NCBI GenBank assembly: GCA_036477295.1
Contig: JAZGDE010000046.1
Coordinates: 13,135-77,134 of the forward strand
Length of the DNA stretch: 64,000 bases
Origin: Bacteroidota bacterium
GTDB taxonomy: Bacteria > Bacteroidota > Ignavibacteria > UBA10030 > JAZGDE01
Reading direction: 5' to 3'
In this document: positions 1 to 64,000 of the stretch, in pieces
Numbering within the stretch: the stretch's first letter is position 1
Layout of the letters: each line of letters begins with the position of its first letter
Notes under the pieces: model-generated
The model's database searches: none
Told to the model about the DNA's origin: nothing
Seen by the model: only the letters and a program-made list of their open reading frames with translations
Translations under genes and position numbers: made by a program

Positions 1-841
1 TATGTGCCTTGCCGGCGCGCTCGAGAACAACGCGCTCCATCTCCTCCGCGGTCACAACGTCAACGCGCTCGACGCTGCGGGGCGTTGCAAGTTGGACGGG
101 TCCGCTGATCAATGTCACGTCCGCACCCCGCAACGCTGCAGCGCGCGCAATCGCGAACCCCATCTTGCCTGAAGACCGATTGCTGATAAATCGCACGGGG
201 TCGATCGGCTCCCGGGTAGGTCCTGCCGTGACAACAACGTTCTTGCCGGTGAGGTCACGATGTGTCTTCTGCAAAATCTTCTCGAGAAATTCGACGATGA
301 GACCCAGTTCGGCCAGGCGCCCTGGACCCTCAAGTCCGCTCGCAAGAAAACCCTCCCCAGGAGGGATAATAAAATATCCCAACTCTCTTGATTTCGAGAG
401 GTTTGCCTGGGTAGTCGGATGATTCCACATATCGAGGTCCATGGAGGGCGCAAGAATCAATGGACAACGGAGGGCAAGGACAGTCGTCGTCAGAGCGTTG
501 TCGGCGATGCCGTAGACAAGTTTTGCCAGTGTGTTGGCCGAGGCCGGCGCGATGACCATGGCATCAGCCCATAACCCGAGGTCGATGTGCCGCACGCCCA
601 GGTCTGTGCTGCTCGACGTATCCACCGGCCAGAGATCAACCATGACTTCATTCTGGGACAGCGTGGAGAACGTTAGAGGTGTAACGAACTCCGTGGCTGA
701 GCGCGTCATGATGACCCGGACGGATGCACCTTTCCGACGGAGTTCCCGAACAAGATAGCACGCTTTGTAGGCAGCGATGCCACCGGTCACTCCGAGCACG
801 ATGTTCCTCTTTTGCAATACAGTTGAACCCTCAGATGCCAT
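1..841 (-). CDS. coaBC: Bifunctional phosphopantothenoylcysteine decarboxylase/phosphopantothenate-cysteine ligase CoaBC, N-terminal part (continues past window start)
   Basis: Manual minus-strand translation from ATG at 841: [26 protein letters not shown]... flavoprotein N-domain and CoaB Rossmann motifs. The frame stays open to position 1, so it is absent from the ORF track. Lies downstream of rpoZ, the conserved gmk-rpoZ-coaBC order. Confidence 0.85.
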
Positions 842-916
842 GATGAAGCCATCCCTTCGGGACATGTTACGCGACGAGCAGTTCGAACGACCAACCAATC
901 GCGGCCTAGTCGCGGT

Positions 917-1228
917 CTACTCCTCGAGCGTCCCTTCCGGCTCCTTGTACCAAGACCGAGTCTTGCCCTTGACCATCTCGTCCAGAGCTATTGCCGTCGG
1001 CTTCGGACGCTTCTCGAACTCGACGCTGATCTTCACCTGGTCGGGATTCGTGTCCGTTTCCTCCTCCGTTGCCTCGGTGCTCACGCTGATCTGCTCCAGG
1101 CGCTGATTGAACTCAATCTTCAGTTCCTCATTGATCTGCCGGGCACGCTTCGATATGACGACGATAGCTTCATAGATGTCCTCGGCTTTGCCTTCGAGCA
1201 ACTTTAATTCTATCGGTCGGACAGTCAT
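917..1228 (-). CDS. rpoZ: DNA-directed RNA polymerase subunit omega
   Basis: 103 aa. AIVVISKRARQINEE motif typical of RpoZ. ATGA overlap with gmk. Confidence 0.85.
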   Translation of the reverse strand: MTVRPIELKLLEGKAEDIYEAIVVISKRARQINEELKIEFNQRLEQISVSTEATEEETDTNPDQVKISVEFEKRPKPTAIALDEMVKGKTRSWYKEPEGTLEE

Positions 1229-1848
1229 TGTGTTGTTGTTCCTCCTTGTCCCACCTTCAGTGGGATCGTTTTGGTTGGATGCTTCCTGTTCGTCTCGCGA
1301 CGAATGATTTCGTCTACCTCATCGATCGCTTGTTCGAGTCGGTTATTCACCACGGTGAAATCGTAAGACTTCTCCTTTTCCATCTCCATCGGCATGCGTT
1401 CGAATCGCCGCCGCAAATCTTCCTCTGAATCCGTCCCGCGATCCCGGAGTCGTTTCATCGCCACCTCGATGCTCGGTGGCGCGATAAAGATGAGGAGAGA
1501 ATCATCCGGATATTTTTCCTTGATCGACAGTCCTCCCTTCACATCAACATCGAAAAGGAGGAACTTGCCCTCCCTCAGCGCTTTCTCAACGACGCGCTTG
1601 AGCGTCCCGTAGTAGTACCCATAAATCTCCTCCCACTCTACAAGCTCGCCGTTCTTGATCTTCTCCTGAAATTCCTGTTTGCTTAGGAAATAGTAATCCG
1701 ATCCCTCCACCTCACCATTCCGCTGCCGGCGGGTAGTCGCGGAGACGGACAACTCTATCTTCGGATTCCGCGCGAGCGTTGCTTTAGCGATCGTGGTTTT
1801 GCCACATCCACTGGGAGCAGAAATTACGATAAGTTTGCCGCCCGGCAT
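1225..1848 (-). CDS. gmk: Guanylate kinase
   Basis: 207 aa. P-loop ISAPSGCGKTT and guanylate kinase core (ATTRRQRNGEVEGSDYYF). Confidence 0.9.
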   Translation of the reverse strand: MPGGKLIVISAPSGCGKTTIAKATLARNPKIELSVSATTRRQRNGEVEGSDYYFLSKQEFQEKIKNGELVEWEEIYGYYYGTLKRVVEKALREGKFLLFDVDVKGGLSIKEKYPDDSLLIFIAPPSIEVAMKRLRDRGTDSEEDLRRRFERMPMEMEKEKSYDFTVVNNRLEQAIDEVDEIIRRETNRKHPTKTIPLKVGQGGTTTQ

Positions 1849-1964
1849 TCGACAAATACTTTACTTGTTCGCCATGCTCTGATTTGGAGGGAACCACCCG
1901 AGGATCGTTCCCATCCTCGCACGTGCGATCGCCCCGGCTGCGTCGGGACGGCCGGAGCACGCCG

Positions 1965-2843
1965 TCACTCAATATTCTGCAGCTGCTCGCGAACTCTCTC
2001 AAGCTCTTCTTTCATCTGAACGACAAGGTGAGCTATCGCTGCGTCACTCGCCTTCGAGCCAATCGTGTTCACCTCACGATTCATTTCCTGGACGAGGAAG
2101 TTCAGCTTCCGGCCTGCAGCTTCATCGTTCCGCAACGCCTCGAGGAAAAACTTGTTGTGGCTCCGGAGGCGCACACACTCCTCCGTGACGTCGAGCTTCT
2201 CCGCAAGCAGCGCAATCTCCAGCTCCAACCGCTGCTCATCCACCTCCCCATTTTCAAGGATTTGCCTCACCCGCTCCCTCATCCGGTTACGCTCTTCCGG
2301 AATTCGCCCCTTCGAGAGCACTTCGATCTGGTCGATGGTCTCGCCGAGTTGACGGATACGCACCTCGAGATCTTTCCTCAGTTCTTCTCCCTCATTCAGG
2401 CGCATACGAACCATCTCGTCGAGAGTCCGGCTGGTCGCTTTTTCCACAACGGACCACTCTCTCTCATCGCTGACGTCAGCCTCATCGACTTCCAGCACTT
2501 CAGAGAATCTCAGCAAGTGTTCAAGCTTGACTTTTTCCTTCAGCTTCACCGCCTTCCGCAGGTCGTTGAGCAGTCTGTAGTATGTCCGCGCTGCCGCTGC
2601 GTTGATCTTGAGCGGTGTGTCCGTCATCGATTCACGCTTGACAGTTATGACCACGTTGACCTTGCCACGCGCAATTTTCTTACGGACGACTTCCTTGACG
2701 TCATTCTCTCGTGCTGCGAGAGTGCGCGGCAGTCGCGCCGTGACCTCTAGAAAACGACTGTTGACACTCCGAATCTCTACGGTCGCGGTGATCTCCTCCC
2801 CGCTGACCTCACCGTGTCCGTATCCGGTCATGCTCGAAATCAT
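1965..2843 (-). CDS. yicC: YicC family stress-induced protein
   Basis: 292 aa. N-terminal MTGYGHGE motif and YicC-like coiled C-terminal region. Sits upstream of gmk as in many bacteria. Confidence 0.85.
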   Translation of the reverse strand: MISSMTGYGHGEVSGEEITATVEIRSVNSRFLEVTARLPRTLAARENDVKEVVRKKIARGKVNVVITVKRESMTDTPLKINAAAARTYYRLLNDLRKAVKLKEKVKLEHLLRFSEVLEVDEADVSDEREWSVVEKATSRTLDEMVRMRLNEGEELRKDLEVRIRQLGETIDQIEVLSKGRIPEERNRMRERVRQILENGEVDEQRLELEIALLAEKLDVTEECVRLRSHNKFFLEALRNDEAAGRKLNFLVQEMNREVNTIGSKASDAAIAHLVVQMKEELERVREQLQNIE

Positions 2844-2922
2844 ACAGTCTCACTGCTCCGGAAAAATCCACCTTTTAAGGTACAAAAAAAACACAGCCCA
2901 GTCAAGGACACGAATACACCTC

Positions 2923-2945
2923 TTGTGCACACCTTTGTGCACACC
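2923..2945. promoter_or_regulatory. Candidate operator: two copies of the perfect palindrome TGTGCACA (as direct repeats TTGTGCACACC) in the divergent yicC/rqcH promoter region
   Basis: Sequence cttgtgcacacctttgtgcacacc read directly. TGTGCACA is its own reverse complement. The two sites are 12 bp apart centre to centre. Confidence 0.35.
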
Positions 2946-3015
2946 CCGCGCTCCCCAATGTTTACTTTCATCTCAGTTTTTCATACATTGTTTATAAGTC
3001 GCTCACCGCAACGCA

Positions 3016-4691
3016 TGATCACCAGTTACTACACTCTCCAGGCACTCGCCCAAGAATTCGACCAATCGCTTCGCCGCGCAACGATCCGGGAAATTTTCAC
3101 GCAGCAGAAGAACGAGCTTCTCATCTCACTCGAAGCCCGATCGAATGCGTGGACGCTGACCGCTTCGACGGATCCCCGCATGAATTATGTCTTCCTTCGT
3201 GACCCCGTCGCCCGTGCGAAGAGGAATTCCGTCGATATTTTTCCCGCGCTCTTCGGAAAGGAAGTTGTGAAAGTGTGGGTACACCGAAACGATCGTATTC
3301 TGCAGATTAACGTGCAAGATTCCGGATCGATCTGCCTTCAACTGTTTGGAAACCCCGCAAACATTCTCCTCGTGAACGAGGACGGTGTGATCGTGGACGC
3401 GTTCAAGAAATCGAAAGACGTTGTCGGAAAACGGCTTGTCGTCGCACAACCGAACACCCATTTGGACCTCCTCGAGAGTGAAACTCGGTTCGCGGAGGTG
3501 CTGCAGTCACATGCTTCAAACACCGCCTTCGCTGCGATGAAGTCGGCCATTCCGACGCTCGGGTCAACGCTCAGTAGGGAAATTTTTCACCGTGCGCACG
3601 TCGACGAAAAACAACAGCTTACAGCTCTCGATGAAAAGCAAATGAAAATAATCTTGTCTCAGCTACGTGCACTTTCCGAAGAACTACGCTCACCCTCCCC
3701 GGTGATCTACTTCCGCGAGAGACATCCCCGAGCGTTCTCCCTCGTCCCGCTTCAGCACATGGCTGGATCCATGAGCCAAGCCTACCGGACAGTCAACGAG
3801 GCCGTGCGGACCTTCGTCATCGCCACGTTTCGCGTCGAAAGTGTCGAACGGGAGAAAAATGTCCTCCTCAAGGTCATAAAGAGGGAGCTCGACAAGTCTC
3901 AGCGCTCCCTCCAGGCGCTGACGAAAGAACTCCTTGAGCACAATCGAGCAGCCGAGTACGAGAGGATCGCGAACATCATCATGGGAAACTTGCAGCACCT
4001 AACCAAGGGAACAAAGGCGGTCGATCTTCCAGACTTGTACCCCGCGAAGAGGCGCGTGCGAATCACGATGGACCCGAAACTCACCCCCGCGCAGAATGCG
4101 AAACGATACTTTGACAAGGTGAAAAAGGTACGGCATGCACTCCAGCAAGCGGGTGAACGGTCGGAAAACCTCAAGTCGAAAATTGCCATCCTTGAGAAAT
4201 TGCAGCTCCACCTCGATTACTGCAACACCAAAGAACAGCTGAAGGAATTCCAGGACCAGCATCGGGACGAACTCCTCGCGCTGAATATGATCAAACTGGA
4301 CAAACCACAAGAGGACCTGCCGTTCCGCGTGTTTACTCTGAACGGTGGGTTCAAAGTCTGGGTAGGCAAGAGTAGCGAACAGAATGACCTGCTGACGATG
4401 AAGTACGCAAAGCCCAACGATTTTTGGTTCCACGCCCGGGGAGCTGGCGGCTCCCATGTCGTCTTGAAGGTGGGATCGGGGAAAGGAGAACCTGGCAAAA
4501 TCGCGAAGCAGCAGGCGGCAAGCATCGCTGCCTACTACAGCAAGATGAAAAACGCAAAACACGTTCCGGTGGCGTATTGTGAGCGCAAATTCGTTCGGAA
4601 ACCGAAAGGCGCTAACCCGGGAAGCGTTGTGCTCGAACGCGAGAAGGTCATTTTCGTCGAACCGCGGCTGCCGCCGGTGTCCGGGGCATAA
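3016..4691 (+). CDS. rqcH: NFACT-family RNA-binding protein (FbpA/RqcH-like, Rqc2 homolog, ribosome quality control)
   Basis: The ORF-track ORF starts at 2814; start placed at 3016 because MITSYYTLQALAQEFD resembles FbpA/RqcH N-termini. C-terminal NFACT-R-like region (NGGFKVWVGKSSEQND...HARGAGGSHVVL). Confidence 0.8.
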
Positions 4692-4738
4692 GAACAACAT
4701 CCTCTTGCACGTTGATTCATCCGTAGAGAGGCGTTGCC

Positions 4739-5539
4739 ATGATCTTCAAACAATACATGCACGACCAGGGAGGCTGTCTTTCCTACTTGATGGGGTGCAC
4801 GCGAACGGATGTTTGTTGTGTCGTGGATCCCCAGCTCGACATCCAACCGTACCTCACCAGCGCCTCGTCCAAAAACCTCACCATCACCCACGTCTTTGAA
4901 ACACACACGCAGGCGGACCATCTCTCTGGGGCGAGAAAGCTCGCTGACGCAACAGGGGCTGCAGTGTATTCTCACAAATCAGTCCAAGCCGCATTCCCGT
5001 TCGTCCCTGTCAGCGAAGGTGACGAACTGATGGTCGGAAACGTCAAAATTACAGTCCTCCACACGCCCGGTCACACTCCCGACAGCGTGTGCTTTCTCGT
5101 GGCGGACACCACACGCTCAGTACACCCATGGATTGTTCTGACAGGTGATACATTGTTCGTCGGTGATACCGGTCGACCTGACTTGGATGGAAGTGCGGAG
5201 GACTTGTACGATAGTCTCTATCAAAGATTGATGAAGCTTGACGATGCGATCGAGATTTTCCCCAGCCATTTTGCCGCTTCCGTGTGCGGTCGAGCGCTCA
5301 GCCCGAAACCGAGCTCCACAGTCGCGTTTGAACGGCGATTCAACCCTTCACTTCAATTTCCGTCAAGGGCTGAGTTTGTGCAGTTCGTGATCCAGAGTCT
5401 ACCCGTCCAACCGCCGCGATTTCACAAGGTCCGGCAGTTTAACCTCGGATTTCTCCAGGAGCCGCCCATCGATAAGACGTTCGATGAGAATTCCTTGCAA
5501 ATCACCGTCGAAGAACTTAAACTTCCGATAAATCGCTAA
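4739..5539 (+). CDS. MBL-fold metallo-hydrolase (glyoxalase II / persulfide dioxygenase-like)
   Basis: 266 aa. HxHxDH motif (HTQADH), later HTPGHT and GDTLF. Confidence 0.65.
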   Translation: MIFKQYMHDQGGCLSYLMGCTRTDVCCVVDPQLDIQPYLTSASSKNLTITHVFETHTQADHLSGARKLADATGAAVYSHKSVQAAFPFVPVSEGDELMVGNVKITVLHTPGHTPDSVCFLVADTTRSVHPWIVLTGDTLFVGDTGRPDLDGSAEDLYDSLYQRLMKLDDAIEIFPSHFAASVCGRALSPKPSSTVAFERRFNPSLQFPSRAEFVQFVIQSLPVQPPRFHKVRQFNLGFLQEPPIDKTFDENSLQITVEELKLPINR

Positions 5540-5551
5540 GGAGACTCCTGA

Positions 5552-6766
5552 ATGAAACGAACAAACCACTTGCCTCGCCCTGTATCCATCGCCACCAAGG
5601 CAATACACGGGACGAGGATGTACCCCCACCGCGGGCCTGTCTCATTCCCCATCTATCAGACTTCGACGTTCCGATTTGAGACCTCCGAGGACGCAATTCG
5701 ACATGCAGAGGGGGATGAATCGGTGTATGTGTACACCAGGTACCACAATCCGACGACGCAAGACGTCGAGGAAAAGCTCGCTCTGATGGAAGATGGAGAA
5801 GCCGCAGCGATCTTTTCGTCGGGAATGGCTGCAATCACGACAGCAATTCTCACGGCGGTCAAGAGCGGGGAAGAACTCGTCAGCACCCCCTCGCTTTATG
5901 GCGGCACGTATCGGTTTTTTCGGGATGTTCTCCCGAATCACCAGATCTGCGTGCGCTATGTGGACCCAGACCACTTGGAAGAACTAGAATCCCTCATCAC
6001 GAAAAAGACACGTCTCGTTTACTTTGAAACGCCGACAAATCCCACGCTGAATCTCATCGACATCGAGCAGCTCGTCCGCCTGACCCAGATGATGCGGAAG
6101 CGGCTTGGCATTCCACTCCTGACGATGATCGATAATACATTCGCGACAACGCTCAATCAGTGTCCCTTTGATTTTGGAGTCGATGCCGTGGTGGAGAGTG
6201 CAACGAAATACCTCGGCGGCCACAGCGATATCATCGCTGGGGTGGTAGTTGGTAGGAGAGATTTTACCAAGAGAGTAAAAACGAGTGCGAAGTACTACGG
6301 CGGCTGCGCTGACCCGTTCGCTTCCTATCTTCTCTTGCGAAGCCTCAAAACGTTTGAGCTTCGCGTTGAACGCCAGAACGAAAACGCCTTGGCACTGGCA
6401 GGCTTCTTCGAAAAGCACCCGAAGGTGAAGCATGTCCTCTATCCCGGACTTCCCTCCCATCCGAAACACCAGCTGGCCAGGAAGCAGATGAGGAACGGAT
6501 TCGGGGGGATCGTCACGATCGAATTGAAGGGTGGGGTGAAAGCTGCTGTGAAGGTGTGCAATCGCCTCCGCATCGCGATCAATGCGATGTCGCTCGGGGG
6601 CGTCGAAACGCTCGTGAGCATTCCCGTGTATTCATCCCATGTCAAGATGACTCCTGACGAGCTGCAACGTCACGGCGTCACACCGGGGATGCTGAGGATT
6701 TCCGTTGGCGTTGAAGCGGTAGAGGACTTGATGGCGGATTTTGAGGAGGCATTGAGATTCGTCTAG
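5552..6766 (+). CDS. Cys/Met metabolism PLP-dependent enzyme (cystathionine gamma-synthase/beta-lyase or methionine gamma-lyase family)
   Basis: 404 aa. Characteristic YTRYHNPT, SATKYLGGHSD (PLP lysine region), ISVGVE near the C-terminus. Confidence 0.8.
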   Translation: MKRTNHLPRPVSIATKAIHGTRMYPHRGPVSFPIYQTSTFRFETSEDAIRHAEGDESVYVYTRYHNPTTQDVEEKLALMEDGEAAAIFSSGMAAITTAILTAVKSGEELVSTPSLYGGTYRFFRDVLPNHQICVRYVDPDHLEELESLITKKTRLVYFETPTNPTLNLIDIEQLVRLTQMMRKRLGIPLLTMIDNTFATTLNQCPFDFGVDAVVESATKYLGGHSDIIAGVVVGRRDFTKRVKTSAKYYGGCADPFASYLLLRSLKTFELRVERQNENALALAGFFEKHPKVKHVLYPGLPSHPKHQLARKQMRNGFGGIVTIELKGGVKAAVKVCNRLRIAINAMSLGGVETLVSIPVYSSHVKMTPDELQRHGVTPGMLRISVGVEAVEDLMADFEEALRFV

Positions 6767-6871
6767 AACTGCCGCGGCTGTCGAGGGATGTCCACTCACT
6801 GAGACAGCAGAAGCCCATGCGCTTTACTTAAAACCGCATCCCTTGCAGACAACCGGAAGGCATGGAGAATC

Positions 6872-7411
6872 ATGCAGGTCGGAACTCTGGCGAATTCTCT
6901 CTGGGAGGAAAACAAATTCTGGGTACTCGCGCGGTCACGAAATCTCTACTATGACATCGCCGCAACTCTCGCAGACAAAACGTACGATCAGACATATCGC
7001 CTCCTCGAGCTAGCTTCGGCAATCCCAGAGTACAATTTCCAGCATGCAGCCGACCAGGTATGGGGATGTCTTCAAGAGATTGTAGGGGAAAAGGAGAGAC
7101 AAGAGTGGGATGTTCTCGAAGATATTGGAGACATCCTTACGAAGAAAGAATTTCTCTGGCAGCTCATCTTGCGGTACCGGGTCGTGTACCTGCTGAACTG
7201 TAGGCTCTTTTTTGACATCAACCCGTTTGACCGATTTGTCTTCGCGGCCGGCAGCCAGAAGAAGCTTTATCTGTGGAATAGAATTCGGGTGATGGAGATC
7301 GACGTCCAGCACCTCATCAAAAAATCCGGCCGCCTACACGATCCGAACTACCTTTTAACCATTCTCGTCAACGGTCATCTCTACCCAAACCCGAAACTGG
7401 AAACTCGGTGA
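6872..7411 (+). CDS. Hypothetical protein, no recognisable family
   Basis: 179 aa. Codon usage looks coding. No motif I can assign. Lies in the same small inter-operon gap as the DUF559 gene. Confidence 0.45.
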   Translation: MQVGTLANSLWEENKFWVLARSRNLYYDIAATLADKTYDQTYRLLELASAIPEYNFQHAADQVWGCLQEIVGEKERQEWDVLEDIGDILTKKEFLWQLILRYRVVYLLNCRLFFDINPFDRFVFAAGSQKKLYLWNRIRVMEIDVQHLIKKSGRLHDPNYLLTILVNGHLYPNPKLETR

Positions 7412-7450
7412 CGGACCTCTCCCCGCGCGGGAGCATGGAGAAGTGCGCTG

Positions 7451-7535
7451 CTCTCACCCCGGCCGCTCAACACCACAAACCCCTCTCTCGAAAACGAGAG
7501 AGGGATGATTAACAATCACAGTGCCGAGGTGGGAG
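7451..7535. repeat. 85-bp structured repeat element, copy A (terminal inverted ends ctctcacc/ggtgggag, internal hairpin cctctctcgaaaacgagagagg)
   Basis: First 52 nt differ at 1 position from copy B at 8000. Lies immediately 3' of the DUF559 gene stop. On the minus-strand RNA the hairpin is followed by GGUUUGUGGUGU. Confidence 0.6.
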
Positions 7536-7536
7536 G

Positions 7537-7932
7537 CTATTCAAGGACTGATTGTCGTTTAAATGACAGAATTTTTTCAAGCACGCCCTTGAGATCCTCG
7601 CTCACCGCATCGTTCTTGACCCTCAAAACTCGAAGATCTCTCTTTTGGATCTCTGCGAAGCGTCCGTCGTCATAGGACTTCTGCTCGCGATCATCATGGA
7701 CGCTTCCTTCGAGCCCGATGACGAGCCTATGCTCTGCACAGTAAAAATCCACAATATATCTTCCGATCGGATGTTGACGGAGAAAGCGGAGTCCACCAAG
7801 TTTTCGATTTCTGAGCTCCTCCCACAACAGCTTCTCTGCAGGGGTTAACCGTTTTCTCAGATCACGCGCGATCTCTCTGATTTTTCGTGGATCGGTGCCC
7901 ATTGTGCATCGGATGAGGGGGAACAGCTCCAC
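7537..7932 (-). CDS. DUF559 endonuclease-fold (Vsr-like) domain protein
   Basis: Matches the YcjD/DUF559 pattern: LTPAEKLLWEELRNRKLGGLRFLRQHPIGRYIVDFYC...RVLRV. An alternative start is at M11 (position 7902). Confidence 0.8.
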   Translation of the reverse strand: MELFPLIRCTMGTDPRKIREIARDLRKRLTPAEKLLWEELRNRKLGGLRFLRQHPIGRYIVDFYCAEHRLVIGLEGSVHDDREQKSYDDGRFAEIQKRDLRVLRVKNDAVSEDLKGVLEKILSFKRQSVLE

Positions 7933-7998
7933 GAACGTAGGAAGTCAGTATCTCAATGTCAACATTCGACTGTAAACAGACTTGGGAATGAGGTTGAA

Positions 7999-8085
7999 CC
8001 TCTCACCCCGGCCGCTCGACACCACAAACCCCTCTCTCGAAAACGAGAGAGGAGTAATCGACGATCACAACGCTCGGGTGAGAGG
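7999..8085. repeat. 85-bp structured repeat element, copy B (perfect 10-bp terminal inverted repeat cctctcaccc/gggtgagagg, same internal hairpin)
   Basis: Direct-orientation copy of the 7451 element, immediately 3' of the MDR oxidoreductase stop (8086). Confidence 0.6.
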
Positions 8086-9120
8086 TCATTCCCCAACCCG
8101 AAGTACTATCTTGCCGAAATGCTTTCTCTCTTCCATCCGGCTCTGGGCTTCAGCAGCCTGAGCGAGAGGAAACACCGAATCGACGACTGGCTTGAGTTGT
8201 CGTGACGGAAAAAAACTCAGGACGCGGATCAGCTCAGATGTTTTCCCCATGTACGAACCGTAAACTGTGAGGTGACGGGAGAATATATATCGGAGGTCCG
8301 CTGAAACGATTCCACCCGCCGTCACCCCGCAGGTTACCATTCGACCCTTCCGCCGAAGGAGCGCAACGCTCTTCTCGAACACCACGCCGCCGATGTGTTC
8401 GATCACGATGTCCACCCCCTGCTTCGCGGTAAGTCGACGCACTTCAGCCACGAAATCCGTGGTGCGGTAGTTCACCGTTTCATCCGCACCGAGTTGCTTT
8501 GCTTTCTCGAGTTTCTCGTCGCTCCCGGCAGTCGTGATGATGCGGGCACTGAACATCTTCGCGATTTGAATCGCTGCGCTTCCCACGCCGCTTCCCGCAC
8601 CATGGACCAACACACATTCCCCCGTCTGCACCTTCGCCAATCCAACCAGCATATGCCAGGCCGTCAGGAAAACGAGAGGTACCGCGGCTGCCTCCTCGAA
8701 GCTGAGTCCTTCCGGAATCGGAAGAACATTTGATGCGGGAACTTTAACGAACTCCGCATAGGTACCGTGCTCTTTCATACCGAGAACGTGGTATGTCGAA
8801 CAGACATTGTCATCGCCTGCCCGGCAGGCAGAGCAAGTCCCGCAGCTCAGGCCAGGAGAGATCAGCACACGATCACCGACCTTCACGTTGCTGACTCCGA
8901 TACCGATTTCCGAGACAATTCCGGAACCGTCTGACCCCGGGATGTGCGGAAGCGGAGTGGGCCAGTTGGGGATGCCCCGGCGAATCCAGAGATCAAGGTG
9001 GTTGAGCGCTGCCGCTTTAAGCTTGACGAGGACCTCGTTTGGACCGAACGTGGGAGTGGGCACCTCACCGTACTTCAGAACTTCAGGGCCACCATGTTGT
9101 TGAAAAAGGATCGCTTTCAT
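8086..9120 (-). CDS. Zinc-binding medium-chain dehydrogenase/reductase (quinone oxidoreductase / alcohol dehydrogenase family)
   Basis: 344 aa. GroES-like N-domain with Cys cluster CGTCSAC, Rossmann VHGAGSGVGSAAIQ. Confidence 0.8.
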   Translation of the reverse strand: MKAILFQQHGGPEVLKYGEVPTPTFGPNEVLVKLKAAALNHLDLWIRRGIPNWPTPLPHIPGSDGSGIVSEIGIGVSNVKVGDRVLISPGLSCGTCSACRAGDDNVCSTYHVLGMKEHGTYAEFVKVPASNVLPIPEGLSFEEAAAVPLVFLTAWHMLVGLAKVQTGECVLVHGAGSGVGSAAIQIAKMFSARIITTAGSDEKLEKAKQLGADETVNYRTTDFVAEVRRLTAKQGVDIVIEHIGGVVFEKSVALLRRKGRMVTCGVTAGGIVSADLRYIFSRHLTVYGSYMGKTSELIRVLSFFPSRQLKPVVDSVFPLAQAAEAQSRMEERKHFGKIVLRVGE

Positions 9121-9525
9121 GGAGATCTTCTTCTCTCAAATCCTCAATCGTCTCATGAATCCTCAACGTTACCTCGCCGAGGTTTCCACACACATCAGTT
9201 GCCGAGAATCTCAGGAACCGAATTCCAAGTTCCTCTCAGATGCTCCGTTGTAAATGCGAGTCATTTTGGCAACCTCCCCTCCTTACTAAGGATGGGAAAT
9301 CTCGAGGCGTACCTTGTCCCCCTTGATAAGGGGGACTTCGGGACAGGCCTTCACGCGAAAACGGCAGACAGGCATTCATCAGAGACCTCTTGGACAGCAG
9401 TTACAACATACACAAAATCAATGAACGATCCGCAATGAAAATACGAGCGGTGAGGGTCGGCCAGCACGCTGCACGAGGCCTTTGAGAAATGATGGTGCTC
9501 GCAGGAGTATCTTAAAGTGCGAGTC

Positions 9526-10065
9526 CTACGTTGAGCCGATGTAGAGAGTTCCGGTGTGGACTTTGATCCCAAGCAGTTTCAAATAGAGGAACAGCTGCTC
9601 CTTGTGAATCAGCTGATGCTCCACCATGTGGATACAGAGTCTCCAGATTTTCTGACGGCCAATCATCGGTGAATCCAATTCTTTGTTCCGAAATTCATCC
9701 TCCGTAAGATGCCGGATGGTCTCGATCACCCTCCGCTTGGACTCCTCCAGAATCTCAACCGCCTTCTTGCCAGTTATAGGTTCCGTTCGCCGATTGCGCA
9801 AAAAAATTTCGCGCATCGAGCGAACACCCCAATCGCCCGTGCCAAATCCCCGTGCGTACAGACCAAGTGAGAGGGCAAGATGATGGAGAAGTCGCCCGAG
9901 CGTGAACATACCCTCCACCGGTGCATAGTCGAGTTTGTCGTCTGGCGCCAGCTTCATGAGTGCTTCACAAGGACGGAGCACCCAATCCAGGTACTCAAGA
10001 AATTCTTGCTTTGTCACAGGGAGTGCCTCCGATGGCAAAGTCCCGATGGGGACTTCGTCCATCAC
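9526..10065 (-). CDS. DinB/YfiT-like (DinB_2 superfamily) metal-dependent protein
   Basis: 179 aa, four-helix DinB-like pattern with conserved His residues (HHLALSL, HMVEHQLIH). Confidence 0.6.
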   Translation of the reverse strand: MMDEVPIGTLPSEALPVTKQEFLEYLDWVLRPCEALMKLAPDDKLDYAPVEGMFTLGRLLHHLALSLGLYARGFGTGDWGVRSMREIFLRNRRTEPITGKKAVEILEESKRRVIETIRHLTEDEFRNKELDSPMIGRQKIWRLCIHMVEHQLIHKEQLFLYLKLLGIKVHTGTLYIGST

Positions 10066-10112
10066 TTCGTGAGAGTCTCTTCGTTGATTCTTGGTGAATT
10101 CTTGCCTACATT

Positions 10113-10973
10113 ATGTCAGTTTTTCCACGGAAGATCTTGATGACGAGAACAATCCGATTCGGACACAGTCCCGATCCTGATGACGCCTTCATGTTCTACG
10201 GAATCGCTTTGGGACAAGTGTCACTCGACGATATCCACATTGAACATCTGCTCGAAGACATTCAATCGCTCAACCAGCGAGCGCTGAGGGGTGAGCTGGA
10301 AGTCACAGCAATTTCCGCCCACGCGTATGCGTACGTCGCCGACCGGTACTGGGTCATGAAAACCGGAGCAAGTATGGGAGAGGGATACGGCCCAGTCATG
10401 GTCTCTCGGCATTTCCGCACGGTCGAAGATCTCCATGGTAAGTTGGTTGGAACACCTGGCCCTCTCACCACGGCGACGCTGCTTTTCAAACTCTTCACCG
10501 AGAAGATGGACAACGTCGATCTGCCGTTCGACGACATCCTGCGAGCGCTCGAGGAGGACCAGATCGATGCCGGGGTGCTCATCCACGAAGGACAAATTAC
10601 CTACGAAGCGAGCGGCCTGCACAAAATCCTTGACTTCGGGGAGGTCTGGAACGTCCAGACCGGCGGTCGTCCGCTTCCACTCGGACTCGATGTCGTCCGG
10701 AAAGATCTGGGTGACCAGCTCGCCGGTCAGCTCTCTTCCGCGCTTCGGCGCAGCATCGAATACGGGTACGAGCATCAGGAGGAAGCAGTGGAGTATGCCC
10801 TACGGTATGGCCGCGGAATCGACAAAGATCTCTGCAGGCGGTTCATTAAGATGTACGTGAATGAGCTTACGGTGGATATGGGTAAGGCTGGTCAAGAATC
10901 GCTCGAGGAGCTTTACACTCGTGCCTACCAGAAGGGCCTGATTCCCCTCAAGCCGATACTCCGAATCTGCTGA
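10113..10973 (+). CDS. mqnD: MqnA/MqnD-family menaquinone (futalosine pathway) protein, MqnD-like (1,4-dihydroxy-6-naphthoate synthase candidate)
   Basis: Motif IRFGHSPDPDDAFMFYGI resembles the MqnD SPCPNDTF N-terminus; periplasmic-binding-protein-like fold. Probable true start at M10 (position 10140). Confidence 0.6.
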   Translation: MSVFPRKILMTRTIRFGHSPDPDDAFMFYGIALGQVSLDDIHIEHLLEDIQSLNQRALRGELEVTAISAHAYAYVADRYWVMKTGASMGEGYGPVMVSRHFRTVEDLHGKLVGTPGPLTTATLLFKLFTEKMDNVDLPFDDILRALEEDQIDAGVLIHEGQITYEASGLHKILDFGEVWNVQTGGRPLPLGLDVVRKDLGDQLAGQLSSALRRSIEYGYEHQEEAVEYALRYGRGIDKDLCRRFIKMYVNELTVDMGKAGQESLEELYTRAYQKGLIPLKPILRIC

Positions 10974-11039
10974 ATTTTTCTCCCGCCGTCAGTACACTCT
11001 TCCGTCGACAACTCAACTCGTTGATGAAGAGCGGATTGC

Positions 11040-12131
11040 TCAAGCCGCCTCGACGTCGTCGAAGACGCGCAAGATCTGGTAGAGGGTCGTCCGCTGTGCT
11101 GGCACAAATCCTGCCTCACGAATCAGTGCAATCACTTCCTCAACGTTCGTCTTATTGACGAAGTTCGCAGCCGCATGGACGTTCTCTTCATACAGAGTTC
11201 CACCGAAATCATCAGCCCCGAAGTGGAGACCTATCTGCCCAGCTTTCTTTCCCTCTGAGAACCACGAAGCCTGAATGTGCGGAAAGTTGTCAAGATAGAT
11301 GCGCGCGAGAGCAAGAATCTGCATGTATCGTGTAGACGTTGCGTAGTGAGGAATAATTTTTTCTAGCGGTGTATTGCCTGGCTTGAAGCTCCACGGCACG
11401 AACGCGGTAAACCCCCAGGTCTCGTCCTGCAGCTGTCGGATGCTCTCGAGATGCTGGATGATGTCCTCATATGTCTCGATATGACCGTACATCATCGTCG
11501 CAGTTGTCTTAAACCCAATCCGATGTGCCTCACGCATGACGTTGAGCCAGTCCTCCGAGGTTCCTTTCTTGAAACTAATTTTCTTCTTCACACGATTGGA
11601 GAGGATCTCCGCTCCGCCACCCGGTATCGTGCGAAGTCCAGCATCCCACAATCGCTGCAGCACGCCCCGGACCATCAGACCCGAGACTTCGGACATCCCG
11701 ATGATTTCAGATGTCGAGAAGAAATGCGGGTGAATCTCTGGAACCTCCTCCACTGTTCGACGAACTAAGTCGATGTAGTAATCGAACGGCAACGCAGGAT
11801 TAACCCCTCCCTGGAGCAGTACCGTCGTCACTCCTTTCACTGCAGACTCCTTGAACTTCTGGATCATGTGGTCCACGGTGTAGGTGTACTCACCCTTTTC
11901 TCCTGGATGTCGATAGAATGCACAGAAGATGCAATCGACATTGCAGATGTTCGTGTAGTTGGGGTTTGTATCGACCGCGAACGTCACCCACGGCTTGGGA
12001 TTCTTCTGGTAGCGGATCTCCTTCGCCAACTCACCGAGGTCAAGCAGTTCCGCTTCCTGAAGAAGGGTTAATCCTTCTTCTGAAGAAATCCTCTCACCGG
12101 TTCGAACTTTCTTGAGAATATCTCTTACCAT
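11040..12131 (-). CDS. mqnC: Radical SAM futalosine-pathway enzyme, MqnC-like (cyclic dehypoxanthinyl futalosine synthase) or second MqnE-type
   Basis: 363 aa. CNVDCIFCAF (CxxxCxxC) radical-SAM motif. MqnC/MqnE family architecture (GGAEIL..., MMYGHIET). Confidence 0.75.
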   Translation of the reverse strand: MVRDILKKVRTGERISSEEGLTLLQEAELLDLGELAKEIRYQKNPKPWVTFAVDTNPNYTNICNVDCIFCAFYRHPGEKGEYTYTVDHMIQKFKESAVKGVTTVLLQGGVNPALPFDYYIDLVRRTVEEVPEIHPHFFSTSEIIGMSEVSGLMVRGVLQRLWDAGLRTIPGGGAEILSNRVKKKISFKKGTSEDWLNVMREAHRIGFKTTATMMYGHIETYEDIIQHLESIRQLQDETWGFTAFVPWSFKPGNTPLEKIIPHYATSTRYMQILALARIYLDNFPHIQASWFSEGKKAGQIGLHFGADDFGGTLYEENVHAAANFVNKTNVEEVIALIREAGFVPAQRTTLYQILRVFDDVEAA

Positions 12132-12221
12132 CGTACCTCTCGCCTGAGATGGAGATGTCGGACATTCTTCATTCTCTTCCCCGCTCTCTTTTTTGATGCT
12201 CGATGTCAGGAGTCAGTGTCG

Positions 12222-14222
12222 TCAGGGGCGAGCAACCGACTCAACCTCTTCCACCAGGCGCCGGAAGACCCGCATCGCCTTGCGTTCTCGTTCACCGAGG
12301 TGGTAGTTGAAGCCCTCAAGATACTCGATTACTTCTGCCGGTGAAAGTCCGACCTGCTTTCCGTTCAGCCACAGAGTCCTATTCCGACCCTGTTCTCCCT
12401 CCAAGGCTTGAGCAGAGACGAAATTGCCCGCCGCATTGATGGCGGACCTTCGGTCCGCGAAATGTAAGTCGGATCGTTGTTCTGACACAATGATGTCGGA
12501 TCTTCGACCTTCAGCGAAGAAATCCTCCTCTGCCTTCGCGAGCGACGTTTCGATGATCTGTGCCAACTCCACTTTCGTCTCAGCAGGCAGCGATTTCTTC
12601 ACTGCCCAGACCGCAAAGACAAATGGGAGCTTTTGCCATTCATACCACTCCTTCGCGAGGTCGAAGACGAGCTCGAATCCCTCGAGTCCGAATTTGTTCC
12701 TGCGCAGTGCATCGTCACCGATGAGCAACACAGCGTCATACTTCGAGTATTCATTGACTCCCGAATGCATCCGTTCAAGGTTTGCCTCCACTCCGTATTT
12801 CTTTTCTAAGAGGATCTTGAGGAGTTTTACCGATGTTGCAGTCTCGTCGGTGATCCCGATGAGCTTCCCGTGGAGGTCACCCCAGCCATAGTTAGAAAAA
12901 AGCATGACACTTTTCACCTGATCGCGGGTAGCGATACACCAGCTCATCAGTTCGAGGTGATGTTCCTGCTGAAAATAGTCGATGAGAGAGAACAAACCGG
13001 CGTCGATCTGACCTTGGGAGGAGAGCATACCCATTCGTCTCGGTGCAATCGGGAGAATTTTGAATTGCCTGCGTTCGAAGTGCTGGTAGTACGGCACCGA
13101 GTTCAGGTATGGAATTTTCCCGATCACGTTATCCGTGTAGACATTCAGCGGGTTGTAATACACATCGCGCTCAACGGGGATTTTGCCTGCATCCCGGATG
13201 ATGTTGAGGATCTGGTCCTTCGCAAGCTTCATCGGGCTGATCGCACCAGCGTCGTGTGCGATGTGCTCCTCGCCAACCGTGCCATCCATATCGTCGGCAC
13301 CGAAGTTGAGCGCGATCGCCGCCACCTCCTCTGTGAGCATGACCCAGTAGGCTTTGATGTGCGGGAAGTTATCCAGCATCAGGCGAGAAATCGCAATCGT
13401 CTTCAGATCATCGATGGCCGAGGTGAACTGGGAACGTGCTTTGATTCCGGTGTCGCCGGGCTGGAACGCCAGCGGAATGAAGGTCAAGAATCCGCCGGTC
13501 TCATCCTGCAACTCCCGAAGTTTAATCATGTGCTCGATGCGTTCTTCAATCGTTTCGATATGACCGTAGAGCAATGTTGCGTTGGTCGGGATCCCCATCC
13601 GGTGAGCGGTCCGATGAATGTCCAACCACACCTTCGCGCCAATTTTTTGATTGAAGAGCAGCCGACGGACTCGTTCCGAGAATACCTCCGCACCACCTCC
13701 GGGCATCGTTCGCAATCCTGCCTCCTTCAACTGCAGGAGGACTTCCTCGATCGGCATTTTGAACTTCTTATGGTAGAAGTCAATCTCAACGGCAGTAAAC
13801 GCTTTGATATCGATGTTCGGAAACGAGGCCTTAATCGAGCGAAGAATACCCAGATACTGTTCCCATGGCCAGTCGGGCGGCATGCCGCCCGTGATTTGAA
13901 CCTCGTGCAAGTCCGGAGTGAGCTTAGAAAGAATTTCCTCCTGTGTCATCTCGTAGGCATCCGGCTGATCGCGCTTCGTTGCAAAGTCGCAGAACTTGCA
14001 GGCGAGCACACAGATGTTTGTAGGCTCGATCTTGCGGTTCAGGACAAAGTACACGGCATCGCCGCTCTTCAAGCGCTGGACGGCTTGAGCCATTTTGCCA
14101 AGCGAGATGATGTCCTGTGTCGCGTAGAGTGCCACACCGTCTTCCAGCGTCAGGCGCTCGTCGACTTGCACTTTCTCCCAGATGGGGATGAGATTGCGGT
14201 CACGAAAGGCAAGGTTGCTCAT
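12222..14222 (-). CDS. Fusion protein: N-terminal radical SAM MqnE-like (aminofutalosine synthase) domain plus C-terminal MqnA-like (chorismate dehydratase) domain
   Basis: 666 aa. The N-terminal ~350 aa has CVLACKFCDF and MqnE/MqnC-family blocks (GGAEVF, LLYGHIETIEE). The C-terminal ~290 aa has MqnA hallmarks: GKIPYLNSVPYY, LPIAPRRMGMLSSQGQIDAGLFSLIDY, PFVFAVWAV. Confidence 0.8.
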   Translation of the reverse strand: MSNLAFRDRNLIPIWEKVQVDERLTLEDGVALYATQDIISLGKMAQAVQRLKSGDAVYFVLNRKIEPTNICVLACKFCDFATKRDQPDAYEMTQEEILSKLTPDLHEVQITGGMPPDWPWEQYLGILRSIKASFPNIDIKAFTAVEIDFYHKKFKMPIEEVLLQLKEAGLRTMPGGGAEVFSERVRRLLFNQKIGAKVWLDIHRTAHRMGIPTNATLLYGHIETIEERIEHMIKLRELQDETGGFLTFIPLAFQPGDTGIKARSQFTSAIDDLKTIAISRLMLDNFPHIKAYWVMLTEEVAAIALNFGADDMDGTVGEEHIAHDAGAISPMKLAKDQILNIIRDAGKIPVERDVYYNPLNVYTDNVIGKIPYLNSVPYYQHFERRQFKILPIAPRRMGMLSSQGQIDAGLFSLIDYFQQEHHLELMSWCIATRDQVKSVMLFSNYGWGDLHGKLIGITDETATSVKLLKILLEKKYGVEANLERMHSGVNEYSKYDAVLLIGDDALRRNKFGLEGFELVFDLAKEWYEWQKLPFVFAVWAVKKSLPAETKVELAQIIETSLAKAEEDFFAEGRRSDIIVSEQRSDLHFADRRSAINAAGNFVSAQALEGEQGRNRTLWLNGKQVGLSPAEVIEYLEGFNYHLGERERKAMRVFRRLVEEVESVARP

Positions 14223-14243
14223 GCTGCGTTCATATATCTTAGA

Positions 14244-14483
14244 TTAGCCCCAAACAAAAACCCCGCCGATGATGAAACCACTCCAGAACCGAATTTGACC
14301 TCCCGATGAAACCAATCCGCGACGCTCAGCCCATACGCCGCATTGGACCCAAAATCCTCGGTCTACCACTCCGGAACACAATGTTGGGCTGAAACCAGTT
14401 GAAAAGAAGCCATGGATCCAGTTCGTGTAACCCGTGATGCCGATGGAGAATGCCAGTGGTACGATGTAAAAGATCATATACAT
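14244..14483 (-). CDS. Possible small hydrophobic (membrane) protein inside the mqn operon
   Basis: 79-aa ORF with two hydrophobic segments (MYMIFYIVPLAFSIGITGY..., GFIIGGVFVWG) in the 430-bp gap between ubiD and the mqnE-mqnA fusion. No family recognised. Confidence 0.3.
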   Translation of the reverse strand: MYMIFYIVPLAFSIGITGYTNWIHGFFSTGFSPTLCSGVVDRGFWVQCGVWAERRGLVSSGGQIRFWSGFIIGGVFVWG

Positions 14484-14650
14484 CGCGAAGGCGATGGCAA
14501 ACCAGTTCCACTGAAACTTACTCCCCCCAACCCGACGGTTGTACTGCTGCAGCCATAACGCGCCTTCTTGATTGTGGATTGTGAATCGTAGAAAATCATC
14601 ACGATTACGTTAAACCATGTTGTGAGAGGAACAATGGCGTTTCGTCAGTG

Positions 14651-16468
14651 TTACTTCCAGTATGAATCCCAACGCTCATCGACACGCTTCGTGATTTTCT
14701 CTGTCATCACCAACGACTCGGGATACCCTTTTTTCCACGTCGCGTCGATCCCCAGAATGCCTTTGTAGACTGGCGAGATTCCTGTGGTTCCCGACGGCAG
14801 ACGCGGGAGTTTCTGCTCCGAGAACAAGACGTCGCGCTCGCAATCGAAACGGGTGAAAATCCCCCAGATGTAACTTACCGAGTCGTGCAAGTCCACATCC
14901 TCACTCACGGCGGCAATGATCCTCAAAGCCTGAAGCTCTTTTTTCCGAACGAGCTTTTCGACGACCGTCCGTCCGTCCTTCCGCACTTTCACCAGCAAGA
15001 GAGTTTCCTCAACAAGATTTGTCTCGACAATCCTTCGGTCGAACTGTTTGAGATGAGAAATCCCGGACTGGAGGGCTCTTCGTTTTCGCGCTTCCGATTC
15101 CGGGTCTCTCGCTCTTCCACCTCGTTGTTTGCGGGTCGCGTCGATTACCATCTTGCTCCCAAGCTCCATTGTGTAGCTCGTGAAATCAAGAGTGTCGAGC
15201 GGCACCTTGGGAATCAGAACAAAATCATAATGCGGATCGAAGTGATCTCGGATCTCCCGGAGTACGGTTTGCCAGTCCTTCGGGTCGATTTCCGATGAAA
15301 CGAGAACGGCGCACTTCGTCAGCGACAACTGTCCCTCGCCCATCAACCCGAGCGCTGCTTTCATCGCTTCCTTCTGATACCGCTCTTCCACCGACACGAC
15401 GAGCAGGTTGTGGAATCCCGCTTCGTAATACGCCCAAAGGCTTCGTACCTCTCGATGCACCAACCGAATGAGTGGACCAAGAATCTGCTGGGTTGCGTCA
15501 CCCAGATACTTATCCTCCATCGGAGGTTTCCCAACGATCGTCGCCGGATAGATTGGGCTCTTCCTCCTTGTTATTCCCTTAAGATGGAACACCGGGAACC
15601 GCGCTGCATGAGAATAATGCCCGAAATGGTCACCGTACGGACCCTCCATCCTCCGCTTCTTTGGGGGGACGATACCCTCAAGGACGAACTCCGCGTTCGC
15701 AGGCACGTCAATCGAGATGAACTGACCCCTTGTCATCGGTATTCGCTTCCCTCGCAGGAAGGAAGCAAACATCACCTCGTCCATTCCTTCTGGCAGTGCG
15801 GCGACCGTCGCAATCAGCAGCGCGGGATCCGTGCCGAGAGCCACTGCCACTTCGAGGGGCTTGCCGAGCTTCTCTGCCTGGAAGTAATGAAACCCACCTC
15901 CCTTCTGAATCTGCCAGTGCATGCCGGTACTCTGCTTGTCATACACGTGCAGACGATAGATACCAACGTTGCGCATTTTGCTGAGTGGATCCTCCGTGAT
16001 CACCTGGCCGAGCGTGAGGAACCGTCCGCCATCCTTCGGCCAACAGAACTGAATGGGCAACGCATCGAGGTCGGGTGATTCGGAGACTTCCTGAGCTATC
16101 CCCATCTTGACGCGCTTCGGTCGGGCACTGAGCAGTCGCCTTACGATCGTCCGATGTTCGAAAAGAACGTTGAGCTTCGGTGGGATGATTCGATCAAAAA
16201 ACGTGATGAGCTCCTCGCCGATCCTCTCCGGATGTTTTCCGAGCGCAAGCTCAACGCGTCGCTCACTTGCCAGAACGTTCATCGCGACGGGGAAGCGAGA
16301 GTTCTTCACTTTTTCAAAGAGCACTGCGGGCCGACGCTCTTCCAAAGCGCGAACCGCAATTTCCGTCATCTCAAGATGTGGATCAACCTCAACTTTAACT
16401 CTGTGGAGCTCTCCAATCGATTCCAGATAACGAACAAATTCGCCAAGGGCAGGAAAAGTCATCCGCAT
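14651..16468 (-). CDS. ubiD: UbiD-family decarboxylase (menaquinone-pathway MqnL-type / 3-polyprenyl-4-hydroxybenzoate decarboxylase family)
   Basis: 605 aa, UbiD family throughout (GGRFLTLGQVITEDP, GPYGDHFGHYS). Confidence 0.85.
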   Translation of the reverse strand: MRMTFPALGEFVRYLESIGELHRVKVEVDPHLEMTEIAVRALEERRPAVLFEKVKNSRFPVAMNVLASERRVELALGKHPERIGEELITFFDRIIPPKLNVLFEHRTIVRRLLSARPKRVKMGIAQEVSESPDLDALPIQFCWPKDGGRFLTLGQVITEDPLSKMRNVGIYRLHVYDKQSTGMHWQIQKGGGFHYFQAEKLGKPLEVAVALGTDPALLIATVAALPEGMDEVMFASFLRGKRIPMTRGQFISIDVPANAEFVLEGIVPPKKRRMEGPYGDHFGHYSHAARFPVFHLKGITRRKSPIYPATIVGKPPMEDKYLGDATQQILGPLIRLVHREVRSLWAYYEAGFHNLLVVSVEERYQKEAMKAALGLMGEGQLSLTKCAVLVSSEIDPKDWQTVLREIRDHFDPHYDFVLIPKVPLDTLDFTSYTMELGSKMVIDATRKQRGGRARDPESEARKRRALQSGISHLKQFDRRIVETNLVEETLLLVKVRKDGRTVVEKLVRKKELQALRIIAAVSEDVDLHDSVSYIWGIFTRFDCERDVLFSEQKLPRLPSGTTGISPVYKGILGIDATWKKGYPESLVMTEKITKRVDERWDSYWK

Positions 16469-16563
16469 TCATTGTTCACACTGACCTCACAGACCTGTCG
16501 TCAGGCGTCTGCGCTCGTCGCATCTGAGGACAAACAGCCTCATCTGCGCAGCGTGCGGAGATT

Positions 16564-17115
16564 TCATTCCAGTTCTCCGGAGCGCCAGCCCTTCGATGAT
16601 CTCACGCCGATCACCCCCATGACTTTATCGACAAAGGCTTTCACATATTCTTCGACCGTTTTCGGCACGAAGTACAACGGCGGTGCTATCGGCATAATGA
16701 TCGCACCGTCGCGCGAGAGCAACGCACACTGTTCGAGCGATGTCGTCGACATCGGCGTTTCGCGGACACACAGGACCAACTTATACCGTTCTTTCAATGC
16801 AACCTGCGCAGTTCGGGTGATCAACGTATCTCCGATCCCCGAAGCGATTTTTCCAATCGTACCGGTCGAGCACGGGATAATAACACACGCATCAAACCGA
16901 TTCGATCCTGAAGCAAGCGGTGCAGTCAAATCCTCGTCAGAAAACTGGCGCTTCACGTACTGGTGCAAGTCTTTGTCGGTCATCCGGAGCTCATCTTTCA
17001 GCAAGACTTTTCCCCACTTGCTGACGACAAGGAATTTATCCGGCGGGCACTGTTTCAGAAATTCCACGGCGTAGATCGCGCCGGAACAGCCGGTGATGCC
17101 CACGACGGTTCTCAC
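16564..17115 (-). CDS. ubiX: UbiX-family flavin prenyltransferase
   Basis: Flavoprotein fold VVGITGCSGAIYAVEFLK. Start assigned to GTG at 17115, which overlaps the ubiA TGA stop (GTGA). The ORF-track ORF extends further upstream without a Met. Confidence 0.8.
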   Translation of the reverse strand: MRTVVGITGCSGAIYAVEFLKQCPPDKFLVVSKWGKVLLKDELRMTDKDLHQYVKRQFSDEDLTAPLASGSNRFDACVIIPCSTGTIGKIASGIGDTLITRTAQVALKERYKLVLCVRETPMSTTSLEQCALLSRDGAIIMPIAPPLYFVPKTVEEYVKAFVDKVMGVIGVRSSKGWRSGELE

Positions 17116-17954
17116 ACCCACAGTACTCCCACGAAGACCATCCCGAACACGACGAATCCGAGCGCCGCATTGATCTTGAAGAACGCTAGCTCGACTTCTG
17201 CAGCTCGCCTCTGTTCCAGATAGAGCAGCCAGCCAGTGATCAGAAGGAGTGGTACCGCAATCAACACTTTGATATGATAGAAATAGAGAACCACAAGAAC
17301 TGCGTACGCCAGCCCATGAATCCACGCAGACACGGCGAGCGCGCGCTTCCGGCCAAGGTGCGCAACGAGCGAATGGAGATTCTCCTTCCGGTCAAAATCC
17401 TCATCGAGTATCGCATAGATAATGTCGAAACCGCTCACCCAGAGCAGTGTAAACGTCGAGAGAAGCGCTCCAGGCAACAGGTCGTCAAACGATTGCTTGA
17501 CCGCAAACCAGCCTCCGAGCGGAGCCATGGCCAACCCGAGTCCCACACCGAAATGCGCAAGGCGCGTGAACCGCTTCATGTACGGATACCCCACAAAAAT
17601 GATCAGCGGGATGGGTGAGAGCAAAAGCGTAAAGCTTGAAATCGCGTACGCAGCGAGAAAATAGAGCGTAAGTCCCAAGAGGAGAACAACCAATGCTTCC
17701 ACCGTCGTCATCCGTCCAGCGGGCAGCTCACGGTTGGCAGTCCGAGGATTCCGACGGTCGATTTCACGATCGATAATTCGATTGAGTGTCAGAGCAACGA
17801 TCCGGGCCCCAACTCCGGCGACGAACACGAGGCCAAGTAGCTTCAGGGAAGGAATCGCCTTCGATGCTAGGAACACACCGCTGTAGATCAGGGGCAGAGA
17901 AAAGAGCGTGTGTTCGACCTTGATAAAATTGAAGTATTTTCTTAACAGCAACAA
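17112..17954 (-). CDS. ubiA: UbiA-family polyprenyltransferase (menaquinone-pathway MqnP-type)
   Basis: 280 aa, multi-TM, UbiA Asp-rich motifs (NRIIDREIDRRNPRTANR, DIIYAILDEDFD). Confidence 0.85.
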   Translation of the reverse strand: MLLLRKYFNFIKVEHTLFSLPLIYSGVFLASKAIPSLKLLGLVFVAGVGARIVALTLNRIIDREIDRRNPRTANRELPAGRMTTVEALVVLLLGLTLYFLAAYAISSFTLLLSPIPLIIFVGYPYMKRFTRLAHFGVGLGLAMAPLGGWFAVKQSFDDLLPGALLSTFTLLWVSGFDIIYAILDEDFDRKENLHSLVAHLGRKRALAVSAWIHGLAYAVLVVLYFYHIKVLIAVPLLLITGWLLYLEQRRAAEVELAFFKINAALGFVVFGMVFVGVLWV

Positions 17955-18117
17955 CGCGAACCGGGTTGGACGGGGTTGGAATCAGTCCACAAGTCCTCCA
18001 CCCGCTTCCGACCGCACAGGGCTTCGTCTGGACTGATGAAATCAAGCACTCTTGGGCATTTCAAACGTTCGGCAATATACGGCAAATCGCTAAGTTTGTC
18101 AAGGAAGGAATCGATCA

Positions 18118-19089
18118 TTATAGCAAGGCTTTCAAACCTCTCATATCCACGTTTCCACCCGAGATGACTGCACACATCGTCTTTCCGGATATGCTCAACT
18201 TGTTTTTGGAAAGTGCCGCTGCGGCAACTGCCCCCGTAGGTTCGACGAGTGTCTTCGTACGTTCGAGGAAGAATTGCATCATCGCGATCACGTCGTCGTC
18301 GGACACCGTAATGATATCATCAACGAATTGTCGGATGATCTCGAAATTCAGTGAACCGAGCGAAAGCGGTCGGATACCGTCCGCGATGGTGTCGGCCCGG
18401 TCAATCCGGATGATCTTCCCTGCACGGAACGATTGGTACGCATCGTTTGCGTGTTCCGTTTCTACCCCAATCACTTTGACGGTCGGCTTTAACCGCTTCG
18501 CGGCGATGGAGCTCCCTGCGATCAATCCTCCACCGCCTACTGGTACAAGAAGATACTCGAGGTTTGGCAGCTCCTGCAGAATCTCCAACCCCACTGTGCC
18601 TTGCCCAGCAATGACCTTCGGGTCGTCGTACGGATGGACCAGCACATATCCGTACCGGGCCTGCAGCTCCGCTGTCAGTCGTGCTCGGTCATCAAACTCC
18701 TTCCCGCAGAAGACAACCTCTGCACCGTAGGTGCGCGTCGCTTCCACCTTGCTCAACACCGAATCTTCCGGCATTACCACCACCGCCCGGACACCGAGCA
18801 GCTTTGATGCCAAGGCAACACCTTGCGCATGATTACCCGATGAGTGGGCGATAACACCTCGTCGCTTCTCGGCCGCATTGAGGGAGGAAATTTTGTTGTA
18901 CGCACCGCGGAATTTGAACGCACCGATCCGCTGAAAATTTTCCGCTTTGAACCAGACCTCGCTACCAGTGAGACGGTTAAACGTCGAGGAGTGCAGAAGC
19001 GGCGTCCGGTGCGCAACGCCATCAAGAGTGCGAGATGCCTGCTGTATCTCGTCAAACGTGACCATCGGCGGTCCGGAGGATGGGTTCAA
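18118..19089 (-). CDS. PLP-dependent threonine/serine dehydratase (IlvA/TdcB short form, no ACT domain)
   Basis: 323 aa. FKFRGAYNK (PLP lysine), SSGNHAQGVALA, GGGGLIAG. Confidence 0.7.
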   Translation of the reverse strand: MNPSSGPPMVTFDEIQQASRTLDGVAHRTPLLHSSTFNRLTGSEVWFKAENFQRIGAFKFRGAYNKISSLNAAEKRRGVIAHSSGNHAQGVALASKLLGVRAVVVMPEDSVLSKVEATRTYGAEVVFCGKEFDDRARLTAELQARYGYVLVHPYDDPKVIAGQGTVGLEILQELPNLEYLLVPVGGGGLIAGSSIAAKRLKPTVKVIGVETEHANDAYQSFRAGKIIRIDRADTIADGIRPLSLGSLNFEIIRQFVDDIITVSDDDVIAMMQFFLERTKTLVEPTGAVAAAALSKNKLSISGKTMCAVISGGNVDMRGLKALL

Positions 19090-19152
19090 ACTGCACGCTA
19101 GACTTCAAGGAGGAGTACCGGGACGGCATCATCATGAGGACCTCATGACTTC

Positions 19153-21604
19153 TCAGCCTTTTTGCCTTTTCAGTTCTTCCAGTTCTGCCTCGATGGCGCC
19201 AAGAACCTCCTCATCGGTTTCCCGTGCCTTCAGGTTCATGAGCGTTTCGATCACCCGGTCGCCACCGATCCTGTCCAGCATGCGAATCGCCGCGAGCCGG
19301 ACCTCCTTCATTTGATCTTCCACCAGTCCGATGGTCCAATCCTGCACTGCCTTCTCGTTCTCGACGAAGCTTCTTAATCCGGCGAGCGCTACCTCGCGAG
19401 TCTTCTTCGGCTGACCGTATGTGGAGTACTTGATCAGATGCGGAACTGCCCGTTCGTCCTCGAGCGACGCCAGCACGGAAAGGGCTGCGTTACAAACACC
19501 ATTGTCGTACGAAGGGGTCTTGAGGTGCGAAACTGCAACATCGTAAGCGCTTGCTGAGTCGACCTTCGCATACGCCTTCAACGCGTCAGCGTTCACGACG
19601 TAGCTTGGATCTTCCTCCATTGCCTGCCGCAGGAAGTTCCGCACCCGTTGACCTGGAAACCGGCTCAGGTTGTTCACGACTGCCTGCCGCACCTTCGACT
19701 TCTGGTCTTTGTACGCCTCAATGAGTGCATCTTCGGCTTCTGGTATCGTCATTCTTCCGATCGCGTTCACCGCCTCCATCCGGACGGCCCAGAAGGGGTC
19801 TGAAAGCACAACATCTCGGAAGACCCGGAACGACGCTCCAGTGGACACCGCATCCGAGTCGGATCGCAACTGCTCCAACGCCGTCAAGCGTTCGACCGCA
19901 TCCCCACTCGACCGGAGTTGATAGATGAGTTCCTTGCGCGATCTTGGAAACCGAACTTCCTTGAGAATCCAATTTCCCTTGTCGAACACGACGAGAAGTG
20001 GTTTGGAGTCAACTGGGATGGTGAACTCCTCCTGCTTCTCTGAGATCAGCACCCGATGCGTTCGGGCGCCGGACGCAGTGGTAATCTCAATATCCAACGG
20101 CGTTCGAAAGATGTTCGTCAAGCTGTCAATTTTCTGCACCTGCTTTATTGACAGCGTAATGCTCCTTGCTGACTCATCCCAGTGAGAGGTCACCTCGAAC
20201 TCCGGATATCCTGCCTTATAGATCCACTGGTCGAAGAACCACGACAGGTTTTGTCCCGTCGATTCCTCGATCGCAAGTTTGAAGTCGTTTGTTTCGACGC
20301 TCCGATATTGGTACTGATGAGCGTAGTGGCGAATCGCTTTCCAGAACAGTTCGTCACCAAGTACAAAGCGAAGCATGTGCAGCACCATCGCTCCCCGTTC
20401 AAAGAGGTTCGCCCTGAATGAATTCACACTCACGATCGGTTTCCTCCCTGAGGTTTTGTCAGAACTGATTGCGGCACGCTGATCCCGATACGTGTTGTAA
20501 GCAAACTCATCCGTGCCGAGCCGGTATTCCTGGTGGAGAGCCTCAAAATACGTGGCGAAGCCTTCATTCAGCCAGAGATGCCGCCAATCCTTACACGTGA
20601 TTAAGTCACCCCACCACTGATGGGCAAGTTCATGGGCGATCAGACCTCGACTGCTCCGATCGAGCTCCGCGCGCTTGTCAAATACAGCAGACTTGTCGTT
20701 CAACGTTGTCGCTGAGGTGTTCTCCATGCCACCCCACATGAAGTCTGCTATGGTGACCTGAGCATACTTTTCCCATGGATACACGTATCCGATTTTCTGA
20801 GAAAAAAATTCGACCATGTCTGCGGTCTCCCGGAAGATCCGTTTCGCGTCCTCAACCTGATGAGGGTACACGTACGATGAGGACGGGAATATTGTTGTAC
20901 CGGTCTTCAAGGATCTCGTAGACCCCGGCGGCCAGCATGATGAGGTATGACACGTGCGGCTTCGACTGCTTCCAGTGGTATGTTCTTGTTCTGTCCTTCT
21001 TGTTCTGCTTTACGCTAACAAGCTCCCCGTTCGAAAGGACGGTGTAGTCGCCCCGGACCGTCGCGATGACCTCCGAAGTTGCGCGATCGTTGGGAAAGTC
21101 GTAGCATGGAAACCAGAAGTGGTTCTCCTCCGCTTCTCCCTGCGTCCAGATTTGCCACGGCTTTGTCGGATACGCACTGTCGGGCTGGACAAAGTACAAT
21201 CCCTTCTTTGGAACGCTGCTGTACACCGTTGAAATTGTAATCGTGTCCCGGAAACTGTAAGTCCTATCAAGCCAGATGCGCAGCACTTTCGGGAGGACTG
21301 CATACCGCAATGAGTTGCTGCTCCCGATCCTAACTAAGTGCACATCGAGTCCCTCGGCGTCGAAGTCAAGTGAATCAAGCTGCGGAAGCAACGGAACGAG
21401 CGTCGTGTTCACCGTTCCGATCACCATCTTCTTTGGCTCATCGAATTGCACTTCGATCCGATAGTGAAGGACGTCGTAGGTTCGACTTCGTGCTTCGCCA
21501 GGTGTCCATTCCGAGAACAGCTGCTGCGCTTCCGCGAAGGCCCAGGCTCCAAAAGATAGGGTAAGAAGAGAAGTGAGAATGCGAAACATCCGAAATTGAT
21601 TCAT
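19153..21604 (-). pseudogene. M1-family aminopeptidase (aminopeptidase N-like) split by a +1/-1 frameshift near 20855-20910
   Basis: The N-terminal ORF has a signal peptide MNQFRMFRILTSLLTLSFGAWAFA and the M1 N-domain, and ends ...NNIPVLIVRVPSSG*. The overlapping downstream ORF (TTG start) carries GGMEN and HELAHQWWG...E zinc motifs. The two reading frames overlap by 58 nt, so one gene is interrupted. Confidence 0.7.
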
Positions 21605-22047
21605 GGTTCTGTTCAGGAAGGATGATCGGATTACCGTGATAGGCCGACGGATGAAGGTACCGAATAATCTCGGATTATGCAATCGATTGATTCTGCGCTA
21701 CCACGGCAAGATGTTCTCCAATACGAGTGATCGCACACATCGAGTGGAATGGATGTGGGGTCAAAGCGATCATATTTGTTTCTTCCGAAGTCAACGCACA
21801 AAGCAACTCCTCTGCTCGGCATCTGGAGAATACAGACCACTGGTAGAGTTCCTGTGGGATACGCAGACGCGTTCCATCGATGCAGCCGTCAATTTGGCGT
21901 TCGCAGTTCAAATCAGCAAGCTCAAGTTAGCAAGCACGACCGTACAACACACAGAGAATATTTGATTTTCTTGGTGGTTTTGGTTAGAATTAGACACTTT
22001 CGTAGACAGCACCCTAGTCCGGTTAACTATAGGGAGACATTCAGTCT

Positions 22048-24072
22048 ATGCGGGGCTATCAGATCGCTTTTCTTGCGCTGACGAGTTTTGCCGTTGCGGC
22101 ATTCACGTTTAGGTCATGTGAGTCGGAACTGAAGGACGTCGCGGTCGCGCAAGTTGGTTCTCGAACGATCCTACTGGCAGATTTTGAATCACTCTACTTG
22201 AAAAGCAACAGCAGTCTTGAAAAAGCAAAGTCGTCAACGATCGAAGAGCGCGAGCGCTTCCTCGACCTTGTTGTCAACTATCAATTGAAAGTTGAGGAGG
22301 CCTACGAGCTGGGATACGATAAGAATCCGAAAATTGTCGATGAACTCCGGCAGTATCGTCAGAGTCTTGCGACGACCTACGTCGTCGAGCAGGAAATCAC
22401 CAAACCGGCGATCGACCTGCTGTACGAACGCCGGAAAGAGGAGATCCGTGCTCGCCACATCCTGATTGCGGTCGCAGAGAACGCCTCCCCTGAGGACACG
22501 TTGAAAGCCTACGAGCGGACGATGGACCTCATCCGGCGGCTACAGGCAAGCGAGAGTTTTGTGGAACTTGCCCGAGCATTTTCCGCTGATAGCGCCACGG
22601 GAAAGGGGGGTGGAGGAGACCTCTATTATTTCAGTAGCGGAACAATGGTGCCACCCTTCGAAGACGCGTGCTACCGTCTGCGCCCGGGCGAGATGACTCA
22701 GCTCCCGGTACGGACCAGATTTGGGTATCACATCATTCAGGTCATCGTCCGACAACCCAACCCGGGTTCGGTCCGAGTCAGCCACATCTACGTTCGAATC
22801 CGCCCGAACGATCCTCCGGCCGACACGCTTGCAGCCTACAAGAAGATGGCCGCGCTTCTTGACTCGATACAAACGCACGGCAAAGATTTCGCAGAGATGG
22901 CGGCCCGCCATTCTGAGGATAGGCGCAGCGCCGCACATGGCGGAGATATCGGCTTCCTGGCGCGACGGAAGATGGCTCTGGTTCTTGATTCCGTTGTCTT
23001 TTCCCTCGACGTCGGGGAGGTTTCCACCATCATCCGCGGTCCTCTCGGATTCTATCTCCTGACCGTGACCGAAAAAAAAACCGTTCCAACCAAGAAAGAA
23101 CTTGAACCACAGCTGCGTCGTATTTTCCAGCAACAACGGTTCGCGGGTGATTACGAGAAGCACCTCGACCAGTTGAAGGGCAAGTACGGTTACAAATTTC
23201 ACGAGGACGAATTCGCGTATTTTCTCTCCATGCTCGACACGAACAAAACACCGTCGGACTCGGCCTGGGCAGCCGCCTTCACGAGGGGGGACAAGAAGAG
23301 AGTGCTGGTTGAATTCCGTCCGACCGAGGTGTCACTGGGCGATTTCGTGAACACGTTATCATCACGCCAGGAATTCCTGGAGAGGCCACTGCGCGGAAAG
23401 AATCTTCGGCAAGCACTCGACAGGGTTGTTGAAATGACGCTCATGGACATCAAGGGCGAGGGATTTAAGCGGACAAACGGGACGTTTCGAAAAACCATGC
23501 AGGAGTTTAAGGATGGAACTCTCCTCTTTGAAGTCGAACAGGCAGAAATCTGGGGGAAACTGAAAGTCACCGAGGACAGTCTTCAAGCATACTTCAAACG
23601 ACATCGAGATCGGTTCCAATTCCCCCAGCGCGTTGAGTTCACGGAAGTCTTCACTCCGTGGAAGAAGACTGCAGACAGTTTGTATGCGGCCTTGAGAAAG
23701 GGAGCCGCTGTGTTTGACTCTCTCACTGCGAGATACCTCCGGCTGGCCATGAGAAAAACAAAGGGCAAATGGGAGCTGCGACCGGCTGACGAAAACGACC
23801 TAACGAGGAAAACAGTGAACCTAGGAATCGGGGAGATTTCCGAGCCCATTTCGTATCAAGGTGGATACTCCATCATCCGGCTCGATAAGAAACAGCCACC
23901 ACGATTGAAGACATACGAGGAAGCGGTATCAGAACTCGCGAGCGCATACCAGGAAGCGGAAGCGAAACGTTTGGAGCGTCAGTGGCTAGACCGGCTACGA
24001 CAGAAATACCCAGTCACTGTGTACAAGGATCGGCTGCCGCTTGCATTTGCGCGTGGAGAAGTCAAACAGTGA
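22048..24072 (+). CDS. SurA/PpiD-like periplasmic chaperone with two parvulin (PpiC-type) PPIase domains
   Basis: 674 aa, signal peptide, SurA-N-like region, then two PpiC domains (HILIAV...GYHIIQV and HIYVRI...GFYLLTV). Confidence 0.75.
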   Translation: MRGYQIAFLALTSFAVAAFTFRSCESELKDVAVAQVGSRTILLADFESLYLKSNSSLEKAKSSTIEERERFLDLVVNYQLKVEEAYELGYDKNPKIVDELRQYRQSLATTYVVEQEITKPAIDLLYERRKEEIRARHILIAVAENASPEDTLKAYERTMDLIRRLQASESFVELARAFSADSATGKGGGGDLYYFSSGTMVPPFEDACYRLRPGEMTQLPVRTRFGYHIIQVIVRQPNPGSVRVSHIYVRIRPNDPPADTLAAYKKMAALLDSIQTHGKDFAEMAARHSEDRRSAAHGGDIGFLARRKMALVLDSVVFSLDVGEVSTIIRGPLGFYLLTVTEKKTVPTKKELEPQLRRIFQQQRFAGDYEKHLDQLKGKYGYKFHEDEFAYFLSMLDTNKTPSDSAWAAAFTRGDKKRVLVEFRPTEVSLGDFVNTLSSRQEFLERPLRGKNLRQALDRVVEMTLMDIKGEGFKRTNGTFRKTMQEFKDGTLLFEVEQAEIWGKLKVTEDSLQAYFKRHRDRFQFPQRVEFTEVFTPWKKTADSLYAALRKGAAVFDSLTARYLRLAMRKTKGKWELRPADENDLTRKTVNLGIGEISEPISYQGGYSIIRLDKKQPPRLKTYEEAVSELASAYQEAEAKRLERQWLDRLRQKYPVTVYKDRLPLAFARGEVKQ

Positions 24073-24944
24073 ATGCATTCGTCCAACGATGTTCTTCTTG
24101 GGGGATTCTTCCAATTCTCCTGCTCGGCTGCGCGGAACGACGTACTAGCGACTCCCATGTGGCACGTGTAAACGAGAGCTACCTCACGATGGAAGAGCTC
24201 CCCGAACATACCGACACCACTTCGATAGCGAGTCCTCAGGCTCACGCGTACGTGAGCCGGTGGGTCAGTCGGGAGCTGCTGTTCCAGGAAGCGCGGCGGC
24301 GGGGACTGGATAAGTCACCTGAGATTAAGACAAGAATCGACGAGATCGAAAAGCAGCTCATCGTGACGCTCTTGCTGGATAGGGAAATCTACAATGAGCA
24401 GCTCGTGAACTTTTCGAATGAAGAACTTCTGGGGTACTTCGAGAATCACACTGAAGAATTTTTTCTGCAGACTGATGTTGCAAAGACCAATTACGTCCTC
24501 TTCCACGGTCGAGAATCCGCAAGCGCTTTCCGCAAGCGTGTCCGCCGTGGAACATCATGGTACGATGCCGTAAGCGATGTCGAGAAGGATACTGTAGCAT
24601 CAGCTGCAATCATCCAGCGAGGGGACTCCCTTTACATCACCGAACAGGAGCTGTTCCCGCCCGCCGTCTGGCAGGTGTTGATCAAAACGAGTGCCGGACA
24701 GATTTCCTTCCCTGTGAAGACGGACCAAGGCTATTTCGTTTTCCAGCTCCTCGGTTTTCAGAAACGAGGCACGCGCGCGGAGTTCCGCTACTCCCTTCCA
24801 GAGATCCGGGAGCGTCTTATCGTTGAGAAACGTCGGAAACTATTGGACAGTCTCCTGAGTGAACTCCGGCAGCGCTATACCGTTGAGGTCAACCTTGGAG
24901 AAACTTCTGAACAAGATACGTTGCATGGCCCGAACAAGCAATAG
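24069..24944 (+). CDS. SurA N-terminal-domain-like lipoprotein (chaperone domain only, no PPIase domain)
   Basis: GTG start overlapping the upstream TGA (GTGA). Lipobox ILLLGC. SurA_N/PpiD-like helical region. Confidence 0.55.
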   Translation: MNAFVQRCSSWGILPILLLGCAERRTSDSHVARVNESYLTMEELPEHTDTTSIASPQAHAYVSRWVSRELLFQEARRRGLDKSPEIKTRIDEIEKQLIVTLLLDREIYNEQLVNFSNEELLGYFENHTEEFFLQTDVAKTNYVLFHGRESASAFRKRVRRGTSWYDAVSDVEKDTVASAAIIQRGDSLYITEQELFPPAVWQVLIKTSAGQISFPVKTDQGYFVFQLLGFQKRGTRAEFRYSLPEIRERLIVEKRRKLLDSLLSELRQRYTVEVNLGETSEQDTLHGPNKQ

Positions 24945-26223
24945 CGACTGGTGGCTCCTGGCGGTCCTGCTTCTCACTGCCAGTCCCGCGAATGAGGCTG
25001 TTCATGCACAGACAGTCATCGATCGGATCGTGGCTGTGGTCGGAAACGAGATCATTCTCGAATCTGAACTGAACGCAAGCGTTCAATTCTACGTCTTCAA
25101 CAATCGGATCGATCCCAACACACCACGACTGAAAGAGCAAGTGCTCGAAGCGATGGTCAACGAAAAGCTGATGCTCGCGAAGGCCATTGAAGACAGCATC
25201 GTGGTGAGTGAGGAGGAAGTGACTCAAGAACTCGATCGTCTCATTCAGCAGGGGATTCAACGGCTCGGGTCAGAACAGCGACTGGTGGAAAGCTACGGCA
25301 TGCCGGTCAGCCGCATCAAACTTGAATTTCGCAATGAGACTGAAAACCAATTGATGGTCAGCAGGCTCCAGCAGATGAAGTTCGGATCCATCATGGTCAC
25401 GAGGCGTGAGGTAGAAGAGTTTTTCTCCACTTACCAGGACAGCCTGCCGAGAGTTCCGGAACAGGTGGAACTTCGCCATATTTTCATCGTTCCGAAGGTA
25501 GATGAGAAGACCAAAGCGAGAACGTACGCGAAAGCGCGGACAATCCTGGACAGCATCCGGGCGGGCGGCGACTTTGCAGATTTTGCCCGACGGTACTCCC
25601 AGGATCCTGGCTCCGCCGCACAGGGCGGCGACCTTGGTTTCGTACGACGCGGTCTGTTCGTGAAGGAATTCGAGGAGGCGGTGTTTGCATTACAGGAAGG
25701 TGAGTTGTCAAACGTCGTGGAAACGGATCGCGGTCTCCATATCATCCAACTTCTCGAACGGCGCGGCGAATCAGTTCATCCCCACCACATTCTTATCAAG
25801 GTCGAACGGGATGAGACAAGCGATCAGGAGACGATTGCACTCTTAAAGAGTCTCAAGGACAGCGTGCTCAACCAGCAGGAAACCTTTGCCGAGATGGCAA
25901 GAAGACACTCCGAGGACGAGGAAACAAACAACATCGGCGGCTCGCTCGGGTTGATTCCCCTTGATCAGCTCGACCCGAACATCATCACAACCGTCCGCGA
26001 GCTGGAGGAAAAGGAAATCAGTGACGCGGTACGGGTGCCGTACGGAGACACGTACGGCTATCACATTTTCCTTCTCGAAAAACGTCTGCCTGACCATGCG
26101 ATGAATTTGAAGGATGACTGGAAAACAGTAGAACAGTTCGCCACCTCACACAAGCGCAACGCCGAATACAGCCGATGGCTCGAGGAGCTTAACCAGAGTA
26201 TCTACTGGGAAGTACGCTTGTAA
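24925..26223 (+). CDS. surA: Periplasmic chaperone SurA (two parvulin domains)
   Basis: Start at ATG 24925 (MARTSNSDWWLLAVLLLTASPANEAVHAQ signal peptide). SurA N-domain and two PpiC domains. Confidence 0.8.
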   Translation: MARTSNSDWWLLAVLLLTASPANEAVHAQTVIDRIVAVVGNEIILESELNASVQFYVFNNRIDPNTPRLKEQVLEAMVNEKLMLAKAIEDSIVVSEEEVTQELDRLIQQGIQRLGSEQRLVESYGMPVSRIKLEFRNETENQLMVSRLQQMKFGSIMVTRREVEEFFSTYQDSLPRVPEQVELRHIFIVPKVDEKTKARTYAKARTILDSIRAGGDFADFARRYSQDPGSAAQGGDLGFVRRGLFVKEFEEAVFALQEGELSNVVETDRGLHIIQLLERRGESVHPHHILIKVERDETSDQETIALLKSLKDSVLNQQETFAEMARRHSEDEETNNIGGSLGLIPLDQLDPNIITTVRELEEKEISDAVRVPYGDTYGYHIFLLEKRLPDHAMNLKDDWKTVEQFATSHKRNAEYSRWLEELNQSIYWEVRL

Positions 26224-26244
26224 AGTCCTCTCAACGACAGAACA

Positions 26245-27261
26245 ATGAGGAAGGTTGTGCCAACAGTCACAAAGCGAAAACACACCGGTGATGTCGAAGC
26301 CGTTCGCGCACTTCAACAGGCCTACAATGATCTCCGCAAAGAGATAGCCAAGGTGATCATCGGTCAGGATAAGATCATCGAACAGCTGTTGACATCGCTG
26401 CTCGCCCGTGGACACTGTCTTGTCGTCGGTGTGCCGGGCCTGGCCAAGACTCTGATGATCAAAACCTTGGCCCAAGTGCTCGACTTGAAGTTCAGTCGAA
26501 TCCAGTTTACCCCTGATCTCATGCCGAGCGACATCACTGGAACGGAAATCATCGAGGAGAACGTCTCGACGGGAGAGAAAAACTTCAAGTTTGTCAGGGG
26601 ACCTGTCTTCGCCAACATCATCCTCGCCGATGAGATCAACCGCACGCCGCCCAAGACGCAAGCAGCTCTACTGGAAGCAATGCAGGAATACCACGTCACG
26701 GCGGCAGGAGAAACCTACACCCTGGAAGAACCATTTTTCGTACTGGCGACCCAAAACCCGATCGAGCATGAAGGCACCTACCCGCTACCAGAAGCGCAGC
26801 TCGACCGGTTCATGTTCAACCTGTGGATCGACTACCCCTCGTTTCAAGAAGAAATCGATATCGTCAAATCCACAACGAGTCCTTACCAGCCCGAGCTTCG
26901 CCGTATCCTCAGCGCGAAGGAGATCATCGAATTCCAAGAACTTGTACGACGTGTTCCGGTGGCTGACAACGTTATCGAGTACGCTGTGACGTTGGTCGAC
27001 AAAACTCGACCAAAATCGCCGAACGCCCCGCAGTTTATCAAAGATTGGCTGAGCTGGGGGGCGGGACCGCGCGCGTCCCAGTACTTAATCCTTGGGGCAA
27101 AAGTGCATGCCATTCTCGACGGACACCATACACCCGAGATCGAGAACGCTCGGGAGATGGCTGGTCCGGTCTTGCGACACCGGGTCGTGACGAACTTCAA
27201 CGCCGAGGCGGAAGGAGTGACCGCAATTGACATTGTAGAGAAACTGCTGTCGACTGAGTGA
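26245..27261 (+). CDS. MoxR-family AAA+ ATPase
   Basis: 338 aa. Walker A GVPGLAKT, Walker B ILADEINR, MoxR-specific C-terminal region. Confidence 0.85.
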   Translation: MRKVVPTVTKRKHTGDVEAVRALQQAYNDLRKEIAKVIIGQDKIIEQLLTSLLARGHCLVVGVPGLAKTLMIKTLAQVLDLKFSRIQFTPDLMPSDITGTEIIEENVSTGEKNFKFVRGPVFANIILADEINRTPPKTQAALLEAMQEYHVTAAGETYTLEEPFFVLATQNPIEHEGTYPLPEAQLDRFMFNLWIDYPSFQEEIDIVKSTTSPYQPELRRILSAKEIIEFQELVRRVPVADNVIEYAVTLVDKTRPKSPNAPQFIKDWLSWGAGPRASQYLILGAKVHAILDGHHTPEIENAREMAGPVLRHRVVTNFNAEAEGVTAIDIVEKLLSTE

Positions 27262-27393
27262 GGGCAGAATTCCGCTCGGTCTCAGCCCGTCGTCACGACT
27301 ACGTCGGGATGGTGTGACTTCTCATACCCTCTGGATGATCCCCCCCTGCTGTGGTGAAAGAGTTGCTCTTGAACCTCTTGACCTGAAACCATC

Positions 27394-29445
27394 ATGCGAT
27401 TTCGAAGCCTCTTCAACTTGAACATCTGGCCGCTCTTGCTCGTCTATTTTCTTCTTCCCTCTGCAATCCTCCAATCGCAGACGCATAAGTATTGGATCTT
27501 CTTGAAAGACAAGGGTCCGGATCGCTCTTCTTTCATTGCACGAAAGTACTCCCTCAACCCTGAAGATCTCTCGCTTCTTGGTCTGACAGAGCGAGCAATC
27601 GAGCGTCGATCGAAAATGCAGCCAGTGGATGGTGTCATCGATGCGGCCGATATTCCGCTCCATGAACCGTATCTTGCAGCGCTCCGGCAGTTGGGGATTC
27701 GCACACTCAGAAGGTCAAAATGGCTGAACGCTGTCAGTGCGGAATTGTCGAGGGAGCAGATCAACGACGTCCTGCATCTCCCGTTTGTGCAGGAAGTTAG
27801 CCCCGTCGCGGTGTTTCTTCGCAGGGAACCTGCGCTGGAGAAATCAGGCCCCCAATCGCTTACACACGAGGCCACAACGCACGTATTCGATTACGGTCCA
27901 TCACTGACGCAGCTCGAACTGATTCGGATTCCAGAACTGCACGACATGGGCATCACGGGAGCAGGCGTGTTGATCGGGATGCTCGACACCGGATTCCGGT
28001 GGAGAGACCATGAGGCTCTGATGAACATCGAAGTTATCGCAGAGTATGATTTCATCAATAGTGACTCTGTAACTGCCAACGAGGCCACTCAGGACAGCTC
28101 TGATCAAGATAGTCACGGTACGCGCACGCTGTCACTCGTCGGGGGATTCAAGGAAGGACAGCTCGTTGGAGGAGCCTTTGGCGCAGACTTTCTCCTCGGT
28201 AAGACAGAATACGTCCCAACTGAGACAAAAATGGAGGAAGATTACTGGGTCGCTGGCATTGAGTGGATGGAAGGCCAGGGTGTCGATGTCGTCTCAAGCT
28301 CCTTGGGCTATAGTATTTTTGACGATAGAACAGGCTATCGATGGGAAAACGGGGATTTCGATGGCAGAACGACGAAAGTTGCCCAGGCAGCAGCTGTTGC
28401 CACCCGAAAAGGTGTTTTGGTTGTAACGGCCATGGGAAACGAAGGAAACGGAAATGGCGTAATTGGAACAATGTTGTCACCAGCGGATGCTGATAGCATT
28501 CTTTCCATAGGTGCTATTTCCACGTCGGGATCTTTAGCGAGCTTTAGTTCAACTGGTCCAACAAACGACGGGAGAATCAAACCTGATGTTGTTGCGCTTG
28601 GGGTGAGTGTGTACTCCGCAACCGCTTCAACGGCGGGATACACCTCTGTGAACGGTACGTCCTTTTCAACGCCACTAGTCACAGGAGCAGCCGCATTAGT
28701 ATTGTCCGCACGTCCAGAGCTTACACCGATCCAAATCGGTGATGCGCTCCGTTCTACTGCTGACCGAGCAGGCGCTCCGGACAATTTCCACGGATGGGGG
28801 CTGATTAATACCGTAGACGCTCTGCAGTATCCTACGCTCAAGGTAGACAACCTTATCAATAACATTGAGATTTTTCTTGCCTCAGCAAGCGGAATAGTTC
28901 AAGGGTCACCCACGCTTTACTTCGCACGCGGAGAGGAGCCGACATTCACGGGACTCCCGATGGCATTGAGCAGACCCTATCGGAACACAACACGGGGAGT
29001 TTACTCGGCGAACATACAACCCGAACAAGGGGGCAACGTCCTCCGGTTCTATATCGAAGCGTCAGACAGTGTGCTTGGCACGTTCACAATTCCGTCCCTC
29101 GCCCCGGTGCTCACGTTTTCGTTTGTCGAAGGCGAGACTATTCTCTTCCCTCCGTACAAAAAAGCGATGTTGATTCCAGTCACGTTTAAGCTCTACCAGA
29201 ACTATCCGAATCCTTTTAATCAGGGAACCATCATTCGGTACGATTTAACGGAACCGGGCGAGGTGACGTTGAAGGTTCATGACGTTCTCGGGCAGTTGGT
29301 CGCGACCCTTATCGACGGACAGCTGCAGGCTGCTGGAGAGTATCAAATTCGTTTCAGCAATTTGAGCTTGGCAAGTGGCGTCTATTTCTATGCACTCCGT
29401 ACGGGTGAGTTTACCGATGTTAAGAAGATGATCTTGATTAAGTAG
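27394..29445 (+). CDS. Secreted S8 (subtilisin-like) serine peptidase with T9SS C-terminal sorting domain
   Basis: 683 aa. Signal peptide. Asp/His/Ser catalytic triad motifs (GMLDTGF, HGT, GTSFSTP). C-terminal YQNYPNPFNQGTIIRYDL...VYFYAL Por/T9SS CTD. Confidence 0.8.
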   Translation: MRFRSLFNLNIWPLLLVYFLLPSAILQSQTHKYWIFLKDKGPDRSSFIARKYSLNPEDLSLLGLTERAIERRSKMQPVDGVIDAADIPLHEPYLAALRQLGIRTLRRSKWLNAVSAELSREQINDVLHLPFVQEVSPVAVFLRREPALEKSGPQSLTHEATTHVFDYGPSLTQLELIRIPELHDMGITGAGVLIGMLDTGFRWRDHEALMNIEVIAEYDFINSDSVTANEATQDSSDQDSHGTRTLSLVGGFKEGQLVGGAFGADFLLGKTEYVPTETKMEEDYWVAGIEWMEGQGVDVVSSSLGYSIFDDRTGYRWENGDFDGRTTKVAQAAAVATRKGVLVVTAMGNEGNGNGVIGTMLSPADADSILSIGAISTSGSLASFSSTGPTNDGRIKPDVVALGVSVYSATASTAGYTSVNGTSFSTPLVTGAAALVLSARPELTPIQIGDALRSTADRAGAPDNFHGWGLINTVDALQYPTLKVDNLINNIEIFLASASGIVQGSPTLYFARGEEPTFTGLPMALSRPYRNTTRGVYSANIQPEQGGNVLRFYIEASDSVLGTFTIPSLAPVLTFSFVEGETILFPPYKKAMLIPVTFKLYQNYPNPFNQGTIIRYDLTEPGEVTLKVHDVLGQLVATLIDGQLQAAGEYQIRFSNLSLASGVYFYALRTGEFTDVKKMILIK

Positions 29446-29513
29446 CATGTGCGACGTTTCCTGGACCTGCGCCGCAGATAGATCTCAAATCGTACACAGC
29501 CATCTAACGAGCC

Positions 29514-30026
29514 ATGAAACCCTACAAAACACTTCTCGAAGAATCTCTTGAAGCCTGGGCGTACGCACGCCAGGGCGTGATCGACGAAGTGAAGAACATC
29601 CCCGCAAAGGATTTCAGCTTCCGGGCGACGCCGCAAAACCGGAGCGTGGTCGAGCTGGTGCAGCACATCATCGAATCGGGTCTGATGATGAGCGGCGAGC
29701 TCACGCGGCCGGACGGAAATTTTCTGCGCGAGTCGTACCCTCGGTTTATCAAGGAATATGCGAGTCACGTTCACAAGAGCGCGTCGAAAAGCGACTTGCT
29801 GGCATTATTGAAATCCAGCCATGCACAAGGTGACAGGAAGTTCCGCGAGGTTGGAGAGCTCTTCATGCTGCAACACATTACCCGCTTCGATGGCCTCAAG
29901 GGCACGCGGCTCGCATGGATGGGACATGGCATTTCGCACGAAGAGTACCACCGCGGGCAGTTGGCACTCTATGCCCGGCTCCTTGGTCTCGTGCCAGCGC
30001 TTACTAGACAAATCATGGGTGAATGA
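29514..30026 (+). CDS. DinB-family (DinB_2) protein
   Basis: 170 aa. Conserved His pattern (VQHIIESG, HGISHEEYHRGQL). Confidence 0.65.
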   Translation: MKPYKTLLEESLEAWAYARQGVIDEVKNIPAKDFSFRATPQNRSVVELVQHIIESGLMMSGELTRPDGNFLRESYPRFIKEYASHVHKSASKSDLLALLKSSHAQGDRKFREVGELFMLQHITRFDGLKGTRLAWMGHGISHEEYHRGQLALYARLLGLVPALTRQIMGE

Positions 30027-30039
30027 GCTAAGTTTCGTC

Positions 30040-30125
30040 CCGTCACCCGCGACGCGGTCCACTCACGAAGTGATGCCTGTGGCAAAAGTGACGGCTTCGC
30101 CGCGGGAACTTCGTGAGAAGTGACC
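30040..30125. repeat. REP-like palindromic element (CACGAAGT/ACTTCGTG cores, GGCTTCGCCGCGGGAACTTCGTG block)
   Basis: Internal hairpin ctcacgaagt...acttcgtgag. Shares a 21-nt exact inverted match, plus other motifs, with the element at 32525-32660. Confidence 0.5.
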
Positions 30126-30169
30126 CCTTTGGGGAAGAGAGAGCTTTGCCATAACGACGATTCAATCCG

Positions 30170-32347
30170 ATGTTTTCCTCTATAGATCTCAGCTTCAACG
30201 TTAACATTCTCCTCCTACTCCTGCTCGGAATCGTCTCGTTCCTGTTTTCGTTCTTCATCTACGCGCACACGGTCCCGCCCGTTCCACCCCGTCTCCGCTG
30301 GATACTTATCTCACTCCGAGCTTTGGGCGTTTTTCTGATCCTCGCCATCCTATTCGAACCTATTCTCAAACTCATCCATCGCGAGGAGAAGCCCCCGGCC
30401 ATCGTCATGCTCATCGATGACTCCAAGAGTATGGCGCTGACGGACCGACGCGGTCATCGTGCATCGACCGTTCAGGCGCTGCTGAAGAGCCCAGGACTAC
30501 AACAGCTGGGGGAAAAAGTCGCGGTCGAGCACGTCCACTTTGCACAGCTCACCCGATTCGTCGAGTCCCATCTCAACGATTCGCTCACGTTCGCAGGCGA
30601 CGCCACGAACCTCGCACAGGCCCTGACTGTTCTTGCGGAGGAATCGGAAGAACGGAACATTCAGGGGGTCATCCTGATCACGGACGGGAATTACAACGTC
30701 GGTCAGAATCCGCTTTATGCTGCAGAAACTCTCGGTAAGCCTCTCTACACCATCGGGATTGGTGATTCCTCCGAGCAAAAAGATCTCCTCATTTCAAAAC
30801 TCCTCACGAATAACATCGCTTATGTGGACAGTAAGATACCCGTATCGGTTACGATTAAGAGCTCCGGATTTGGCGGCGAGCGGGTTGAACTTTCGCTGGA
30901 TGAAGCCGGCAAGGTCATTGACCAGCAATTTCTGATCCTAAAAGAGGGAACCCAGGAATATTCCACCACCCTGTTTTTCACTCCCCACGAAGAGGGAATG
31001 AAAAAATACACTGTCCGGGTCTCCCATTTGGAGGGTGAATTGACGGTACAGAACAACATGCGCACGGTCCTCGTTAAAGTACTCAAGAGCAAGATCAAGA
31101 TACTCCTGATCGCCGGAGCACCCAGCCCAGACCTTGCGTTCCTTCGAAGGACTCTCGAGTCAGACCCGAACATTCAGGTTACGACATTCGTGCAAAAGTC
31201 TGCCAATGAGTTTTACGAAGGCCAGCCACCGAACTCAGTGTTTCAGGATCATGATGGCATCATCCTGCTCGGTTTTCCCCGGCAGGAATCTCCCTCCGGC
31301 GTGCTAGATCAAGTTCGACGAGCGGTTGATGAGGACAACCAAGCGCTGTTCGTCATCCTCACAAGGACAATGGACCTCGAACACCTTCGCTCACTGCAAC
31401 CCTACCTGCCCTTCACGGTTCAGCAGGTTCGCACGGAAGAAGTTGCCGTCCTGCCTTCTGTTCCCAAAGTCCACGAATTCCACACGCTCCTCAAGCTGCC
31501 AAGCGGGAGGAATCCTGTCGAGTTCTGGAACGCACTCCCACCTGTGTACAAAACTCAGTCGACTCTCCGTGCAAAACCCGAATCCGAGGTAATCGCATAC
31601 GTGCGCATTCAAAACCTCACCCTTCAGGAACCTCTCGTTGTTCTGAGAAAGGTGGCCCGCCGCAAATCGGTGGCCATCACCGGGTACGGCATCTGGCGAT
31701 GGAAACTGCTTGCCGAGAGCAGTTCCTCCGAGGAGGTGTTTGAACCGTTCATTGGCAACGTCGTGCGTTGGCTGACCACCCGCGAAGAGGAAAAGCAGGT
31801 CAAAGTCCGCACAACGAAGCAAATGTACAACGCGGGAGAACGAGTGGAGTTTACAGCACAGGTGTACGACGAACGGTACGATCCGGTCAGTGATGCCGAA
31901 GTCCGCGTGCGGATTCAGTCTGCGCCAGCTTTGTCGGCGGAGGAGGAATTCCTGCTCCGACCTATCGGAGAGGGACGGTTTGAAGGTGCTATCGAGAACC
32001 TGGGTGAGGGCGATTATAGCTATTCCGGTGTTGTATCCCTTGGCCGACGGCAACTCGGGGAAGATCGTGGAAGGTTTACGGTTGGTGAGCAGAATCTCGA
32101 ATTCCTCGCGACGCAGATGAATAAACCGCTGCTTCGGCAACTTGCCTACCAGACCGGCGGTCGATACTACGACCCCGAGGAGGTGGACAGCCTCGTCGAT
32201 CAGCTACTGCACAATGCCGACCTCGAGCCAAAGGAAATCGTCCGTTCCGATGAAATCGAACTCTGGAACCTTCAGCTTCTTTTGGGCGTAATCGTGCTCC
32301 TCTTTTCGACGGAGTGGTTCCTCCGCAAACGCAACGGGATGCTCTGA
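30170..32347 (+). CDS. von Willebrand factor A (vWA) domain membrane protein (BatA-like partner of MoxR)
   Basis: 725 aa. N-terminal TM helices, vWA fold (VMLIDDSKSM...ILITDGNYN), C-terminal TM. Confidence 0.7.
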   Translation: MFSSIDLSFNVNILLLLLLGIVSFLFSFFIYAHTVPPVPPRLRWILISLRALGVFLILAILFEPILKLIHREEKPPAIVMLIDDSKSMALTDRRGHRASTVQALLKSPGLQQLGEKVAVEHVHFAQLTRFVESHLNDSLTFAGDATNLAQALTVLAEESEERNIQGVILITDGNYNVGQNPLYAAETLGKPLYTIGIGDSSEQKDLLISKLLTNNIAYVDSKIPVSVTIKSSGFGGERVELSLDEAGKVIDQQFLILKEGTQEYSTTLFFTPHEEGMKKYTVRVSHLEGELTVQNNMRTVLVKVLKSKIKILLIAGAPSPDLAFLRRTLESDPNIQVTTFVQKSANEFYEGQPPNSVFQDHDGIILLGFPRQESPSGVLDQVRRAVDEDNQALFVILTRTMDLEHLRSLQPYLPFTVQQVRTEEVAVLPSVPKVHEFHTLLKLPSGRNPVEFWNALPPVYKTQSTLRAKPESEVIAYVRIQNLTLQEPLVVLRKVARRKSVAITGYGIWRWKLLAESSSSEEVFEPFIGNVVRWLTTREEEKQVKVRTTKQMYNAGERVEFTAQVYDERYDPVSDAEVRVRIQSAPALSAEEEFLLRPIGEGRFEGAIENLGEGDYSYSGVVSLGRRQLGEDRGRFTVGEQNLEFLATQMNKPLLRQLAYQTGGRYYDPEEVDSLVDQLLHNADLEPKEIVRSDEIELWNLQLLLGVIVLLFSTEWFLRKRNGML

Positions 32348-32524
32348 AACGAAACAGCCCATTCCTGAAGGGGCTGCGCCTCACCCACGCTTCCTAGGTT
32401 TCTGCTCTTGTGGCGTTTTCCGTGGTTCACCCTCACCTGTTGATCCACCGCCAGTGAGCTCCTCTTGGGAGCTCAGCAGATCTCATTGACCCTTCGGTTC
32501 ACGCGATAACTTCGCCTCAACGAG

Positions 32525-32660
32525 TTTTCCCGCTCCGACACGAAGTTCCCGCGGCGAAGCCCCGACGGCCGAAGGCCACTTCGTGGGGACTTCGTCCGTC
32601 CCTTCCCCGAAGGGGCCACTTCGTGGCGGGAAAGGGATCGCTTCGCGGGTGCGGATCTAC
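32525..32660. repeat. REP-like palindromic element cluster (repeated GAAGG(GG)CCACTTCGTGG and CACGAAGTTCCCGCGGCGAAG units)
   Basis: Lies just 3' of the gyrA stop. Inverted relative to the 30040-30125 element (cacgaagttcccgcggcgaag is the reverse complement of cttcgccgcgggaacttcgtg). Confidence 0.5.
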
Positions 32661-32700
32661 GGTCTACGACCTTGACGGGTCGAAGAGCGGTAGGGAGTTG

Positions 32701-35172
32701 TCAACCCGACTTCTCCTCGGTCTCTTTAAGCTTTGCCTCTTCGTTCTCCTCCGCAAGGACTGGTGCCACATCCGCCACCGTATCTCCCGGTTCCAATCGG
32801 ATCAAACGCACGCCCTGAGTGTTTCGCCCTGCCTCCCGGATGTCTGAGGCATGCTGGCGGATGATCATGCCACGCTCGGTCACGACCACAACGTCGTCGC
32901 TCTCCGTCACTTCCTTGATTGCTACCATCTTGCCGGTCTTATTCGTAATCTTCACGGTGATAATTCCCTTGCCGCCGCGATGGCTCACACGATAGCCCTT
33001 CACATCGCTCCGCTTGCCGAAGCCGTGCTCCGTTGCAACCAGCAATGTCGTACCGCTCTTCCTCAACGCCACCGCTCCGACGACCTTATCGCCCTTTTCG
33101 AGCACAATGGCACGCACGCCGGTCGCCGTCCGCCCCATCTGGCGTGCCTCCTTCTCGTGGAAGCGGATGGCAAGTCCGTTTCGCGTTCCGATGACGATGT
33201 GCTGCGACCCGTCCGTCATCTTGACATCAATCAGCCGGTCTGCCTTGCGCATGTTGATGGCGGCAATCCCGTTCCGACGCGGGTTCCCGTACTCCGACAG
33301 TACCGTTTTCTTGATCATCCCTTTCTCCGTCACCATCACGACATAGTGTTCATCGTCAAACTCCTGCACGTTCAAGAACGCGGTAATGTTCTCTTCGACA
33401 GTTTTTTGGATAAGATTAACGACGGACCGCCCGCGCGACATACGTCCCGCCTCCGGAAGCTCGTGCACCTTAAGCCAGTAGCATCGTCCAGCGTCGGTAA
33501 AGAAGAGCAGGTGGTCGCGCGTGGAAGCGATGAATATGTGCTCGATAAAGTCATCCTCGCGCGCCGCCACAGCTGTGACTCCCCTCCCGCCACGTCCCTG
33601 CCGTCGGTATCCACTCACCGGATAGCGCTTGATGAACCCCCCGTGGCTGATGGTAATAACCATGTCCTCTTCGGCGATGAGGTCCTCGATGCTGAACTCC
33701 TCTGCCTGCTTCACGATCTTGGTGCGCCGTTCGTCGCCGTACTTTTTCTTCAGGTCGACAAGCTCTCCCTTGATGATTTCCATTCGCCATGTCTTATTCG
33801 CCAGAATCCCTCTTAACCTCTCCATCAGTTTGATCGTTTCCTTGTATTCGTCCTCGACCTTCTGCCGCTCAAGACCGGTAAGCTTCTGCAGCCGCATTTC
33901 GAGGATCGCCTTCGCCTGCACTTCGGAGAGCTTGAAGCGACTCACCAACCCCGTCTTTGCCGTGTCGGGGTCTTTTGACTTCTTGATCAATCGAATGATT
34001 GCATCGATGCTGTCAAGCGCGACCTTATAGCCTTCGAGGATGTGTGCGCGCTTCTCGGCCTCCTCGAGTTCAAATTTCGTCCGCCGCACCACAACCTCGT
34101 GACGGTACTCGATGAAGTGCTGCATCGCCTCCTTCAGTGTCAGCACCTTCGGCACACCGTTCACGAGTGCAAGCATGTTTACGCCGAACGTTGTCTGCAT
34201 CTGGGTATGCTTGTAGAGGTTGTTCAGCACCACTTCCGGAGTGGAGTCGCGCTTCAACTCGACGACTATCCGCATCCCGTCACGGTCAGATTCATCACGG
34301 ATGTCCGATATATCCTCGATCTTCTTCTCACGCACCAAGTTGGCTATGTGTTCGATGAGCGCTGCTTTGTTGACCTGGTAGGGAATTTCAGTCACGACGA
34401 TCCTCATCCGGTCGTTCCGACCAGTTTCAATGATCGCCCGCGCTCGCACAAGGATTCGACCTCTCCCCGTCTCGAAAGCCTCCTTCACTCCTTCGTAACC
34501 GTAGATGATGCCCCCGGTCGGAAAATCTGGGGCTTTTACATATTTCATGAGCTTCTTCGAATCGAGGCTCACATTGTCGATCAGCGCGAGGAGTCCATCG
34601 ACAACCTCGTTGAGGTTATGCGGAGGGATGTTCGTTGCCATGCCGACTGCAATTCCGCTCGAGCCGTTCACAAGGAGGTTCGGAAACAGAGCAGGCAAGA
34701 TGGAGGGTTCAGTTAGCGTATCGTCAAAATTCGGGACGAGGTTGACTGTGTTCTTCTCAATATCCCGCAGCATCTCCTCAGCGATGCGACCAAGCCGAAC
34801 TTCGGTGTATCGCATGGCCGCAGGCGCATCACCGTCGACCGAGCCAAAATTTCCCTGACCGTCGATAAGCGGATACCGGAGTGAGAAACCCTGCACCATA
34901 CGGACCATCGTGTCGTAGACGGCCACGTCCCCATGGGGGTGGTACTTTCCGAGCACTTCTCCGACGATGCGTGCGCTCTTCTTGTACGGCCGGTTGCTCG
35001 CGACGCCAAGCTCGTACATGCCATACAGCACGCGCCGATGGACTGGCTTCAGCCCGTCACGAACATCGGGTAGAGCTCGCGCCACGATCACGCTCATCGC
35101 GTAATCGATGTACGAGCTCTTCATCTCCTCTTCAATGTCGACGGGAATTACCTTCTCGGTGATAGTTGCCAT
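32701..35172 (-). CDS. gyrA: DNA gyrase subunit A
   Basis: 823 aa. ...[14 protein letters not shown]... and GyrA C-terminal beta-pinwheel repeats. Confidence 0.95.
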
Positions 35173-35348
35173 AACCTTACTAGAGTTTTCCGCCGGGGTG
35201 TCTCATCAATCGTTTCTGGAGCTTCGATGAAAAGATCGGCATCCCTTGGTATCCTATTATCGTCTTTTTCAAGCGCAAGGATGCCAGGTCTGTACTTTTC
35301 CGCCCGCCTTGTCATTATCAGTGTATCATGCCAACCAAATTTGCGAAA

Positions 35349-37469
<2,121 letters not shown>

Positions 37470-37489
37470 CTAGGAGTACTCCTTAGCTG

Positions 37490-37834
37490 TTACCGAAAAA
37501 TGATGTCCTTCACGACTTCGTGCTTCATCACTGCGTTGATCTGCTTGAGAATGTCCCTCTTCCGCAGTGTCAACTCATTCCTCCACGTTGGCCTGTCAAC
37601 GTTGACGTAGAGCTTGCCATTTTCGATCCTCATCGCCTCGGCCCGACGCGCAATCCTCTCCCCGACAATCTCTGACCACTGCTGGACGATCCGTTCTTGA
37701 TCGTAGCGCTTCTTTAGCCCAAGGTCGTCGATGAGCCTCTGGATGATGGCCGCAACCGACTCAGGCTTCGGTCTCCTCATAACGGATGATTCCCCCGCTG
37801 AGACGAATTTCCTTCCAGTCTTCCTCGCCGTCAA
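37490..37834 (-). CDS. dciA: DUF721 domain protein (DciA-like, replicative helicase loader candidate)
   Basis: 114 aa. W..IVGERIA...GKLYVNVD..TWRNEL pattern. Canonical recF-DUF721-gyrB position. Confidence 0.65.
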   Translation of the reverse strand: MTARKTGRKFVSAGESSVMRRPKPESVAAIIQRLIDDLGLKKRYDQERIVQQWSEIVGERIARRAEAMRIENGKLYVNVDRPTWRNELTLRKRDILKQINAVMKHEVVKDIIFR

Positions 37835-38900
37835 TCAATTCCTTGAAGCGCACATGGTATCGGTACTCGTGATGAATGTTTGCCCCAACTTGTCCAGAAC
37901 CCCCAGCAGCCTTCGGGATCTTTCCAGGTCTAACTCACCGAACACATCATCGAGCAACACGAGAGGCTTTTCACCCAGGACCCCTTGCAGGTAGAGAAAT
38001 TCTGCAAGCTTCAGAGCAATCAAAAACGTCTTATGCTGACCCTGCGAAGCATAGCGCCGGATGTCAAGCCCATTGATCCGCAGATGGAAATCATCGCGAT
38101 GGGGACCCACCAACGTCGAACCGAATTTCCTCTCTTCCTCTACCCGCTCACCAAGCTCGAGTTGAAGGAGTTGCCCGATCTCTTCCGCCGTCAAACTCCG
38201 GTCAACCTCCTCGAATGGCACATAGGACAGCGCTGGTTCCTCGTCGAGCCCCATGAGCCAGCCGTATGTTTCCATGATGTGATTTCGAAATTCGCCAACA
38301 AACTGCAGACGCTGGGCAACGAGGCGGCTTCTGTACCTGACTAATTGCTCATTCCAGGATTCCAAGGCCTCGGGGCTCACTGAGCGTCCGGCCAAGCCAT
38401 TCGACAGCACTCTGTTCCGCTGCTTCACGACCTTGCGGTACTCGACGAGATCTGCACAATATCCCGCGCTCGCTTGGCAAATAACCAGGTCGACAAACCT
38501 TCGTCGTTCCGCAGGAGCTCCCCGCGTAATGCCACCCTGTTCGGGCCAGAGAATCACAGCCGGATACTTCCCGATCATCGATGACAGTCAGTCGACTCGC
38601 CCTCCGTTGACTCGCAAAAGCTTCTCCCTTCTGATGCCATCGAACCTCACATGAACGACGCTCTTTACTCCGCTGTCCGTCCGGAACTTTCCTTCGACTA
38701 CAAAATAATCCTTCCCGATGGACAGAACAACCGCATCGCTGTCCGCGCTGAAACTCCTCGTCAGCGCCAGAAAGGATATCGCCTCGAGCACACTTGTCTT
38801 GCCGGCCCTGTTCGGTCCGACGATGAGGTTTGCGCGTGGAGCCCACGCAAACACAGAATGCTCGTGATTGCGGAAGTTCTCGTAGGCTCGCTCTAAGGAT
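37835..38900 (-). pseudogene. recF: recF disrupted: in-frame TGA (38588-38590) after ~108 codons, and no start codon for the conserved N-terminal strand
   Basis: Minus-strand translation reads ...RVNGGRVD*LSSMIGKYPAVILWPEQ... in a single frame. Upstream of the first possible start (GTG 38854) the frame encodes SVESLERAYENFRNHEHSVFAWAPRANLIVGPNRAGKT, the conserved RecF N-terminus, with no ATG/GTG/TTG in frame. The ATG just upstream belongs to the dnaN C-terminus (..MPVRLNP*). Confidence 0.75.
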
Positions 38901-40005
38901 TCAACCGAACAGGCATCACAAGCATCAAGAACTCTTCCTGCTCTCTCTGCGATCCAGGCTGAACGAGCGCAGCGCGCGTCGACTCGCTGAACAGGAACAG
39001 CGCTTCGTCAGTATCGATGTGCGACAGAACATCAACGAGGTAAGCCGCGTTAAATCCGATCTCGAGCGGCTCGTAGTCATACTGGCACATCATCACTTCC
39101 CGCGCCTCTCCGCCGAAGTCGATATCCTCAGCGGAAAGCTTCAGCTCGTTTTTCTTCAACGAGAGTCGAACCTGGTGTGTAGTGAGACTCGAATACAGTG
39201 AGACCCGCCGGACCGATGCCAGCATGTCGTTCCTGTTGATCACCATTCGCTTGTCGTTGTCCTTTGGAATCACGCTCTCGTAGTTAGGATACTTCTCCTC
39301 GATTAAGCGCGAGATGAGCGTCGTGTTCCCGAACCGAAACATTACATGGGAATCATTGAGGAAAACGGTGAATGCCGATTCATCCGACGATTTCGCAATG
39401 ATGCTGAGCGCCTTTCCCGGTATCACGATGTCTTTCTCCCCATTTTTCAGGGGACTCTTCCGCTGGCTTAGCTTCACCAAGCGATGCCCGTCTGTCGAGA
39501 CAGCACACAGCTCGTCCTTCTTCATCTGAAATAACACTCCCATCATTGCCGGCCGGAGCTCATCCGTACTCACCGCAAACACTGTTTTACTGATCATTCG
39601 GCGCAGTATCTCTGCCGGCAACGTGATCTGTTCGTCCCCTTTAATCTGAGGTACGCTCGGGAACTCCTCGCTCGATTCACCAGTCAGTCGATACTCACCG
39701 GTCTCCGTCACGATCGTGACTTTGTTTGAAGGATCTGCAGTCAGCGTCACCTGCGTCTCCGGGAGTGCACGTACTGTCTCGACCACCCGACGCGCCGGCA
39801 CTGCAATCTTGCCGTCTTCGATACCCTTGACCTTGGTCGTGACCGACAGTGAAAGCTCGAGATCTGTCGCAGTAATCTTCAACTCGTCGCCTTCAAGCTC
39901 GAGCAGGAGATTTTCTAGGATAGGGAGTGTTGATTTCGATGGAACTACTCCACTTGTTTTGGAGAGTGCTTTTTGAAGTTCAGTGCTCGAAACGGTGAAT
40001 TTCAT
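38893..40005 (-). CDS. dnaN: DNA polymerase III beta sliding clamp
   Basis: 370 aa, DnaN three-domain pattern, MKFTVSSTELQKALSK start. Confidence 0.9.
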   Translation of the reverse strand: MKFTVSSTELQKALSKTSGVVPSKSTLPILENLLLELEGDELKITATDLELSLSVTTKVKGIEDGKIAVPARRVVETVRALPETQVTLTADPSNKVTIVTETGEYRLTGESSEEFPSVPQIKGDEQITLPAEILRRMISKTVFAVSTDELRPAMMGVLFQMKKDELCAVSTDGHRLVKLSQRKSPLKNGEKDIVIPGKALSIIAKSSDESAFTVFLNDSHVMFRFGNTTLISRLIEEKYPNYESVIPKDNDKRMVINRNDMLASVRRVSLYSSLTTHQVRLSLKKNELKLSAEDIDFGGEAREVMMCQYDYEPLEIGFNAAYLVDVLSHIDTDEALFLFSESTRAALVQPGSQREQEEFLMLVMPVRLNP

Positions 40006-40679
40006 CCGTTACCTCCTGTCTGGCCAGTTTGAAAAATCTAACCTTGAAATTTACGAATTTCATCCCCCAAATTCAAGCGCCGAAACTTGCTAACTCCAAT
40101 ATTTTCCAACATGTTATCCCTCCTGGCACTTCATCTTTAGCCTCCCATCACCCCAGACCACATTTATTATCCAGTCTGGACTGAATGTTGTTCTTCACAA
40201 GCATTCAGTTTCTATTCTCGCAGAGCTTTTAACTCCCCAAACATCTTATTCACCGATCACATTTGCCTCCTCCCAGCCGTTTGCTAACACACAGCAAGCC
40301 AAGACCACTTGCATTCTTTGAGAACAATATTGTACCGGCGAGTTTTGAACCAAACCACTTCATTATTGTTATAAGCCTTATAAAATGAAAAAGATTAGTA
40401 TTACTATTAGACCCGTGAGTATGTTAATAACTGTTTAATATTCGCGGATTTGACCGTAATGGTGGGAAATTTGTGTTCCTCATATAGCTAAAGAGTCTGG
40501 ATAATGGTCTTACTTTCCCACATCCGGATTGTGATTCCGATACGACAGGATTGTGAAATCAAGTTGTGAACAGTGTTTCTGGATCCTATTCACAACGTGT
40601 CAACAAGATACTGAGGGAGAAAACAAAGCCCAACCTTGGAAGGATGGGCTTCGCGTGGAAATGGATGAGCGCAAGCGGG
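40006..40679. promoter_or_regulatory. AT-rich 674-bp dnaA-dnaN intergenic region, candidate oriC DNA-unwinding module
   Basis: Markedly AT-rich relative to flanks (ttattgttataagccttataaaatgaaaaagattagtattactattag...). Degenerate DnaA-box-like 9-mers (ttatccagt, tattcacaa). No protein-coding ORF. Confidence 0.4.
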
Positions 40680-42155
40680 TTAATGGTAGAGCTGCAACCG
40701 TTTTTTGATGTCCTGGACGGTACGACTATAGCGTTCGTCCGTTTTCATCAGATCTTCAACGGACTGGTATGCATGGATGACCGTGCTATGGTCGCGTCCC
40801 CCAAAATGGAGGCCAATCGTTTTCAAGGAAGAGTTTGTCAGTTCTTTTGCGATGTACATGGCGATCTGTCGCGCGATTACGACTTCTTGTTTCCTGGTTT
40901 TTGCGCGAATGAGATCCTCGGGCGTGCCGAAATATTCGGAGACGGTGCGTTGAATATCTTCGATTGTCACATGGGCGCGGATGTCTCCGACAACGGTCTT
41001 CACGACGTGACGCGCAAGGTCGAGGGTGATCTCTTCGTTCTTGAGCGACGCGTGTGCCAGCAAGCCGATCAGGCAGCCTTCCAGTTCACGAATGTTGGAA
41101 GTCACGTGCGTTGCGATAAATTCGATGACGTCTTGCGGTAATTCAACGCCGTCATCCTCGGCTTTCTTCTGGAGGATGGCGATCCGGGTCTCGAGTTCAG
41201 GAGGCTGAATATCAGCGGTCAAGCCCCACTGGAATCGGGAAACGAGACGCTCGTCGAGGCCTTTCAGCTCCTTTGGCGAGCGATCACACGAGAGGACGAT
41301 CTGCTTCCCGAATTGGTGGAGAGTGTTGAACGTATGGAAGAAAATCTCCTGTGTTTTTTCCTTGCCGGCGAAGAACTGTATGTCATCGACGATCAGCAAG
41401 TTGATACTACGGTAAAAACTGGAGAACTCGCTGATGCGGTCGCTCTGGATTGCATCGACGAATTCGATCGTAAATTTCTCGCTGGACACGTAGAAAACTT
41501 TGTCCGCGCGTTGATGGTTTAGAGCATGGCTCCCGATGGCCTGGATCAGGTGAGTTTTGCCGAGTCCGACGCCGCCGTAGATCACGAGCGGGTTAAAGGA
41601 TGTTCCACCTGGGTTATTGGCGACTGCAACCGCAGCAGCGCGCGCGAGCTGATTACTGTCTCCTTTGATGAAGTTCTCAAATGTGTAGCGGGCGTTCAGG
41701 AAACTCCCGGTCGCTCTCCCGGCGAGCGCTGCAGGTGTTGGTGAAGTTGCCGGCGGGAGGGAATCCTTATGATATGTCGGCGGTGGACCGAGTACCTGTT
41801 TGGCAGATGGAATCGTGATCGCGTGTCTCGTAAGTTCGTCCGGGCCATCCTCTACCAGAACGGAGTACACGAGTCGGGCGTTTTCGCCGATGACCTCAGC
41901 AAGTGTCCTGTTGATGAGGGAGTAATAGTGCTCCTCCAGCCATTCGTAGAAGAATTGACTTGGTACTCGAATCGTGAGCTTATTATCCTCCAGTTTCAGT
42001 GGAACGGTTGATTCAAACCAAGTCTTAAAAGTTTGCTGGTTGATATTGTCTTTGATAATCGCTAGACATCGCGACCACACCTGCTTGACTTGGTTTTCAT
42101 TGAGTTGCTCGACCTTCCCGACTGCATCCAGTGCGGCATTCTCTTCTAGTTTCAT
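40680..42155 (-). CDS. dnaA: Chromosomal replication initiator protein DnaA
   Basis: 491 aa. AAA+ GGVGLGKTHL, DDIQF Walker B, C-terminal DnaA-box-binding HTH. Confidence 0.95.
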   Translation of the reverse strand: MKLEENAALDAVGKVEQLNENQVKQVWSRCLAIIKDNINQQTFKTWFESTVPLKLEDNKLTIRVPSQFFYEWLEEHYYSLINRTLAEVIGENARLVYSVLVEDGPDELTRHAITIPSAKQVLGPPPTYHKDSLPPATSPTPAALAGRATGSFLNARYTFENFIKGDSNQLARAAAVAVANNPGGTSFNPLVIYGGVGLGKTHLIQAIGSHALNHQRADKVFYVSSEKFTIEFVDAIQSDRISEFSSFYRSINLLIVDDIQFFAGKEKTQEIFFHTFNTLHQFGKQIVLSCDRSPKELKGLDERLVSRFQWGLTADIQPPELETRIAILQKKAEDDGVELPQDVIEFIATHVTSNIRELEGCLIGLLAHASLKNEEITLDLARHVVKTVVGDIRAHVTIEDIQRTVSEYFGTPEDLIRAKTRKQEVVIARQIAMYIAKELTNSSLKTIGLHFGGRDHSTVIHAYQSVEDLMKTDERYSRTVQDIKKRLQLYH

Positions 42156-42563
42156 GCTTTTGTCTCGGCTGAAAAACGTGAAAAAAGAGTCCCCACACCT
42201 GCAAACAACTTATTCACATGGGCAGCGCCATTGCCCTCGCTTGACCACTCTATGGCCAAATGGGAACTGACAACGTGGACACCCCTTGTTCACGAGAGCA
42301 AGTTATCTCTAACCTCTTAAACAATCTAGGGTTATGGGAGGAGGCTGAGCGGTTATCCACAAGGTATTGGCGGCGCGTGAAGGCCAACCGGCACGTCAAA
42401 ACTGCACCTTGAACAAGGCCCAAAAAGTAAGTAACATTTTATCAACAAACGATTTATGCCGTAATTCATACAGATTATACAAAGTTTCGGGTGTGTAGGC
42501 AAGGGAAAAATTTTTGTTTTTTTCGGTTTGAGTTGTATTTGTGGCACATTTTTTATATGTTGA
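42156..42563. promoter_or_regulatory. dnaA/rpmH divergent control region with DnaA boxes and AT-rich tract (oriC / dnaA autoregulation candidate)
   Basis: Perfect TTATCCACA at 42336-42344. One-mismatch boxes TTATTCACA (42204-42212) and TTATCAACA (42439-42447). AT-rich run 42450-42560. Confidence 0.55.
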
Positions 42564-42647
42564 ATGTCGTTCGGCGAGAGGATTGCTGCTAGAGCAAACC
42601 TCTTTTTTTTCGTCAAGGGAGTATTCAGTAGGAGATGCATATCACAG

Positions 42648-42794
42648 ATGAAGCCGACGTATCAACCGAGCATCCGGAAGCGAAAAAATACACACGGCTT
42701 TCGTGCGCGCATGAAATCGAAGAGCGGCCGGAGAGTGGTGGCGCAGCGCAGAGCGAAGGGTCGTTGGAAGTTAACGGTCAGCGACGAACGATAA
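42648..42794 (+). CDS. rpmH: 50S ribosomal protein L34
   Basis: [44 protein letters not shown] preceded by AGGAG. The ORF-track ORF is N-terminally over-extended. Confidence 0.9.
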
Positions 42795-42814
42795 TCAACC
42801 GGCGAACGATTCCT

Positions 42815-43261
42815 ATGTCGGCGGAGGTTCTCAAGTCGCACGGCACCGGGAGGACTCTCAAGAAGCATGAAATCCTTCGCGGGCATAGACAATTTGACCG
42901 TGCGATAACAGGGGGGAAATCGCTCTTCGGAGAGCTTCTGCGCTGCTTCGTTTCTCCTTCGGGCTTTGGAGGAGATCTCGGGCGAGACATGGTGAAGATC
43001 GGGTTCGCCGTTAGCCGGAAGATCCGAAAATCCAGCGTGCGAAATCGACTCAAGCGGATAATGCGGGAAGTCTATCGGATGCACAAGGAGCGGCTGCATC
43101 AGCTCGCGATACGGAATTCTCAGCGACTTGAGCTCGTGCTGGTGTTCAGGGGAAACACTGACAGCGACCCCAAGAAAGTTCCATACGAACTCATCGAAAA
43201 GGATTTTCTGCGCATCGTCGATCGACTCGAGCGCGGCTTGGACGGAGCGGGATTCGTATGA
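42815..43261 (+). CDS. rnpA: Ribonuclease P protein component
   Basis: Start placed at [10 protein letters not shown] after the rpmH stop. [13 protein letters not shown]...[24 protein letters not shown] typical of RnpA. Confidence 0.85.
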
Positions 43262-43470
43262 CTACTGTTGCCATCTCTTTCATCAAATTCTATCAACGTT
43301 TTCTCTCGCCGCTACTTCCTCCGAATAGCTGTCGGTTCTACCCCACGTGCTCATCCTACTCGTTGGAAGCGTTCTCAAAGCGCGGTTTCCTGCTGGGGAT
43401 GTGGCTGACGGCAAAACGAGTCGGTCGTTGCCTTCCTTTTCATCCAGGTGGATTTGATCCCGTGCCGTGA
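43258..43470 (+). CDS. yidD: Membrane protein insertion efficiency factor YidD
   Basis: 70 aa. [29 protein letters not shown] signature. Confidence 0.85.
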
Positions 43471-43492
43471 GCGTTGATACAATGGAGGTCTG

Positions 43493-45301
43493 ATGGGTAA
43501 GCCAGAAACGATCGGGTTTGTTTTGATCGCAGTCGTACTGATACTCTGGATGTTCCTGAACGCTCCGGAGCCTCCACCTCCTTCTACTATGCGGCCCGAT
43601 ACGGTAGGTGTGTCGCCGCCGGACACAAAGAGACTAGCCGGGACACCAGTGCCGAGGAGAGAGATGGAGACTCCTAGCCAGCTCGATACACTCGGTCGAT
43701 GGTTCGGTCACCTCGTGATGGGTGAGGAGAAGATTGTTCGGATCGAGACGGACCTGTACGTTGCTGAGGTGACGACGAAGGGAGGAGTCATCAGGAAATT
43801 CGAGTTGAAAGAATACAAGGCATGGGACGGAGACGACGTTCAGCTTGTGGACGAAGTACTGGGCGGTGACCTCAGCTATTTGTTTACGACCTCTGACGGC
43901 AAGATCGTGAACACGAGGAACTTGTACTATACACTGGAGGTTCCAACGTGGTTCTCAGTGAGACTACAAGCGGAAGATTCGGTGGCGGTCAAGCTTATCC
44001 TGCCTGTAGCCGAGGGAAGCTGGATGGAAAAAACCTTCATTTTTAAGAACGGTTTGTATTCGTTCGACGTGGAGACAAAGTTCGTCGGCATGGAGCAGAT
44101 CATCTCGAATTTTGAGTACCAGGTGGTGTGGTCAGGAGGACTTCGACTCACGGAGTCCAGAAGTGTGGATGAGGCCGAGTATGCGGCTGCCTTCGTGTAC
44201 ATCGGTCGTGAGTTGGAAGAGCTGGACGCAGCAGATATCGGGGAGGAGGTGAAGTCGGAGGATTACACCGGTGCAACCGACTGGGTGGCTGTCCGGAACA
44301 AGTACTTCGCCGTAGCACTCATTCCGCAGGGACGGAAAGGTTCCGGGGCCTACCTTGCCGGTACGCGAACCCGTTTGCCCGACGGTGGAGACAAGGAGAA
44401 TTATACGGTTGCGCTCAAAATGCCGTTCAAGGGGAGGGAAGACTGGCACTCGCGGCTGACGGTCTTCCTAGGACCACTGCAGCTTGGTATTGTCAAGAGT
44501 TACGGTGTTGAGCTTGACCGGATCATGAGCCTGGGCTGGGTCTGGATCCGGCCGATTTCCGTTTACTTTATCATTCCGCTGTTCACCTTCCTGCATTCGT
44601 TCATCCCGAACTACGGGCTGGTCATCATCGTTTTCTCGATCGTCATCAAAGTGCTTCTGTATCCTCTGACGCGGACGAGTATGCGCTCGATGCAGAAAAT
44701 GCAGTCGCTCCAGCCGATGATGACCGAGATCCGGGAGAAGTACAAGGACAATCCGCAGAAGATGAACGAAGCGACGATGAGGCTGTACAAGGATTACGGG
44801 GTGAATCCAGCTGGTGGTTGTTTGCCGCTCTTGCTCCAGATGCCGATCTTGTACGCGCTCTGGTCGGTATTCCGCTCCACCATTGAGCTTCGACAGGCTG
44901 ACTTCTTCTTGTGGATTACGGACCTTTCTGTTCCGGACGTTATTGCTCAACTTGGCGTCAGCATTCCTCTCCTTGGTTCACACATTAGTGGGCTCGCGTT
45001 CCTGATGGGTGCCACGATGTTCATCCAGCAAAAAATGACGATGAAAGACCCAAAGCAGAAGATGATGGTCTGGATGATGCCGGTGTTTTTGACCTTGTTG
45101 TTTAACAATTTCCCGTCGGGTCTGAACCTTTACTATTTTATGTTCAATCTTCTTTCAATTGCACAGCAGATGTGGTTGACCAAACAGCACAAAGGGGAGC
45201 CGCTGCAGAAAGTGGTGCCGAAGAAAAAATCCGGTGGCTTGTTCAGTCGAATGGGGAATCAGTTACAGCTGTCGAAGATGAGCAAGCGGATGCGGAGGTG
45301 A
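43493..45301 (+). CDS. yidC: Membrane protein insertase YidC
   Basis: 602 aa. Large periplasmic domain then conserved TM core (GLVIIVFSIVIKVLLYPLT...MQKMQSLQPMMTEIREKYKDNPQKMN). Confidence 0.9.
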   Translation: MGKPETIGFVLIAVVLILWMFLNAPEPPPPSTMRPDTVGVSPPDTKRLAGTPVPRREMETPSQLDTLGRWFGHLVMGEEKIVRIETDLYVAEVTTKGGVIRKFELKEYKAWDGDDVQLVDEVLGGDLSYLFTTSDGKIVNTRNLYYTLEVPTWFSVRLQAEDSVAVKLILPVAEGSWMEKTFIFKNGLYSFDVETKFVGMEQIISNFEYQVVWSGGLRLTESRSVDEAEYAAAFVYIGRELEELDAADIGEEVKSEDYTGATDWVAVRNKYFAVALIPQGRKGSGAYLAGTRTRLPDGGDKENYTVALKMPFKGREDWHSRLTVFLGPLQLGIVKSYGVELDRIMSLGWVWIRPISVYFIIPLFTFLHSFIPNYGLVIIVFSIVIKVLLYPLTRTSMRSMQKMQSLQPMMTEIREKYKDNPQKMNEATMRLYKDYGVNPAGGCLPLLLQMPILYALWSVFRSTIELRQADFFLWITDLSVPDVIAQLGVSIPLLGSHISGLAFLMGATMFIQQKMTMKDPKQKMMVWMMPVFLTLLFNNFPSGLNLYYFMFNLLSIAQQMWLTKQHKGEPLQKVVPKKKSGGLFSRMGNQLQLSKMSKRMRR

Positions 45302-45609
45302 AAAAGCGGGCGCTCAGAATTATCCAGCTCTTATTACTAAGCCTCCAAGCGTCAATCCCGCCTTGAATAGGTCAATAGGAGTTCCAAATCGCGCAGCGCA
45401 ATCCTCAGTATTACCGAGGTGAACGCAATGGTTGCGAACCCTTTATCTAAGCAAAATTAGCCACTTCGTCTTCGCAAACCTTTGTGCTAAGTTTAAGGAA
45501 GCACGCCGGCCTCTTACCTATAAGAAAATACGTTGCTCGCAAACTGACCAGCATCCTGTCCTGCTCCTTATCTTCCCGTAGCTGTTCCCTCGGGAGCTTC
45601 GTATGCGAT

Positions 45610-46941
45610 TCACTCCCTTGATGGGATCAAGATGAGCTCCTCCTGCGGCGGGATCAGATACTCCGCGCCCTCGTCCGTGATGACCGCCATTTCCTCAACT
45701 GAGATCGTCTTCGATGCACTCCCCTCCTCATGATCGACTTGCCAGCTGAAAAATCCGTCAAATGCAAACGTCTGTCCGGGCCGCAGAATTCGTAACGCGT
45801 TCCCCGAAGGTTCGCGTTGCGTCCGAGCACCGCCAAGGCTTGGGCCTACGTCGTGGGCCCAGTATCCAACGGGATGTCCAGTACTCCACATGACAGCCAA
45901 CGAGCCAACGTTCCGCATCCAGTTTCGCTGGGCCTTGTCGACATCGTAGCCGCGGACACCCGGTTTCATCGCTTGGAGTGCAATGCGGCTGCCATTCCGT
46001 GCCTTCTCCCATTTCTGGAGTGCTTCTGCCGGCGGCTTGGTTTCACCGGGAGCGAGGACGTATGCAAACCGTTGGATGTCTGTGCACCACACTCCATAGA
46101 CTTTGATTCCAAAATCGGTTTGAATAAAATCACCCGCGCGGATGACTCGATCGGTCGCATGCGAGTGACCGCGGTCGATACCGGAGTTGACGTTCGGGTT
46201 CTGTTCGGGTGCCCACGCATCTTCCACTCGGAGTTCGCGCATCCGGTTCTTGAGATATCGAGCGACGTCGGAATCTTTCGTTTTCCCCGGAACCACCGTT
46301 TTATATGCCTCGAGTTCGAGCTGCTCAGTCAGCACGGCAGCTTTGCGCAGGATTTCTACCTCCTCAGGAAGCTTTACTGAGAGCCATTCGACGACGAGCT
46401 CCTCAGCCGAGACTAATCGCTTCGTTAAGTCAGGTCCGATTGCCTTCTCCAGCTGTAGTCGTTGGGTATACGAGAGGCCGTCTGCCACGGCTCGCGACGA
46501 CGAGTTGATCCCGATCTTTTGTGCATTGACTGCTCGAAGTTGCTCTGCAACCAATTGCCCCACGTTTCCCCTACGATCCGAGACAATTACAGTGTCGTGC
46601 AAGCCAATGTCTTTCAGGGCGGTAGCCTCACCGACGGGAGAAATGGCGACCGATTTCACACGACCGCTTTGCAGGAAAAACAGGAAGGCGGCCGTACCAC
46701 CAGCATTTTCGCCACCGACGTGCAGGGCGAGGGGATCATTGTTGTTCTCACGACAGATGATCACCCATGCATCGATCCCCGCCCGCTCCATCGCTTGTGG
46801 GAGTAGTTTTTCAATCCGTGCCTTTCGTATTTCAGGCCAAGGATTATTGCGGGGATCGAATTGTTGGGTGAACGCTGGTTGCGAGCAGATTATGCTGCAA
46901 GCGGCAACGATTACTGCTATTCCTACGAAAGCGGTTTTCAT
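45610..46941 (-). CDS. M24-family metallopeptidase (Xaa-Pro aminopeptidase-like), secreted
   Basis: Start set at MKTAFVGIAVIVAACSIICS (signal peptide). Creatinase N-domain and pita-bread fold C-domain (HATDRVIRAGDFIQTDFG, GHPVGYWAHD). Confidence 0.75.
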   Translation of the reverse strand: MKTAFVGIAVIVAACSIICSQPAFTQQFDPRNNPWPEIRKARIEKLLPQAMERAGIDAWVIICRENNNDPLALHVGGENAGGTAAFLFFLQSGRVKSVAISPVGEATALKDIGLHDTVIVSDRRGNVGQLVAEQLRAVNAQKIGINSSSRAVADGLSYTQRLQLEKAIGPDLTKRLVSAEELVVEWLSVKLPEEVEILRKAAVLTEQLELEAYKTVVPGKTKDSDVARYLKNRMRELRVEDAWAPEQNPNVNSGIDRGHSHATDRVIRAGDFIQTDFGIKVYGVWCTDIQRFAYVLAPGETKPPAEALQKWEKARNGSRIALQAMKPGVRGYDVDKAQRNWMRNVGSLAVMWSTGHPVGYWAHDVGPSLGGARTQREPSGNALRILRPGQTFAFDGFFSWQVDHEEGSASKTISVEEMAVITDEGAEYLIPPQEELILIPSRE

Positions 46942-47456
46942 CGCTGCGCAAGCGATCGACGTTTGCCGCGAGTCCATGAGCTTCCCCGAAGGGAGGCGAG
47001 CTTGCCGAACAACGTTAGAAACGGTTAAAAAAAGTCGCATGGAAGTTTCTCCCAAATTTAGCTTCTTACTGGTAAGAGGCAATATGGAGCTGCTAACGGA
47101 TGGATTTTTCGGAGCCTTGCAGTAAGTGAGTATCTCTGATCACTTGGGGTTTGAGGACACGGATGGAGAAAAACCCCGTTACTCGCAGGCCAAATGAAGC
47201 GGTAGCAATAGATTGTCCCCTTTTTCAGACTTGAAAGAATTTTTTTCCCGGCGGTACTCATGAGGACTACCCGGAACGGTGTTGCGAGAATAGAAACGGG
47301 TCAGCTGCAGATCGTATTCTCTCACAACCGAGATACTGGTTTGAGTCCAGGAAAGGTGGATACGGCTTTCAGCCAACACTCCCTCTATAGGCATGTGTGT
47401 TGGCTGTCCTATTGCGGTGCGTTCGAAGATACAATAGGGATCAGAACCTCAATGGG

Positions 47457-47645
47457 TCATTTGAGCAAGCTGTCCATTTTCTCCGTTATATTTCTTATAT
47501 CTTCAGGAGACATTTTTTGCAAGGCGTCCTTGTGAACTTGTTCCGCATGGGCAAACGCGGCCTTTTTCACTTCCTCGGCCGTTTCTTCTTTTGCAACAAA
47601 GTCGCAATCAAAAGAGCCGACAGCGCGACATGATAGAGTTTTCAT
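47457..47645 (-). CDS. DUF1059 family small protein
   Basis: 62 aa MKTLSCRAVGSFDCDFVAKEETAEEVKKAAFAHAEQVH, matches the DUF1059 pattern. Confidence 0.6.
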   Translation of the reverse strand: MKTLSCRAVGSFDCDFVAKEETAEEVKKAAFAHAEQVHKDALQKMSPEDIRNITEKMDSLLK

Positions 47646-47790
47646 ATTTAGGCTCCTTTCTTCATGGACGTTGGTATCAATCTGTTCTTGAAGTTACGAA
47701 GGAAAAGTTCGTGAGGTAAAACACAGGCCAAAGACAGTCGAATGTCAGGTATTGCCGTGCGAGCAGAACACTGGTTGAATCATGCTATCT

Positions 47791-48093
47791 CTACCCTTTC
47801 ACGAGACCGATTCGATCGCCCTCGGGATCAGTGAACAGCGCGAACGTCACGACGTTCGGAATCTCTGTCGGCGGTATGACGACCTTGCCACCGAGCTTTT
47901 CCGCCCTATTGAGGTACCCCTGCAAATCATCGACCTGCACGTAGAAGGTTACGTATGGTTTCTTATCCTCACCGGTTGGTCCTATTCCGCCATTGATTCC
48001 GCCCTCGCCGCCGGTGTTCGCTAGTCCGTAGTTCATCAGGTTGTTGGAATCGATCTTCCAGTCAAACAGTTTGGAGTAGAAGTCCTGCAGCAT
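47791..48093 (-). CDS. VOC-family (glyoxalase/bleomycin-resistance fold) protein
   Basis: 100 aa. Paired beta-alpha-beta-beta-beta modules (PYVTFYVQVDDL, GGKVVIPPTE, GDRIGLV). Confidence 0.65.
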   Translation of the reverse strand: MLQDFYSKLFDWKIDSNNLMNYGLANTGGEGGINGGIGPTGEDKKPYVTFYVQVDDLQGYLNRAEKLGGKVVIPPTEIPNVVTFALFTDPEGDRIGLVKG

Positions 48094-48306
48094 CTTAGTA
48101 TCATTCCCTCCGATCTTCCAATGAACGACAGGTTTGCCTATAGTTTCCTCCTATTACGGGTTAGATTCGATTTTCTTTCTGGCGACTTGCAGGAAATCTT
48201 ACAGTAGCGCCAGAGGTTTCTCCGTGTGGTGGCAATGGGACTACAACTGGTGCACGGGAGCGGTCCGCATCACACGGTCTACCCCGTAGATGCGGGGATA
48301 TTCTTG

Positions 48307-48813
48307 TTACTTCTTCCGCTCGAATTCGAACTTCCAAGGAGATTCCTTGCCGTCTTCGAGAAAGGTCCACTCTTGCGTAATGTGATTGTCGTCGGCGAAG
48401 GTGACGACAAGCCCGCGCATGTGTCCGTCAGATGGATTCGCGAGGTTCGTGGCATCCACGAAGGAAAAGTCAATCTTGTTGACCTTGCTGGCCATGGGCT
48501 TCGCACGCATCCGGGGTTGGTTCTGGGCCGAACAGTAATGTGTCATCATCAAGTTGTCGCCGTCAAGATGATAGACGGTGATCATGCTTGGACGATCTCC
48601 TCCGGGCTCCATGGTTTCCACCAAAGCCGATCCGCCTGAGAATAACTGGTAGGTTAGTCGAAGCGGTGTTCCCTCGGGATTCTTGCCCTGCCATTCACCA
48701 ATGAGAGATTTCAACTTGTCGAATCCCGGTTCGGCCTTGCTCTGAGCAAGAGCGGGACGTACGTGCAACAAGATGAGCACGACGAAGCAGAGAAATATTG
48801 TGTGTCGCTTCAT
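48307..48813 (-). CDS. Secreted hypothetical protein (lipocalin/DUF1579-like size and pattern)
   Basis: 168 aa with signal peptide MKRHTIFLCFVVLILLHVRPALA. Family assignment tentative. Confidence 0.5.
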   Translation of the reverse strand: MKRHTIFLCFVVLILLHVRPALAQSKAEPGFDKLKSLIGEWQGKNPEGTPLRLTYQLFSGGSALVETMEPGGDRPSMITVYHLDGDNLMMTHYCSAQNQPRMRAKPMASKVNKIDFSFVDATNLANPSDGHMRGLVVTFADDNHITQEWTFLEDGKESPWKFEFERKK

Positions 48814-48869
48814 AGTTTAGTTTCCTCCTGTGATGTAGTTGAATTTGAGTTTCTAGTGCGCCAGATTGC

Positions 48870-49328
48870 TTAAGTTGACACCAACTTGGCGAGCCGGCCG
48901 AGGCATCCAGTCCAACCTTTGTTGTGGTCGTCGCGTGATTTTTCGTCAGGGAAGAGATCATGTGTAAGAATGATCTCGGTGGAACCTCCCAAGTCGCGGA
49001 ATTCAACGGTGACGAGCGTCTCTCCGATGTTCGCGTCCGGATTTTCCCAGGACCATGTGAATACGAGCTTCTCCGGGACTCGGATTTCACGAAACGTGCC
49101 GAACGCAACGTAGGGAACATCCGTGTTAGGTGGCTTCATGCCGAAACGATAATTTCCCCCGATTCTCAAGTCCACCTGGGCGATGGGCATAGAATACTCG
49201 TCTGTCGGAGCGAACCATTTTTTCAATTCTGTGGGCTCTGTCCATGTACGGAATACTCTCTCCCGCGGGGCTGCGAAGGTCCGCTTGAGCTGGAGACTGG
49301 TCTGTATCTTGGCATTCGCCTTGGCCAT
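48870..49328 (-). CDS. SRPBCC-family protein (AHSA1/activator-of-Hsp90-ATPase-like fold)
   Basis: 152 aa, PRERVFRTWTEPTELKKWF... typical AHSA1/SRPBCC N-terminus. Confidence 0.65.
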   Translation of the reverse strand: MAKANAKIQTSLQLKRTFAAPRERVFRTWTEPTELKKWFAPTDEYSMPIAQVDLRIGGNYRFGMKPPNTDVPYVAFGTFREIRVPEKLVFTWSWENPDANIGETLVTVEFRDLGGSTEIILTHDLFPDEKSRDDHNKGWTGCLGRLAKLVST

Positions 49329-49581
49329 CAGGGTTTCTCTTTTTTGTTGGATTTATCTAGATACTCAGCAAGAGCCTCAAATTGACCTTCCCAGAAACGT
49401 CGATAGCATTCAATTGCTAATTTGAAAAAAGTTTATTCCCCGGGGTGTAGAATTCAGGTGGGGGACGTCGTTTTGCCGTGATCGAATACGTATACGTCAG
49501 GTGTGCGTGGAAGTTTGATTTTCGGGCGTTTTTTTGATAGATTTTTTTTGGCTTGTTTGTTCAATCAGGAAAATCGGTGCG

Positions 49582-50982
49582 ATGAAATCACAGGATGATG
49601 TCATTGCCGCGATCGCGACGCCGATCGGTGAAGGCGGGATTTCGGTGATTCGTCTGAGCGGCAATGGTGCGTTCGAGGTCGCCGACCGCGGATTTCGGGG
49701 TAAGGTGCGACTTTCCGAGGCGCGGACGCATACAGCGCATTTCGGGCATATGATCGACCAGTCGGGCGAGGTGCTGGACGAGGTGGTTGCAGTGGTGTTT
49801 CGTGGACCGCATTCCTACACGGCAGAGGACGTTGTGGAGCTAAGCTGTCACGGTGGGCTATGGATTACGCGGACGGTCTTGGATGCTGTTATTGCAAACG
49901 GCGGGCGGCTTGCTGAACCGGGGGAGTTCACCAAGCGTGCATTCTTGAACGGTCGCATTGACCTTTCCCAAGCGGAGGCGGTTGCGGATCTCATTCGGGC
50001 ACGCACCGACTTGGCACATCGATCATCCCTGCACCAGCTTGAGGGAAAGTTATCAGAAAGCATTAACGTGGTCCGGAACGAACTGATCGAAATGTGCGGG
50101 CTGTTAGAGTTGGAGCTGGATTTCGTCGAGGAGGACATCGAGTTCTTGGATAAGCCGACGCTCGCGCGGAGGTTATCCTCCGTTATTGTAAAGATTGACC
50201 TCTTAATCCAGTCCTATTCATTCGGCAAGGTGTGCCGCGAGGGCATCAAAGTGGTGCTCTCCGGTAACACAAACGTTGGAAAATCAAGCCTTCTGAACGC
50301 ACTGCTCAACGAGAACCGCGCTATCGTGACGGAGATACCAGGCACGACTCGTGATGTGATTGAGGAGAACCTCAATATTGACGGAGTTTTGTTTCGGGTT
50401 GTCGATACCGCCGGCCTTCGGGAAACGGTCGATATCGTTGAACAGGAAGGGGTAAGGCGGTCAGAAAATCAGATCTTGAGCTGCGACATTCTCGTGTTGG
50501 TATTCGATGCCTCACAGCCTGTCGGCGAACCTGACCGTGTACTCATTGAGCGAATTCTGGGCAAGATCGACAGTAAACAAACAGGCTGCTTGGTTGTGCA
50601 AAACAAAATGGATCTGGTCTCGAACGGCCAGTCCGACGGGGTATTGCAGTTCCTCAGCCGATATCGACGGGTGAACATCTCAGCTCTCACAGGAATGGGC
50701 CTCGACGATGTTCGCCGGGAGTTCGTCAAACTAGCTCTTGGCGGCAGAACCGACAGCTCTGAAGGGACCGTCACAGTCACGAACAGCCGGCATAAGCAAG
50801 CGCTCGAGAAAGCCAGAGATCATCTCAGGCTAGCCCTTCGATCGATCGAAGAGAGACAGAGTGGGGAGTTTGTTGCAGTAGACCTACGGTCTGCTCTCGA
50901 TTTTCTCGGTGAAATTGTAGGGACAGTGACTACAGAGGACATTTTGAACTCGATCTTTTCAAAATTCTGCATCGGGAAGTAA
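49582..50982 (+). CDS. mnmE: tRNA modification GTPase MnmE
   Basis: Start MKSQDDVIAAIATPIGEGGISVIRLSG. G-domain GNTNVGKSSLLNAL. C-terminal CIGK. Confidence 0.9.
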   Translation: MKSQDDVIAAIATPIGEGGISVIRLSGNGAFEVADRGFRGKVRLSEARTHTAHFGHMIDQSGEVLDEVVAVVFRGPHSYTAEDVVELSCHGGLWITRTVLDAVIANGGRLAEPGEFTKRAFLNGRIDLSQAEAVADLIRARTDLAHRSSLHQLEGKLSESINVVRNELIEMCGLLELELDFVEEDIEFLDKPTLARRLSSVIVKIDLLIQSYSFGKVCREGIKVVLSGNTNVGKSSLLNALLNENRAIVTEIPGTTRDVIEENLNIDGVLFRVVDTAGLRETVDIVEQEGVRRSENQILSCDILVLVFDASQPVGEPDRVLIERILGKIDSKQTGCLVVQNKMDLVSNGQSDGVLQFLSRYRRVNISALTGMGLDDVRREFVKLALGGRTDSSEGTVTVTNSRHKQALEKARDHLRLALRSIEERQSGEFVAVDLRSALDFLGEIVGTVTTEDILNSIFSKFCIGK

Positions 50983-51032
50983 GTAAGTTTACATAACACC
51001 GAGGTTTCACGTGAAACTCGCTTTCGACGGGT

Positions 51033-52934
51033 ATGGAATCAAACGACCATACATACTATGACGTTGTCGTTGTGGGTGCTGGGCACGCCGGCATTGAAGC
51101 CTGTCTGGCGACGGCGCGAATGGGCTGCAGTACCCTCCTGATGACCATGGACAAGAAGGCCATCGGGAGAATGTCGTGCAATCCGGCCATCGGAGGTACC
51201 GCGAAAGGGCACCTGGTTCGTGAGGTCGACGCACTGGGCGGAGAAATGGGGAAAATCGCCGATGCGACTGGCATCCACTTCCGAATGCTGAATAAATCGA
51301 AGGGTCCGGCAGTATGGTCACCACGGTGTCAGAACGACCGTCAGTGGTACGCCGAGGAGGCAAGAAGGCGTGTCGAATCGCAGGAAGGCCTTGTGATACT
51401 GGAAGATGCTATTGTTGAAATCTGCAGTGAATCCGACGGTATCCCGAGGCGGCGAAAGCTAACCGGGGTCAAAACCTCGAAAGGCGCTTTTGTTCGATGT
51501 AAAGCGCTCATTATTTGCGCGGGGACCTTCCTGCGCGCACTGATGCACACGGGATTGAATAGCAGTGCCGGTGGAAGATACGGAGAGCCGGCCTCCGGTG
51601 GCCTGACCGAATGTCTCGAGAAGTTTGGCTTTGTAAGCGGGAGACTGAAGACTGGAACCCCGCCAAGGGTCGACATGGATAGCATTGACTTCAGCAAGGT
51701 CGAAGAGCAGCACCCGGATAATCCTCCTGAGCCATTTTCCTATCAGTCGACCGAGATCGGCCAAAGGCAGATCTCAATGTACCTGACATACACGAACGGC
51801 GTGACCCATGATAGCCTGCGAAAAGGATTCGACCGGTCCCCTATGTTCACCGGCCTCATTAAGGGCCGCGGTCCGCGGTACTGCCCGTCCATTGAGGACA
51901 AGATCGTGCGTTTTGCGGACAAGGAGCGCCACCAGATATTCCTCGAACCGGAGGGATACACTACAAACGTGGTCTATGTCAACGGGTTCTCCACGAGCCT
52001 TCCGGAAGACATCCAGTTTGAGGGTCTGAAGACGATTCCTGGCTTAGAAAACGTGAAAATGCTGAGGCCAGGATACGCGGTGGAGTATGACTTTTTCCCA
52101 CCCCATCAGGTCGAACTGACGCTGGAGACGAAGCTCGTGGAAGGCCTCTTCTTCGCCGGTCAGATCAATGGTACCTCAGGATACGAAGAGGCAGCAGGTC
52201 AAGGCATAATCGCAGGTATCAATGCCGCTCTAAGAGTGAAAGGCGAACCGCCCTTTGTCCTCAAGCGGTCTCAGGCCTATATCGGTGTCCTGATCGACGA
52301 CCTCGTCAACAAGAGCACGGATGAACCCTATCGTATGTTCACCTCGAGAGCTGAACACAGGCTCTTCTTGCGGCAGGATAACGCCGACAGGCGCTTGATG
52401 AAGTACGGCAACGCGTTTGGACTCATCCCCGACGATGTCTATTCAACACTCAAAGAGAAAGAACAGCTTGTGGAGGAAGGTAAACGATTTGCAGAGTCAT
52501 TCTCGATGCGTCCCGAGGAGGTGAACGTCTATCTGGAATCGGTGGGATCCTCCCCGCTCACGGAAAACGAAAAATTGGCCAATTTGATCAAGCGTCCTGG
52601 GGTGACGGTTGAAGGACTCCTCAGGCAGGAATCCCTGCATTCCGAGCCCTTTGTGGCGAAGTGCCTCGATCGCGGCGATGTCTTGAGGCAGCTCGAAATC
52701 GAGTTGAAGTACGATGGGTACATTACGCGGCAGCTGGAGCAAATCGAGCGCTTCGAAAGGTACGAGTCGCTCGACATTCCAGTGAATTTTGATTTCAATC
52801 GGATGAAGTCGCTTTCCACCGAAGGAAGAGAAAAGCTCAATCGCGTCCGCCCACGATCGATCGGCCAGGCTTCCCGCATCAGCGGCGTTTCTCCTGCGGA
52901 TGTCTCCATCCTGATGGTGTATCTGAAAGGATGA
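51033..52934 (+). CDS. mnmG: tRNA uridine 5-carboxymethylaminomethyl modification enzyme MnmG (GidA)
   Basis: 633 aa. FAD motif [14 protein letters not shown] and GidA family throughout. Confidence 0.95.
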
Positions 52935-52999
52935 GATGTTTCACGTGAAAATCGACGAATTAAGTTCAATGAAAACAACGGCTTATATCTTTACATCGA

Positions 53000-53722
53000 A
53001 TGGATAAGTTGGTCTGGCTCCGAACTGTTTGCCAGAAGAACGGATTGATGATCTCAGATGACAAGCTTACATTCATCCAGAAATACGTAGAACTTCTTCT
53101 CGACTGGAATAGGCGAATCAATCTGATTTCACGCAGAGATGAACCGAACATCTGGGAGCGACACATCCTCCACTCACTTGCGGCGCTGTTCAAACTTGAC
53201 CTTTCGCCCACCGCCAGCGTGCTTGACCTCGGTGCGGGTGGTGGACTGCCAGGCATTCCGATCAAGATCGTACTTGAGAGTCTTCAGTTAACTTGCCTTG
53301 ACTCCATCAAGAAGAAAACCGTTGCTCTGGGCAATATCGTCCTGAAGCTCTCGTTGAGTGAAGTGCAAGTCGTTTGCGGCCGCGCAGAAGATCTGGGGAA
53401 GAAAAACCAGTTTCATTCATCGTACGATTACGTGCTATGCCGGGCAGTGGGACCACTCAAGGATCTAGTGAAATGGAGCGCGCCGTTTTTGAGGAAGTCC
53501 GGTGAGTTCGCCAGTCGAGAAGGACATCTGAGAACAGGCCATCGCTTTCGCGTGCCGGTAGGTTCGCTGATCGCATGGAAAGGCGGTGAGCTCGAACGGG
53601 AATTCCAGGTCGTACGCAAGATGAAGTCGGTCCGATCGATCACGGTGGTCCCAATCGTGTTTGAAGGAAGTGAAACAATTGAGGCGAACGACAAGCAGCT
53701 GGTCATTCTGCCGCTGAGCTGA
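53000..53722 (+). CDS. rsmG: 16S rRNA (guanine527-N7)-methyltransferase RsmG
   Basis: 240 aa. LLDWNRRINLIS...HILHSL and SAM motif LDLGAGGGLPGIP. Confidence 0.85.
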   Translation: MDKLVWLRTVCQKNGLMISDDKLTFIQKYVELLLDWNRRINLISRRDEPNIWERHILHSLAALFKLDLSPTASVLDLGAGGGLPGIPIKIVLESLQLTCLDSIKKKTVALGNIVLKLSLSEVQVVCGRAEDLGKKNQFHSSYDYVLCRAVGPLKDLVKWSAPFLRKSGEFASREGHLRTGHRFRVPVGSLIAWKGGELEREFQVVRKMKSVRSITVVPIVFEGSETIEANDKQLVILPLS

Positions 53723-53730
53723 GTCACAGT

Positions 53731-54660
53731 ATGAAAGAGCGATCAGAGCTTTTCCAGGAATTGAAGAAGCTTGCGACGGAACAGCGGAATCCAGCATCTA
53801 TGGACATCGATGCCCGATCGGTACAGGAGATCCTCACGATCATCAACGGCGAGGACACGAAGGTGGCGATGGCTGTTGAAGCGGAAATTCCTTACATCGC
53901 AAAGGCGGTGGAGCTGGTGGTGGAGAGTTTTCAGAATGGTGGAAGGCTGCTCTACGTGGGCGCTGGAACAAGCGGTCGAGTGGGAATCGTGGACGCGGCT
54001 GAGTGTCCTCCGACCTTCGGGACCGATCCAGAGATGGTCCAGGGGATTATTGCTGGAGGGGAGAAGGCCGTGTTTCGGGCACAGGAGGGAGCTGAGGATG
54101 ATGAAGGTTCCGGTGTGCGGGATCTTGAAGGTCGAAACGTGACCTCGAAGGATGTGGTCTGTGGAGTTGCGGCCAGTCGGATGACGCCATATGTCGTGGC
54201 AGCTGTGAGAGGGGCGAAAAGACTCGGGGCGAGGACGATCTTCATCACGACGAACCCTCGATCGGAGTTCAATTACGATTTTGTGGACGTGGCTATATGC
54301 CCGGAGGTCGGACCTGAGGTGATCATGGGATCGACGCGGATGAAGTCGGGGACGGCGCAGAAGCTGGTTCTCAATATGATCACGACGACGGCGATGATCA
54401 AGCTCGGCAAGGTGTACGAGAACATGATGATCGACCTGCAGATGAACAGCCGCAAACTCGAGGAGCGTGCAAAAGGTGTCGTGATGACGATAACAGGCGT
54501 GTCATATGAGGAGGCCGCGCGGGTCCTGCAGGGGGCGGGCGGTCATGTGAAAAAAGCTCTGGTGATGACCCGGGCTGGTGTGTCAGCGGCGGAGGCAGAA
54601 AAGCGACTAAAAAAGTCTCAGGGATTTGTGCGTGCGGCGATCGAAGGAAATTTTTCGTAG
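53731..54660 (+). CDS. murQ: N-acetylmuramic acid 6-phosphate etherase
   Basis: 309 aa SIS-domain protein. GAGTSGR, MurQ-specific blocks. Confidence 0.8.
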   Translation: MKERSELFQELKKLATEQRNPASMDIDARSVQEILTIINGEDTKVAMAVEAEIPYIAKAVELVVESFQNGGRLLYVGAGTSGRVGIVDAAECPPTFGTDPEMVQGIIAGGEKAVFRAQEGAEDDEGSGVRDLEGRNVTSKDVVCGVAASRMTPYVVAAVRGAKRLGARTIFITTNPRSEFNYDFVDVAICPEVGPEVIMGSTRMKSGTAQKLVLNMITTTAMIKLGKVYENMMIDLQMNSRKLEERAKGVVMTITGVSYEEAARVLQGAGGHVKKALVMTRAGVSAAEAEKRLKKSQGFVRAAIEGNFS

Positions 54661-54749
54661 GGACTGACCCTGAATTCCTCGTGGTGCGGCTAGATCGGGC
54701 TTCGATGGAGCGAGCCATCAGCTTCAATCTGGCCACTGATAATTCAATG

Positions 54750-55892
54750 TTAGACCAGAAACTTCCCGTTCTTCATGATCACCTCGTCTTCCTTCCCACT
54801 ATAGAGAAGCTTCACCTCCTTCACTTTGATCTTCGGCTGAACTGAGGGAACATAGACCCAATCGATGTGGACCACCCGCTTCGGATCGCTGAAGGCGCTC
54901 GGACCCGTGATTCCGCTGAAATGATCGCTGCGACCGAAGGCAATGTGCAGCCCGAGTTTCTCGTCCAGCAATGTGTTCCCGACTGCAGTTACCCCGAACT
55001 CACCAAGCACGCCGAGTCCGACTTCAGCAATGTTGCCGTAGGCAGGCTCCTCTTGAAGCATCCGAAGCTGTTTTTCTGATTCTGACCCCTTGCTGAGAAC
55101 GGCGATTGCACGATTCTGCTCGATCTTGAAGACGACGACTTCCTCTCCGAACTGAACAGGCAGTAGCCCCTCGCTTTGGCTTTGTTCCTTTTCCCCTTCG
55201 TTTGGGACAATGTAGGCTTCTCCGGACGGAAGATTTCCCGCGGTGCCGCGCTCACGGATGAGTCCACTGCTGGCATGCGCCGTGCGGAAACGAAGGTCAA
55301 AGGACGATGCATACTCCCTGCTTCCATCACTCAAGAGCACCTTGATGCCGACGGCATCGTCCAGTTTCCGTTTGAAGAACATCACGCGCTCGTGGACCTT
55401 CACGTAGTCCAAACCCAGAGCTGGGATCATCTCCCGGGAAAAACCGGGCAAGGTCGCGGCGCGAAACCCATACTGCCTCGCGAGGAGTTTAAGCGGCGCT
55501 GTAGCGGAGAACTCGGTTGGAGCGATGGCAATATCAGTTTGCGCGAGCACAGTGTTGAGGGGGCACGACCTGCCGGATGTTGCGAGTTTTTCGGCGTGCA
55601 GTTCCTCGCAAGATCCATCGTACTCATAGCAAAGTTCTGGCAGATCTGCGTTGTTACTTTCGACGTTCTCGTAGTAGAGAGTTTTGAGGTCTTGGAATCC
55701 AAGTTGGTTCTGAACGCTCGTGAGAGTGCGGTGCCACTCGTGTGCTATCATCCGTCGGTCTCTCCAGGCGGCGTTGTCCGGAGCGGCAGCGTTTGGAACA
55801 TCGACAAGGATCAAGAGTGTACGGTCGGCCTCGGTTGGAGCAAACACGGTGAAGATCAACCGCTCGAGCTCTTGAGGCGATAGATTATTCAT
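54750..55892 (-). CDS. M29-family aminopeptidase (AmpS/PepS-like)
   Basis: Start placed at MNNLSPQELERL. M29 motifs HIAFG...HIDWV near the C-terminus. Confidence 0.7.
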   Translation of the reverse strand: MNNLSPQELERLIFTVFAPTEADRTLLILVDVPNAAAPDNAAWRDRRMIAHEWHRTLTSVQNQLGFQDLKTLYYENVESNNADLPELCYEYDGSCEELHAEKLATSGRSCPLNTVLAQTDIAIAPTEFSATAPLKLLARQYGFRAATLPGFSREMIPALGLDYVKVHERVMFFKRKLDDAVGIKVLLSDGSREYASSFDLRFRTAHASSGLIRERGTAGNLPSGEAYIVPNEGEKEQSQSEGLLPVQFGEEVVVFKIEQNRAIAVLSKGSESEKQLRMLQEEPAYGNIAEVGLGVLGEFGVTAVGNTLLDEKLGLHIAFGRSDHFSGITGPSAFSDPKRVVHIDWVYVPSVQPKIKVKEVKLLYSGKEDEVIMKNGKFLV

Positions 55893-56844
55893 GTGAACCA
55901 GTCGGTGTGTTTCCGTACAGTTTTTGGGCGACGAGGCGTGTGAGTTCACGGATGCGATCCCGCTGGTACGGCATGACGTGGGCTCGTTCGTGCCAGATGA
56001 TTTCCTTTGGCTTCCTTGCTGCGTTGTAAAGAGATTCGATCGATTCCTTGGGAAAAAATTCATCGGCGGCGCTGCCGACGATCAGCACGGGTCTCGGCGC
56101 GAAGTCGTCAATATAATGAATCGGATCGTACCGGCCGAGCACGAGTCCGCCCAGCCATCCGGCAAACCAGGAGGGCACGAAGGTGCCAGATTTTTTCGCG
56201 TTTGTCTTGATGATCCGCCCGAGATTACCACCCGCTTCGATAACGACCAATCGGGAAAATCGCTGCTCGATGACTGCGACGGGGACGGCCGTGAAGACAC
56301 CGAAGCTGACCGCGATCATCGACACGTTCTGCCTGTCGATGATCGGTTTTTCGAGCAACCACTGCAAGCAAAACAGCGTTGAATAGATGCTCTCCGCCGC
56401 GCTTTTGCGAGCCTTGAACAGCTTGAGAAACCCACCCAGACCAGAGAAATCGAGCGATGAATCGAATGGGTAATCAATCGCCGCCACGATGAGACTGTCG
56501 TAACCTTCGATCATGCCAACGACGTTCTTGCCGGTCTCCAAACCGACCGTAAGATAGGCGAGCGGATACGGTGGACTGCCCACGCGTGGGATGCGCAGGC
56601 GTCCCCGAACGGTTCGTCCATTTTTTCCATGGAGCAGGAAATCGATCATAGCAGTCGTCCCGTCTACACGCACAGTCTCTTCACGCGCGTAGGTGACGCT
56701 ATAGTCGGCTTGGACAAACTTCCGCAGGTTGCGGGGCAGCTTGACCGCGTCTGCGAGTTGTGCGTTCGTGTGGATTACACTGGCATGGAGAACAAGAAGG
56801 GACGGTAAGAGCCAGAGCATCGTGAACGGTTTGAGCTCACGCAT
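55885..56844 (-). CDS. Secreted alpha/beta hydrolase (dienelactone hydrolase/esterase-like)
   Basis: Start at MRELKPFTMLWLLPSLLVLHA signal peptide. Nucleophile elbow-like AVSFG. Acid/His region near the C-terminus. Confidence 0.6.
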   Translation of the reverse strand: MRELKPFTMLWLLPSLLVLHASVIHTNAQLADAVKLPRNLRKFVQADYSVTYAREETVRVDGTTAMIDFLLHGKNGRTVRGRLRIPRVGSPPYPLAYLTVGLETGKNVVGMIEGYDSLIVAAIDYPFDSSLDFSGLGGFLKLFKARKSAAESIYSTLFCLQWLLEKPIIDRQNVSMIAVSFGVFTAVPVAVIEQRFSRLVVIEAGGNLGRIIKTNAKKSGTFVPSWFAGWLGGLVLGRYDPIHYIDDFAPRPVLIVGSAADEFFPKESIESLYNAARKPKEIIWHERAHVMPYQRDRIRELTRLVAQKLYGNTPTGSHE

Positions 56845-57093
56845 AAAACCAATACCTGCGGGTGAGGTGATCGTCAGTCGGATGAAACCGATGAGGTGTG
56901 GAATGAACTTGCACAGAGACGCTGCGTTCGGAAACGAGGGTTCCATTGTCCGGTCTCAGCTGCGCTGCTGGGTGCCACTTCAAGCTTGTCCAGTACTGAA
57001 TGGGCTTTGTAGTTCTGTCCCCTGAGCTACCCACTTGAGCGGTGTTGATCTCCAGCATCTTGGAAAGGGCGGGCTCGCTGTTGGGCGTAACGG

Positions 57094-57261
57094 TTAACTT
57101 TTCTTGCTGGTAATGACCCCGCCGACGGACATGACGGGTTTGATGTTCTTGGAGCTGCACTTGGGGCACTGAACCCCCTGCATCTTATCATGTTCAGCAA
57201 CGGAGAGGTGCAGCTCGAAGACATGCCCGCAGTCGGCGCATTTGAAGTCATAGTCCGGCAT
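57094..57261 (-). CDS. FmdB-family zinc-ribbon protein
   Basis: 55 aa, below the ORF-track size cut-off. Manual translation MPDYDFKCADCGHVFELHLSVAEHDKMQGVQCPKCSSKNIKPV... gives the CxxC...CxxC FmdB pattern. Confidence 0.7.
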   Translation of the reverse strand: MPDYDFKCADCGHVFELHLSVAEHDKMQGVQCPKCSSKNIKPVMSVGGVITSKKS

Positions 57262-57398
57262 GGTCGTTCCTCCTACTCAGCGAAAGCTATCCTGGGGGCA
57301 AGGCGAAAAAACCTATATAAATAATATAGACGTAGCAGGTAATAGTTTCAAGTTACAGCAGAACTGATCACTGGATCAGTCTTTGGTCTGGCACTGCG

Positions 57399-59468
57399 TT
57401 ACTTGCCTTTCAGCACAGCAACCGCTCTCTCGGCGGCTTCAAGTAATGGCTTGGTCGAAATCGGAGAACCCACAGCCTGCTCCATCCACAGATCTGGTGT
57501 GATCGATCCAATCATGCACATCCTTTCCATTGCTTCCGCCAGGCTGTGTTTCTTCATATGCTCTTCGATCTGGAACGCGATGATATGACCAAGGGGATAA
57601 TCCGGAGTGTACATTCCTCCATCCACCATGTGGGAGTAGACGGCGAGGAGCAGAACGTCGCGGACTCCGAGGACGGGGGCGAAATACTCGTTCCAGACAT
57701 CCTTTGCAATCGCGATAACTGCCTCACGCATCTCTGCAGGAGTTGCGTCGGGGTGTTCATACATCCAGCGCCATACCTTCATGTCGACGAGGGCAACGCC
57801 GCCGATTTCGTAGGTGGACCATAGTACGTCGAGTGCTTTGAGGTGCTCTGCATGTTGCTGTTCTTTTCCGACCCCGAGAATTTCAAGGTCGCGCGATTGG
57901 AAAACGAACGCGAAGCCCTCCGTGAACGCTGTGTTCGGGACACCGCGCAGGAGAGTGTAATCGATCATGTTGAAGGAGATCACCTGCTCCACGTTGTGAC
58001 CGAGCTCATGGATGGCGATGTTGTACCCTTTGTAGTTCATCCCGCTTTGCGGGATCCGCGTTCGGAGGCGCGCTTTGTCGACGAGTCTTCCTGGTCGATA
58101 AGCGTGTCCAGCGCCGCGCGCTGGGTCGACGGCAATTTTCGACGTGAGAAATTGGCTCTTTTGCCTTGAAAAGCCAAGGTTCTTGAGAATGTTGGGTATA
58201 TCCGTCTGAAACGACGAGACGGTCGTGTAGCGCGACGCTACGATGCGGTCGAGTTCCTGTTCCGTGTACGCTCCACGAGGCTTGAATCCGTTGTACCAGA
58301 TGTCAAACGGTCGGAGTTCCCTGCCGAGGCGCTTTTTGATGATTGCGGCAACTTGTTTGACGACGGGAGAGTCGAGAACTGACCTCAGTAGCTGCTCGAC
58401 TTTTGGTTCCGGAATCTCACGATCGCGCTGGAATCGCCGGTCGATTTTTGTTGGCGCGTCCGGATCGTAAGCGTCGACCTCCCGTTCGGCCTTGAAGGTA
58501 TTCTGCCACATCGTGTAGCGGCGGTCAGGCTCGCGTTCGCTCGTACGCGTCCTTCCTGACCTCAACGTGACGATGTTCGAACTTGGATTCCAGTTGACGT
58601 CTGGGTTATTAATGACGACTGAGGGGATTTGCTGAGTGATGATTCTCTCCATGATGAGTTGAATCATCTCCTGGTGTGGGAGTCCGTCCTTGTTCGCGTA
58701 CTGAGCCTTGAGCTCATCCCGCAACCCCCAGTGACTGATGAGTTTCAATCCTTCAGGGAACAACCGCTCGCCGTTCTCCGTGAGCACATTATGCATGAAG
58801 ATGTTGTAGGAGTTAATGTAATTGTCCGCGTTTGTATATGCCTGCGTCACTTTTTGTTCGACCGCCGCCGGAACGCGGGTGGAGAAAATTTGCGCGAGTC
58901 TTGTTTCCGCCCACTCCTGACGAGTCCACGACGGAGCGAGGGTAAGGCGCTCTTCGAGGGTGTAGAACGGGAAGTTCAGGAGGACGATGAAGGCGATCTT
59001 CGATTTGAAGAGATCCTCGCTCAGGTGAGCTGATGGTGAAAACTCTCCGAACAGATAATCGACGGGGAGAATGGGTCCGAGGTCGAGGTCAAGGGGTCTG
59101 TCGATGTCGCGCTTTAATTCCAGCATGTGTCCATAGACGAGCATCCAGTTCTCTTGTAATCGGTTGAACGTTTTCCGGAGCAGCTGCGGGTCTGCAATGA
59201 AATTGTCACGGCAGAACTCTCCGAAGTTTTCCTCGCTGCCGTCTTCAGCGCGCCACAGTCGCGCAACCTGTCGGACTCCTTTCTCGATTCGGCTTGCTTG
59301 AGACGGTCCGTAGCGGCTGATGAGTTCGCTCGTGACAGTTTGCATGGTTCCCTCGCTGATTGACTCCAAAGCATTCTGCGGAAAACTCTCCGTCGATATC
59401 AGGATAGCGATAGTGATCGTGCACAGTGCGAAACGTGTCGTCTTTGGACCGGTCGGGTGAAGAGACAT
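57399..59468 (-). CDS. Secreted HExxH zinc-metallopeptidase-like protein (gluzincin-like; family uncertain)
   Basis: 689 aa with signal peptide. Single HELGHNV motif with a downstream Glu (TEGFAF) about 28 residues later. Confidence 0.55.
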   Translation of the reverse strand: MSLHPTGPKTTRFALCTITIAILISTESFPQNALESISEGTMQTVTSELISRYGPSQASRIEKGVRQVARLWRAEDGSEENFGEFCRDNFIADPQLLRKTFNRLQENWMLVYGHMLELKRDIDRPLDLDLGPILPVDYLFGEFSPSAHLSEDLFKSKIAFIVLLNFPFYTLEERLTLAPSWTRQEWAETRLAQIFSTRVPAAVEQKVTQAYTNADNYINSYNIFMHNVLTENGERLFPEGLKLISHWGLRDELKAQYANKDGLPHQEMIQLIMERIITQQIPSVVINNPDVNWNPSSNIVTLRSGRTRTSEREPDRRYTMWQNTFKAEREVDAYDPDAPTKIDRRFQRDREIPEPKVEQLLRSVLDSPVVKQVAAIIKKRLGRELRPFDIWYNGFKPRGAYTEQELDRIVASRYTTVSSFQTDIPNILKNLGFSRQKSQFLTSKIAVDPARGAGHAYRPGRLVDKARLRTRIPQSGMNYKGYNIAIHELGHNVEQVISFNMIDYTLLRGVPNTAFTEGFAFVFQSRDLEILGVGKEQQHAEHLKALDVLWSTYEIGGVALVDMKVWRWMYEHPDATPAEMREAVIAIAKDVWNEYFAPVLGVRDVLLLAVYSHMVDGGMYTPDYPLGHIIAFQIEEHMKKHSLAEAMERMCMIGSITPDLWMEQAVGSPISTKPLLEAAERAVAVLKGK

Positions 59469-59741
59469 TATAAGCCTCCCGTGAGTGAGACAATCCAGTG
59501 AGTGTGGCCAAACGCTAAAGAAAAGGAATCGCAGCCTGAAGCGGCCAATCGATGCAACTGAACGTGGGCTAACGTAATAATATACAACTGCGTGCTTTGA
59601 CAGTCAAGAATCATTATCGTTTTCGCTCATCGTCAGCGCGTAGTAAGCGTGTGAATACGATTCTTCTTGAGTTTGATGATGACATCGTATAGATTTTGTT
59701 CCCAAATGGAGAGCATAGAACGAAACGGGAGGTAATAAATA

Positions 59742-60626
59742 ATGAAAAGAAACAACGTGGTCAAAATGCCGTTGCTGGGGTGTTCGCTTCTCTTCGTCGC
59801 AACACAATCAGCTTTTGCTCAACAGAGCCAATCTCCCATTAACTACTGGAATCCTGCCTGGTCGCCTGATAGCTCTCGGATTATGTTCGCGTCAAGTCTG
59901 GACGGTGATGGTGTCCTCGATCTCTACATCATGAACGCTGACGGTTCCGAGACTACTCGGTTAGAGGATAAGGCTCAGCAAGGCTCTTGGTCACCTGATG
60001 GTTCGAAGATCGTTTTCATGTCTGAGGCGGATGGTGACTTCGAAATCTACGTCATGGACGCCGATGGCTCCAATCGGATCAATTTAACCAACAATTCTGA
60101 AGTAGATTATGGCCCTGCTTGGTCTCCTGATGGCAAGAAGATTATTTTCCAATGGAAGCCTGGGCCAGGCAGGTACAATCACGATCTGCGCATCGTGAAT
60201 GCGGATGGCTCAAATCTCATACATTTAACTGACCAAACGACGAATGATGTATTTCCATCCTGGTCACCAGATGGGAAACACATTGCTTTTGCGAGGGGTG
60301 AATGGCGCAAATTCCACCTGTATCTTATGGATACTGACGGGTCCAACGTAACTCACTTAATTGATAACGCGGACACCCCTCGCTGGTCACCAGATGGCAC
60401 TAAAATCGTTTTCAGATTAAAGAGGAAACGCAATGCTGACATTTATGCCATAGACGCGGACGGTTCGAACTTGACTCGCTTAACCCACGATCCAGGTCCT
60501 GATTCCACGCCGGTTTGGTCCCCTGACGGGAACGAGATCACGTTTGTTTCTAGAAGAGAAGATGTCTGGGGCATTTTTGTCATGAATGCGGATGGCACTG
60601 ACCAAACTAGACTAACCCCAAAGTAG
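59742..60626 (+). CDS. TolB-like PD40 beta-propeller repeat protein, secreted
   Basis: 294 aa. Signal peptide, about six WSPDG(S/K/T)KI(V/I)F PD40 repeats. Lower GC than surrounding genes. Confidence 0.75.
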   Translation: MKRNNVVKMPLLGCSLLFVATQSAFAQQSQSPINYWNPAWSPDSSRIMFASSLDGDGVLDLYIMNADGSETTRLEDKAQQGSWSPDGSKIVFMSEADGDFEIYVMDADGSNRINLTNNSEVDYGPAWSPDGKKIIFQWKPGPGRYNHDLRIVNADGSNLIHLTDQTTNDVFPSWSPDGKHIAFARGEWRKFHLYLMDTDGSNVTHLIDNADTPRWSPDGTKIVFRLKRKRNADIYAIDADGSNLTRLTHDPGPDSTPVWSPDGNEITFVSRREDVWGIFVMNADGTDQTRLTPK

Positions 60627-60994
60627 ATACGGAGAGCTCTTCAACTCCACAGTTGGGAAGAGGTTTCACAGCCTGAGCATGATGGGAGGTAGGACGAAAT
60701 GGAATCGTGGTCGACATCCGGTTGTTCGAGAGACGTCAGAGTGATCCTTTTTTCATTTTAACACAACGGATCTTTCTTTCCAGATGGGTGAGCGTTTGAA
60801 GTACTCTTAAATTACGCATTTCATTAGATCGTCGTCTCAACGATATACGAAGCGCGACACAGTGATAAAATAGATTGACTTTCTGTGTAGAACAGCAGAA
60901 CATTTTCAGCTTATTTAATGTAAATTATCAGTTTGGAGAAGCTGTTGAATCGGAGAAAAAACCGTCTGCAGTGAGTCTTATGGAATTCTTCAGG

Positions 60995-61828
60995 TTACTC
61001 TTTTCCTTTTTCTGCGGTGACCGTTATGCTAACAACGGATCGAAGGTTCCTTTCCACCTCCTCCATCGGTATGTTCAGGCTCTCGAGGATCCTGTGGAGA
61101 GTTGGATCGTTGACGCTTGACTCAGCGGGAAATGGTTTCTCATCGAGTATTTTGATCTCATGGAAGCCCGCTTTTCTTATCGCTCCGACATAGTGGTCCT
61201 TTAGCATTGCCCCTGAGATGCACCCAACATATGCGTCGAGCGAGTCCCGTATGAAATTGGGAAGCTCTTTCATCAGTACAATGTCAGATACCATCAGCTT
61301 CCCTTGAGGTTTAAGAACCCTGAATGCCTCTTGGAAGACTCTTGTCTTGTCAGGGGAAAGGTTGATGACGCAGTTCGAGATGATCACGTCTACGGAATCA
61401 TCAGCAACAGGTAAGTTTTCAATCTCCCCAAGCCGAAAGTCTACGTTTTTGAAGCTTCCCTTCCGGGCATTTTCTCTTGCCCTGTCAAGCATCTCCGGTG
61501 TCATATCCACACCTATGACTTTTCCCTTCTTTCCGACCTTGTTGGCGGCGAGGAAACAATCGAAACCGCCTCCTGCCCCGAGGTCGAGAACCGTTTCGCC
61601 TTCTCGCAACGATGCCAGAGCGGTAGGATTCCCACAACCGAGTCCAAGGTTTGCCCCCTCGGGAACAGATTTCAGCTCCTCATCCGTATATCCGATCCTC
61701 CTGGTAATATCCTCTCCAAGGTCCGAGCTCTCACAGCAGGAGCTCGCAGGAGCAAAGTAAGAGCTGCCCTTTTGTGCTATTTTTGCGTAGCCTTCTCTTA
61801 CGACTTTGGTGATCTCTTGTTCTTTCAT
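60995..61828 (-). CDS. arsM: Arsenite S-adenosylmethionine methyltransferase (ArsM-type)
   Basis: 277 aa. N-terminal SCCES As-binding cysteines, SAM motif VLDLGAGGGFD, conserved ISNCVINL cysteine. Confidence 0.75.
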   Translation of the reverse strand: MKEQEITKVVREGYAKIAQKGSSYFAPASSCCESSDLGEDITRRIGYTDEELKSVPEGANLGLGCGNPTALASLREGETVLDLGAGGGFDCFLAANKVGKKGKVIGVDMTPEMLDRARENARKGSFKNVDFRLGEIENLPVADDSVDVIISNCVINLSPDKTRVFQEAFRVLKPQGKLMVSDIVLMKELPNFIRDSLDAYVGCISGAMLKDHYVGAIRKAGFHEIKILDEKPFPAESSVNDPTLHRILESLNIPMEEVERNLRSVVSITVTAEKGKE

Positions 61829-61846
61829 TTTAATCCCCTGATTCTT

Positions 61847-62122
61847 TCAAAGAATACCTTTCATCACTGGCCCGAGCATCGCCTTCACCATTTCTGTAAG
61901 ATCTTCAACCTTAATGAGAGAAATACAGCATATCTTACCATCCTTCTCGCAACCGATCACAGCTAACTTATCGCCAGGGCGAATTTTTGCCATCTCTCTT
62001 ATCTCTTTGGGAAGCACCATCTGTCCCCGATCATCGACGGTGATTACTGATTCTACTTTACAGCAACCAAGTCCCCTTGCCGCCCTAACAGGACGACGTC
62101 GATTTGTACCTTTCTTGGCCAT
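61847..62122 (-). CDS. AbrB/MazE/SpoVT-fold small protein with two vicinal Cys pairs
   Basis: 91 aa. VDDRGQMVLPKEIREMAKIRPGDKL swapped-hairpin motif. Cys at GCCK, IGC, ICCI. Confidence 0.55.
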   Translation of the reverse strand: MAKKGTNRRRPVRAARGLGCCKVESVITVDDRGQMVLPKEIREMAKIRPGDKLAVIGCEKDGKICCISLIKVEDLTEMVKAMLGPVMKGIL

Positions 62123-62576
62123 GTTCGTAACCTCCAGGGGGGATGTTATTCGGGATATTTGTGCTTTTCTGAATAATCAGAATACACTGAATAATATACT
62201 TAATTGGAAAGATCTTGTCAAGTCTTTTCCAAGATTTTTTTTGCCCGTTCGCGTGGATCCCAGGAATGTTGTGGCCTGGTAAATTAAGGGCGAAAGGCCC
62301 GAAATGATGGCCGCAGGCGTGGGATGTCAGACCTACCGGATGTTGGTTGCGGTTCGTGGCTAGGGTGACGACAAGAAACCTTCCACATGCATACTGAGAA
62401 GTCCCGTTCGCCAGCATAGGTCGAGCGCTCGGAAGCACGGTCTTGCTCCTCGAGAGAGTGGATTTTCTAGAAGTCAGCCAGTGGTACCTTCCTTGCTATT
62501 CGCGGTGCAATCCGCTACTTTAGTGAACAGATCATGGTTCATTTGCTCATTTGACAAGTTCGAGAGCAGGTGTCAT

Positions 62577-63578
62577 GGCATGAAAGCGGTGTGGCTTGAC
62601 GGGCGTGGGCCAATCGAGAATGAACCACTGTGCTACCGAGAGGTTGAAGATCCGGTCCCCCGCGACGGCGAGATTTTGATCAAGATCAAGGCTTGTGGAA
62701 TCTGTCACACGGACCTCCACATCGTCGAGGGTGAACTCCCTCCACAAAAATCTCCTGTCATTCCTGGCCACCAAATTGTCGGTGAGGTGGCGAAAACCGG
62801 TCCGGAAGCTTCAAGATTTCAGACTGGCGATCGTGTTGGGGTGCCCTGGCTTCACTGGACATGCGGCAAGTGCGGATACTGCACGCGCGGCTTGGAGAAT
62901 CTTTGCGAGAACGCCCGCTTCACCGGATACCATGTCGATGGCGGATTCGCCCAGTATGCTGTCGCGCCAGAGTCGTTCGTGTATGCCATTCCCGAGAAGT
63001 TTTCCGATGTCGAAGCTGCACCGCTGCTGTGTGCTGGCATCATCGGATTCCGAGCACTCCGACTGTGCGAGATTCGACCCGGAGATCGGCTGGGGTTGTT
63101 TGGCTTTGGGGCGTCGGCACACCTGGCCATTCAGGTTGCGCGGCATTGGGGCTGCGAAGTCTACGTGTTCACGAGAAGCGACGAACACCGGAAGCTCGCA
63201 CAGGAGCTTGGGGCAGCGTGGACGGGTCGGGCCGAGGATCGTGCGCCGCATCCGGTCGACAGTGCTGTGATGTTTGCACCGGCGGGCCACCTTGTGCACC
63301 ATGCGCTTCAGGCACTCCGAAAAGGTGGGACTCTCGCCCTGGCTGGTATTTATATGACGCCGGTTCCCGAACTTGAGTACAAACTCCTCTATGACGAGAG
63401 GACCATGCGCAGCGTTGCGAACAGCACCCGGCAGGACGCGATTGATTTCCTGAAGGTTGCAGCGGAAATCCCGGTTTGCACAGAGGTGGAGACGTTCCCG
63501 CTCAAGGAAGCAAATCGAGTCCTGAGGCTTTTGAAACAGAGCAAGATTCGGGCCGCGGGAGTCTTTGAGATCGGATAA
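62577..63578 (+). CDS. Zinc-dependent NAD(P) alcohol dehydrogenase
   Basis: Start at MKAVWLDGRG. GICHTDLH catalytic Zn site, structural Zn CGKCGYC, Rossmann GFGASAHLAIQ. Confidence 0.8.
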   Translation, partial: GMKAVWLDGRGPIENEPLCYREVEDPVPRDGEILIKIKACGICHTDLHIVEGELPPQKSPVIPGHQIVGEVAKTGPEASRFQTGDRVGVPWLHWTCGKCGYCTRGLENLCENARFTGYHVDGGFAQYAVAPESFVYAIPEKFSDVEAAPLLCAGIIGFRALRLCEIRPGDRLGLFGFGASAHLAIQVARHWGCEVYVFTRSDEHRKLAQELGAAWTGRAEDRAPHPVDSAVMFAPAGHLVHHALQALRKGGTLALAGIYMTPVPELEYKLLYDERTMRSVANSTRQDAIDFLKVAAEIPVCTEVETFPLKEANRVLRLLKQSKIRAAGVFEIG

Positions 63579-63739
63579 TTATTTAATTCCCCTGTAGATA
63601 CAGCCAATCCTGCGTAGAAGCGGGTCCCCTGACCCGCCTCCTAGCCTAGCACCGATTAGGGGATCCCGAATTCTGTACGAGACCGTAGGTCGTCGGGGGG
63701 GGTCGGTTACTACGGCCTCAACTCGATTTTCAGAAAATC

Positions 63740-64000
63740 ATGAAGCCATTTATTCCCCTCTGGCTGTTCATCTTCATTCTCGCGGTCATCGTTGTCCAAG
63801 ATCACAGCAGTCATGTCTACGATCCCGCTGCTGCTGCGGTTGTCCATTCCTTCTCGTCTCAACAGGCTTCAGAGTTTGATCACCTACGCAATCGGATGGT
63901 CGAGCGACAGATTCGGTTGCGTGGGATTAAAGATGAGCACGTGCTCAACGCGATGCGGAAGGTGCCCCGCCACCAATTTGTGCCGCGCTCTTCGATCGAT
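63740..64000 (+). CDS. pcm: Protein-L-isoaspartate O-methyltransferase, N-terminal part (runs off window)
   Basis: Hydrophobic leader then RNRMVERQIRLRGIKDEHVLNAMRKVPRHQFVP, the canonical PCMT N-terminus. Confidence 0.7.
   Translation, partial: MKPFIPLWLFIFILAVIVVQDHSSHVYDPAAAAVVHSFSSQQASEFDHLRNRMVERQIRLRGIKDEHVLNAMRKVPRHQFVPRSSID

Follow-up and report, generated by a model that had tools for sequence, protein, structure and literature searches.

A candidate selfish nuclease cassette: a DUF559 gene bounded by BoxC/triplex-type palindromes

In the 64-kb stretch of DNA analysed here (the window) a short minus-strand gene of the DUF559 family is found between two copies of an 85-base structured repeat, and the locus raises the question of what these repeats are and whether the gene has anything to do with them. 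The gene (7537..7902, ATG at 7902, stop at 7537-7539) encodes 121 aa and looks intact, and the repeats, copy A at 7451..7535 and copy B at 8000..8084, bracket it as the sequence-only reading had said. The site is flanked by a plus-strand host gene that converges on it (6872..7411, 179 aa, no Pfam family) and by a minus-strand host gene for an MDR zinc-type oxidoreductase (8086..9120, stop at 8086-8088), and a minus-strand leader of 97 nt (7903..7999), part of the inserted segment described below, separates copy B from the DUF559 start codon. The BoxC, PIT and triplex motif types of repeat were recognised in E. coli in the 1990s, are present in hundreds of genomes and are reportedly also treated by Bachellier et al. 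in the 1990s and by Hoyne and Maher in 2000. To our knowledge neither the origin nor the function of these motifs is settled, and DUF559 is, as far as we know, a very large family to which no function has been assigned. A literature search, mostly outside subscription journals, found no paper linking DUF559 to these repeats.

Aligned as direct repeats the two copies extend over 92 nt (7451-7542 and 8000-8091) with 84% identity and a spacing of 549 nt. A single mismatch (A at 7469, G at 8018) is found within the initial 53 nt (7451-7503 and 8000-8052), and the next 33 nt have about 10, in agreement with the near-identical 5' half and the divergent 3' half first noticed. Both copies are nested palindromes in which complementary outer arms (7451-7463 and 7523-7535 in copy A, 8000-8009 and 8076-8085 in copy B) enclose, as proposed, a perfectly paired inner hairpin, CCCTCTCTCG-AAAA-CGAGAGAGG(G), located at 7481-7504 in copy A (7481-7490, loop 7491-7494, 7495-7504) and at 8030-8052 in copy B (8030-8039, loop 8040-8043, 8044-8052). 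The predicted folds of both strands are far more stable than those of shuffled sequences, at z = -4.2 to -6.5 for RNA (none of 200 shuffles equally good) and z = -3.7 to -6.1 for DNA. The 23-nt hairpin and the 30-nt 5' segment occur exactly twice each in the window with 0 expected from 100 shuffles, and a direct scan of the window for the element gives two copies only, both at the DUF559 gene. Both were correctly placed 3' of minus-strand stops, the DUF559 stop being one base from the outer arm of copy A and the MDR stop one base from that of copy B. The overlap of copy B with the MDR gene is limited to the stop and one further codon, and copy B is therefore not coding sequence of its neighbour, a possibility that had been raised.

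A third block is present at the end of both copies, GGGTGAGAG at 8076..8084 on the plus strand in copy B with its counterpart at 7527-7535 in copy A, which when reversed reads GAGAGTGGG and matches the purine arm of the hairpin, GAGAGAGGG, bar one T for A. The corresponding blocks of the other strand, CTCTCACCC, are found at 7451-7459 and 8000-8008. Judged by these blocks each hairpin arm has its mirror image in an outer arm, in keeping with the logic of BoxC and triplex motifs, and the element would be a long-spacer variant of the BoxC/PIT/intrastrand triplex motif family, with a pyrimidine block, its complement and the mirror of the complement on both strands (CCCTCTCTC / GAGAGAGGG / GGGTGAGAG in the window, with the mirror block in both copies). 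It shares with that family the complement after a short loop, the mirror purine block with a T for A, the intergenic location, the frequent arrangement of two motifs in inverted configuration and loci that vary between close strains. It differs in that its blocks are of a CTCTC type and not CCCTCNCCC, and thus depart from the TMECO consensus CCCTCNCCC N3-6 GGGNGAGGG N3 GGGNGAGGG, and in that 21 nt separate the hairpin from the mirror block of either copy, whereas the second loop is N3 in TMECO, 1-6 nt in ITxF and 0-10 nt in Hoyne et al. (PMC4666352). There are also just the two copies in 64 kb, and the window element holds a nuclease gene, whereas Holder et al. 2015 (PMC4666352) stated that a mobility gene, be it for a transposase, an integrase or another such function, had never been found near the motifs. 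Because the element is almost a palindrome, its orientation relative to the gene is ambiguous, and elements flanking DUF559 have a direct orientation at some loci and an inverted one at others.

The inferred protein belongs to Pfam family PF04480 (DUF559) with a score of 111.5 bits, the cut-off being 20.6 (E 2.4e-32), and this single domain spans residues 17-123 of the 131-aa open reading frame. A second Pfam match, to RBB1NT, has 16.9 bits and is below its 25-bit cut-off, and the NCBIfam match to PRK09767 has 78 bits, under the equivalog cut-off of 218. A profile of the DUF559 subfamily finds PDB entry 3hrl (E 2e-30) and the homing endonuclease I-Bth0305I (3r3p, E 2.4e-7), and Foldseek with the AF2 model of the protein (pLDDT 86) finds 3hrl (2e-7), 3r3p (9e-5, TM 0.62/0.76) and Vsr (1vsr, 0.027), all of which point to a Vsr-like nuclease fold. 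The window protein carries E23, D52, H69 and D78, all four invariant in 35 relatives, and the last three align at or within one residue of D196, H213 and D222 of 3r3p, in an alignment that begins after E23 and with a crystal in which D196 and H213 are both mutated to A. By this alignment and the description in PMC3239194 the four residues can be equated with the EDxHD tetrad. At position 63 there is a G where at least 90% of the relatives have E, so that the window copy may be inactive. The subfamily profile matched 32,001 clusters at 50% identity, and the metagenome scan for relatives was made with a 12-sequence alignment. Viral contigs yielded just 11 relatives, so that the family does not reside mainly in phages, and the models for anti-phage defence gave one weak 'homing endonuclease' match (E 0.004).

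With the plus-strand host gene as anchor, alleles without the DUF559 gene were found. A segment of 549 bp (7504..8052, or equivalently 7451-7999, with a boundary that slides anywhere within the shared 53 nt) is present in the window and in relative L001 and absent from L175 and L176. The flanking genes are 98% identical to those of the window in L001, 96% in the sister L175 and 80% in the outgroup L179, and L175, L176 and L179 have the same site with one element and without the DUF559 gene. The single element of L175 and L176 consists of the left part of copy A (7451-7503) joined to the right part of copy B (8053-8084), and the right 33 nt of copy B are identical to the solo element of L175. 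Filled and gene-less alleles thus differ by the presence of the segment, with hybrid junctions. As the outgroup is also gene-less with one element, a single gain is the most economical history, but the L175 element could equally have arisen by deletion, copies A and B having recombined with each other. The right half of copy A departs from that of copy B at about 10 of 33 nt while the surrounding host DNA is 96-98% conserved, and should therefore come from elsewhere. Copy A would accordingly be a hybrid, its left 53 nt resident and its divergent right 33 nt arrived with the inserted DNA, and the divergent 3' halves probably mark a recombinant junction. No target-site duplication is seen at the L175, window or Deinococcus junctions, and in the syntenic L001 the genes up to 6 kb to the left and right of the site belong to metabolic or other cellular Pfam families or to none, with no integrase among them. 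The DUF559 genes of the window and L001 have 6 differences, of which 6 change an amino acid and 0 are silent, which fits a selfish gene and not a housekeeping gene.

DUF559 genes and motifs of this type are linked in general. In 80 DUF559 loci chosen by protein alone, the density of pyrimidine/purine hairpins is 3.05 per kb on the upstream side of the gene, 2.0 per kb on the downstream side and 0.12 per kb elsewhere, and for hairpins that have a mirror third block the enrichment beside DUF559 is about 25-fold. The short-loop triplex-type motif has a density of 1.81 per kb in the flanks and 0.072 per kb elsewhere; a triplex-type motif is found in the flanks of 63 of the 80 loci, and the DUF559-flanking hairpins have the canonical short-loop form at 54 of them. 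A repeat common to both flanks is present at 44 of 72 loci. Within the window all three intergenic pyrimidine/purine hairpins adjoin DUF559 or a DUF559-like remnant, a putative one of 38 aa that gave no match in a Pfam search, and decayed or interrupted DUF559 copies do exist.

The element is not unique to this locus, related copies being found elsewhere in related genomes and in other phyla. An Armatimonadaceae genome bin (L026) has the order arm and hairpin, DUF559, hairpin and arm, and at least 12 further loci with the hairpin (13 in total), several of them complete solo elements; the related bins L077 and L084 contain one further copy each. In Deinococcus proteolyticus and D. wulumuqiensis a DUF559 unit with inverted ends of about 50 nt is located at an operon junction, hpaB/oxidoreductase, where D. 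radiodurans, D. ficus and D. deserti have no such unit, and these gene-less sites hold no element. The arms CTCTCACCC / GGGTGAGAG recur beside the hairpin in Bacteroidota, Armatimonadota, Deinococcota and Chloroflexota, in cases where the DUF559 proteins are merely about 42% identical. An arm is on the correct side in 47 of 93 hairpin matches and on the wrong side in 5, with a background of 0.02-0.03; this side-specific motif count replaces perfect 9/9 complementarity of the outer arms (92 pattern matches), which shuffled G+C-rich flanks reach too often. With the gene-less sister allele, the elements elsewhere and the repeats that generally flank DUF559 genes, the early suggestion of a small mobile or REP-like module is borne out.

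We consider it probable that the locus is a selfish nuclease cassette bounded by BoxC/triplex-type palindromes. Copies A and B would then be the junction elements formed when a cassette, made up of the DUF559 gene, the 97-nt leader and a palindrome copy of its own, joined a solo palindrome resident between the convergent host genes. The join would have taken place inside the 53 nt of 5' arm and hairpin common to both partners, either by a single crossover with a circular form or by break-induced copying (homing), and would give resident left with cassette right (A), the gene, and cassette left with resident right (B). The DUF559 nuclease is proposed to recognise and cut these palindromes, after which the gene and its ends would be copied or moved by the repair or recombination functions of the host, and the solo elements of 85 nt would represent derivatives or footprints that lack the gene, arising for example by recombination between flanking copies. 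The allelic difference with its hybrid junctions, the overall link of DUF559 genes with these motifs and the fold with its active-site residues are seen in the data, whereas the action of DUF559 on the repeats and the route by which the DNA moves are inferred. Several findings count against the cassette: the examined flanks of 17 of the 80 DUF559 loci have no such motif, 22 of the 23 E. coli motifs, like most in the Armatimonadaceae genome, lack a DUF559 gene in their vicinity, a nuclease of 121 aa cannot do strand transfer alone, and the element-free empty sites in Deinococcus indicate that a pre-existing element is not always the target. The mixed orientation of the flanking repeats, the lack of a target-site duplication at the junctions, the possible origin of the L175 element by deletion and the G at position 63 of the window protein also weigh against it. 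A wider and more tentative proposal, which we hold to be possible, is that DUF559 is the missing enzyme behind the BoxC/PIT/triplex repeats and the one protein encoded by a novel class of mobile elements, which would have nothing but a Vsr-like PD-(D/E)XK nuclease. Thousands of gene-less copies in different bacterial phyla would be surviving palindromic ends of such elements, and cutting by the nuclease would explain the instability of the loci.

The palindromes might instead be an independent BoxC/PIT-like or REP-like family prone to breakage and recombination, with DUF559 as a mere passenger that has no enzymatic link to them. The triplex-motif loci of E. coli are reportedly more rearranged than control loci (PMC4666352), solo elements outnumber the gene-linked ones, and L178 has a different palindrome at the same intergenic site, all of which would suit a passenger; the association seen from the protein side is however strong and specific (about 25-fold, 63 of 80 loci), the intergenic hairpins of this kind in the window are without exception beside DUF559 or a DUF559-like remnant, and the Deinococcus unit brought its own inverted ends into an element-free site, which makes this explanation unlikely. 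We regard it as quite unlikely that the hairpins are expression signals (terminators, stabilisers of mRNA 3' ends or transcriptional insulators) that were duplicated incidentally. The terminator role first suggested for them would be favoured by the position of both copies one base from minus-strand stops and by the minus-strand inner hairpin, which is followed by TTTGTGGTGT and scores as terminator-like, and the solo copies of L077 and L084 are located 8 and 24 nt past gene ends. The T-rich tail is however weak, confined to the inner hairpin on the minus strand and missing in the copies of L002, L026 and Deinococcus, and the PIT/BoxC elements of E. coli are reported to have neither promoter nor terminator activity (PMC4666352), so the suggestion gained no support. 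Expression signals would also leave the mirror third block, the outer arms and the hybrid junctions unexplained, and G-U cells are as frequent as A-C cells, with no sign of a strand-specific RNA structure, and there is no Rfam family match.

A structured non-coding RNA is highly improbable in spite of the very stable folds predicted for both strands. Rfam gave nothing credible, neither at gathering thresholds over the whole window nor at permissive thresholds over 7300-8250, the scan for tRNA and tmRNA found nothing, and the element is as palindromic on one strand as on the other, with no fixed orientation to the gene. Of the two structural checks suggested at the outset the folding held and the covariation gave little signal: among 14 elements from four phyla 96.8% of the cells are paired with one compensatory pair only, so that RNA and DNA structure are not separable here, the arms being conserved in sequence and not just in pairing. 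It is also very unlikely that DUF559 is a host nuclease for repair or maintenance of hairpin, cruciform or triplex DNA, retained beside such sequences because it is useful to the cell. Such a role would be favoured by the Vsr-like fold and by the conservation of ycjD across E. coli phylogroups A, B1 and C (PMC12817139), but the presence of the gene differs among close relatives, the nonsilent differences between the two close copies and the decayed or interrupted copies do not fit it, and the gene occurs as a single copy beside its own repeats and not at a conserved genomic position.

The cassette shares features with several known systems. It resembles REPs and REPINs with their RAYT (TnpA-REP) in having one small gene flanked by palindromes that may also be dispersed gene-less in the same genome; RAYTs are however HUH/Y1 enzymes of mostly vertical inheritance, whereas the gene here encodes a PD-(D/E)XK/Vsr-like nuclease, varies between sister lineages and has DUF559 as its only significant Pfam match, not an HUH/Y1 (IS200/IS605-like) transposase. 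The inverted ends around one gene in Deinococcus are like those of an IS or MITE, and the solo elements resemble two joined ends, but the protein lacks any known transposase fold, and the junctions examined show no duplicated target site. The order hybrid site, gene, hybrid site and the imperfect palindromic site able to fold as a hairpin recall integron attC sites and Campbell-type integration, with the difference that there is neither an integrase within 6 kb on either side nor a cassette array. With the EDxHD homing endonucleases (I-Bth0305I, PMC3239194; Dassa et al. 2009, PMC2677866) it has in common the fold, the E/D/H/D residues, a target (here a proposed one) with palindromic symmetry and a selfish gene whose presence at one defined site varies (filled in the window and L001, empty in L175, L176 and L179). 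Unlike these the window protein is a nuclease domain of 121 aa without a NUMOD or helix-turn-helix DNA-binding domain, and its gene is free-standing between host genes, outside any intron or intein, in a family that is rare in viral contigs (11 loci) and found in intergenic repeats of cellular genomes. If the proposal is true, the Vsr-like homing nucleases would extend from phage introns and inteins to the intergenic repeats of cellular genomes. DUF559 is thus a testable candidate for creating or moving BoxC/triplex-type repeats, and linking the two gives a concrete hypothesis for each, testable in E. coli K-12 with its ycjD gene and 23 TMECO motifs, where a TMECO type A motif that conforms to the TMECO consensus is located about 180 nt downstream of ycjD.

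The DUF559 gene, on the minus strand at 7537-7902, encodes 121 amino acids (PF04480, E 2.4e-32) and is located between two copies of a nested palindrome, copy A at 7451-7535 and copy B at 8000-8084. The copies belong to direct repeats of 92 nt (7451-7542 and 8000-8091) with 84% identity and a spacing of 549 nt, in which one base differs in the first 53 nt and about ten in the next 33 nt. Both contain the perfect inner hairpin CCCTCTCTCG-AAAA-CGAGAGAGG(G), enclosed by complementary outer arms (copy A, CTCTCACCCCGGC and GCCGAGGTGGGAG; copy B, CTCTCACCCC and GGGTGAGAGG). The outer arm is one base from the DUF559 stop codon in copy A, and one base from the stop of the MDR gene (a zinc-type oxidoreductase, 8086-9120, minus strand) in copy B. 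Folding of both strands is far better than that of shuffled sequences, with z-scores of -4.2 to -6.5 as RNA and -3.7 to -6.1 as DNA. In the 64 kb there are exactly two occurrences of the hairpin and two of the 5' segment, where chance would give none; a looser nested-palindrome scan of the window gave the same two copies and no others, and no Rfam family or tRNA matches. The pair of structured 85-bp repeats that the sequence-only reading had placed around the DUF559 gene is thus borne out by the direct repeats and by the folding. Another pyrimidine/purine hairpin, CTCCC-CGCGC-GGGAG, is found at 7419-7433, 8 nt past the stop of the neighbouring 179-aa gene (6872-7411, plus strand), and is conserved in the related Bacteroidota locus L175.

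Besides being complementary to one another, the outer arms mirror the arms of the hairpin: GGGTGAGAG reversed is GAGAGTGGG, which fits the purine arm GAGAGAGGG apart from one A replaced by T. Such an arrangement defines the BoxC or PIT elements, also described as intrastrand triplex motifs, that are composed of a pyrimidine block, its complement and a mirror purine block, with the E. coli consensus (TMECO) CCCTCNCCC N3-6 GGGNGAGGG N3 GGGNGAGGG (Holder et al. 2015, PMC4666352). The window element differs from TMECO in its CTCTC-type blocks and in a mirror block placed 21 nt from the hairpin instead of 3. According to the same study (PMC4666352), triplex motifs are always intergenic, the loci carrying them show more rearrangement between close strains, and neither a transposase nor an integrase nor any other gene for mobility was ever found near them. 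No paper connecting triplex motifs to DUF559 was found in our literature search. The elements had also been proposed to act as terminators, and a weak T-rich tail is present on one strand, but relatives do not keep this tail and PIT elements gave negative results in published tests (PMC4666352), which makes a terminator role unlikely.

A metagenome scan by DUF559 protein alignment, in which the DNA element was not used, gave 80 loci, and perfect pyrimidine/purine hairpins with a stem of at least 8 were counted in the 300 nt upstream and 300 nt downstream. The density is 3.05 per kb upstream and 2.0 per kb downstream versus 0.12 per kb elsewhere in the same loci, with hairpins upstream in 51/80 loci, downstream in 35/73 and on both sides in 25/73. 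A mirror block is located within 45 nt of the DUF559-side hairpins in 124 of 129 cases and within 8 nt in 101. A triplex-type motif is present in 63 of the 80 loci, in the canonical short-loop form in 54, and the short-loop motif has a density of 1.81 per kb beside DUF559 versus 0.072 per kb elsewhere. This DUF559 subfamily is generally associated with triplex-type palindromes, about 25-fold. The two flanks have a repeat in common at 44 of 72 loci (direct in 32, inverted in 28, some with both), and at L002, whose DUF559 protein is 66% identical to that of the window, the gene is flanked on either side by two related elements. Scanning genomes for the hairpin of the window gave 92 loci, with carriers that include Armatimonadota, Deinococcota, Bacteroidota and Chloroflexota, and 13 hairpin loci in one Armatimonadaceae genome bin. 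About half of the hits have an arm beside the hairpin (CTCACC 5' or GGTGAG 3'; 8 both, 17 left only, 22 right only), and only 5 have a wrong-side arm, with a background of 0.02-0.03 per flank. In L026, one of the 13 Armatimonadaceae loci, a DUF559 gene, 42% identical to that of the window, lies inside the element in the order arm and hairpin, gene, hairpin and arm. On the Picosynechococcus sp. PCC 7002 plasmid pAQ6 (about 21037-21402) DUF559 has short-repeat arrays of CCCCCGATTCGGGGG and GGGGGCTAGGGGGC blocks on both sides, which look like a cyanobacterial form of the association.

With the 179-aa gene as anchor, the protein collection gave five homologues, each from an uncultured member of the Bacteroidota. 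L001, with flanking genes about 98% identical to the window, has both copies and DUF559. L175 and L176 (about 96%) have the 179-aa gene, one element and the MDR gene, with DUF559 absent; L179 (about 80%) has one element with an enlarged hairpin loop and no gene, and L178 (about 78-82%) and L180 are without such an element. Further copies in the genome bins of L175 and L179 (L077 and L084) are intergenic, just past gene ends. At the same convergent intergenic site L178 (about 620-826) has a different long inverted repeat, GTTGAGAGTTAAGAGTGACGAG ... CTCTCACTCTTCACTCGTCAC. In L002 (2714-2820) and L179 (3569-3674) the 4-nt loop is replaced by an extra hairpin of 25-30 nt, e.g. CGCTGCGTCCCAAAGGGACCTCTTCGGGG, which suggests that the loop itself is a site of insertion or expansion.

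In the single element of L175 and L176 the left 53 nt are those of copy A and the right 33 nt those of copy B, the latter part base-for-base identical to the window, and the window therefore differs from these loci by an insertion or deletion of 549 bp (7504-8052) with its junction in the shared 53 nt. L175 could have lost the gene through recombination between the two copies; the most parsimonious history has one gain, in the ancestor that the window shares with L001. Between copies A and B the right halves differ at about 10 of 33 positions and the surrounding host DNA is 96-98% conserved, indicating that the right half of copy A arrived along with the gene and derives from another copy. In the case of a gain the product has the layout resident-left and foreign-right, gene, foreign-left and resident-right, a hybrid that would result from one crossover with a circular cassette or, alternatively, from break-induced copying with exchange within the shared half.

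In Deinococcus proteolyticus and D. wulumuqiensis the unit consists of GGGCCAGCGTTGCTGCCCACCCCCCTCCCGG and the hairpin CCTCCCCCGCAAGGGGGGAGG, DUF559, and then the same reverse-complemented, giving inverted ends of about 50 nt, and it is located between hpaB and the adjacent oxidoreductase gene. At this junction D. radiodurans, D. ficus and D. deserti have neither gene nor element, and in D. radiodurans the two genes overlap by ATGA; the unit brought its own ends to a site without any. No target-site duplication was seen at the window, L175 or Deinococcus junctions. The DUF559 protein is proposed to recognise and cut these palindromes; host repair or recombination would then spread the gene along with its ends, and solo elements would be gene-less derivatives or footprints. 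Weak points of such a spread are the missing target duplication, the varying orientation of the flanking copies between loci, the distance of most motifs from DUF559 genes and the absence of the element at the gene-less Deinococcus sites.

In PDB the profile of the subfamily has matches to 3hrl, a functionally uncharacterised member of DUF559 (E 2e-30), and to 3r3p, the catalytic domain of homing endonuclease I-Bth0305I (E 2.4e-7), and the AlphaFold model (pLDDT 86) matches in order 3hrl, 3r3p and Vsr. Across 35 relatives E23, D52, H69 and D78 do not vary, and they are counterparts of the E-D-H-D residues described for the EDxHD homing endonuclease family (PMC3239194); DUF559 has a Vsr-like/EDxHD-like nuclease fold with its residues. 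The profile matches 32,001 clusters at 50% identity, and the family is rare on viral contigs (11 loci). Codon 63 of the window gene (7714-7716) encodes glycine (LVIGLEG), where at least 90% of the relatives (IIELEG), and also the 95% identical L001 copy, have glutamate, and given this residue the window copy may be inactive. The six differences between the two genes all change amino acids; with so few, the pattern is compatible with neutrality, but strong purifying selection would not give it. A DUF559-like C-terminal fragment, LGIRFLRFSATDVCGNLGEVTLRIHETI, is found upstream of the MDR gene at 9134-9235 on the minus strand (E 0.029 among 2130 six-frame fragments; not detected by a Pfam search), with the pyrimidine/purine hairpin GTCCCCCTTGATAAGGGGGAC 80 nt away at 9316-9336. 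The window, L001 and L175 share the segment of about 250 nt that contains both, which L179 lacks, and 9134-9336 is probably a decayed second DUF559 cassette. A weak DUF559 N-terminal likeness, EGALWLQQYNRRVGGSKFQW, is located in a 430-nt intergenic region at 14511-14609 on the minus strand (E 0.54, not significant alone). Compared with D. proteolyticus, the DUF559 gene on the D. wulumuqiensis R12 plasmid (NZ_CP049358.1) is broken by an insert of about 135 nt (L185, about 1045-1185) with inverted ends TACGGATTCC / GGAATCCGTA that looks like an unrelated small MITE. Together with G63, the six changes and the probable decayed cassette, this interruption fits a selfish gene decaying after arrival.

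The DUF559 gene of E. coli K-12, ycjD, is located between sapF and fabI. A half palindrome covers its stop codon, and about 180 nt downstream there is a TMECO type A motif, CCCTCGCCCCTCTGGGGAGAGGGTTAGGGTGAGGGG. Between these two lies a second copy, about 100 nt downstream, of the final ~35 nt of ycjD (1399-1432 and 1497-1538 of L201). In other phylogroups the place taken by ycjD is that of the eefRABCD operon (PMC12817139), and the ycjD form is found in 3,375 of 5,426 complete genomes.

Follow-up and report, generated by a model that had tools for sequence, protein, structure and literature searches.

Gene content of the mqn cluster

The window analysed here is a 64-kb (64,000-nt) stretch of contig JAZGDE010000046.1 from a Bacteroidota bacterium, and the ORF listing of this window gave an uninterrupted ORF of 666 aa with an ATG start on its minus strand (12222-14222, stop codon included). 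The encoded protein carries three Pfam domains, including PF04055 (Radical_SAM, residues 65-232), PF19288 (CofH_C, residues 244-360), and PF02621 (VitK2_biosynth, residues 367-659), and the ORF is therefore designated as an mqnE::mqnA fusion. The matches of both modules are far beyond chance (E-value 3e-141 for MqnE in NCBIfam and 3e-44 for PF02621 in Pfam). The window protein has a 100% identical counterpart in NCBI, P0001, which bears the title "MAG: aminofutalosine synthase MqnE [Bacteroidota bacterium]". The first-pass annotation of this DNA had described a single 666-aa ORF with a radical SAM domain at the N-terminus and an MqnA-like domain at the C-terminus, which is upheld by the ORF listing, NCBIfam, and Pfam; all of the motifs it quoted are present in the ORF, namely CVLACKFCDF at residues 71-80, IPYLNSVPYY at residues 370-379, and PFVFAVWAV at residues 533-541.

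The mqn cluster around the fusion is nearly complete. Downstream of the fusion, 90 bp away and on the same strand, lies mqnC (11040-12131), which is predicted to encode cyclic dehypoxanthinyl futalosine synthase (TIGR03699, 465 bits vs. 428.1). It converges with mqnD on the plus strand (10113-10973), which is predicted to encode 1,4-dihydroxy-6-naphthoate synthase (PF02621, 244 bits) and whose product matches TTHA1568 of T. thermophilus (2CZL/3A3U, E-value 3.6e-54) and 1ZBM (E-value 8e-76) in the PDB. Upstream of the fusion, three further genes are located on the minus strand, including a gene of a UbiD-family menaquinone decarboxylase of the SCO4490/MqnL type (14651-16468, 605 aa; TIGR03701, 504.1 vs. 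495.9 bits over residues 10-439), a gene of a UbiX-family flavin prenyltransferase (16564-17121, a 185-aa gene in the source record; TIGR00421, 158.8 bits), and a gene of a UbiA-family polyprenyltransferase (17112-17954; TIGR01475, 255.9 bits). The last one is MqnP-like, with the MqnP models scoring 172-205 bits, under their "exception" cut-offs. No MqnB/MTAN-type nucleosidase was found in the Pfam-annotated gene table of the source record (about 2.2-24.2 kb of the window) or when large ORFs other than those at 1225-1848, 1965-2843, 48307-48813, and 48870-49328, all beyond the range of the table, were scanned with Pfam.

A scan of the GTDB species representatives returned 440 relatives of the fusion, and the mqn gene order of the window is retained in most of the best 80 of the 440. 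The spacer at 14223-14650, which separates the fusion from the UbiD-type gene, is lineage-specific, being 428 bp long in the window and 20-40 bp in most relatives. A 79-aa ORF in this spacer (14244-14483) was considered as a gene and rejected, since it has no Pfam match and is uncalled in the source record; it is conserved no farther than the closest relative. An Rfam scan of the window, spacer included, gave no match. Separately, 41 of the best 80 of the 440 relatives have a conserved TIR-like ORF that separates mqnEA from mqnC and is missing in the window.

The N-terminal half

The N-terminal half of the protein (residues 1-362; 13137-14222, minus strand) was compared with profile models, sequences of solved structures, and, through a structure model, solved folds. 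An AF2 model made from an 11-sequence alignment was unusable (pLDDT 42.5), and an alignment of 119 sequences of fusion proteins led to a mean pLDDT of 75.1 and a pTM of 0.75, with low confidence in the cluster loop (residues 62-82) and in residues 251-263, 315-333, and 572-613. When this model was searched against the PDB with Foldseek, MqnE (6XIG/6XI9) took positions 1-4 (E-value about 1e-29 to 1e-30, target TM 0.72-0.74). MqnE 6XI9 was also the closest solved structure in the PDB sequence search (E-value 3.2e-83, residues 14-363).

MqnE is an aminofutalosine synthase of the radical SAM type, and its discovery was reportedly described by Mahanta et al. in 2013 (JACS). Residues 14-358 score 470.2 bits with the NCBIfam model TIGR03700 and exceed its curated equivalog cut-off of 434.55, while the same half stays below the cut-offs of MqnC (TIGR03699, 356.1 vs. 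428.1) and CofH (307.5 vs. 374.1 bits). The MqnE-like character that had been proposed for this half is thus borne out at the level of profiles, the MqnE model being passed and the MqnC model not. The [4Fe-4S] cluster motif of radical SAM enzymes, CxxxCxxC, is read from the sequence as C71-x3-C75-x2-C78 (13989-14012, minus strand), and its three cysteines are invariant in the 119-sequence alignment. Judged from its sequence, the N-terminal half is a bona fide MqnE.

The MqnE of Pedobacter heparinus (6XI9/6XIG) has the CxxxCxxC motif and the CofH/MqnC C-terminal region in common with the window protein. However, characterised MqnE proteins stand alone (the 6XI9 chain has 419 aa), whereas the window protein adds an MqnA domain of about 300 aa, essentially without a linker, and the Foldseek search found no solved chain in the PDB that spans both halves. 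The bifunctional CofGH (FbiC, NF006687) is likewise a fusion of consecutive pathway enzymes in the same superfamily, in which the enzyme for a neighbouring step is attached to a CofH-family radical SAM module. Its partner domain and its pathway are not those of the window protein, and the CofGH model scores only 249 bits on the N-terminal half, far under its cut-off of 1018; we use CofGH as an analogy and claim no membership.

The C-terminal half

The C-terminal half (residues 363-666; 12225-13136, minus strand) was assigned to MqnA (chorismate dehydratase) on the basis of Pfam, comparison with the PDB, including Foldseek, and residue conservation. It shares the Venus-flytrap fold and the ligand residues of the characterised MqnA proteins SCO4506 (2NXO/7AHR) and DR0370 (2I6E/6O9A), from which it differs in being attached to the C-terminus of MqnE and in an identity of only about 21-24%. 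Among the relatives, the MqnA domain is also less conserved (52-63% identity) than the MqnE domain (74-84%). A lineage-specific insertion of about 45 aa (residues 573-617; 12372-12506, minus strand) was recognised within the MqnA domain from the alignment, HMMER, and AF2. It is missing in eight of ten aligned homologues, is shared in part by P0002 and P0003, and breaks the HMMER matches to the domain into two stretches; with an AF2 pLDDT of 27-38 over residues 572-613, it is probably a disordered surface loop.

According to a structural study of ScMqnA (JBC, 2022), Asn17 and Ser86 are absolutely conserved and orient the enolpyruvyl carboxylate, their mutants lose activity, and further ligand contacts are made by Thr59 and the Ser109-Ser112 loop (both to the benzoate carboxylate) and by the amide of Gly151 (PMC9672406). 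In the HMMER alignment, Asn17 and Ser86 correspond to N374 and S438 of the window protein, both of which are invariant among the 119 fusions. Thr59 corresponds to S412, Ser109-Ser112 to T461-A462-T463-S464, and Gly151 to G502, so that the hydroxyls at the Thr59 and Ser109 positions are kept via Ser/Thr swaps, and the hydrophobic contacts Pro41, Ile150, Phe186, and Ala187 correspond to P394, I501, F536, and A537. All of the mapped ligand positions are invariant in the alignment of the 119 fusion proteins save A462.

These residues bear on a reading in which the C-terminal domain would be a non-catalytic Venus-flytrap binder that presents chorismate or 3-enolpyruvyl-benzoate (3-EPB) to MqnE, with the dehydration taking place elsewhere. 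The PF02621 fold is that of solute-binding proteins, and TauA and the SBDs of GlnPQ are among the Foldseek matches; the faster evolution of the MqnA domain relative to the MqnE domain and the complete burial of the product in ScMqnA (PMC9672406) would also fit with such a role. Against this stand the invariance of the Asn17/Ser86 equivalents and of the ligand-contact positions, the finding of no second MqnA-like sequence within the 64-kb window, and the relatives with separate genes described below, whose clusters have the orthologue as their mqnA. A binder without catalysis is accordingly improbable, and a catalytic MqnA domain is preferred.

Within the PF02621 family, it has also to be asked whether the C-terminal half is MqnD-like or another paralogue rather than MqnA. 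The Pfam match is strong (152 bits over residues 367-659 vs. a gathering cut-off of 26), but PF02621 spans MqnA and MqnD alike and does not discriminate between them. NCBIfam models gave no match to residues 363-666 and likewise none to the neighbouring MqnD, and the library appears to be without models specific for MqnA or MqnD. The PDB comparisons, by contrast, do separate the two. By phmmer, the C-terminal 300 residues match the MqnA of S. coelicolor (7AHR/2NXO, E-value 3e-17) and of D. radiodurans (2I6E/6O9A, about 2e-14), whereas the MqnD-type AF1704 (1ZBM) is matched at merely 2e-4 and TTHA1568 (MqnD) is not matched at all. In the Foldseek ranking, MqnE is followed by 19 MqnA chains (target TM 0.69-0.79, E-value about 1e-17), and MqnD (2CZL) ranks far lower with an E-value of 6e-9. 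Furthermore, a strong and separate MqnD is encoded at 10113-10973, and the two PF02621 paralogues of the window are only 25% identical over just 114 aa. An MqnD-like C-terminal half is thus highly improbable. Structures of MqnA as the best matches, the retained catalytic Asn and Ser, and the adjacent separate MqnD agree with the MqnA-like domain of the first-pass annotation, and, as far as such comparisons can identify an enzyme, the C-terminal half is MqnA and not MqnD.

Conservation and distribution of the fusion

Grouped at 90% identity, the matches of the whole-protein search make up at least 120 clusters, which derive from NCBI, JGI, ENA, and Logan assemblies, have lengths of 618-666 aa, and all contain the three Pfam domains. 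Among the GTDB relatives, the best 80 of the 440 all cover residues from about 1 to 665 and are labelled as Ignavibacteria, Ignavibacteriales, or Bacteroidota MAGs, and a copy with 97% identity is present in another MAG (L001). In all of the 81 related loci, which come from independent assemblies, the MqnE and MqnA matches lie in one frame with no intervening stop codon. The domain junction of the window protein (residues 353-374, DVYYNPLNVYTDNVIGKIPYLN; 13101-13166, minus strand) leaves almost nothing between the end of MqnE and the start of MqnA, and a 24-residue junction motif of fixed length, ERD...GKIPYLN (ERDVYYNPLNVYTDNVIGKIPYLN), occurs in 74 of the 81 loci. The junction is kept at the protein level while the DNA of the related loci diverges.

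A different kind of record was found for P0129, P0131, and P0125, which are only 254-269 aa long and are named "menaquinone biosynthesis protein" or "MqnA/MqnD/SBP family protein" in NCBI. Upstream of each of them, 1.2-1.5 kb carries no called gene, and reading of the DNA showed that their frames stay open for 375-415 codons farther upstream, the CxxxCxxC motif included. They were therefore rejected as split relatives, since they are fusion ORFs with gene calls that are too short.

The 666-aa ORF might unite two genes through a frameshift or through a fault of assembly or sequencing, a concern raised in part by the first-pass annotation. A single-base error could in principle have this effect where split mqnE and mqnA are just 0-5 nt apart, as in some relatives, and the NCBI records with only a short MqnA call might seem to point the same way. 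Those calls, however, lie within longer open frames, and the in-frame, stop-free junctions in 81 of 81 loci from independent assemblies, together with the conserved junction length, exclude such an artefact for practical purposes and make read mapping unneeded. The survey of related genomes thus recovered the same fusion, both in these loci and in the protein clusters.

A HMMER search with the MqnA domain alone returned 3382 matches at E-value ≤ 1e-3. Two more full-length fusions, P0124 (628 aa) and P0132 (632 aa), are among the nearest representatives at 50% identity; proteins of candidate division KSB1 fall within the cluster of P0124, whose junction has the same length as that of the window. 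In addition, hundreds of database proteins display the fusion architecture in their precomputed Pfam annotation. The fusion is therefore not rare but the standard architecture of a large clade, and is common in Ignavibacteria-type bacteria. In full-text literature searches, no account of a fusion of MqnE and MqnA came up, though an earlier mention is possible. The gene calls described above show that annotation of the fusion is not uniform, some records naming MqnE alone and others giving no more than an MqnA fragment, and MqnA or MqnE can consequently be scored wrongly as missing when pathways are reconstructed from Ignavibacteria-, Bacteroidota-, or KSB1-type MAGs.

Origin of the fusion and domain order

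Where identity in the MqnA domain falls to about 32-35%, relatives with truly separate genes are found. One of them is L087 (Armatimonadota), in which a 258-aa mqnA follows a radical SAM gene of 372 aa and the stop and start codons overlap as TGATG, while L088 has the order ubiA, ubiX, radical SAM gene (mqnE), mqnA after 5 nt, and mqnC. The upstream radical SAM proteins of L087 and L088 are 60-62% identical to the MqnE domain of the window, compared with 37-38% to its MqnC. In these split relatives, MqnE terminates in ERDALYNVLRAYD followed by the stop codon and MqnA begins with MRLVVGQISYLNS, and the two align end to start with the fused junction.

Previous studies have named an mqnEAC operon for several Firmicutes (Ravcheev and Thiele, PMC4746308), and in Chlamydia, CT426, an MqnC paralogue that has no assigned role in the study in question, adjoins CT427 (MqnA) (PMC3937554). 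The split mqnE-mqnA(-mqnC) operons of the Firmicutes, L087, and L088 match the window in gene order and in the flanking ubiA, ubiX, and mqnC. They differ from it at the boundary of the two genes, where a stop codon and a separate start codon lie 5 nt apart or overlap, while the window has about two codons in place of stop, spacer, and start.

As the simplest origin of the fused gene, we infer that mqnE, closely packed with mqnA and coupled to it in translation, lost its stop codon. The ancestral setting would have been an operon of the order ubiA-ubiX-ubiD-mqnE-mqnA-mqnC. The domain order was earlier remarked on as the reverse of the reaction order; it is not odd, however, because radical SAM followed by MqnA mirrors the common, and presumably ancestral, gene order mqnE-mqnA-mqnC. 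Taken in this light, the fusion is an under-annotated but ordinary operon gene fusion of two canonical enzymes and not a surprise.

Predicted function and possible transfer of 3-EPB

In the futalosine (mqn) route, MqnE adds a 5'-deoxyadenosyl radical to 3-EPB, which leads to aminofutalosine. The preceding conversion of chorismate to 3-EPB is carried out by MqnA through substrate-assisted catalysis in the closed flytrap (PMC9672406). For the fusion, the C-terminal Venus-flytrap domain would thus be expected to dehydrate chorismate to 3-EPB, and the N-terminal radical SAM domain would convert 3-EPB to aminofutalosine. The identities of the two domains, the kept catalytic residues, the conservation of the fusion, and the split arrangement in relatives together make it very likely that the ORF encodes a bifunctional enzyme for steps 1 and 2 of this route toward menaquinone (vitamin K2). 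Both activities are accordingly predicted to be present in the fused protein, and the fusion would hold MqnA and MqnE at a 1:1 stoichiometry and in proximity to each other.

Whether the two domains also cooperate physically is a separate matter. A direct hand-off of 3-EPB is conceivable because MqnA buries its product completely and co-purifies with it. It is possible, though on balance doubtful, that the MqnE domain docks on the opening flytrap and takes 3-EPB directly, which would make the protein a true channelling machine from chorismate to aminofutalosine. If so, the fusion would offer a handle on a complex of MqnA and MqnE, which might arise transiently as well in organisms whose two genes are separate. 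In either case, the fusion gives support of the Rosetta-stone type to a functional, and possibly physical, partnership of MqnA and MqnE, and represents a ready-made construct and a candidate system for probing a direct hand-off of 3-EPB. Since the futalosine pathway is an antibacterial target in Helicobacter, Campylobacter, and Chlamydia, an MqnA-MqnE interface would also be of some interest in this respect.

A TIR-like ORF between mqnE::mqnA and mqnC

Of the 80 related loci (the best 80 of 440 relatives from a scan of GTDB species representatives), 41 carry a same-strand ORF of ~260-300 aa between mqnC and the gene for the MqnE-MqnA fusion protein, mqnE::mqnA. The ORF is represented by locus L009 (9877-10656, plus strand), and the other 40 have it at the equivalent position. 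No such ORF is present between mqnE::mqnA and mqnC in the window. The encoded protein matches the CAP12/Pycsar TIR-like domain of Pfam (PF10137, 30.9 bits against a cut-off of 24.7), while no sequence match was found in the PDB. Its identity between loci falls to ~34%, indicating divergence in step with the mqn cluster, and it therefore does not have the appearance of a recent mobile insertion. Because none of the clusters carrying this ORF contains a gene for a nucleosidase of the MqnB/MTAN type, its product could be an alternative aminofutalosine/futalosine N-glycosidase. Alternatively, the TIR-like ORF could be a defence gene residing within the operon.

Features of the fusion gene and its neighbours

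The MqnA domain of the window fusion carries a lineage-specific insert of 45 aa (residues 573-617, window 12372-12506), which is rich in R, S, A, E and Q and has pLDDT values below 40 in the AF2 model. This insert is common to the closest relatives only, being full in L001, the locus of a MAG with a 97% identical copy, and partial in the homologous fusion proteins P0002 and P0003. The fusion gene is separated from the UbiD-type gene by a 428-bp spacer (window 14223-14650), whereas the spacer at this position measures 20-40 bp in most relatives; the long form is common to L001 only, with ~84-87% identity. A hydrophobic ORF of 79 aa lies within the spacer (14244-14483, minus strand), for which neither a gene call nor a Pfam match was found, and the spacer itself has no match in Rfam.

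The UbiD-family menaquinone decarboxylase (605 aa, window 14651-16468, minus strand) matches TIGR03701 (SCO4490-type) only over residues 10-439, leaving a C-terminal extension of ~165 residues outside the match. The related loci L081 and L086 have called products of comparable size (600-603 aa).

Three uninterrupted MqnE-MqnA fusion ORFs, in L082 (4909-6792), L085 (~3876-5810) and L086 (~3756-5765), are represented in NCBI records by their C-terminal 254-269 aa only, named "menaquinone biosynthesis protein" or "MqnA/MqnD/SBP family protein"; the MqnE part is a gap without a gene in these gene tables, and the called start in L086 lies downstream of the catalytic Asn. In other records, the entire fusion is labelled "MqnE" only. 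With either naming, one enzyme can be missed in pathway reconstruction.

Genomic context

A class-I SAM methyltransferase gene (60995-61828, minus strand; UbiE/COQ5-family match, PF01209, 73 bits), located 47 kb from the mqn cluster, possibly encodes a demethylmenaquinone methyltransferase. Large ORFs of 437, 353, 689 and 725 aa, at 54750-59468 (minus strand) and 30170-32347 (plus strand), have no or marginal Pfam matches; the 725-aa ORF, which follows a MoxR-type AAA_3 ATPase gene (26245-27261), shows weak VWA matches.

The stretch from ~32700 to 54000 is the chromosomal origin region, comprising gyrA (32701-35172), gyrB (35349-37460), dnaN (38893-40005) and dnaA (40680-42155) on the minus strand, and rnpA, yidC, mnmE, mnmG and rsmG on the plus strand (42635 to 53722), interrupted on the minus strand solely by an M24 peptidase gene (45610-47082). 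The minimum of the cumulative GC skew falls at ~38-40 kb. These gene positions place the mqn cluster ~26 kb from dnaA.

Follow-up and report, generated by a model that had tools for sequence, protein, structure and literature searches.

Two inverted mosaic palindromic repeats around a resident vWA gene in an uncultured Bacteroidota lineage, one of them truncating gyrA

The closest described counterparts of the two repeats considered here, which we call elements A and B, are the REP, BIME and REPIN sequences with their RAYT transposases (Bertels & Rainey, PMC3116915, PMC3337134; PMC5581495). As in those systems, our elements are short, GC-rich, imperfect palindromes that are non-coding and occur at gene ends and between converging genes, in either orientation, and they are mosaics of several hairpin motifs, with conserved ends in a variable context. 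It is noted that Group 4 RAYTs are common in Chlorobia (PMC5581495) and that nothing ties them to the family of A and B. The second kind compared is the bacterial MITEs, namely Correia/NEMIS, ERIC/IRU and RUP (Delihas review, PMC2229807; PMC10969869), with which the present elements share the character of a non-autonomous sequence of 100-200 nt folding end to end into a long stem-loop, the polymorphism of filled versus empty sites among relatives (here L003, L004 and L005, at 68-79% vWA identity) and the occasional insertion at a gene end that alters the C-terminus. The third kind is the Rickettsia palindromic elements (RPE; Ogata et al. 2000, reviewed in PMC2229807). With RPEs the likeness is that a palindromic repeat lies within a conserved housekeeping gene and is tolerated because the region is permissive. 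Finally, cyanobacteria reportedly carry SDRs, very small dispersed repeats nested within copies of other repeats, as Elhai et al. are said to have described in 2008. We know of no description of REP-like elements in Bacteroidota.

Here we analyse the two elements in the window, that is, the whole stretch of 64 kb that was examined. Our main reading, to which we give a probability of about 0.7, is that A and B belong to a dispersed family of mosaic palindromic repeats, that B has truncated gyrA and that the vWA gene between them has not been mobilised. The features needed for the comparison of the two elements are as follows.

29514 to 30026, + strand: DinB-family gene preceding element A, variably present in relatives
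30044 to 30115, + strand: core of element A, with the 5' block CACCCGCGACGCGGTCC (30044-60), the inner hairpin arm CTCACGAAGT (30062-71) and the 3' block GGCTTCGCCGCGGGAACTTCGTG (30093-115)
30170 to 32347, + strand: gene for a vWA-like membrane protein of 725 aa, ancestral to the locus and not cargo
32539 to 32651, - strand: core of element B, with 5' and 3' blocks as in A when read on the - strand
10040 to 10075, - strand: short fragment related to A and B, at the 5' end of another DinB-family gene; it shares 14 identical nt with A (CTCACGAAGTGATG) and 14 with B (GGACGAAGTCCCCA)

The first-pass annotation had described related palindrome-rich sequence on both sides of the vWA gene, with a 21-nt block exactly inverted between the two places. 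The inverted block is real and is longer than was described, because GGCTTCGCCGCGGGAACTTCGTG at 30093-30115 has its perfect reverse complement at 32539-32561, giving a match of 23 nt. The 21-mer occurs at only these two sites in the 64-kb window even when up to three mismatches are allowed, and shuffled sequences are expected to give none. A second inverted block of 17 nt, CACCCGCGA(C/A)GCG(G/A)TCC, lies at 30044-30060 and 32635-32651 with 88% complementarity. With B read on the - strand, A and B are colinear, having both end blocks in common and differing in their interiors. The interior of B is the larger, containing extra mini-hairpins that include two exact copies of GGCCACTTCGTGG (at 32574 and 32614) as well as CCCCGAAGGGG and GGCCGAAGGCC. 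The count of CACGAAGT is 9 in the window versus 2.7 +/- 1.5 expected, with five of the nine lying within A and B. The two elements are 2423 nt apart, with one whole gene, vWA, between them, and A begins 18 nt past the DinB stop and ends 55 nt ahead of the vWA start.

Both elements fold better than shuffled sequences, with z of about -2.3 to -2.9, and for the basic unit of 55 nt z is -3.1. In the fold, CCCGCG..AAGC of the 5' block base-pairs with GCTT(CGC)CGCGGG of the 3' block, and the conserved sequence AACTTCGTG reaches past this pairing. Each element has internal inverted blocks; a symmetric doublet of one REP was not found. Mini-palindromes centred on TTC/GAA number 28 in the window versus 7 +/- 2.8 in shuffles, their clusters being A, B and 10050-10072, and the density of CTTCG/CGAAG reaches 8 per 120 nt in B versus a window mean of 0.5. 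Altogether, in the approximately 73 kb searched, the source genome has two full copies and one fragment. A further partial motif that had been pointed out, gccacttcgtc at about 45465, is not supported as one of them: it has at least three mismatches to the 13-mer, and its neighbourhood is without any other block.

Outside the source genome, the exact 23-mer was found in the Bacteroidota MAG K_3_bin.67 (JBHHZW01; locus L002), in the spacer that separates deoC from a SPOR-domain gene. A second, partial copy is present 1.2 kb from the first, between valS and deoC, giving two copies in 8 kb. The copy with the same ends, L002a, is the third such copy and is colinear with A and with B read on the - strand; it is identical with A over 27 nt and with B over a further 20 nt. 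L002a folds into a tight nested hairpin with z = -4.9, and what sets it apart from B is a hairpin of 14 nt with duplicated CGAAGC as its flanks. This hairpin and the extra mini-hairpins of B are nested tiny hairpins of the kind attributed to the cyanobacterial SDRs, although the phylum and the sequences are different. Both L002 copies are intergenic and antisense to their flanking genes. The occurrence of the end blocks in a different MAG beside deoC, valS and a SPOR-domain gene indicates a dispersed family of mosaic palindromic repeats, and with recurrence beside such unrelated housekeeping genes the earlier wording "REP-like palindromic elements" is a fair one.

The wider searches gave the following. 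When the exact 23-mer was compared with the genome contig collection, only one match was returned, and the source species is evidently outside that collection. The metagenome scan with the pattern GGCTTCGCCGCN{0,6}ACTTCGTG gave at least 120 loci. The pattern was not strict enough, and nearly all of these loci were rejected as chance hits within GC-rich coding regions (GFAA..FV motifs); the GGGA spacer occurs in none of the matches listed, and re-screening these listed matches with the full elements showed nothing beyond the block used for selection and added no members. Of the two scans of viral contigs, one was empty and the other gave one chance match in coding sequence. No match to the elements was obtained with blastn against plasmids (PLSDB), and no match at the gathering threshold was obtained with Rfam 15 over the whole window; at permissive thresholds, the region 29950-32800 gave two chance-level Rfam matches (E > 2), both outside the elements. 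No tRNA or tmRNA genes were found, and no integron attC-type core sites (GTTRRRY) were seen by eye. Among the genes inspected there is no transposase, with a Y1_Tnp or other domain, and in the DNA examined there is no related insertion sequence.

We now consider the proposal of the first-pass annotation that the arrangement resembles an inverted-repeat-bounded cassette, with A and B being the ends of a mobile unit that brought the vWA gene here. The proposal has in its favour that a single gene is bracketed by the perfect 23-nt inverted repeat plus the second block of 17 nt and that A and B are the sole two full copies in the 64-kb window. If it were true, relatives without the repeats would be expected to lack the gene. 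By contrast, when the presence or absence of vWA in relatives was compared, as had been suggested, L003, L004 and L005 (68-79% vWA identity, the closest relatives examined) were found to have vWA at the same site, converging on gyrA across a gap of 33-72 nt, with no repeat on either side. In a relative with 49% identity (L128), MoxR, the S8 peptidase and vWA follow one another directly, with a gap of 10 nt. Moreover, more than 230 full-length vWA homologues (about 720 aa) are present across the lineage, with identities declining gradually, as under vertical inheritance, and the GC content across the vWA gene is 0.53, the same as that of the flanks, with no compositional anomaly. Nor does B abut the vWA gene as the right end of such a unit would, since it sits inside gyrA, beyond a stretch of 165 nt (32348-32512) after the vWA stop that holds an ancestral hairpin and a remnant of the gyrA tail. 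The cassette is therefore highly improbable, and the gene that varies at the locus is DinB, not vWA.

The orthologous sites of both elements are empty in relatives: the gyrA block is present in none of L003-L005, and A is missing in L004, where the DinB-vWA spacer has no A-like sequence and alignment gave no usable flank homology. The nearest relative with an empty site has a vWA identity of only 79%, which leaves room for the insertion in gyrA to have taken several steps rather than one event. The features at the gyrA 3' end are as follows.

32355 to 32376, unstranded: hairpin CAGCCC...GGGCTG, conserved in L003 and L004, in the gap that separates the vWA stop from the ancestral gyrA stop
32381 to 32512, - strand: stranded remnant of the ancestral coding sequence for the gyrA C-terminal tail, KLSREPKGQ*DLLSSQEELTGGGSTGEGEPRKTPQEQKPRKRG*, out of frame with gyrA and with an internal TGA
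32513 to 32703, - strand: inserted block, absent from the gyrA 3' ends of the relatives L003, L004 and L005
32657 to 32693, unstranded: imperfect accessory hairpin, CTACGGTCTACGACC / GGTCGAAGAGCGGTAG, within the inserted block, where it separates the new stop codon from the B core
32701 to 35172, - strand: gyrA as it is today, 823 aa, ending ...EEKSG, without a basic tail

Element B is the core of an insertion into the 3' coding end of gyrA that cuts off the usual tail. Nucleotide alignment with the relatives gives a single clean block insertion in gyrA of about 190 nt, the size being about 175-190 nt with the right boundary uncertain within about 32513-32530. The inserted block contains the B core, the accessory hairpin and, on the 3' side, a flank in which GCGGGAAA is the pairing partner of TTTCCCGC in the core; the first three bases of the block are the present gyrA stop TGA (32701-32703), after which the frame stays open for 76 codons. 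The GyrA protein is 86-89% identical to those of the relatives through its last residue, and the relatives run 12-44 residues further; in the wider lineage, most of about 60 GyrA fragments have a long tail that is acidic and then turns basic. Note that a protein search with the C-terminal 250 aa of GyrA returned only relatives of at most 71% identity, with L003-L005 not among them. The 132-nt remnant derives from the tail typical of the lineage (...KPRKRG*). It aligns with the L003 tail without gaps over the 132 nt, with a score of 23 versus -22 +/- 5.5 for shuffles, and the two reach the stop codon at the same distance. The hairpin at 32355-32376 is probably the original shared terminator of the converging vWA and gyrA genes. 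Rescue of the tail by stop-codon read-through or frameshifting was considered and rejected, as it would take two TGA read-throughs plus a frameshift.

With a metagenomic contig as the source, and with repeats being classic sites of misassembly, a chimeric join or a collapsed repeat might have produced the apparent interruption of gyrA. However, both flanks of the insertion are colinear with the relatives, and the remnant resumes exactly where the tail should, its stop keeping the conserved spacing to the vWA terminator hairpin. Since a chimera would not preserve the colinear flanks and the correctly placed remnant, such an artefact is extremely improbable.

The direct repeats at the gyrA junctions are short and ambiguous, being GTTGA or CGGG(T/A). 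The gyrA tail by the junction, GAAGTTATCGCG, is complementary to the 3' block of the element at 10 of 12 positions and is paired with it in the predicted fold; L004 carries GAAGTTCCCGCGG at the same spot of gyrA, and relatives have GAAGTT(C/A)(C/T)CGCG at the orthologous position in gyrA, so that resemblance of the 3' block to its target may guide the insertion. The same microhomology could prime copying, and on that view local duplication or gene conversion might have produced one of the two sites from its counterpart 2.4 kb away, through template switching at hairpins during replication and with no dedicated mobility machinery. The sole two full copies are indeed adjacent, and the 3' blocks are identical over 23 nt with unlike interiors. 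By a rough estimate, the chance that the sole two full copies in the 64-kb window flank one and the same gene is about 1 in 25-30, which makes local copying between the two sites plausible. As a complete explanation it is improbable, because the end blocks are present in another MAG at unrelated genes, so that some of the spread is not local.

Another explanation is that A and B are hairpins serving the host, as terminators or attenuators, mRNA 3'-end stabilisers or protein binding sites, and persist because of it, A acting after DinB and B after gyrA, as is known for some REP/BIME sequences. In the window each element does lie just 3' of a stop codon in the orientation of its upstream gene, the folds exceed those of shuffles as given above, and the identity over 27 nt across two MAGs suggests constraint on the 3' block. 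On the other hand, the orthologous sites of the relatives are without the elements and a different hairpin is conserved between vWA and gyrA, both L002 copies run antisense to the genes beside them, and a simple terminator and promoter scan showed nothing at the elements, with no T-run terminator signature, in addition to there being no Rfam family match. We thus consider this explanation unlikely, somewhat less so than local copying. It is compatible with a mobile origin and is a rival only over why the elements persist. What the data show is that the copies are related in sequence, that a second genome has them at unrelated genes, that the orthologous sites of relatives lack them and that gyrA is truncated; the mobility of the elements and any effect on transcription or gyrase are what we infer.

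We therefore return to the dispersed family. In our model, it would be a family of small, non-coding, GC-rich mosaic palindromic repeats, REP/BIME- or MITE-like, in an uncultured Bacteroidota lineage. Each member would have two conserved blocks, CACCCGCGAAGC... on the 5' side and GGCTTCGCCGCGGGAACTTCGTG on the 3' side, with a variable interior between, the end blocks pairing together by CCCGCG/CGCGGG plus AAGC/GCTT and the interior consisting of mini-hairpins of the form N3-4-TTC/GAA-N3-4, by the nested gain or loss of which the members would differ. Copying to new sites would occur by a putative trans-acting transposase that recognises the hairpin ends or by template-switch copying. Element B would have arrived at, or grown in, the gyrA 3' end, replacing the frame after ...EEKSG with its own TGA and leaving the tail-coding remnant downstream, and A would have been placed in the DinB-vWA spacer of the MoxR-S8-(DinB)-vWA string. 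The inversion around vWA would then be a by-product of two nearby insertions, possibly with one copied from the other.

The repeats of A and B differ from the known kinds in several ways. Unlike REP, BIME and REPIN sequences, the unit here is longer (72-113 nt) and has no GTAG-type head that we recognised; A and B, at 2.4 kb apart, form no REPIN doublet; B lies in former gyrA coding sequence, A and both L002 copies being intergenic; and no RAYT gene was seen among the genes inspected. Unlike MITEs, they show no clear inverted repeats at their true termini, no clean target-site duplication and, in the DNA examined, no identifiable parent insertion sequence. Unlike RPEs, which are in frame and translated, B brings a stop, removes the tail and adds no peptide. 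A more specific proposal, which we put forward only tentatively, is that they form an undescribed mini-hairpin family that grows by nested insertion, sometimes with duplication of CGAAGC, and that has recently remodelled the essential gyrA gene by deleting the basic C-terminal tail that GyrA has throughout this lineage, with the insertion perhaps guided by similarity.

These results remove a false lead, as the vWA gene is no mobile cassette, and they document a palindromic repeat family that has no match in Rfam or in the PLSDB plasmid records. They also provide a clear natural case in which such a repeat has cut an essential gene short, the permissive site being the disordered tail of GyrA. 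In E. coli GyrA, the acidic tail modulates gyrase activity; if the tail of GyrA does so here, the source organism would be a natural tail-deletion variant.

It is also noted that what had been described as the spacer 3' of gyrA does contain the repeat but is for the most part not the ancestral spacer: the 353-nt vWA-gyrA "spacer" is mostly the insertion and the pseudo-coding remnant of the gyrA tail, and in annotation it should be treated as such.

Two related hairpin-rich repeats, elements A and B, bracket the vWA gene in the window. In the inverted-repeat search of the window, GGCTTCGCCGCGGGAACTTCGTG (30093-30115) recurs as its perfect reverse complement at 32539-32561, and the exact inverted block that the first-pass annotation had given as 21 nt is present and slightly longer, namely 23 nt. 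The 21-mer has no further match in the window at up to 3 mismatches, where none is expected by chance. A second inverted block, CACCCGCGA(C/A)GCG(G/A)TCC, relates 30044-30060 to 32635-32651, and CACGAAGT occurs 9 times in the window versus 2.7 expected, with 5 of the 9 lying within regions A and B. Read on the minus strand, B is colinear with A, the two having the 5' block and the 3' block in common and differing in their interiors.

30044-30115, plus strand: element A, 72 nt
32651-32539, minus strand: element B, 113 nt

B is the longer one because it has additional small hairpins, including GGCCACTTCGTGG in two exact copies. A and B each consist of a string of mini-palindromes with the pattern N3-4-TTC/GAA-N3-4 (e.g., CCAC-TTC-GTGG, GGCC-GAA-GGCC, CCCC-GAA-GGGG, GGAC-TTC-GTCC and CGGC-TTC-GCCG). 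Those with 4-bp arms number 28 in the window versus 7 +/- 2.8 in shuffles, with clusters in B (5), in A (2) and at 10050-10072 (2), and the density of the CTTCG/CGAAG pentamer is 8 per 120 nt in B versus a window mean of 0.5. The 3' block (GCTT-CGC-CGCGGG) base-pairs with the 5' block (CCCGCG..AAGC), enclosing the variable interior, and the predicted folds of A and B are better than those of shuffles on both strands (z = -2.3 to -2.9). No Rfam family was matched, no tRNA or tmRNA gene was found and the terminator scan found no T-run terminator. It is also noted that the motif near 45465, taken before as a partial relative, does not belong to the repeat family, as seen from the mismatch search and its surroundings.

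It had been suggested that the vWA gene might be cargo bounded by the inverted repeats. The comparison with relatives does not bear this out: the vWA protein (725 aa) has more than 230 full-length homologues in Bacteroidota, Ignavibacteria and Kapabacteria MAGs, and the loci of the closest three, L003 (79% identity), L004 (77%) and L005 (68%), hold vWA at the same place, followed by converging gyrA after an intergenic gap of 72, 33 and 52 nt, respectively, with no repeats on either side of vWA. The check in relatives that the first-pass annotation had called for thus finds the gene present although the repeats are missing. In the locus of a 49% relative (L128), MoxR, S8 peptidase and vWA follow one another directly, the gap 5' of vWA being 10 nt. 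The GC content is level across the vWA gene, and GyrA of the window is 86-89% identical to that of L003-L005, as would fit vertical inheritance of the entire neighbourhood. Note also that the 'vWA' protein (30170-32347) is sub-threshold in Pfam (VWA 22.0 bits versus a cut-off of 23.8; VWA_2 21.4 versus 27), most of its residues having no Pfam family match, yet its homologues are widespread and of conserved length. L128 has an RVT_1 reverse-transcriptase gene (12445-13707) about 4 kb downstream of its vWA homologue, with no counterpart in the window.

The variable gene of the locus is the DinB-family gene between S8 peptidase and vWA (29514-30026), which is intact in the window and L004, is missing in L003 (27-nt spacer, 1447-1473) and in L005 is down to an N-terminal remnant in the spacer (944-1107), encoding KPYRTILEESLEAWAYAPHRVIDEAANIP (KPYRTILEESLEAWAYA...).

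At the other side of vWA, the alignment with relatives shows that gyrA has lost its tail in the window. In L003-L005 gyrA runs beyond ...EEKSG/EETSR/EEKSR with a tail of 12-44 residues that finishes in a basic motif (...KAKKRG, ...PNKGG and ...KRKRRG, each followed by the stop), and among about 60 GyrA fragments of the wider lineage, the majority have a long acidic-to-basic tail. In the window, a TGA stop (32701-32703) comes directly after EEKSG. In the nucleotide alignment the relatives lack just one block of about 190 nt (~32513-32703), whose right boundary is ambiguous within 32513-32530; the direct repeats at its junctions, GTTGA or CGGG(T/A), are short and ambiguous as a target duplication. 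The first three bases of this insertion are the new gyrA stop codon. Besides the B core, the insertion holds an accessory hairpin (32657-32693) as well as a 3' flank pairing with the core. Beyond it, a 132-nt tail remnant (32512-32381) is about 61% identical to the L003 tail in an ungapped alignment (score 23 versus -22 +/- 5.5 for shuffles), and its stop codon is as far away as that of the L003 tail; the remnant encodes ...EPRKTPQEQKPRKRG before the stop, in a frame different from that of gyrA and with one internal TGA. The hairpin common to the converging genes in relatives persists beside the vWA stop (32355-32376), so the 353-nt vWA-gyrA 'spacer' consists of this probable terminator hairpin, the stranded tail remnant and the insertion. 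Rescue of the tail by recoding was considered and rejected because two TGA read-throughs and a frameshift would be needed. The remnant also holds a perfect 7-bp hairpin, GAGCTCC-TCTTG-GGAGCTC (32457-32475), with no counterpart at the aligned position in L003.

Among genomes taken one per species, the source genome not being included, a scan for the 23-mer gave a single match, in another Bacteroidota MAG, K_3_bin.67 (locus L002). That copy, CACCCGCGAAGC[CCCGTGAACCGGGGCGAAGC]GATCCCTTTCCCGAAGGGACGGCTTCGCCGCGGGAACTTCGTG, has both ends as in A and B, with 27 nt identical to A and another 20 nt shared with B, and its interior is the simplest among the three. Compared with B it has an additional 14-nt hairpin with duplicated CGAAGC on its flanks, while B has two more hairpin-rich inserts relative to it; the predicted fold of the L002 copy is a compact nested hairpin (z = -4.9). 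At 1.2 kb from it there is a second, partial copy, GGCTTCGCCGC-ACTTCGTGACACTTCGTGGTCGGGAC. The surrounding genes (a SPOR-domain gene, deoC and valS) are all on the strand opposite to the elements, and therefore the family occurs at unrelated housekeeping gene ends in either orientation. Judged from these sequences, the copies are a family, not a local curiosity.

A short family-related fragment lies at 10040-10075 in the window, at the 5' end of a second DinB-family gene. A solitary mini-hairpin, TCCCTTCGGGA (845-862), within the 75-nt rpoZ-coaBC spacer, agrees with the L002 element's inner hairpin at 17/18 nt and is possibly a lone unit of this family. The metagenome pattern scan was dominated by chance occurrences in coding sequence. 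Some matches have the form GGCTTCGCCGC(0-5 nt)ACTTCGTG in hairpin-rich, seemingly non-coding surroundings (L027:1447-1465, L046:2076-2094, L049:2858-2876, L079:280-298, L064, L100 and L106), several with the zero-gap form of the partial L002 copy; these may be distantly related to the family or be GC-rich palindromes with no connection to it. Searches of viral contigs and plasmids for the elements were negative.

The comparisons show related copies at unrelated sites in two genomes, empty orthologous sites in relatives and copies that differ from one another by nested hairpins. We propose that the elements are non-autonomous repeats, which a trans-acting enzyme recognising the conserved hairpin ends would copy, as in REP/RAYT or MITE/IS; alternatively, copying could occur by template switching mediated by the hairpins. 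The neighbouring placement of A and B would be best explained by site-to-site copying, it being mildly improbable that both full copies are neighbours by chance (about 1 in 25-30 by rough estimate). At the junction, the gyrA-side sequence GAAGTTATCGCG (32500-32515) is complementary to the element 3' block at 10/12 positions and pairs in the predicted fold, and at the orthologous point the L004 gyrA tail (3954-3966) has GAAGTTCCCGCGG, a perfect 13-nt match to the element core in opposite orientation. These hint at targeting by microhomology or half-site similarity, with the 13-nt match barely beyond chance; GAAGTTCCCGCGG in L004 may be a target half-site or a chance occurrence.

In behaviour the family resembles REP/BIME or small MITEs (PMC3116915, PMC3337134, PMC2229807, PMC10969869). 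Membership in REPIN/RAYT is unproven; A and B are not paired as a REPIN doublet, and the genes inspected show no RAYT. The gyrA event recalls the Rickettsia palindromic elements, which sit inside genes and are translated in frame (PMC2229807); unlike these, B truncates GyrA, with no in-frame translation. The chief value here is that the cassette idea is corrected and the truncation of the gyrA tail is documented. Since A and B each come after a stop codon in sense orientation, they could influence termination or transcript stability. A conserved host function is made less likely by the antisense orientation of the L002 copies and by the lack of the elements in relatives.

For the second DinB-family gene (9526-10062, minus strand), the annotated ATG (10062) falls inside the repeat-related fragment. 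An alternative GTG start at 10017, preceded by GGAGG, would give the N-terminus MTKQEFLEY..., which looks more like the usual DinB-family start, so the first 15 annotated codons may be a repeat-derived 5' UTR.

The window belongs to a contig assembled from a metagenome, its source being an uncultured Bacteroidota bacterium, and it covers the dnaA-dnaN-gyrB-gyrA origin region. The cumulative GC skew turns (minimum) at about 40-42 kb, where the GC content dips to 0.50, and in this region (~38000-43000) one side carries rnpA, yidC, mnmE and mnmG, the opposite side dnaA, dnaN, gyrB and gyrA.

Follow-up and report, generated by a model that had tools for sequence, protein, structure and literature searches.

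Is the recF gene beside dnaN in an uncultivated, Ignavibacteria-like lineage of Bacteroidota still able to yield a protein, or has it died? RecF is an ABC/SMC-like ATPase of the RecFOR recombination-mediator pathway, and in the stretch of DNA analysed here (64,000 nucleotides, called the window throughout) its reading frame is visibly broken. The initial annotation regarded it as a genuine pseudogene, inactivated by two lesions within an otherwise intact dnaA-dnaN-recF-dciA-gyrB-gyrA block. The surroundings bear out this description: dnaA, dnaN, dciA, gyrB and gyrA are all intact, DnaA, DnaN, DciA and GyrB score as full-length proteins, and the order dnaA-dnaN-recF-(dciA)-gyrB holds in the window and in about 100 related loci. 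The DnaN relatives of the window are all uncultivated Bacteroidota or Ignavibacteria-type MAGs. Four genomes form a broken clade, namely the window, JGI Ga0247390 (L125), ENA ZHEN22-1 (L063) and MAG K_3_bin.67 (L064), and the nearest lineage with an intact gene is MAG SCS3bin.55 (L001; DnaN identity 87%), whose 380-aa recF begins 12 nt past dnaN. Comparison of these sequences indicates that recF of the window is very probably a non-functional, decaying pseudogene.

Anatomy of the recF remnant

The features of the locus, all on the minus strand, are the following.

37761-38883, minus strand: probable recF pseudogene remnant between the deletion junction and the ancestral TGA stop, recognised by the TIGR00611 match and by DNA alignments with intact and broken orthologues
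38882-38883, minus strand: junction of a 24-nt deletion found by alignment, only in the window genome; ATG and codons 2-8 are gone
38795-38818, minus strand: Walker A motif GPNRAGKT with the Arg codon AGG at 38807-38809, from a homologue-column comparison and alignment
38588-38590, minus strand: in-frame TGA at codon 106, the same in ZHEN22-1 and JGI Ga0247390; Arg in K_3_bin.67 and L001
38546-38548, minus strand: TGG (Trp), the change S120W; Ser in 92% of homologues, Trp otherwise only in the JGI contig L125
37851-37854 (about), minus strand: 2-nt TG insertion (ATG[TG]CGC), only in the window; the frame of the last ~35 codons is shifted
37835-37837, minus strand: premature TGA in the shifted frame, 3' end of the 247-aa ORF
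38893-40005, minus strand: dnaN, intact, 370 aa, TIGR00663 298 bits, TAG stop at 38893-38895
37490-37780, minus strand: dciA (DUF721), intact, 96 aa, start overlapping the ancestral recF stop

A translation of the remnant in which the stop is masked and the C-terminal part put back in frame matches TIGR00611 at 292.7 bits (cutoff 172) over profile positions 7-339 of 339. The remnant resembles an intact RecF in this full-length homology, in its position between dnaN and dciA/gyrB, and in its Walker B motif (LVLLDDVFGELD; LLDDV) and ABC signature (ASQGQHKT; SQGQ), both of which are kept. It differs from one in lacking an uninterrupted ORF with a start codon, in the internal TGA, in a C-terminal frameshift and in a Walker A motif that reads GPNRAGKT, with Arg for Gly, instead of the canonical G-x-N-G-x-G-K-T.

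Alignment with the orthologues resolves three disabling lesions, so that the earlier count of two was right about the stop and the lost start and overlooked the TG insertion. The in-frame TGA at 38588-38590 is the only one inside the minus-strand frame, and its site carries CGA in K_3_bin.67 and AGA in L001. Upstream, the nearest in-frame stop lies at 39008-39010, and no ATG, GTG or TTG occurs between it and the GTG at 38854; the sole near-cognate codon in this interval is an ATC at 38951-38953. The 24 nt missing at the 38883/38882 junction, GATGACTTTACGGGAGCTGAAACT, are present in ZHEN22-1, the JGI contig and K_3_bin.67. With these nucleotides recF lost its ATG and codons 2-8, and the peptide ESLERAY, which had been taken for the conserved RecF N-terminus, is thus the 3' end of dnaN and the spacer, read in phase.

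The third lesion, in the context ACCATG[TG]CGC, causes a +2 frameshift at about 37852, and the ORF therefore ends early at 37835-37837. In the ancestral frame the protein would run on to its end …TDTMRFKELIDGEEDWKEIRLSGGIIRYEETEA and stop at the TGA at 37761-37763, overlapping the dciA ATG (37780) by 20 nt. The remnant thus extends over 37761-38883 and not, as had been proposed, over 37835-38960. Its open pieces are an N-terminal ORF of 88 aa and a C-terminal one of 247 aa (37835-38578).

Both lesions private to the window recur in the proteins MEE9225225.1 and MEE9225226.1 of an NCBI MAG (79,160-bp contig), the former having the shifted tail TMCASRN and the latter the junction peptide ERAYENFRN. 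As this MAG may stem from the same reads as the window, it is not an independent confirmation. In the NCBI annotation, MEE9225226.1 is a 121-aa 'AAA family ATPase' that starts from a non-canonical ATC within dnaN, followed by a 247-aa 'RecF', and neither has a pseudogene flag; the present analysis would correct these fragments to a pseudogene.

Broken and intact recF in related genomes

A protein search with the repaired RecF returned only fragments above 90% identity, and intact 380-aa proteins at 69-77%. On the ENA ZHEN22-1 scaffold_10 (219 kb), recF has an intact ATG, the TGA of the window and a private AAG->TAG change near the C-terminus, which was found again on a separate 726-bp NCBI contig. 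The copy on JGI 3300022665 Ga0247390_1022068 likewise has an intact ATG and carries both the TGA and the Ser120->Trp change of the window. K_3_bin.67 shows a different set of lesions: its start codon is changed from ATG to ATA, a 62-nt deletion shifts the frame, the invariant Walker-A Asn is replaced by Ser, and the site of the TGA is CGA. The Logan assemblies of runs SRR29324603 and SRR29324601 contain exactly this sequence.

Placed on the DnaN tree, the lesions form a nested series, the TGA being common to the window, JGI and ZHEN22-1, W120 to the window and JGI, and the start deletion and TG insertion confined to the window. Over 16.7 kb aligned between the window and ZHEN22-1, all indels in coding regions fall within recF; several small ones at 40311-40376 lie in the dnaA-dnaN spacer (40006-40679, 674 nt). 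The ORF fragments left by the lesions differ from genome to genome (88+247, 105+229+30 and 214+116 aa), and no truncated product is therefore conserved. According to the initial annotation, close relatives carrying the same sequence with evidence of expression, such as readthrough, would speak against a pseudogene. Close relatives do share the TGA, but readthrough is excluded by the additional stops and frameshifts in their copies.

A second contig of the K_3_bin.67 MAG (L002; 97% DnaN identity) ends within dnaN and hence has no recF, the recF of this MAG being on L064. Both K_3_bin.67 contigs break within dnaN and have divergent ends (L002:10898-10930 and L064:1-30), and the JGI contig L125 folds back to a reversed dnaN after recF codon ~128 (L125:6177-6376); these are contig-end artefacts. 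When JGI metagenome contigs were scanned with the repaired RecF, no relative came up; the DnaN scan yielded L069 and L070 and added no genome to the broken clade.

In L001, L067 and L068, the nearest outgroups, recF is intact. The source of L067 is the very metagenome that yielded ZHEN22-1, and that of L068 is run SRR29324607, whose accession lies close to those of the K_3 runs. Between the repaired RecF of the window and the intact 380-aa proteins of these nearest outgroup lineages, identity is 74-77%. Beyond these, roughly 100 Ignavibacteria-like dnaN loci were compared with the RecF query, which aligns in a single frame free of stops everywhere except in L025 (DMPG01000341.1, MAG UBA8401). 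There, at about 11223-12138, the query aligns in two frames over 291 of its 380 residues, which may reflect another frameshifted recF or an assembly error.

Another loss is seen in L070 (Ga0209109_10007054; DnaN identity 77%), where a deletion of ~790 nt in the middle of recF has joined codons 1-16, in the wrong frame, to about codons 279-380 (L070:4111-4480), accompanied by a TGG->TGA change. Judged by its placement in the DnaN tree, this loss is independent of that in the window clade.

Selection, conserved sites and the order of events

Pairwise omega was estimated by the Nei-Gojobori method for three of the broken recF copies and, in the same comparisons, for eight flanking genes. The recF values were 0.62, 0.59 and 0.38 against 0.09-0.26 in the eight neighbours, with only 18-30 substitutions per pair. 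The excess of non-synonymous changes in recF over the pooled neighbours gave Fisher p values of 0.04 and 0.012. Compared with the neutral expectation, one of the three pairs was significantly lower, and the remaining two showed no difference. By these substitution counts, selection on recF is relaxed relative to the neighbouring genes; as omega stays below 1, the loss of constraint would be recent or partial.

The broken copies were further compared with 118 full-length homologues at conserved sites. At Walker-A position 33 all broken copies have Arg, whereas 117 of the 118 homologues have Gly and the remaining one has Ala. A second change is shared in the same way, with Arg in all broken copies where 117 of the 118 homologues have Lys. 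Further changes at sites conserved to 92-100% are S120W and G192R in the window, P121L and A297T in ZHEN22-1 and N32S in K_3. Gly->Arg in Walker A is the only lesion-like change common to all four broken copies. RecF needs Walker A to bind ATP and to dimerise (PMC5794780), and Gly33->Arg is therefore a plausible first inactivating hit and the best candidate for it. This role is a conjecture, the more so as one intact relative has Ala at the position.

A sequence of events can be proposed from these data. Constraint on RecF would have been lost in, or shortly before, the common ancestor of the window, JGI Ga0247390, ZHEN22-1 and K_3_bin.67, possibly with the Walker-A Gly->Arg change as the first hit. 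CGA->TGA would then have arisen in the ancestor of the window, JGI and ZHEN22-1, and S120W in that of the window and JGI. Private lesions would have followed: the 24-nt start deletion and the TG frameshift in the window, AAG->TAG in ZHEN22-1, and ATG->ATA with the 62-nt deletion in K_3_bin.67. The data fit just as well with recF having been inactivated separately in two sublineages. On the pseudogene reading no full-length RecF can be made, and the loading of RecA at daughter-strand gaps must do without it; it would presumably depend on just RecO and RecR, as it does in other bacteria that lack recF.

A rival reading is that the organism possesses an intact recF and that the lost start, the TGA and the shifted frame are errors of a metagenome contig. 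The window does come from a metagenome assembly, it contains one more 1-nt frameshift, in an M1 peptidase gene, and its private recF lesions recur only in a MAG probably built from the same data. Sequencing or assembly error is nevertheless very unlikely, because the TGA is also present in ENA and JGI assemblies of other samples and the different lesions of the relatives are reproduced across several assemblies. Moreover, of the four coding lesions detected across the 64 kb, three sit in the 1.1 kb of recF, the 16.7-kb comparison with ZHEN22-1 shows no coding indel outside this gene, and dN/dS of recF is elevated. The early preference for a genuine pseudogene over a sequencing error is in this respect well founded: the stop occurs in two other projects, the relatives bear extra lesions, selection is relaxed and the outgroups are intact.

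The single unbroken frame across the TGA could also suggest recoding, that is, a functional RecF still produced by decoding TGA as Sec, Trp or Gly or by a programmed frameshift. The chance of this is close to nil. TGA is the commonest stop in the window, where it ends 27 of 51 long ORFs including gyrA, gyrB and yidC, and this usage speaks against recoding; relatives have an Arg codon (CGA or AGA) at this site, the start codon of the window copy is deleted, and some relatives have a TAG, a 62-nt deletion or an ATA instead, with no conserved recoding signal. Neither a conserved SECIS or slippery site nor an in-frame TGA at a conserved position in other housekeeping genes was seen. A truncated or split RecF, expressed from the 247-aa C-terminal or the 88-aa N-terminal ORF with some residual or new function, would fit the annotation of the fragments as proteins by gene callers and NCBI, the omega below 1 and the persistence of the remnant undeleted in four of five haplotypes. 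It merits very little credence, as the fragment boundaries vary from relative to relative with no shared ORF kept, the middle 790 nt are deleted in L070, and Walker A is parted from Walker B and the signature, three motifs on whose joint action an ABC ATPase depends (PMC5794780). Decay of a non-functional recF accounts best for the locus.

Known cases of recF loss and further observations in the window

The initial annotation also regarded the loss as a notable change of repair pathway, which is an overstatement. Rocha et al. 2005 found RecF to be the least frequent RecFOR protein of their survey, absent from 29 genomes as compared with 19 for RecO and 10 for RecR (PMC1193525), and it is the component of RecFOR most often absent in bacteria. 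As in those recF-less bacteria, recF is gone in the window clade and the surrounding replication genes stay; the difference is that the loss has here been caught midway, with a near full-length remnant and nested lesions. Decay of recombination genes is documented in host-restricted bacteria, an example being Wolbachia ruvA, where Ka/Ks was relaxed in a subclade before disabling mutations appeared (PMC4224334). The window recF likewise combines relaxed constraint with later disabling mutations. Unlike the host-restricted Wolbachia, the window encodes futalosine menaquinone synthesis, a T9SS-sorted protease, SurA and YidC and has 53% G+C, a content that does not suggest the reduced genome of a symbiont. 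The case looks like a gene-specific loss in free-living bacteria. Given that RecF was already known to be often absent and that recombination-gene decay is on record, it is a new instance of a known event, and no new kind of system is revealed. No relevant paper on the loss of recF in Ignavibacteria turned up in a literature search, and a Pfam search of about 49 ORFs detected no recO, recR or recA in the 64-kb window.

The value of the locus is that it shows, as a natural case in uncultivated bacteria that live freely, a gene in the course of dying; five haplotypes with nested lesions allow the events to be ordered. It also adds a lineage in which gap repair would operate without RecF, and is thereby relevant to the question of what role RecF has in addition to RecOR. 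A wider proposal, that RecF is dispensable throughout a family-level free-living Ignavibacteria-like lineage and was lost at least twice independently, by point lesions in the window clade and by the ~790-nt deletion in L070, with sister lineages of the same habitats keeping recF, is tentative and rather doubtful. If true, it would imply a lineage-specific change in the targeting of RecA to post-replication gaps, for example loading by RecOR only or another factor in place of the RecF-DnaN link.

Several features of the window stand apart from recF. Three DnaA-box-like sites lie upstream of dnaA (42210-42447), including a perfect TTATCCACA at 42353; across the window there are 15 such sites, which is not above chance. 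No tRNA gene and no Rfam family at the gathering threshold was found in the 64 kb. Two DinB-family genes are located at 9526-10065 and 29514-30026, and the futalosine-pathway menaquinone gene cluster occupies 10113-17954.

The gene for an M1-family aminopeptidase (19153-21682, minus strand) is split into overlapping ORFs of 276 aa (Peptidase_M1_N) and 585 aa (Peptidase_M1 plus HEAT repeats) by a frameshift at 20878 that consists of one extra A (CCTC[A]TCG). The JGI contig Ga0247390_1000037 (L128; 99.4% identity over 12.8 kb) is in frame at this site and lacks a single nucleotide elsewhere in the gene, at window position 20150. Across the 12.8 kb no further indel separates the window from this contig. 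K_3_bin.67 has an intact M1 aminopeptidase of 817 aa. The gene may be a second one decaying in the sublineage, or the indels may be two coincident assembly errors.

A protein look-up with the MoxR of the window gave the public contig JAZHCF016340604.1 (GCA_044345325.1) as its sole match. The window may derive from the sister assembly, that of the 79,160-bp MAG contig, since JAZHCF016340604.1 differs from it at two positions in 13.1 kb, both synonymous: 36060 (gyrB codon 467, GGT vs GGG) and 33127 (gyrA codon 682, ACG vs ACA).

Follow-up and report, generated by a model that had tools for sequence, protein, structure and literature searches.

Three genes lie between positions 59469 and 62480 of the window, by which is meant the whole 64-kb stretch of DNA that was analysed. 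A PD40/TolB-like propeller gene (59742..60626, plus strand) encodes a protein with a signal-like N-terminal segment and six repeats, recognized by PF07676 in six stretches at 158 bits. It is convergent with arsM (60995..61828, minus strand), whose 277-aa product belongs to the HgcC-linked subfamily of SAM-dependent arsenite methyltransferases. On the same strand, arsM is preceded by hgcC (61847..62122), the gene of a 91-aa protein with SpoVT/AbrB fold. Between the hgcC stop codon and the arsM start there are 18 nt; this spacer (61829..61846, minus strand) carries a GGGGA ribosome-binding site, and the same tight spacing was seen at most related loci. No terminator-like site was found in the spacer and no intrinsic terminator after arsM, and it is proposed that hgcC and arsM form a two-gene operon. 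On the other side of hgcC lies an alcohol dehydrogenase (ADH) gene. Its start is probably the ATG at 62580 and not the GTG at 62481 (homologues have 332 aa), and the hgcC-ADH intergenic region is therefore taken to span about 457 bp.

The 91-aa protein matches the NCBIfam model NF040962, "HgcAB-associated protein HgcC", with 117 bits (cut-off 70; E = 2.4e-34) over model positions 1-69 of 70 and is a member of this equivalog family, which is carried by more than 562 GTDB species. Its SpoVT/AbrB domain is also recognized by PF04014 (32.6 bits; cut-off 24.7) and TIGR01439 (38.3 bits; cut-off 28.3). In the AF2 monomer model, pLDDT is 84-92 for residues 20-80; Foldseek matched it best to C68 and, with a probability of 0.77-1.0, to SpoVT, AbrB-N, Sso7c4 and MazE, which identifies the swapped-hairpin fold; a PDB profile search returned SpoVT and AbrB-family regulators. 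HgcC probably binds DNA sequence-specifically, as a dimer or tetramer, as is indirectly suggested by an array of TCWGA pentamers conserved in its own promoter (see below). Neither Pfam nor NCBIfam gave an ArsR/SmtB match in the protein, and the winged-helix HTH_5 domain is lacking. The original prediction had spoken of a regulator of a new type, which was an overstatement, as the family is already catalogued under NF040962 and Zhang et al. 2023 (PMC10349881), who noted it as an AbrB/PrlF/MazE-like gene upstream of hgcA, had suggested that it might regulate hgcAB. In their study, eight methylators confirmed by experiment have the gene immediately in front of hgcA. McDaniel et al. 2020 (PMC7438021) mention a "putative regulator" that probably belongs to the same HgcC family. 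In a literature search, only these two papers touched the family, and none was found on its operator, its cysteines or its link to arsM.

HgcC of the window has five cysteines in the motifs GCCK (C20, C21), IGC (C59) and ICCI (C65, C66), of which C20, C21, C65 and C66 flank the AbrB core as is typical of the family. The two vicinal pairs noticed earlier proved to be conserved: all 153 homologues compared have C21 and C66, 142 have the C65-C66 pair and 136 have C20. The additional cysteine of the original prediction, C59, is lineage-specific, being replaced by tryptophan in a 95%-identical homologue and in most others. The C-terminal helix (residues 72-90) is conserved as well, with L83 and P85 invariant and G84 and M87 nearly so.

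The product of arsM matches NF008823 with 359 bits (cut-off 263), which assigns it to that family. It contains the SAM motif VLDLGAGGG and matches the structure of CrArsM (5evj) at E = 1e-34. Six cysteines, namely C31, C32, C65 (GCGNP), C91, C153 (SNCVINL) and C203 (GCISGA), are kept in 59-64 of the 64 HgcC-linked ArsMs. The As(III)-binding cysteines are present as C31/C32, C65, C153 and C203, which we take to be the equivalents of C44, C72, C174 and C224 of CmArsM. The protein is thus predicted to be a canonical arsenite methyltransferase. As had been remarked, the small protein precedes arsM in the place of ArsR: no ArsR, Acr3 or ArsC homologue was detected in the window (ArsR by phmmer), and no other arsenic gene was found in its 64 kb.

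The genomic partners of hgcC were compared at 163 related loci from two independent scans (83 and 80 loci), the second of which used a different collection and was seeded with HgcA-linked HgcCs as a check on bias. ArsM is encoded directly downstream of hgcC at 64 of the 83 loci of the first scan and at 51 of the 80 of the second (54 on inspection), and HgcA at 7/83 and 13/80, respectively. Taken together, about three quarters of the 163 loci have an ArsM gene following hgcC and about one seventh an HgcA gene; even the HgcA-linked seeds of the second scan returned mostly ArsM partners. Genes for acr3, arsC, arsR, arsP-like or ArsE-like products occur near hgcC in about 13 of 82 loci. The co-occurrence with arsenic genes on which the original prediction depended is massive for arsM, and extends to acr3, arsC, arsR and arsP-like genes at these 13 or so loci. 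Whereas the published copies are partnered with hgcAB, the copy of the window is followed by arsM and has no hgcAB nearby: a six-frame scan of the 64 kb gave no HgcA cap-helix motif, and phmmer gave no HgcA or HgcB homologue. The name HgcC hence describes a minority context of the family. The copies preceding hgcAB agree with that of the window in family, size, cysteine pairs, position as first gene and upstream operator. Separate HgcC clades for each partner were considered and rejected; in a neighbour-joining tree, which is weak for so short a protein, HgcA-linked copies are interspersed among ArsM-linked ones. A canonical ArsR gene was found within 8 kb of hgcC at five loci, in three of them (L057, L055 and L068) divergent and adjacent. 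Because ArsR coexists with it there, HgcC is not simply a substitute for ArsR, and at loci carrying both, ArsR could act on the hgcC promoter.

The region upstream of hgcC contains a promoter and a candidate operator, whose elements are on the minus strand except for the palindromic core. A consensus scan (11/12 matches, 17-nt spacer) located the -35 box TTGACA at 62216..62221 and the -10 box TATATT at 62193..62198, the latter being indicated also by the relatives. TTGACA is invariant in the window and in the related loci L001, L002 and L003, while the remaining intergenic region has diverged. Directly abutting the -10 box is an upstream pentamer, TCAGT (62186..62190), a 4/5 match to TCWGA that is conserved in L001 and L003 and sits 9 nt, start to start, before the operator core. 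The core itself (62168..62181) is a 14-bp palindrome, TCTGA-N4-TCAGA, which reads TCTGATTATTCAGA on the minus strand and is unique in the window. It encloses, at 62169-62180, the palindrome ctgaataatcag that had been pointed out earlier upstream of the small gene; this is the sole CTGAWWWWTCAG in 64 kb (0.04 expected) and turned out to be part of a conserved operator array. Downstream of the core lies a further conserved box, AAATATCCCGAAT (62148..62160). A consensus drawn from 30 bacterial and 33 archaeal loci identifies it as the counterpart of the TATA box TTTAAATA of archaea together with a fourth TCWGA pentamer, which is degenerate here; the box is partly conserved in L001 and L003. The Shine-Dalgarno sequence GGAGG (62131..62135), 8 nt before the hgcC ATG, is invariant in the A2 comparison. 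In the window, L001 and L003, conservation in this intergenic region is limited to its proximal ~110 bp, with the promoter and TCAG-N6-CTGATTATTCAG.

The operator is conserved far beyond these relatives. Of 150 regions upstream of hgcC, 78 contain TCWGA-N4-TCWGA and 54 the three-pentamer form; 1.17 Mb of background gave four matches and none, respectively. When one mismatch is allowed, CTGA-N4-TCAG is found in 139 of the 150 regions, whatever the partner gene. The exact form is present in 46 of 64 upstream regions (shuffled sequences, mean 0.085 regions; background, 0.004 per 150 bp) and at 54 of 83 hgcC genes, with 18 other matches in 955 kb. The modal position of the core is -57/-58 from the hgcC start codon, and 36 of 63 loci have a TCAG half-site 6-12 nt farther upstream. 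The TCWGA array occurs in hgcC promoters of both Bacteria and Archaea: TTGAC was found at most 50 nt upstream of the operator at 27 of 30 bacterial loci, and a TATA-like box at most 20 nt downstream at 26 of 33 archaeal loci. The only constant partner of the motif is hgcC, invariably as first gene; where a locus is composite, hgcA comes closely behind hgcC, and no second operator was found upstream of hgcA. An RNA element in the leader was also considered: no Rfam match was obtained at E <= 1, and the leader hairpin is small (z = -2.3) and consists of the palindrome alone. An RNA role was rejected because archaeal copies of the palindrome precede the TATA box and are therefore not transcribed, which favours a DNA site.

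On these grounds, it is proposed, with a probability of roughly 0.6, that HgcC represses its own hgcC-arsM operon and responds through its thiols, probably to As(III). The two genes would be read from the sigma-70-type promoter TTGACA-17-TATATT (62221-62193, minus strand). A dimer of HgcC dimers most likely binds the TCWGA pentamers, which are spaced 9 bp apart, and we infer from the position of the array (62148-62190, core 62168-62181), which overlaps the -10 box and the transcript start, that this binding would repress the protein's own operon. The ligand of the HgcC thiolates (C21 and C66 universal, C20 and C65 at about 90%) is most likely a thiophilic metal(loid), for which As(III) is the best candidate. 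Its binding would free the DNA, ArsM would be made and As(III) would be methylated with SAM. The same cassette of regulator and operator would drive hgcAB in other genomes. Other possible effectors are MAs(III), Hg(II), Sb(III) and a redox signal. It counts against the proposal that perfect pentamers occur at only about half of the hgcC loci and that the window holds no further arsenic genes.

The cysteines and gene partners would also suit a protein that is mainly a metallochaperone, passing As(III) or Hg(II) through its vicinal thiols to the adjacently encoded ArsM or HgcA, with the upstream motif bound by another factor or weakly by HgcC. Both alternative partners are SAM-dependent methylators of thiophilic metal(loid)s (PMC11588087). 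Not only are the vicinal pairs of HgcC conserved, but ArsM has a conserved vicinal pair of its own (C31-C32); the C-terminal helix could serve as a docking surface, and the presence of ArsR beside HgcC at five loci can be read in the same way. ArsD, a small protein of arsenic operons with functional vicinal cysteine pairs, offers a parallel; such pairs are a hallmark of this metallochaperone and weak repressor, which has long been ambiguous between regulator and chaperone, and its first description as a repressor speaks for the chaperone role here. The fold of ArsD, however, is thioredoxin-like and its partner is the ArsA ATPase, whereas HgcC has the AbrB fold and is paired with methyltransferases. 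Moreover, in more than 10 phyla from both domains it is hgcC, and no other regulator gene, that the operator accompanies, and all solved homologues of HgcC that were found are DNA-binding domains. A role chiefly as chaperone is thus considered unlikely, though HgcC may act as both regulator and chaperone.

The base composition of the locus raised a separate question, namely whether PD40, arsM and hgcC were acquired recently as a single 3-kb genomic islet. The segment had been described as lower in GC than its surroundings, and this is borne out: its GC is 0.473 against 0.533 for the whole window, the lowest among all 3-kb windows across the 64 kb (mean 0.532, sd 0.017). The spacers within it have 42-49% GC, and GC3 is 0.515 for PD40 (z = -3.6), 0.547 for arsM (z = -2.6) and 0.424 for hgcC (z = -6.3), relative to the 40 other genes of the window (0.635 +/- 0.034). 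Such a deviation from the host is expected of an island, and L001 shows the same composition. In addition, HgcC and ArsM proteins from the two domains share 56-80% identity, implying that the module has spread horizontally in the past. Against a single recent islet, L003 keeps the ADH-hgcC-arsM synteny, with hgcC and arsM as diverged as the flanking ADH (the ADH, HgcC and ArsM proteins are 81, 78 and 76% identical to those of the window), so that the module is not absent from close relatives; in L001, too, hgcC-arsM is syntenic with ADH. Across 45 loci, the GC of the module equals that of its surroundings (difference 0.001 +/- 0.029). The PD40 gene adjoins the module in L001 and L002, but in L003 AhpD/CMD and DUF5916 genes lie between them, and it is not recurrent at the remaining hgcC loci; it is a neighbour only and stands outside the conserved hgcC-arsM module. 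No tRNA was found in the region, no flanking direct repeats apart from the internal coding repeats of PD40, and no integrase-like gene was noticed among its ORFs, which were scanned in part against family libraries. Hence, acquisition of the whole islet, as originally suggested, is quite improbable.

Still less probable is a role of HgcC in sensing sulfide or the thiol/disulfide redox state, by which the operon would be switched as redox conditions change in anoxic habitats. This would agree with the conserved cysteine pairs, with the hosts, which by record titles are all anaerobes from sediments or groundwater, and with nearby genes for a nitroreductase (four loci), an AhpD/CMD protein (three) and an ArsE-type thioredoxin (five); the strongest and nearly exclusive linkage is, however, to ArsM and HgcA rather than to redox enzymes. 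The notion of an orphan MazE/PrlF-type antitoxin that is adjacent to arsM by chance, prompted by the PF04014 MazE_antitoxin match, by source names of homologues such as "antitoxin PrlF" and by the treatment of the gene as toxin-antitoxin by Zhang et al. (PMC10349881), can practically be dismissed, as the downstream gene is arsM and not a cognate toxin gene, ArsM or HgcA follows in about 90% of loci with readable downstream sequence, the specific HgcC model scores 117 bits against 19 for PrlF (cut-off 125), and the aligned SpoVT stretches are without the conserved cysteines.

An autorepressor of this kind can be compared with known systems. ArsR/SmtB proteins, as in arsR-arsM and arsRBC operons and as ArsR2 upstream of hgcAB in P. 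mercurii ND132, are likewise small autoregulators encoded by the first gene before arsM or hgcAB and equipped with cysteine thiolates. In both cases, the operator overlaps the promoter, and derepression by As(III), as known for ArsR/SmtB, is probable for HgcC. For strain ND132, control of hgcAB by an arsenic-responsive, ArsR-like regulator has been reported (10.1101/2022.10.17.512643), which sets a precedent. The two families differ in fold, ArsR/SmtB being winged-helix proteins and HgcC a SpoVT/AbrB swapped hairpin, and in operator, that of HgcC being the TCWGA array. With AbrB, SpoVT, MazE, Sso7c4 and C68, HgcC shares the DNA-binding fold and the motif D-x-G-x-(V/I)-x-(L/I)-P-K-E-(I/L)-R, but the aligned solved SpoVT/AbrB homologues are without its cysteine pairs, and the conserved C-terminal helix (72-90) is an addition in HgcC. 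AbrB recognizes a loose DNA consensus, unlike the sharply defined pentamer array at hgcC loci. A more far-reaching reading makes HgcC the founder of a structurally new class of repressors that sense metal(loid)s; with its SpoVT/AbrB swapped hairpin, a Cys3-4 thiolate site and a portable TCWGA operator, it would control arsM and hgcAB across Bacteria and Archaea. This reading is put forward tentatively, as something just short of an even bet.

The regulation and native purpose of hgcAB are open questions in mercury biogeochemistry, in which only the ArsR-like regulator of one Pseudodesulfovibrio strain has been tested. HgcC is a second and far more widespread candidate regulator of hgcAB, and comes with a concrete operator sequence that can be synthesized. 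For annotation, it follows that the name "HgcAB-associated" is no proof of mercury methylation in a genome. Should the cysteines of HgcC indeed serve to sense As(III), the short list of metalloregulator families would gain a member with AbrB fold, and HgcC would provide a compact sensor-operator pair for biosensors, fitting bacterial as well as archaeal promoter architectures. The finding that arsM is the main partner of HgcC strengthens the link between arsenic and mercury, and if the reading as a new class is true, hgcAB would in many lineages be wired to arsenic or other thiophilic metal(loid)s and not to mercury.

The islet at 59469-62480 had been described as a low-GC stretch encoding a PD40 propeller, ArsM and an AbrB-fold protein with cysteine pairs, and this gene content agrees with the annotation by coordinates and family models. 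A six-repeat PD40/TolB-like propeller is encoded on the plus strand (59742-60626); ArsM (277 aa, 60995-61828; NF008823, 359 bits against a cut-off of 263) and a 91-aa SpoVT/AbrB-domain protein with GCCK, ICCI and IGC motifs (61847-62122) are encoded on the minus strand. An 18-nt gap, holding a GGGGA ribosome-binding site, separates the end of the small gene from arsM. Its product was originally predicted to be a regulator of a new type, but it matches NCBIfam NF040962, "HgcAB-associated protein HgcC" (117 bits, cut-off 70), a family already catalogued, for which a regulatory role has been suggested earlier. An AbrB/PrlF/MazE-like gene immediately 5' of hgcA, mainly in Archaea, was proposed to be a regulator (Zhang et al. 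2023, PMC10349881), and the conserved "putative regulator" 5' of hgcAB in 112 genomes (McDaniel et al. 2020, PMC7438021) is probably the same family. More than 2,700 relatives were found at E ≤ 1e-3, the closest (95% identity) being from a Bacteroidota MAG and named HgcC by NCBI. No solved structure was found for any family member; a PDB profile search matched SpoVT and AbrB-family regulators, and the AlphaFold model (pLDDT 84-92 across residues 20-80) has as its best predicted fold matches SpoVT, C68, AbrB-N, Sso7c4 and MazE. An antitoxin role was rejected on two grounds: the gene is not followed by a toxin gene, and the protein reaches just 19 bits with the PrlF model (cut-off 125). In a Thermoplasmata locus (L004), a further hgcC-like ORF of 71 aa, scoring a weak 26 bits, is found 3' of arsM (9396-9611).

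The partner of hgcC, the gene directly after it, is mostly arsM. One genome per GTDB species was scanned, giving at least 562 relatives, and the best 80 loci and three close relatives were examined. ArsM was found directly 3' on the same strand at 64 of these 83 hgcC genes, scoring above 200 bits against ArsM of the window (all but two above 300). HgcA was directly 3' at seven, an hgcC-(methyltransferase/arsM)-...-hgcA-hgcB arrangement occurred at four and a contig edge followed at five; the HgcA and HgcB identities are backed by NCBIfam (427 and 111 bits). Since this sample is biased to the ArsM-linked query, metagenome contigs were scanned with seven HgcA-linked HgcCs as seeds, and the 80 loci gave ArsM at 51 (54 on inspection), HgcA at 13 and a contig end at 8. 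Co-occurrence of the small protein with arsM was borne out in both scans. In a neighbour-joining tree, a weak one for so short a protein, the HgcA-linked copies form no clade of their own. Acr3, ArsC, ArsR, an ArsP-like permease or an ArsE-type thioredoxin lies within 8 kb at about 13 of 82 loci. Across Bacteria and Archaea, HgcC-linked ArsMs share 56-68% identity and retain C31/C32, C65, C91, C153 and C203, which by alignment to solved ArsMs include the As(III)-binding residues.

Several loci depart from the simple pair. A Nitrospirota locus (L035, 6222-9600) carries hgcC-hgcA-hgcB-arsC-acr3 on one strand, placing mercury-methylation and arsenic-resistance genes directly 3' of one HgcC. In L003, a relative whose HgcC is 78% identical, the gene after arsM encodes an 85-aa AhpD/CMD-domain protein (11214-11471) matching the C-terminal part of NF041537, the NCBIfam model of an ArsM-AhpD "UU" selenoprotein fusion; L064 and L068 likewise have AhpD-like genes in the vicinity of hgcC. 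A second, shorter methyltransferase (191-221 aa), with just 43-61 bits to ArsM, turns up repeatedly: some 240-320 nt 5' of hgcC in three Aminicenantes loci (L007, L026, L038) and in L051, which carries a Eubacteriales label, and between hgcC and hgcA/arsM in a Methanoperedens MAG (L061) and an unclassified uncultured archaeon (L009). Two further loci (L144, hgcC at 340-564; L149, 371-595) have three cysteine-rich proteins after hgcC that are neither ArsM nor HgcA: one of 219 aa with CTPGCGSGCNCG, a 183-aa membrane protein and one of 179 aa with CCPTSNSCC. Such proteins might represent a third type of thiophilic cargo.

The vicinal cysteine pairs are conserved: all 153 HgcC sequences compared have C21 and C66, 136 have C20 and 142 have both C65 and C66. 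Two universal cysteines, with C20/C65 in about nine-tenths of members, would permit S3 coordination of As(III). The additional cysteine of the original prediction, C59, is tryptophan in the 95%-identical homologue and most others, and was therefore given no weight.

The palindrome reported upstream of hgcC is present at 62169-62180 as the sole copy in 64 kb. When the region upstream of hgcC was aligned between the window, L001 (nucleotide identity about 94%) and L003, the intergenic DNA had mostly diverged, with a proximal part of about 110 bp retained: TTGACA-17-TATATT, followed by ATTCAG-N6-CTGATTATTCAG and a GGAGG ribosome-binding site. The motif, a putative operator, is shared between phyla and by Bacteria and Archaea alike. 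An exact CTGA-N4-TCAG is present in 46 of 64 regions upstream of hgcC (modal position -57/-58; shuffles average 0.085 regions, background 0.004 per 150 bp), and at 54 of 83 hgcC genes versus 18 other occurrences in 955 kb; with at most one mismatch allowed, the two scans together yield it in 139 of 150 upstream regions, regardless of partner. The unit is better described as a pseudo-symmetric pentamer, TCWGA, at 9-bp intervals: 78 of 150 regions contain TCWGA-N4-TCWGA, versus 4 occurrences in 1.17 Mb, and 54 contain the three-pentamer form, versus none. The sole gene invariably linked to the motif is hgcC; in composite loci hgcA comes after hgcC and has no second site before it. The array in Bacteria lies after or overlaps a sigma-70-type promoter (TTGAC upstream in 27/30 loci), and in Archaea it lies directly 5' of a TTTAAATA TATA box (26/33), with a further pentamer just 3'. 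A DNA operator fits better than an RNA element, because the archaeal site is outside the transcript and the hgcC leader has no Rfam match. The window promoter (62131-62221) is near-consensus sigma-70 with TTGACA/TATATT and a GGAGG Shine-Dalgarno, though the closest relative bears the label of a Bacteroidota MAG; since the TTGACA box is found again at HgcC loci in many bacterial phyla, the module may carry its promoter along with it.

The low GC of the islet is unusual for the window: 0.473 against 0.533 overall, the minimum of all 3-kb windows (mean 0.532, sd 0.017). GC3 is 0.515 in PD40, 0.547 in arsM and 0.424 in hgcC, against 0.635 ± 0.034 in 40 other genes. The odd composition behind the proposed horizontal acquisition is found in all three genes, but PD40, arsM and hgcC are not one imported unit. 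L003 keeps the order ADH-hgcC-arsM with 81, 78 and 76% protein identity, so the module has diverged along with its flank; there arsM is followed by the AhpD/CMD gene and a DUF5916 gene, with the PD40 gene further along. No tRNA or flanking repeats were found around the islet, no integrase-like gene was noticed among the ORFs of the region, and module GC equals that of the surroundings across 45 loci. The high cross-domain identity of the module argues for an old horizontal spread together with its putative operator. GC3 of hgcC is 0.42 in the window and L001 versus 0.58 in L003 (10001-10276), despite equal divergence of flanking ADH and module. The region of second-lowest GC is 38000-43000 (3-kb windows 0.488-0.507, around genes 38893-40005 and 40680-42155). 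The adjoining 689-aa HExxH protein (57399-59468) is conserved in L001 (93% identity), with no Pfam/NCBIfam match at E ≤ 0.01. The ADH ORF as listed (GTG start 62481, 365 aa) is probably over-extended at 62481-62579, its 332-aa L001 and L003 homologues starting at the MKAV... methionine (62580); the divergent hgcC-ADH intergenic region would then be about 457 bp.

HgcC most likely acts as an autorepressor: it would sit on the pentamer array across the core promoter and be released when a thiophilic metal(loid) binds its cysteines, switching on arsM in the window or hgcAB in other genomes. Family, fold, operon layout, gene partnership and the conservation of cysteines and operator motif are established by the data; DNA binding, repression and the effector are inferred. 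The chief alternative is a role as an ArsD-like chaperone, possibly besides regulation. In its favour are the SAM-dependent methylation of soft metal(loid)s by both partners, ArsM and HgcA (PMC11588087), and the canonical ArsR adjoining hgcC in some Methanotrichaceae loci. In these (L055, L057, L068), the ArsR has a CVC motif and, together with an ArsP-like permease, an ArsE-type thioredoxin and a DGC-like protein, is encoded next to (arsC-)hgcC-arsM in divergent orientation, so that ArsR and HgcC share one divergent promoter region. For the autorepressor, As(III) is the best-supported candidate effector, because hgcC is most often paired with arsM, ars genes are found repeatedly in its vicinity and strain ND132 offers a precedent in its arsenic-responsive ArsR control of hgcAB (10.1101/2022.10.17.512643). 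In the searchable literature, whose coverage is incomplete, nothing was found on arsM predominance, the cysteine census or the operator. The hgcC-arsM pair is proposed to be a repressor/methyltransferase operon that would respond to metal(loid)s, with an AbrB-fold regulator in place of ArsR.
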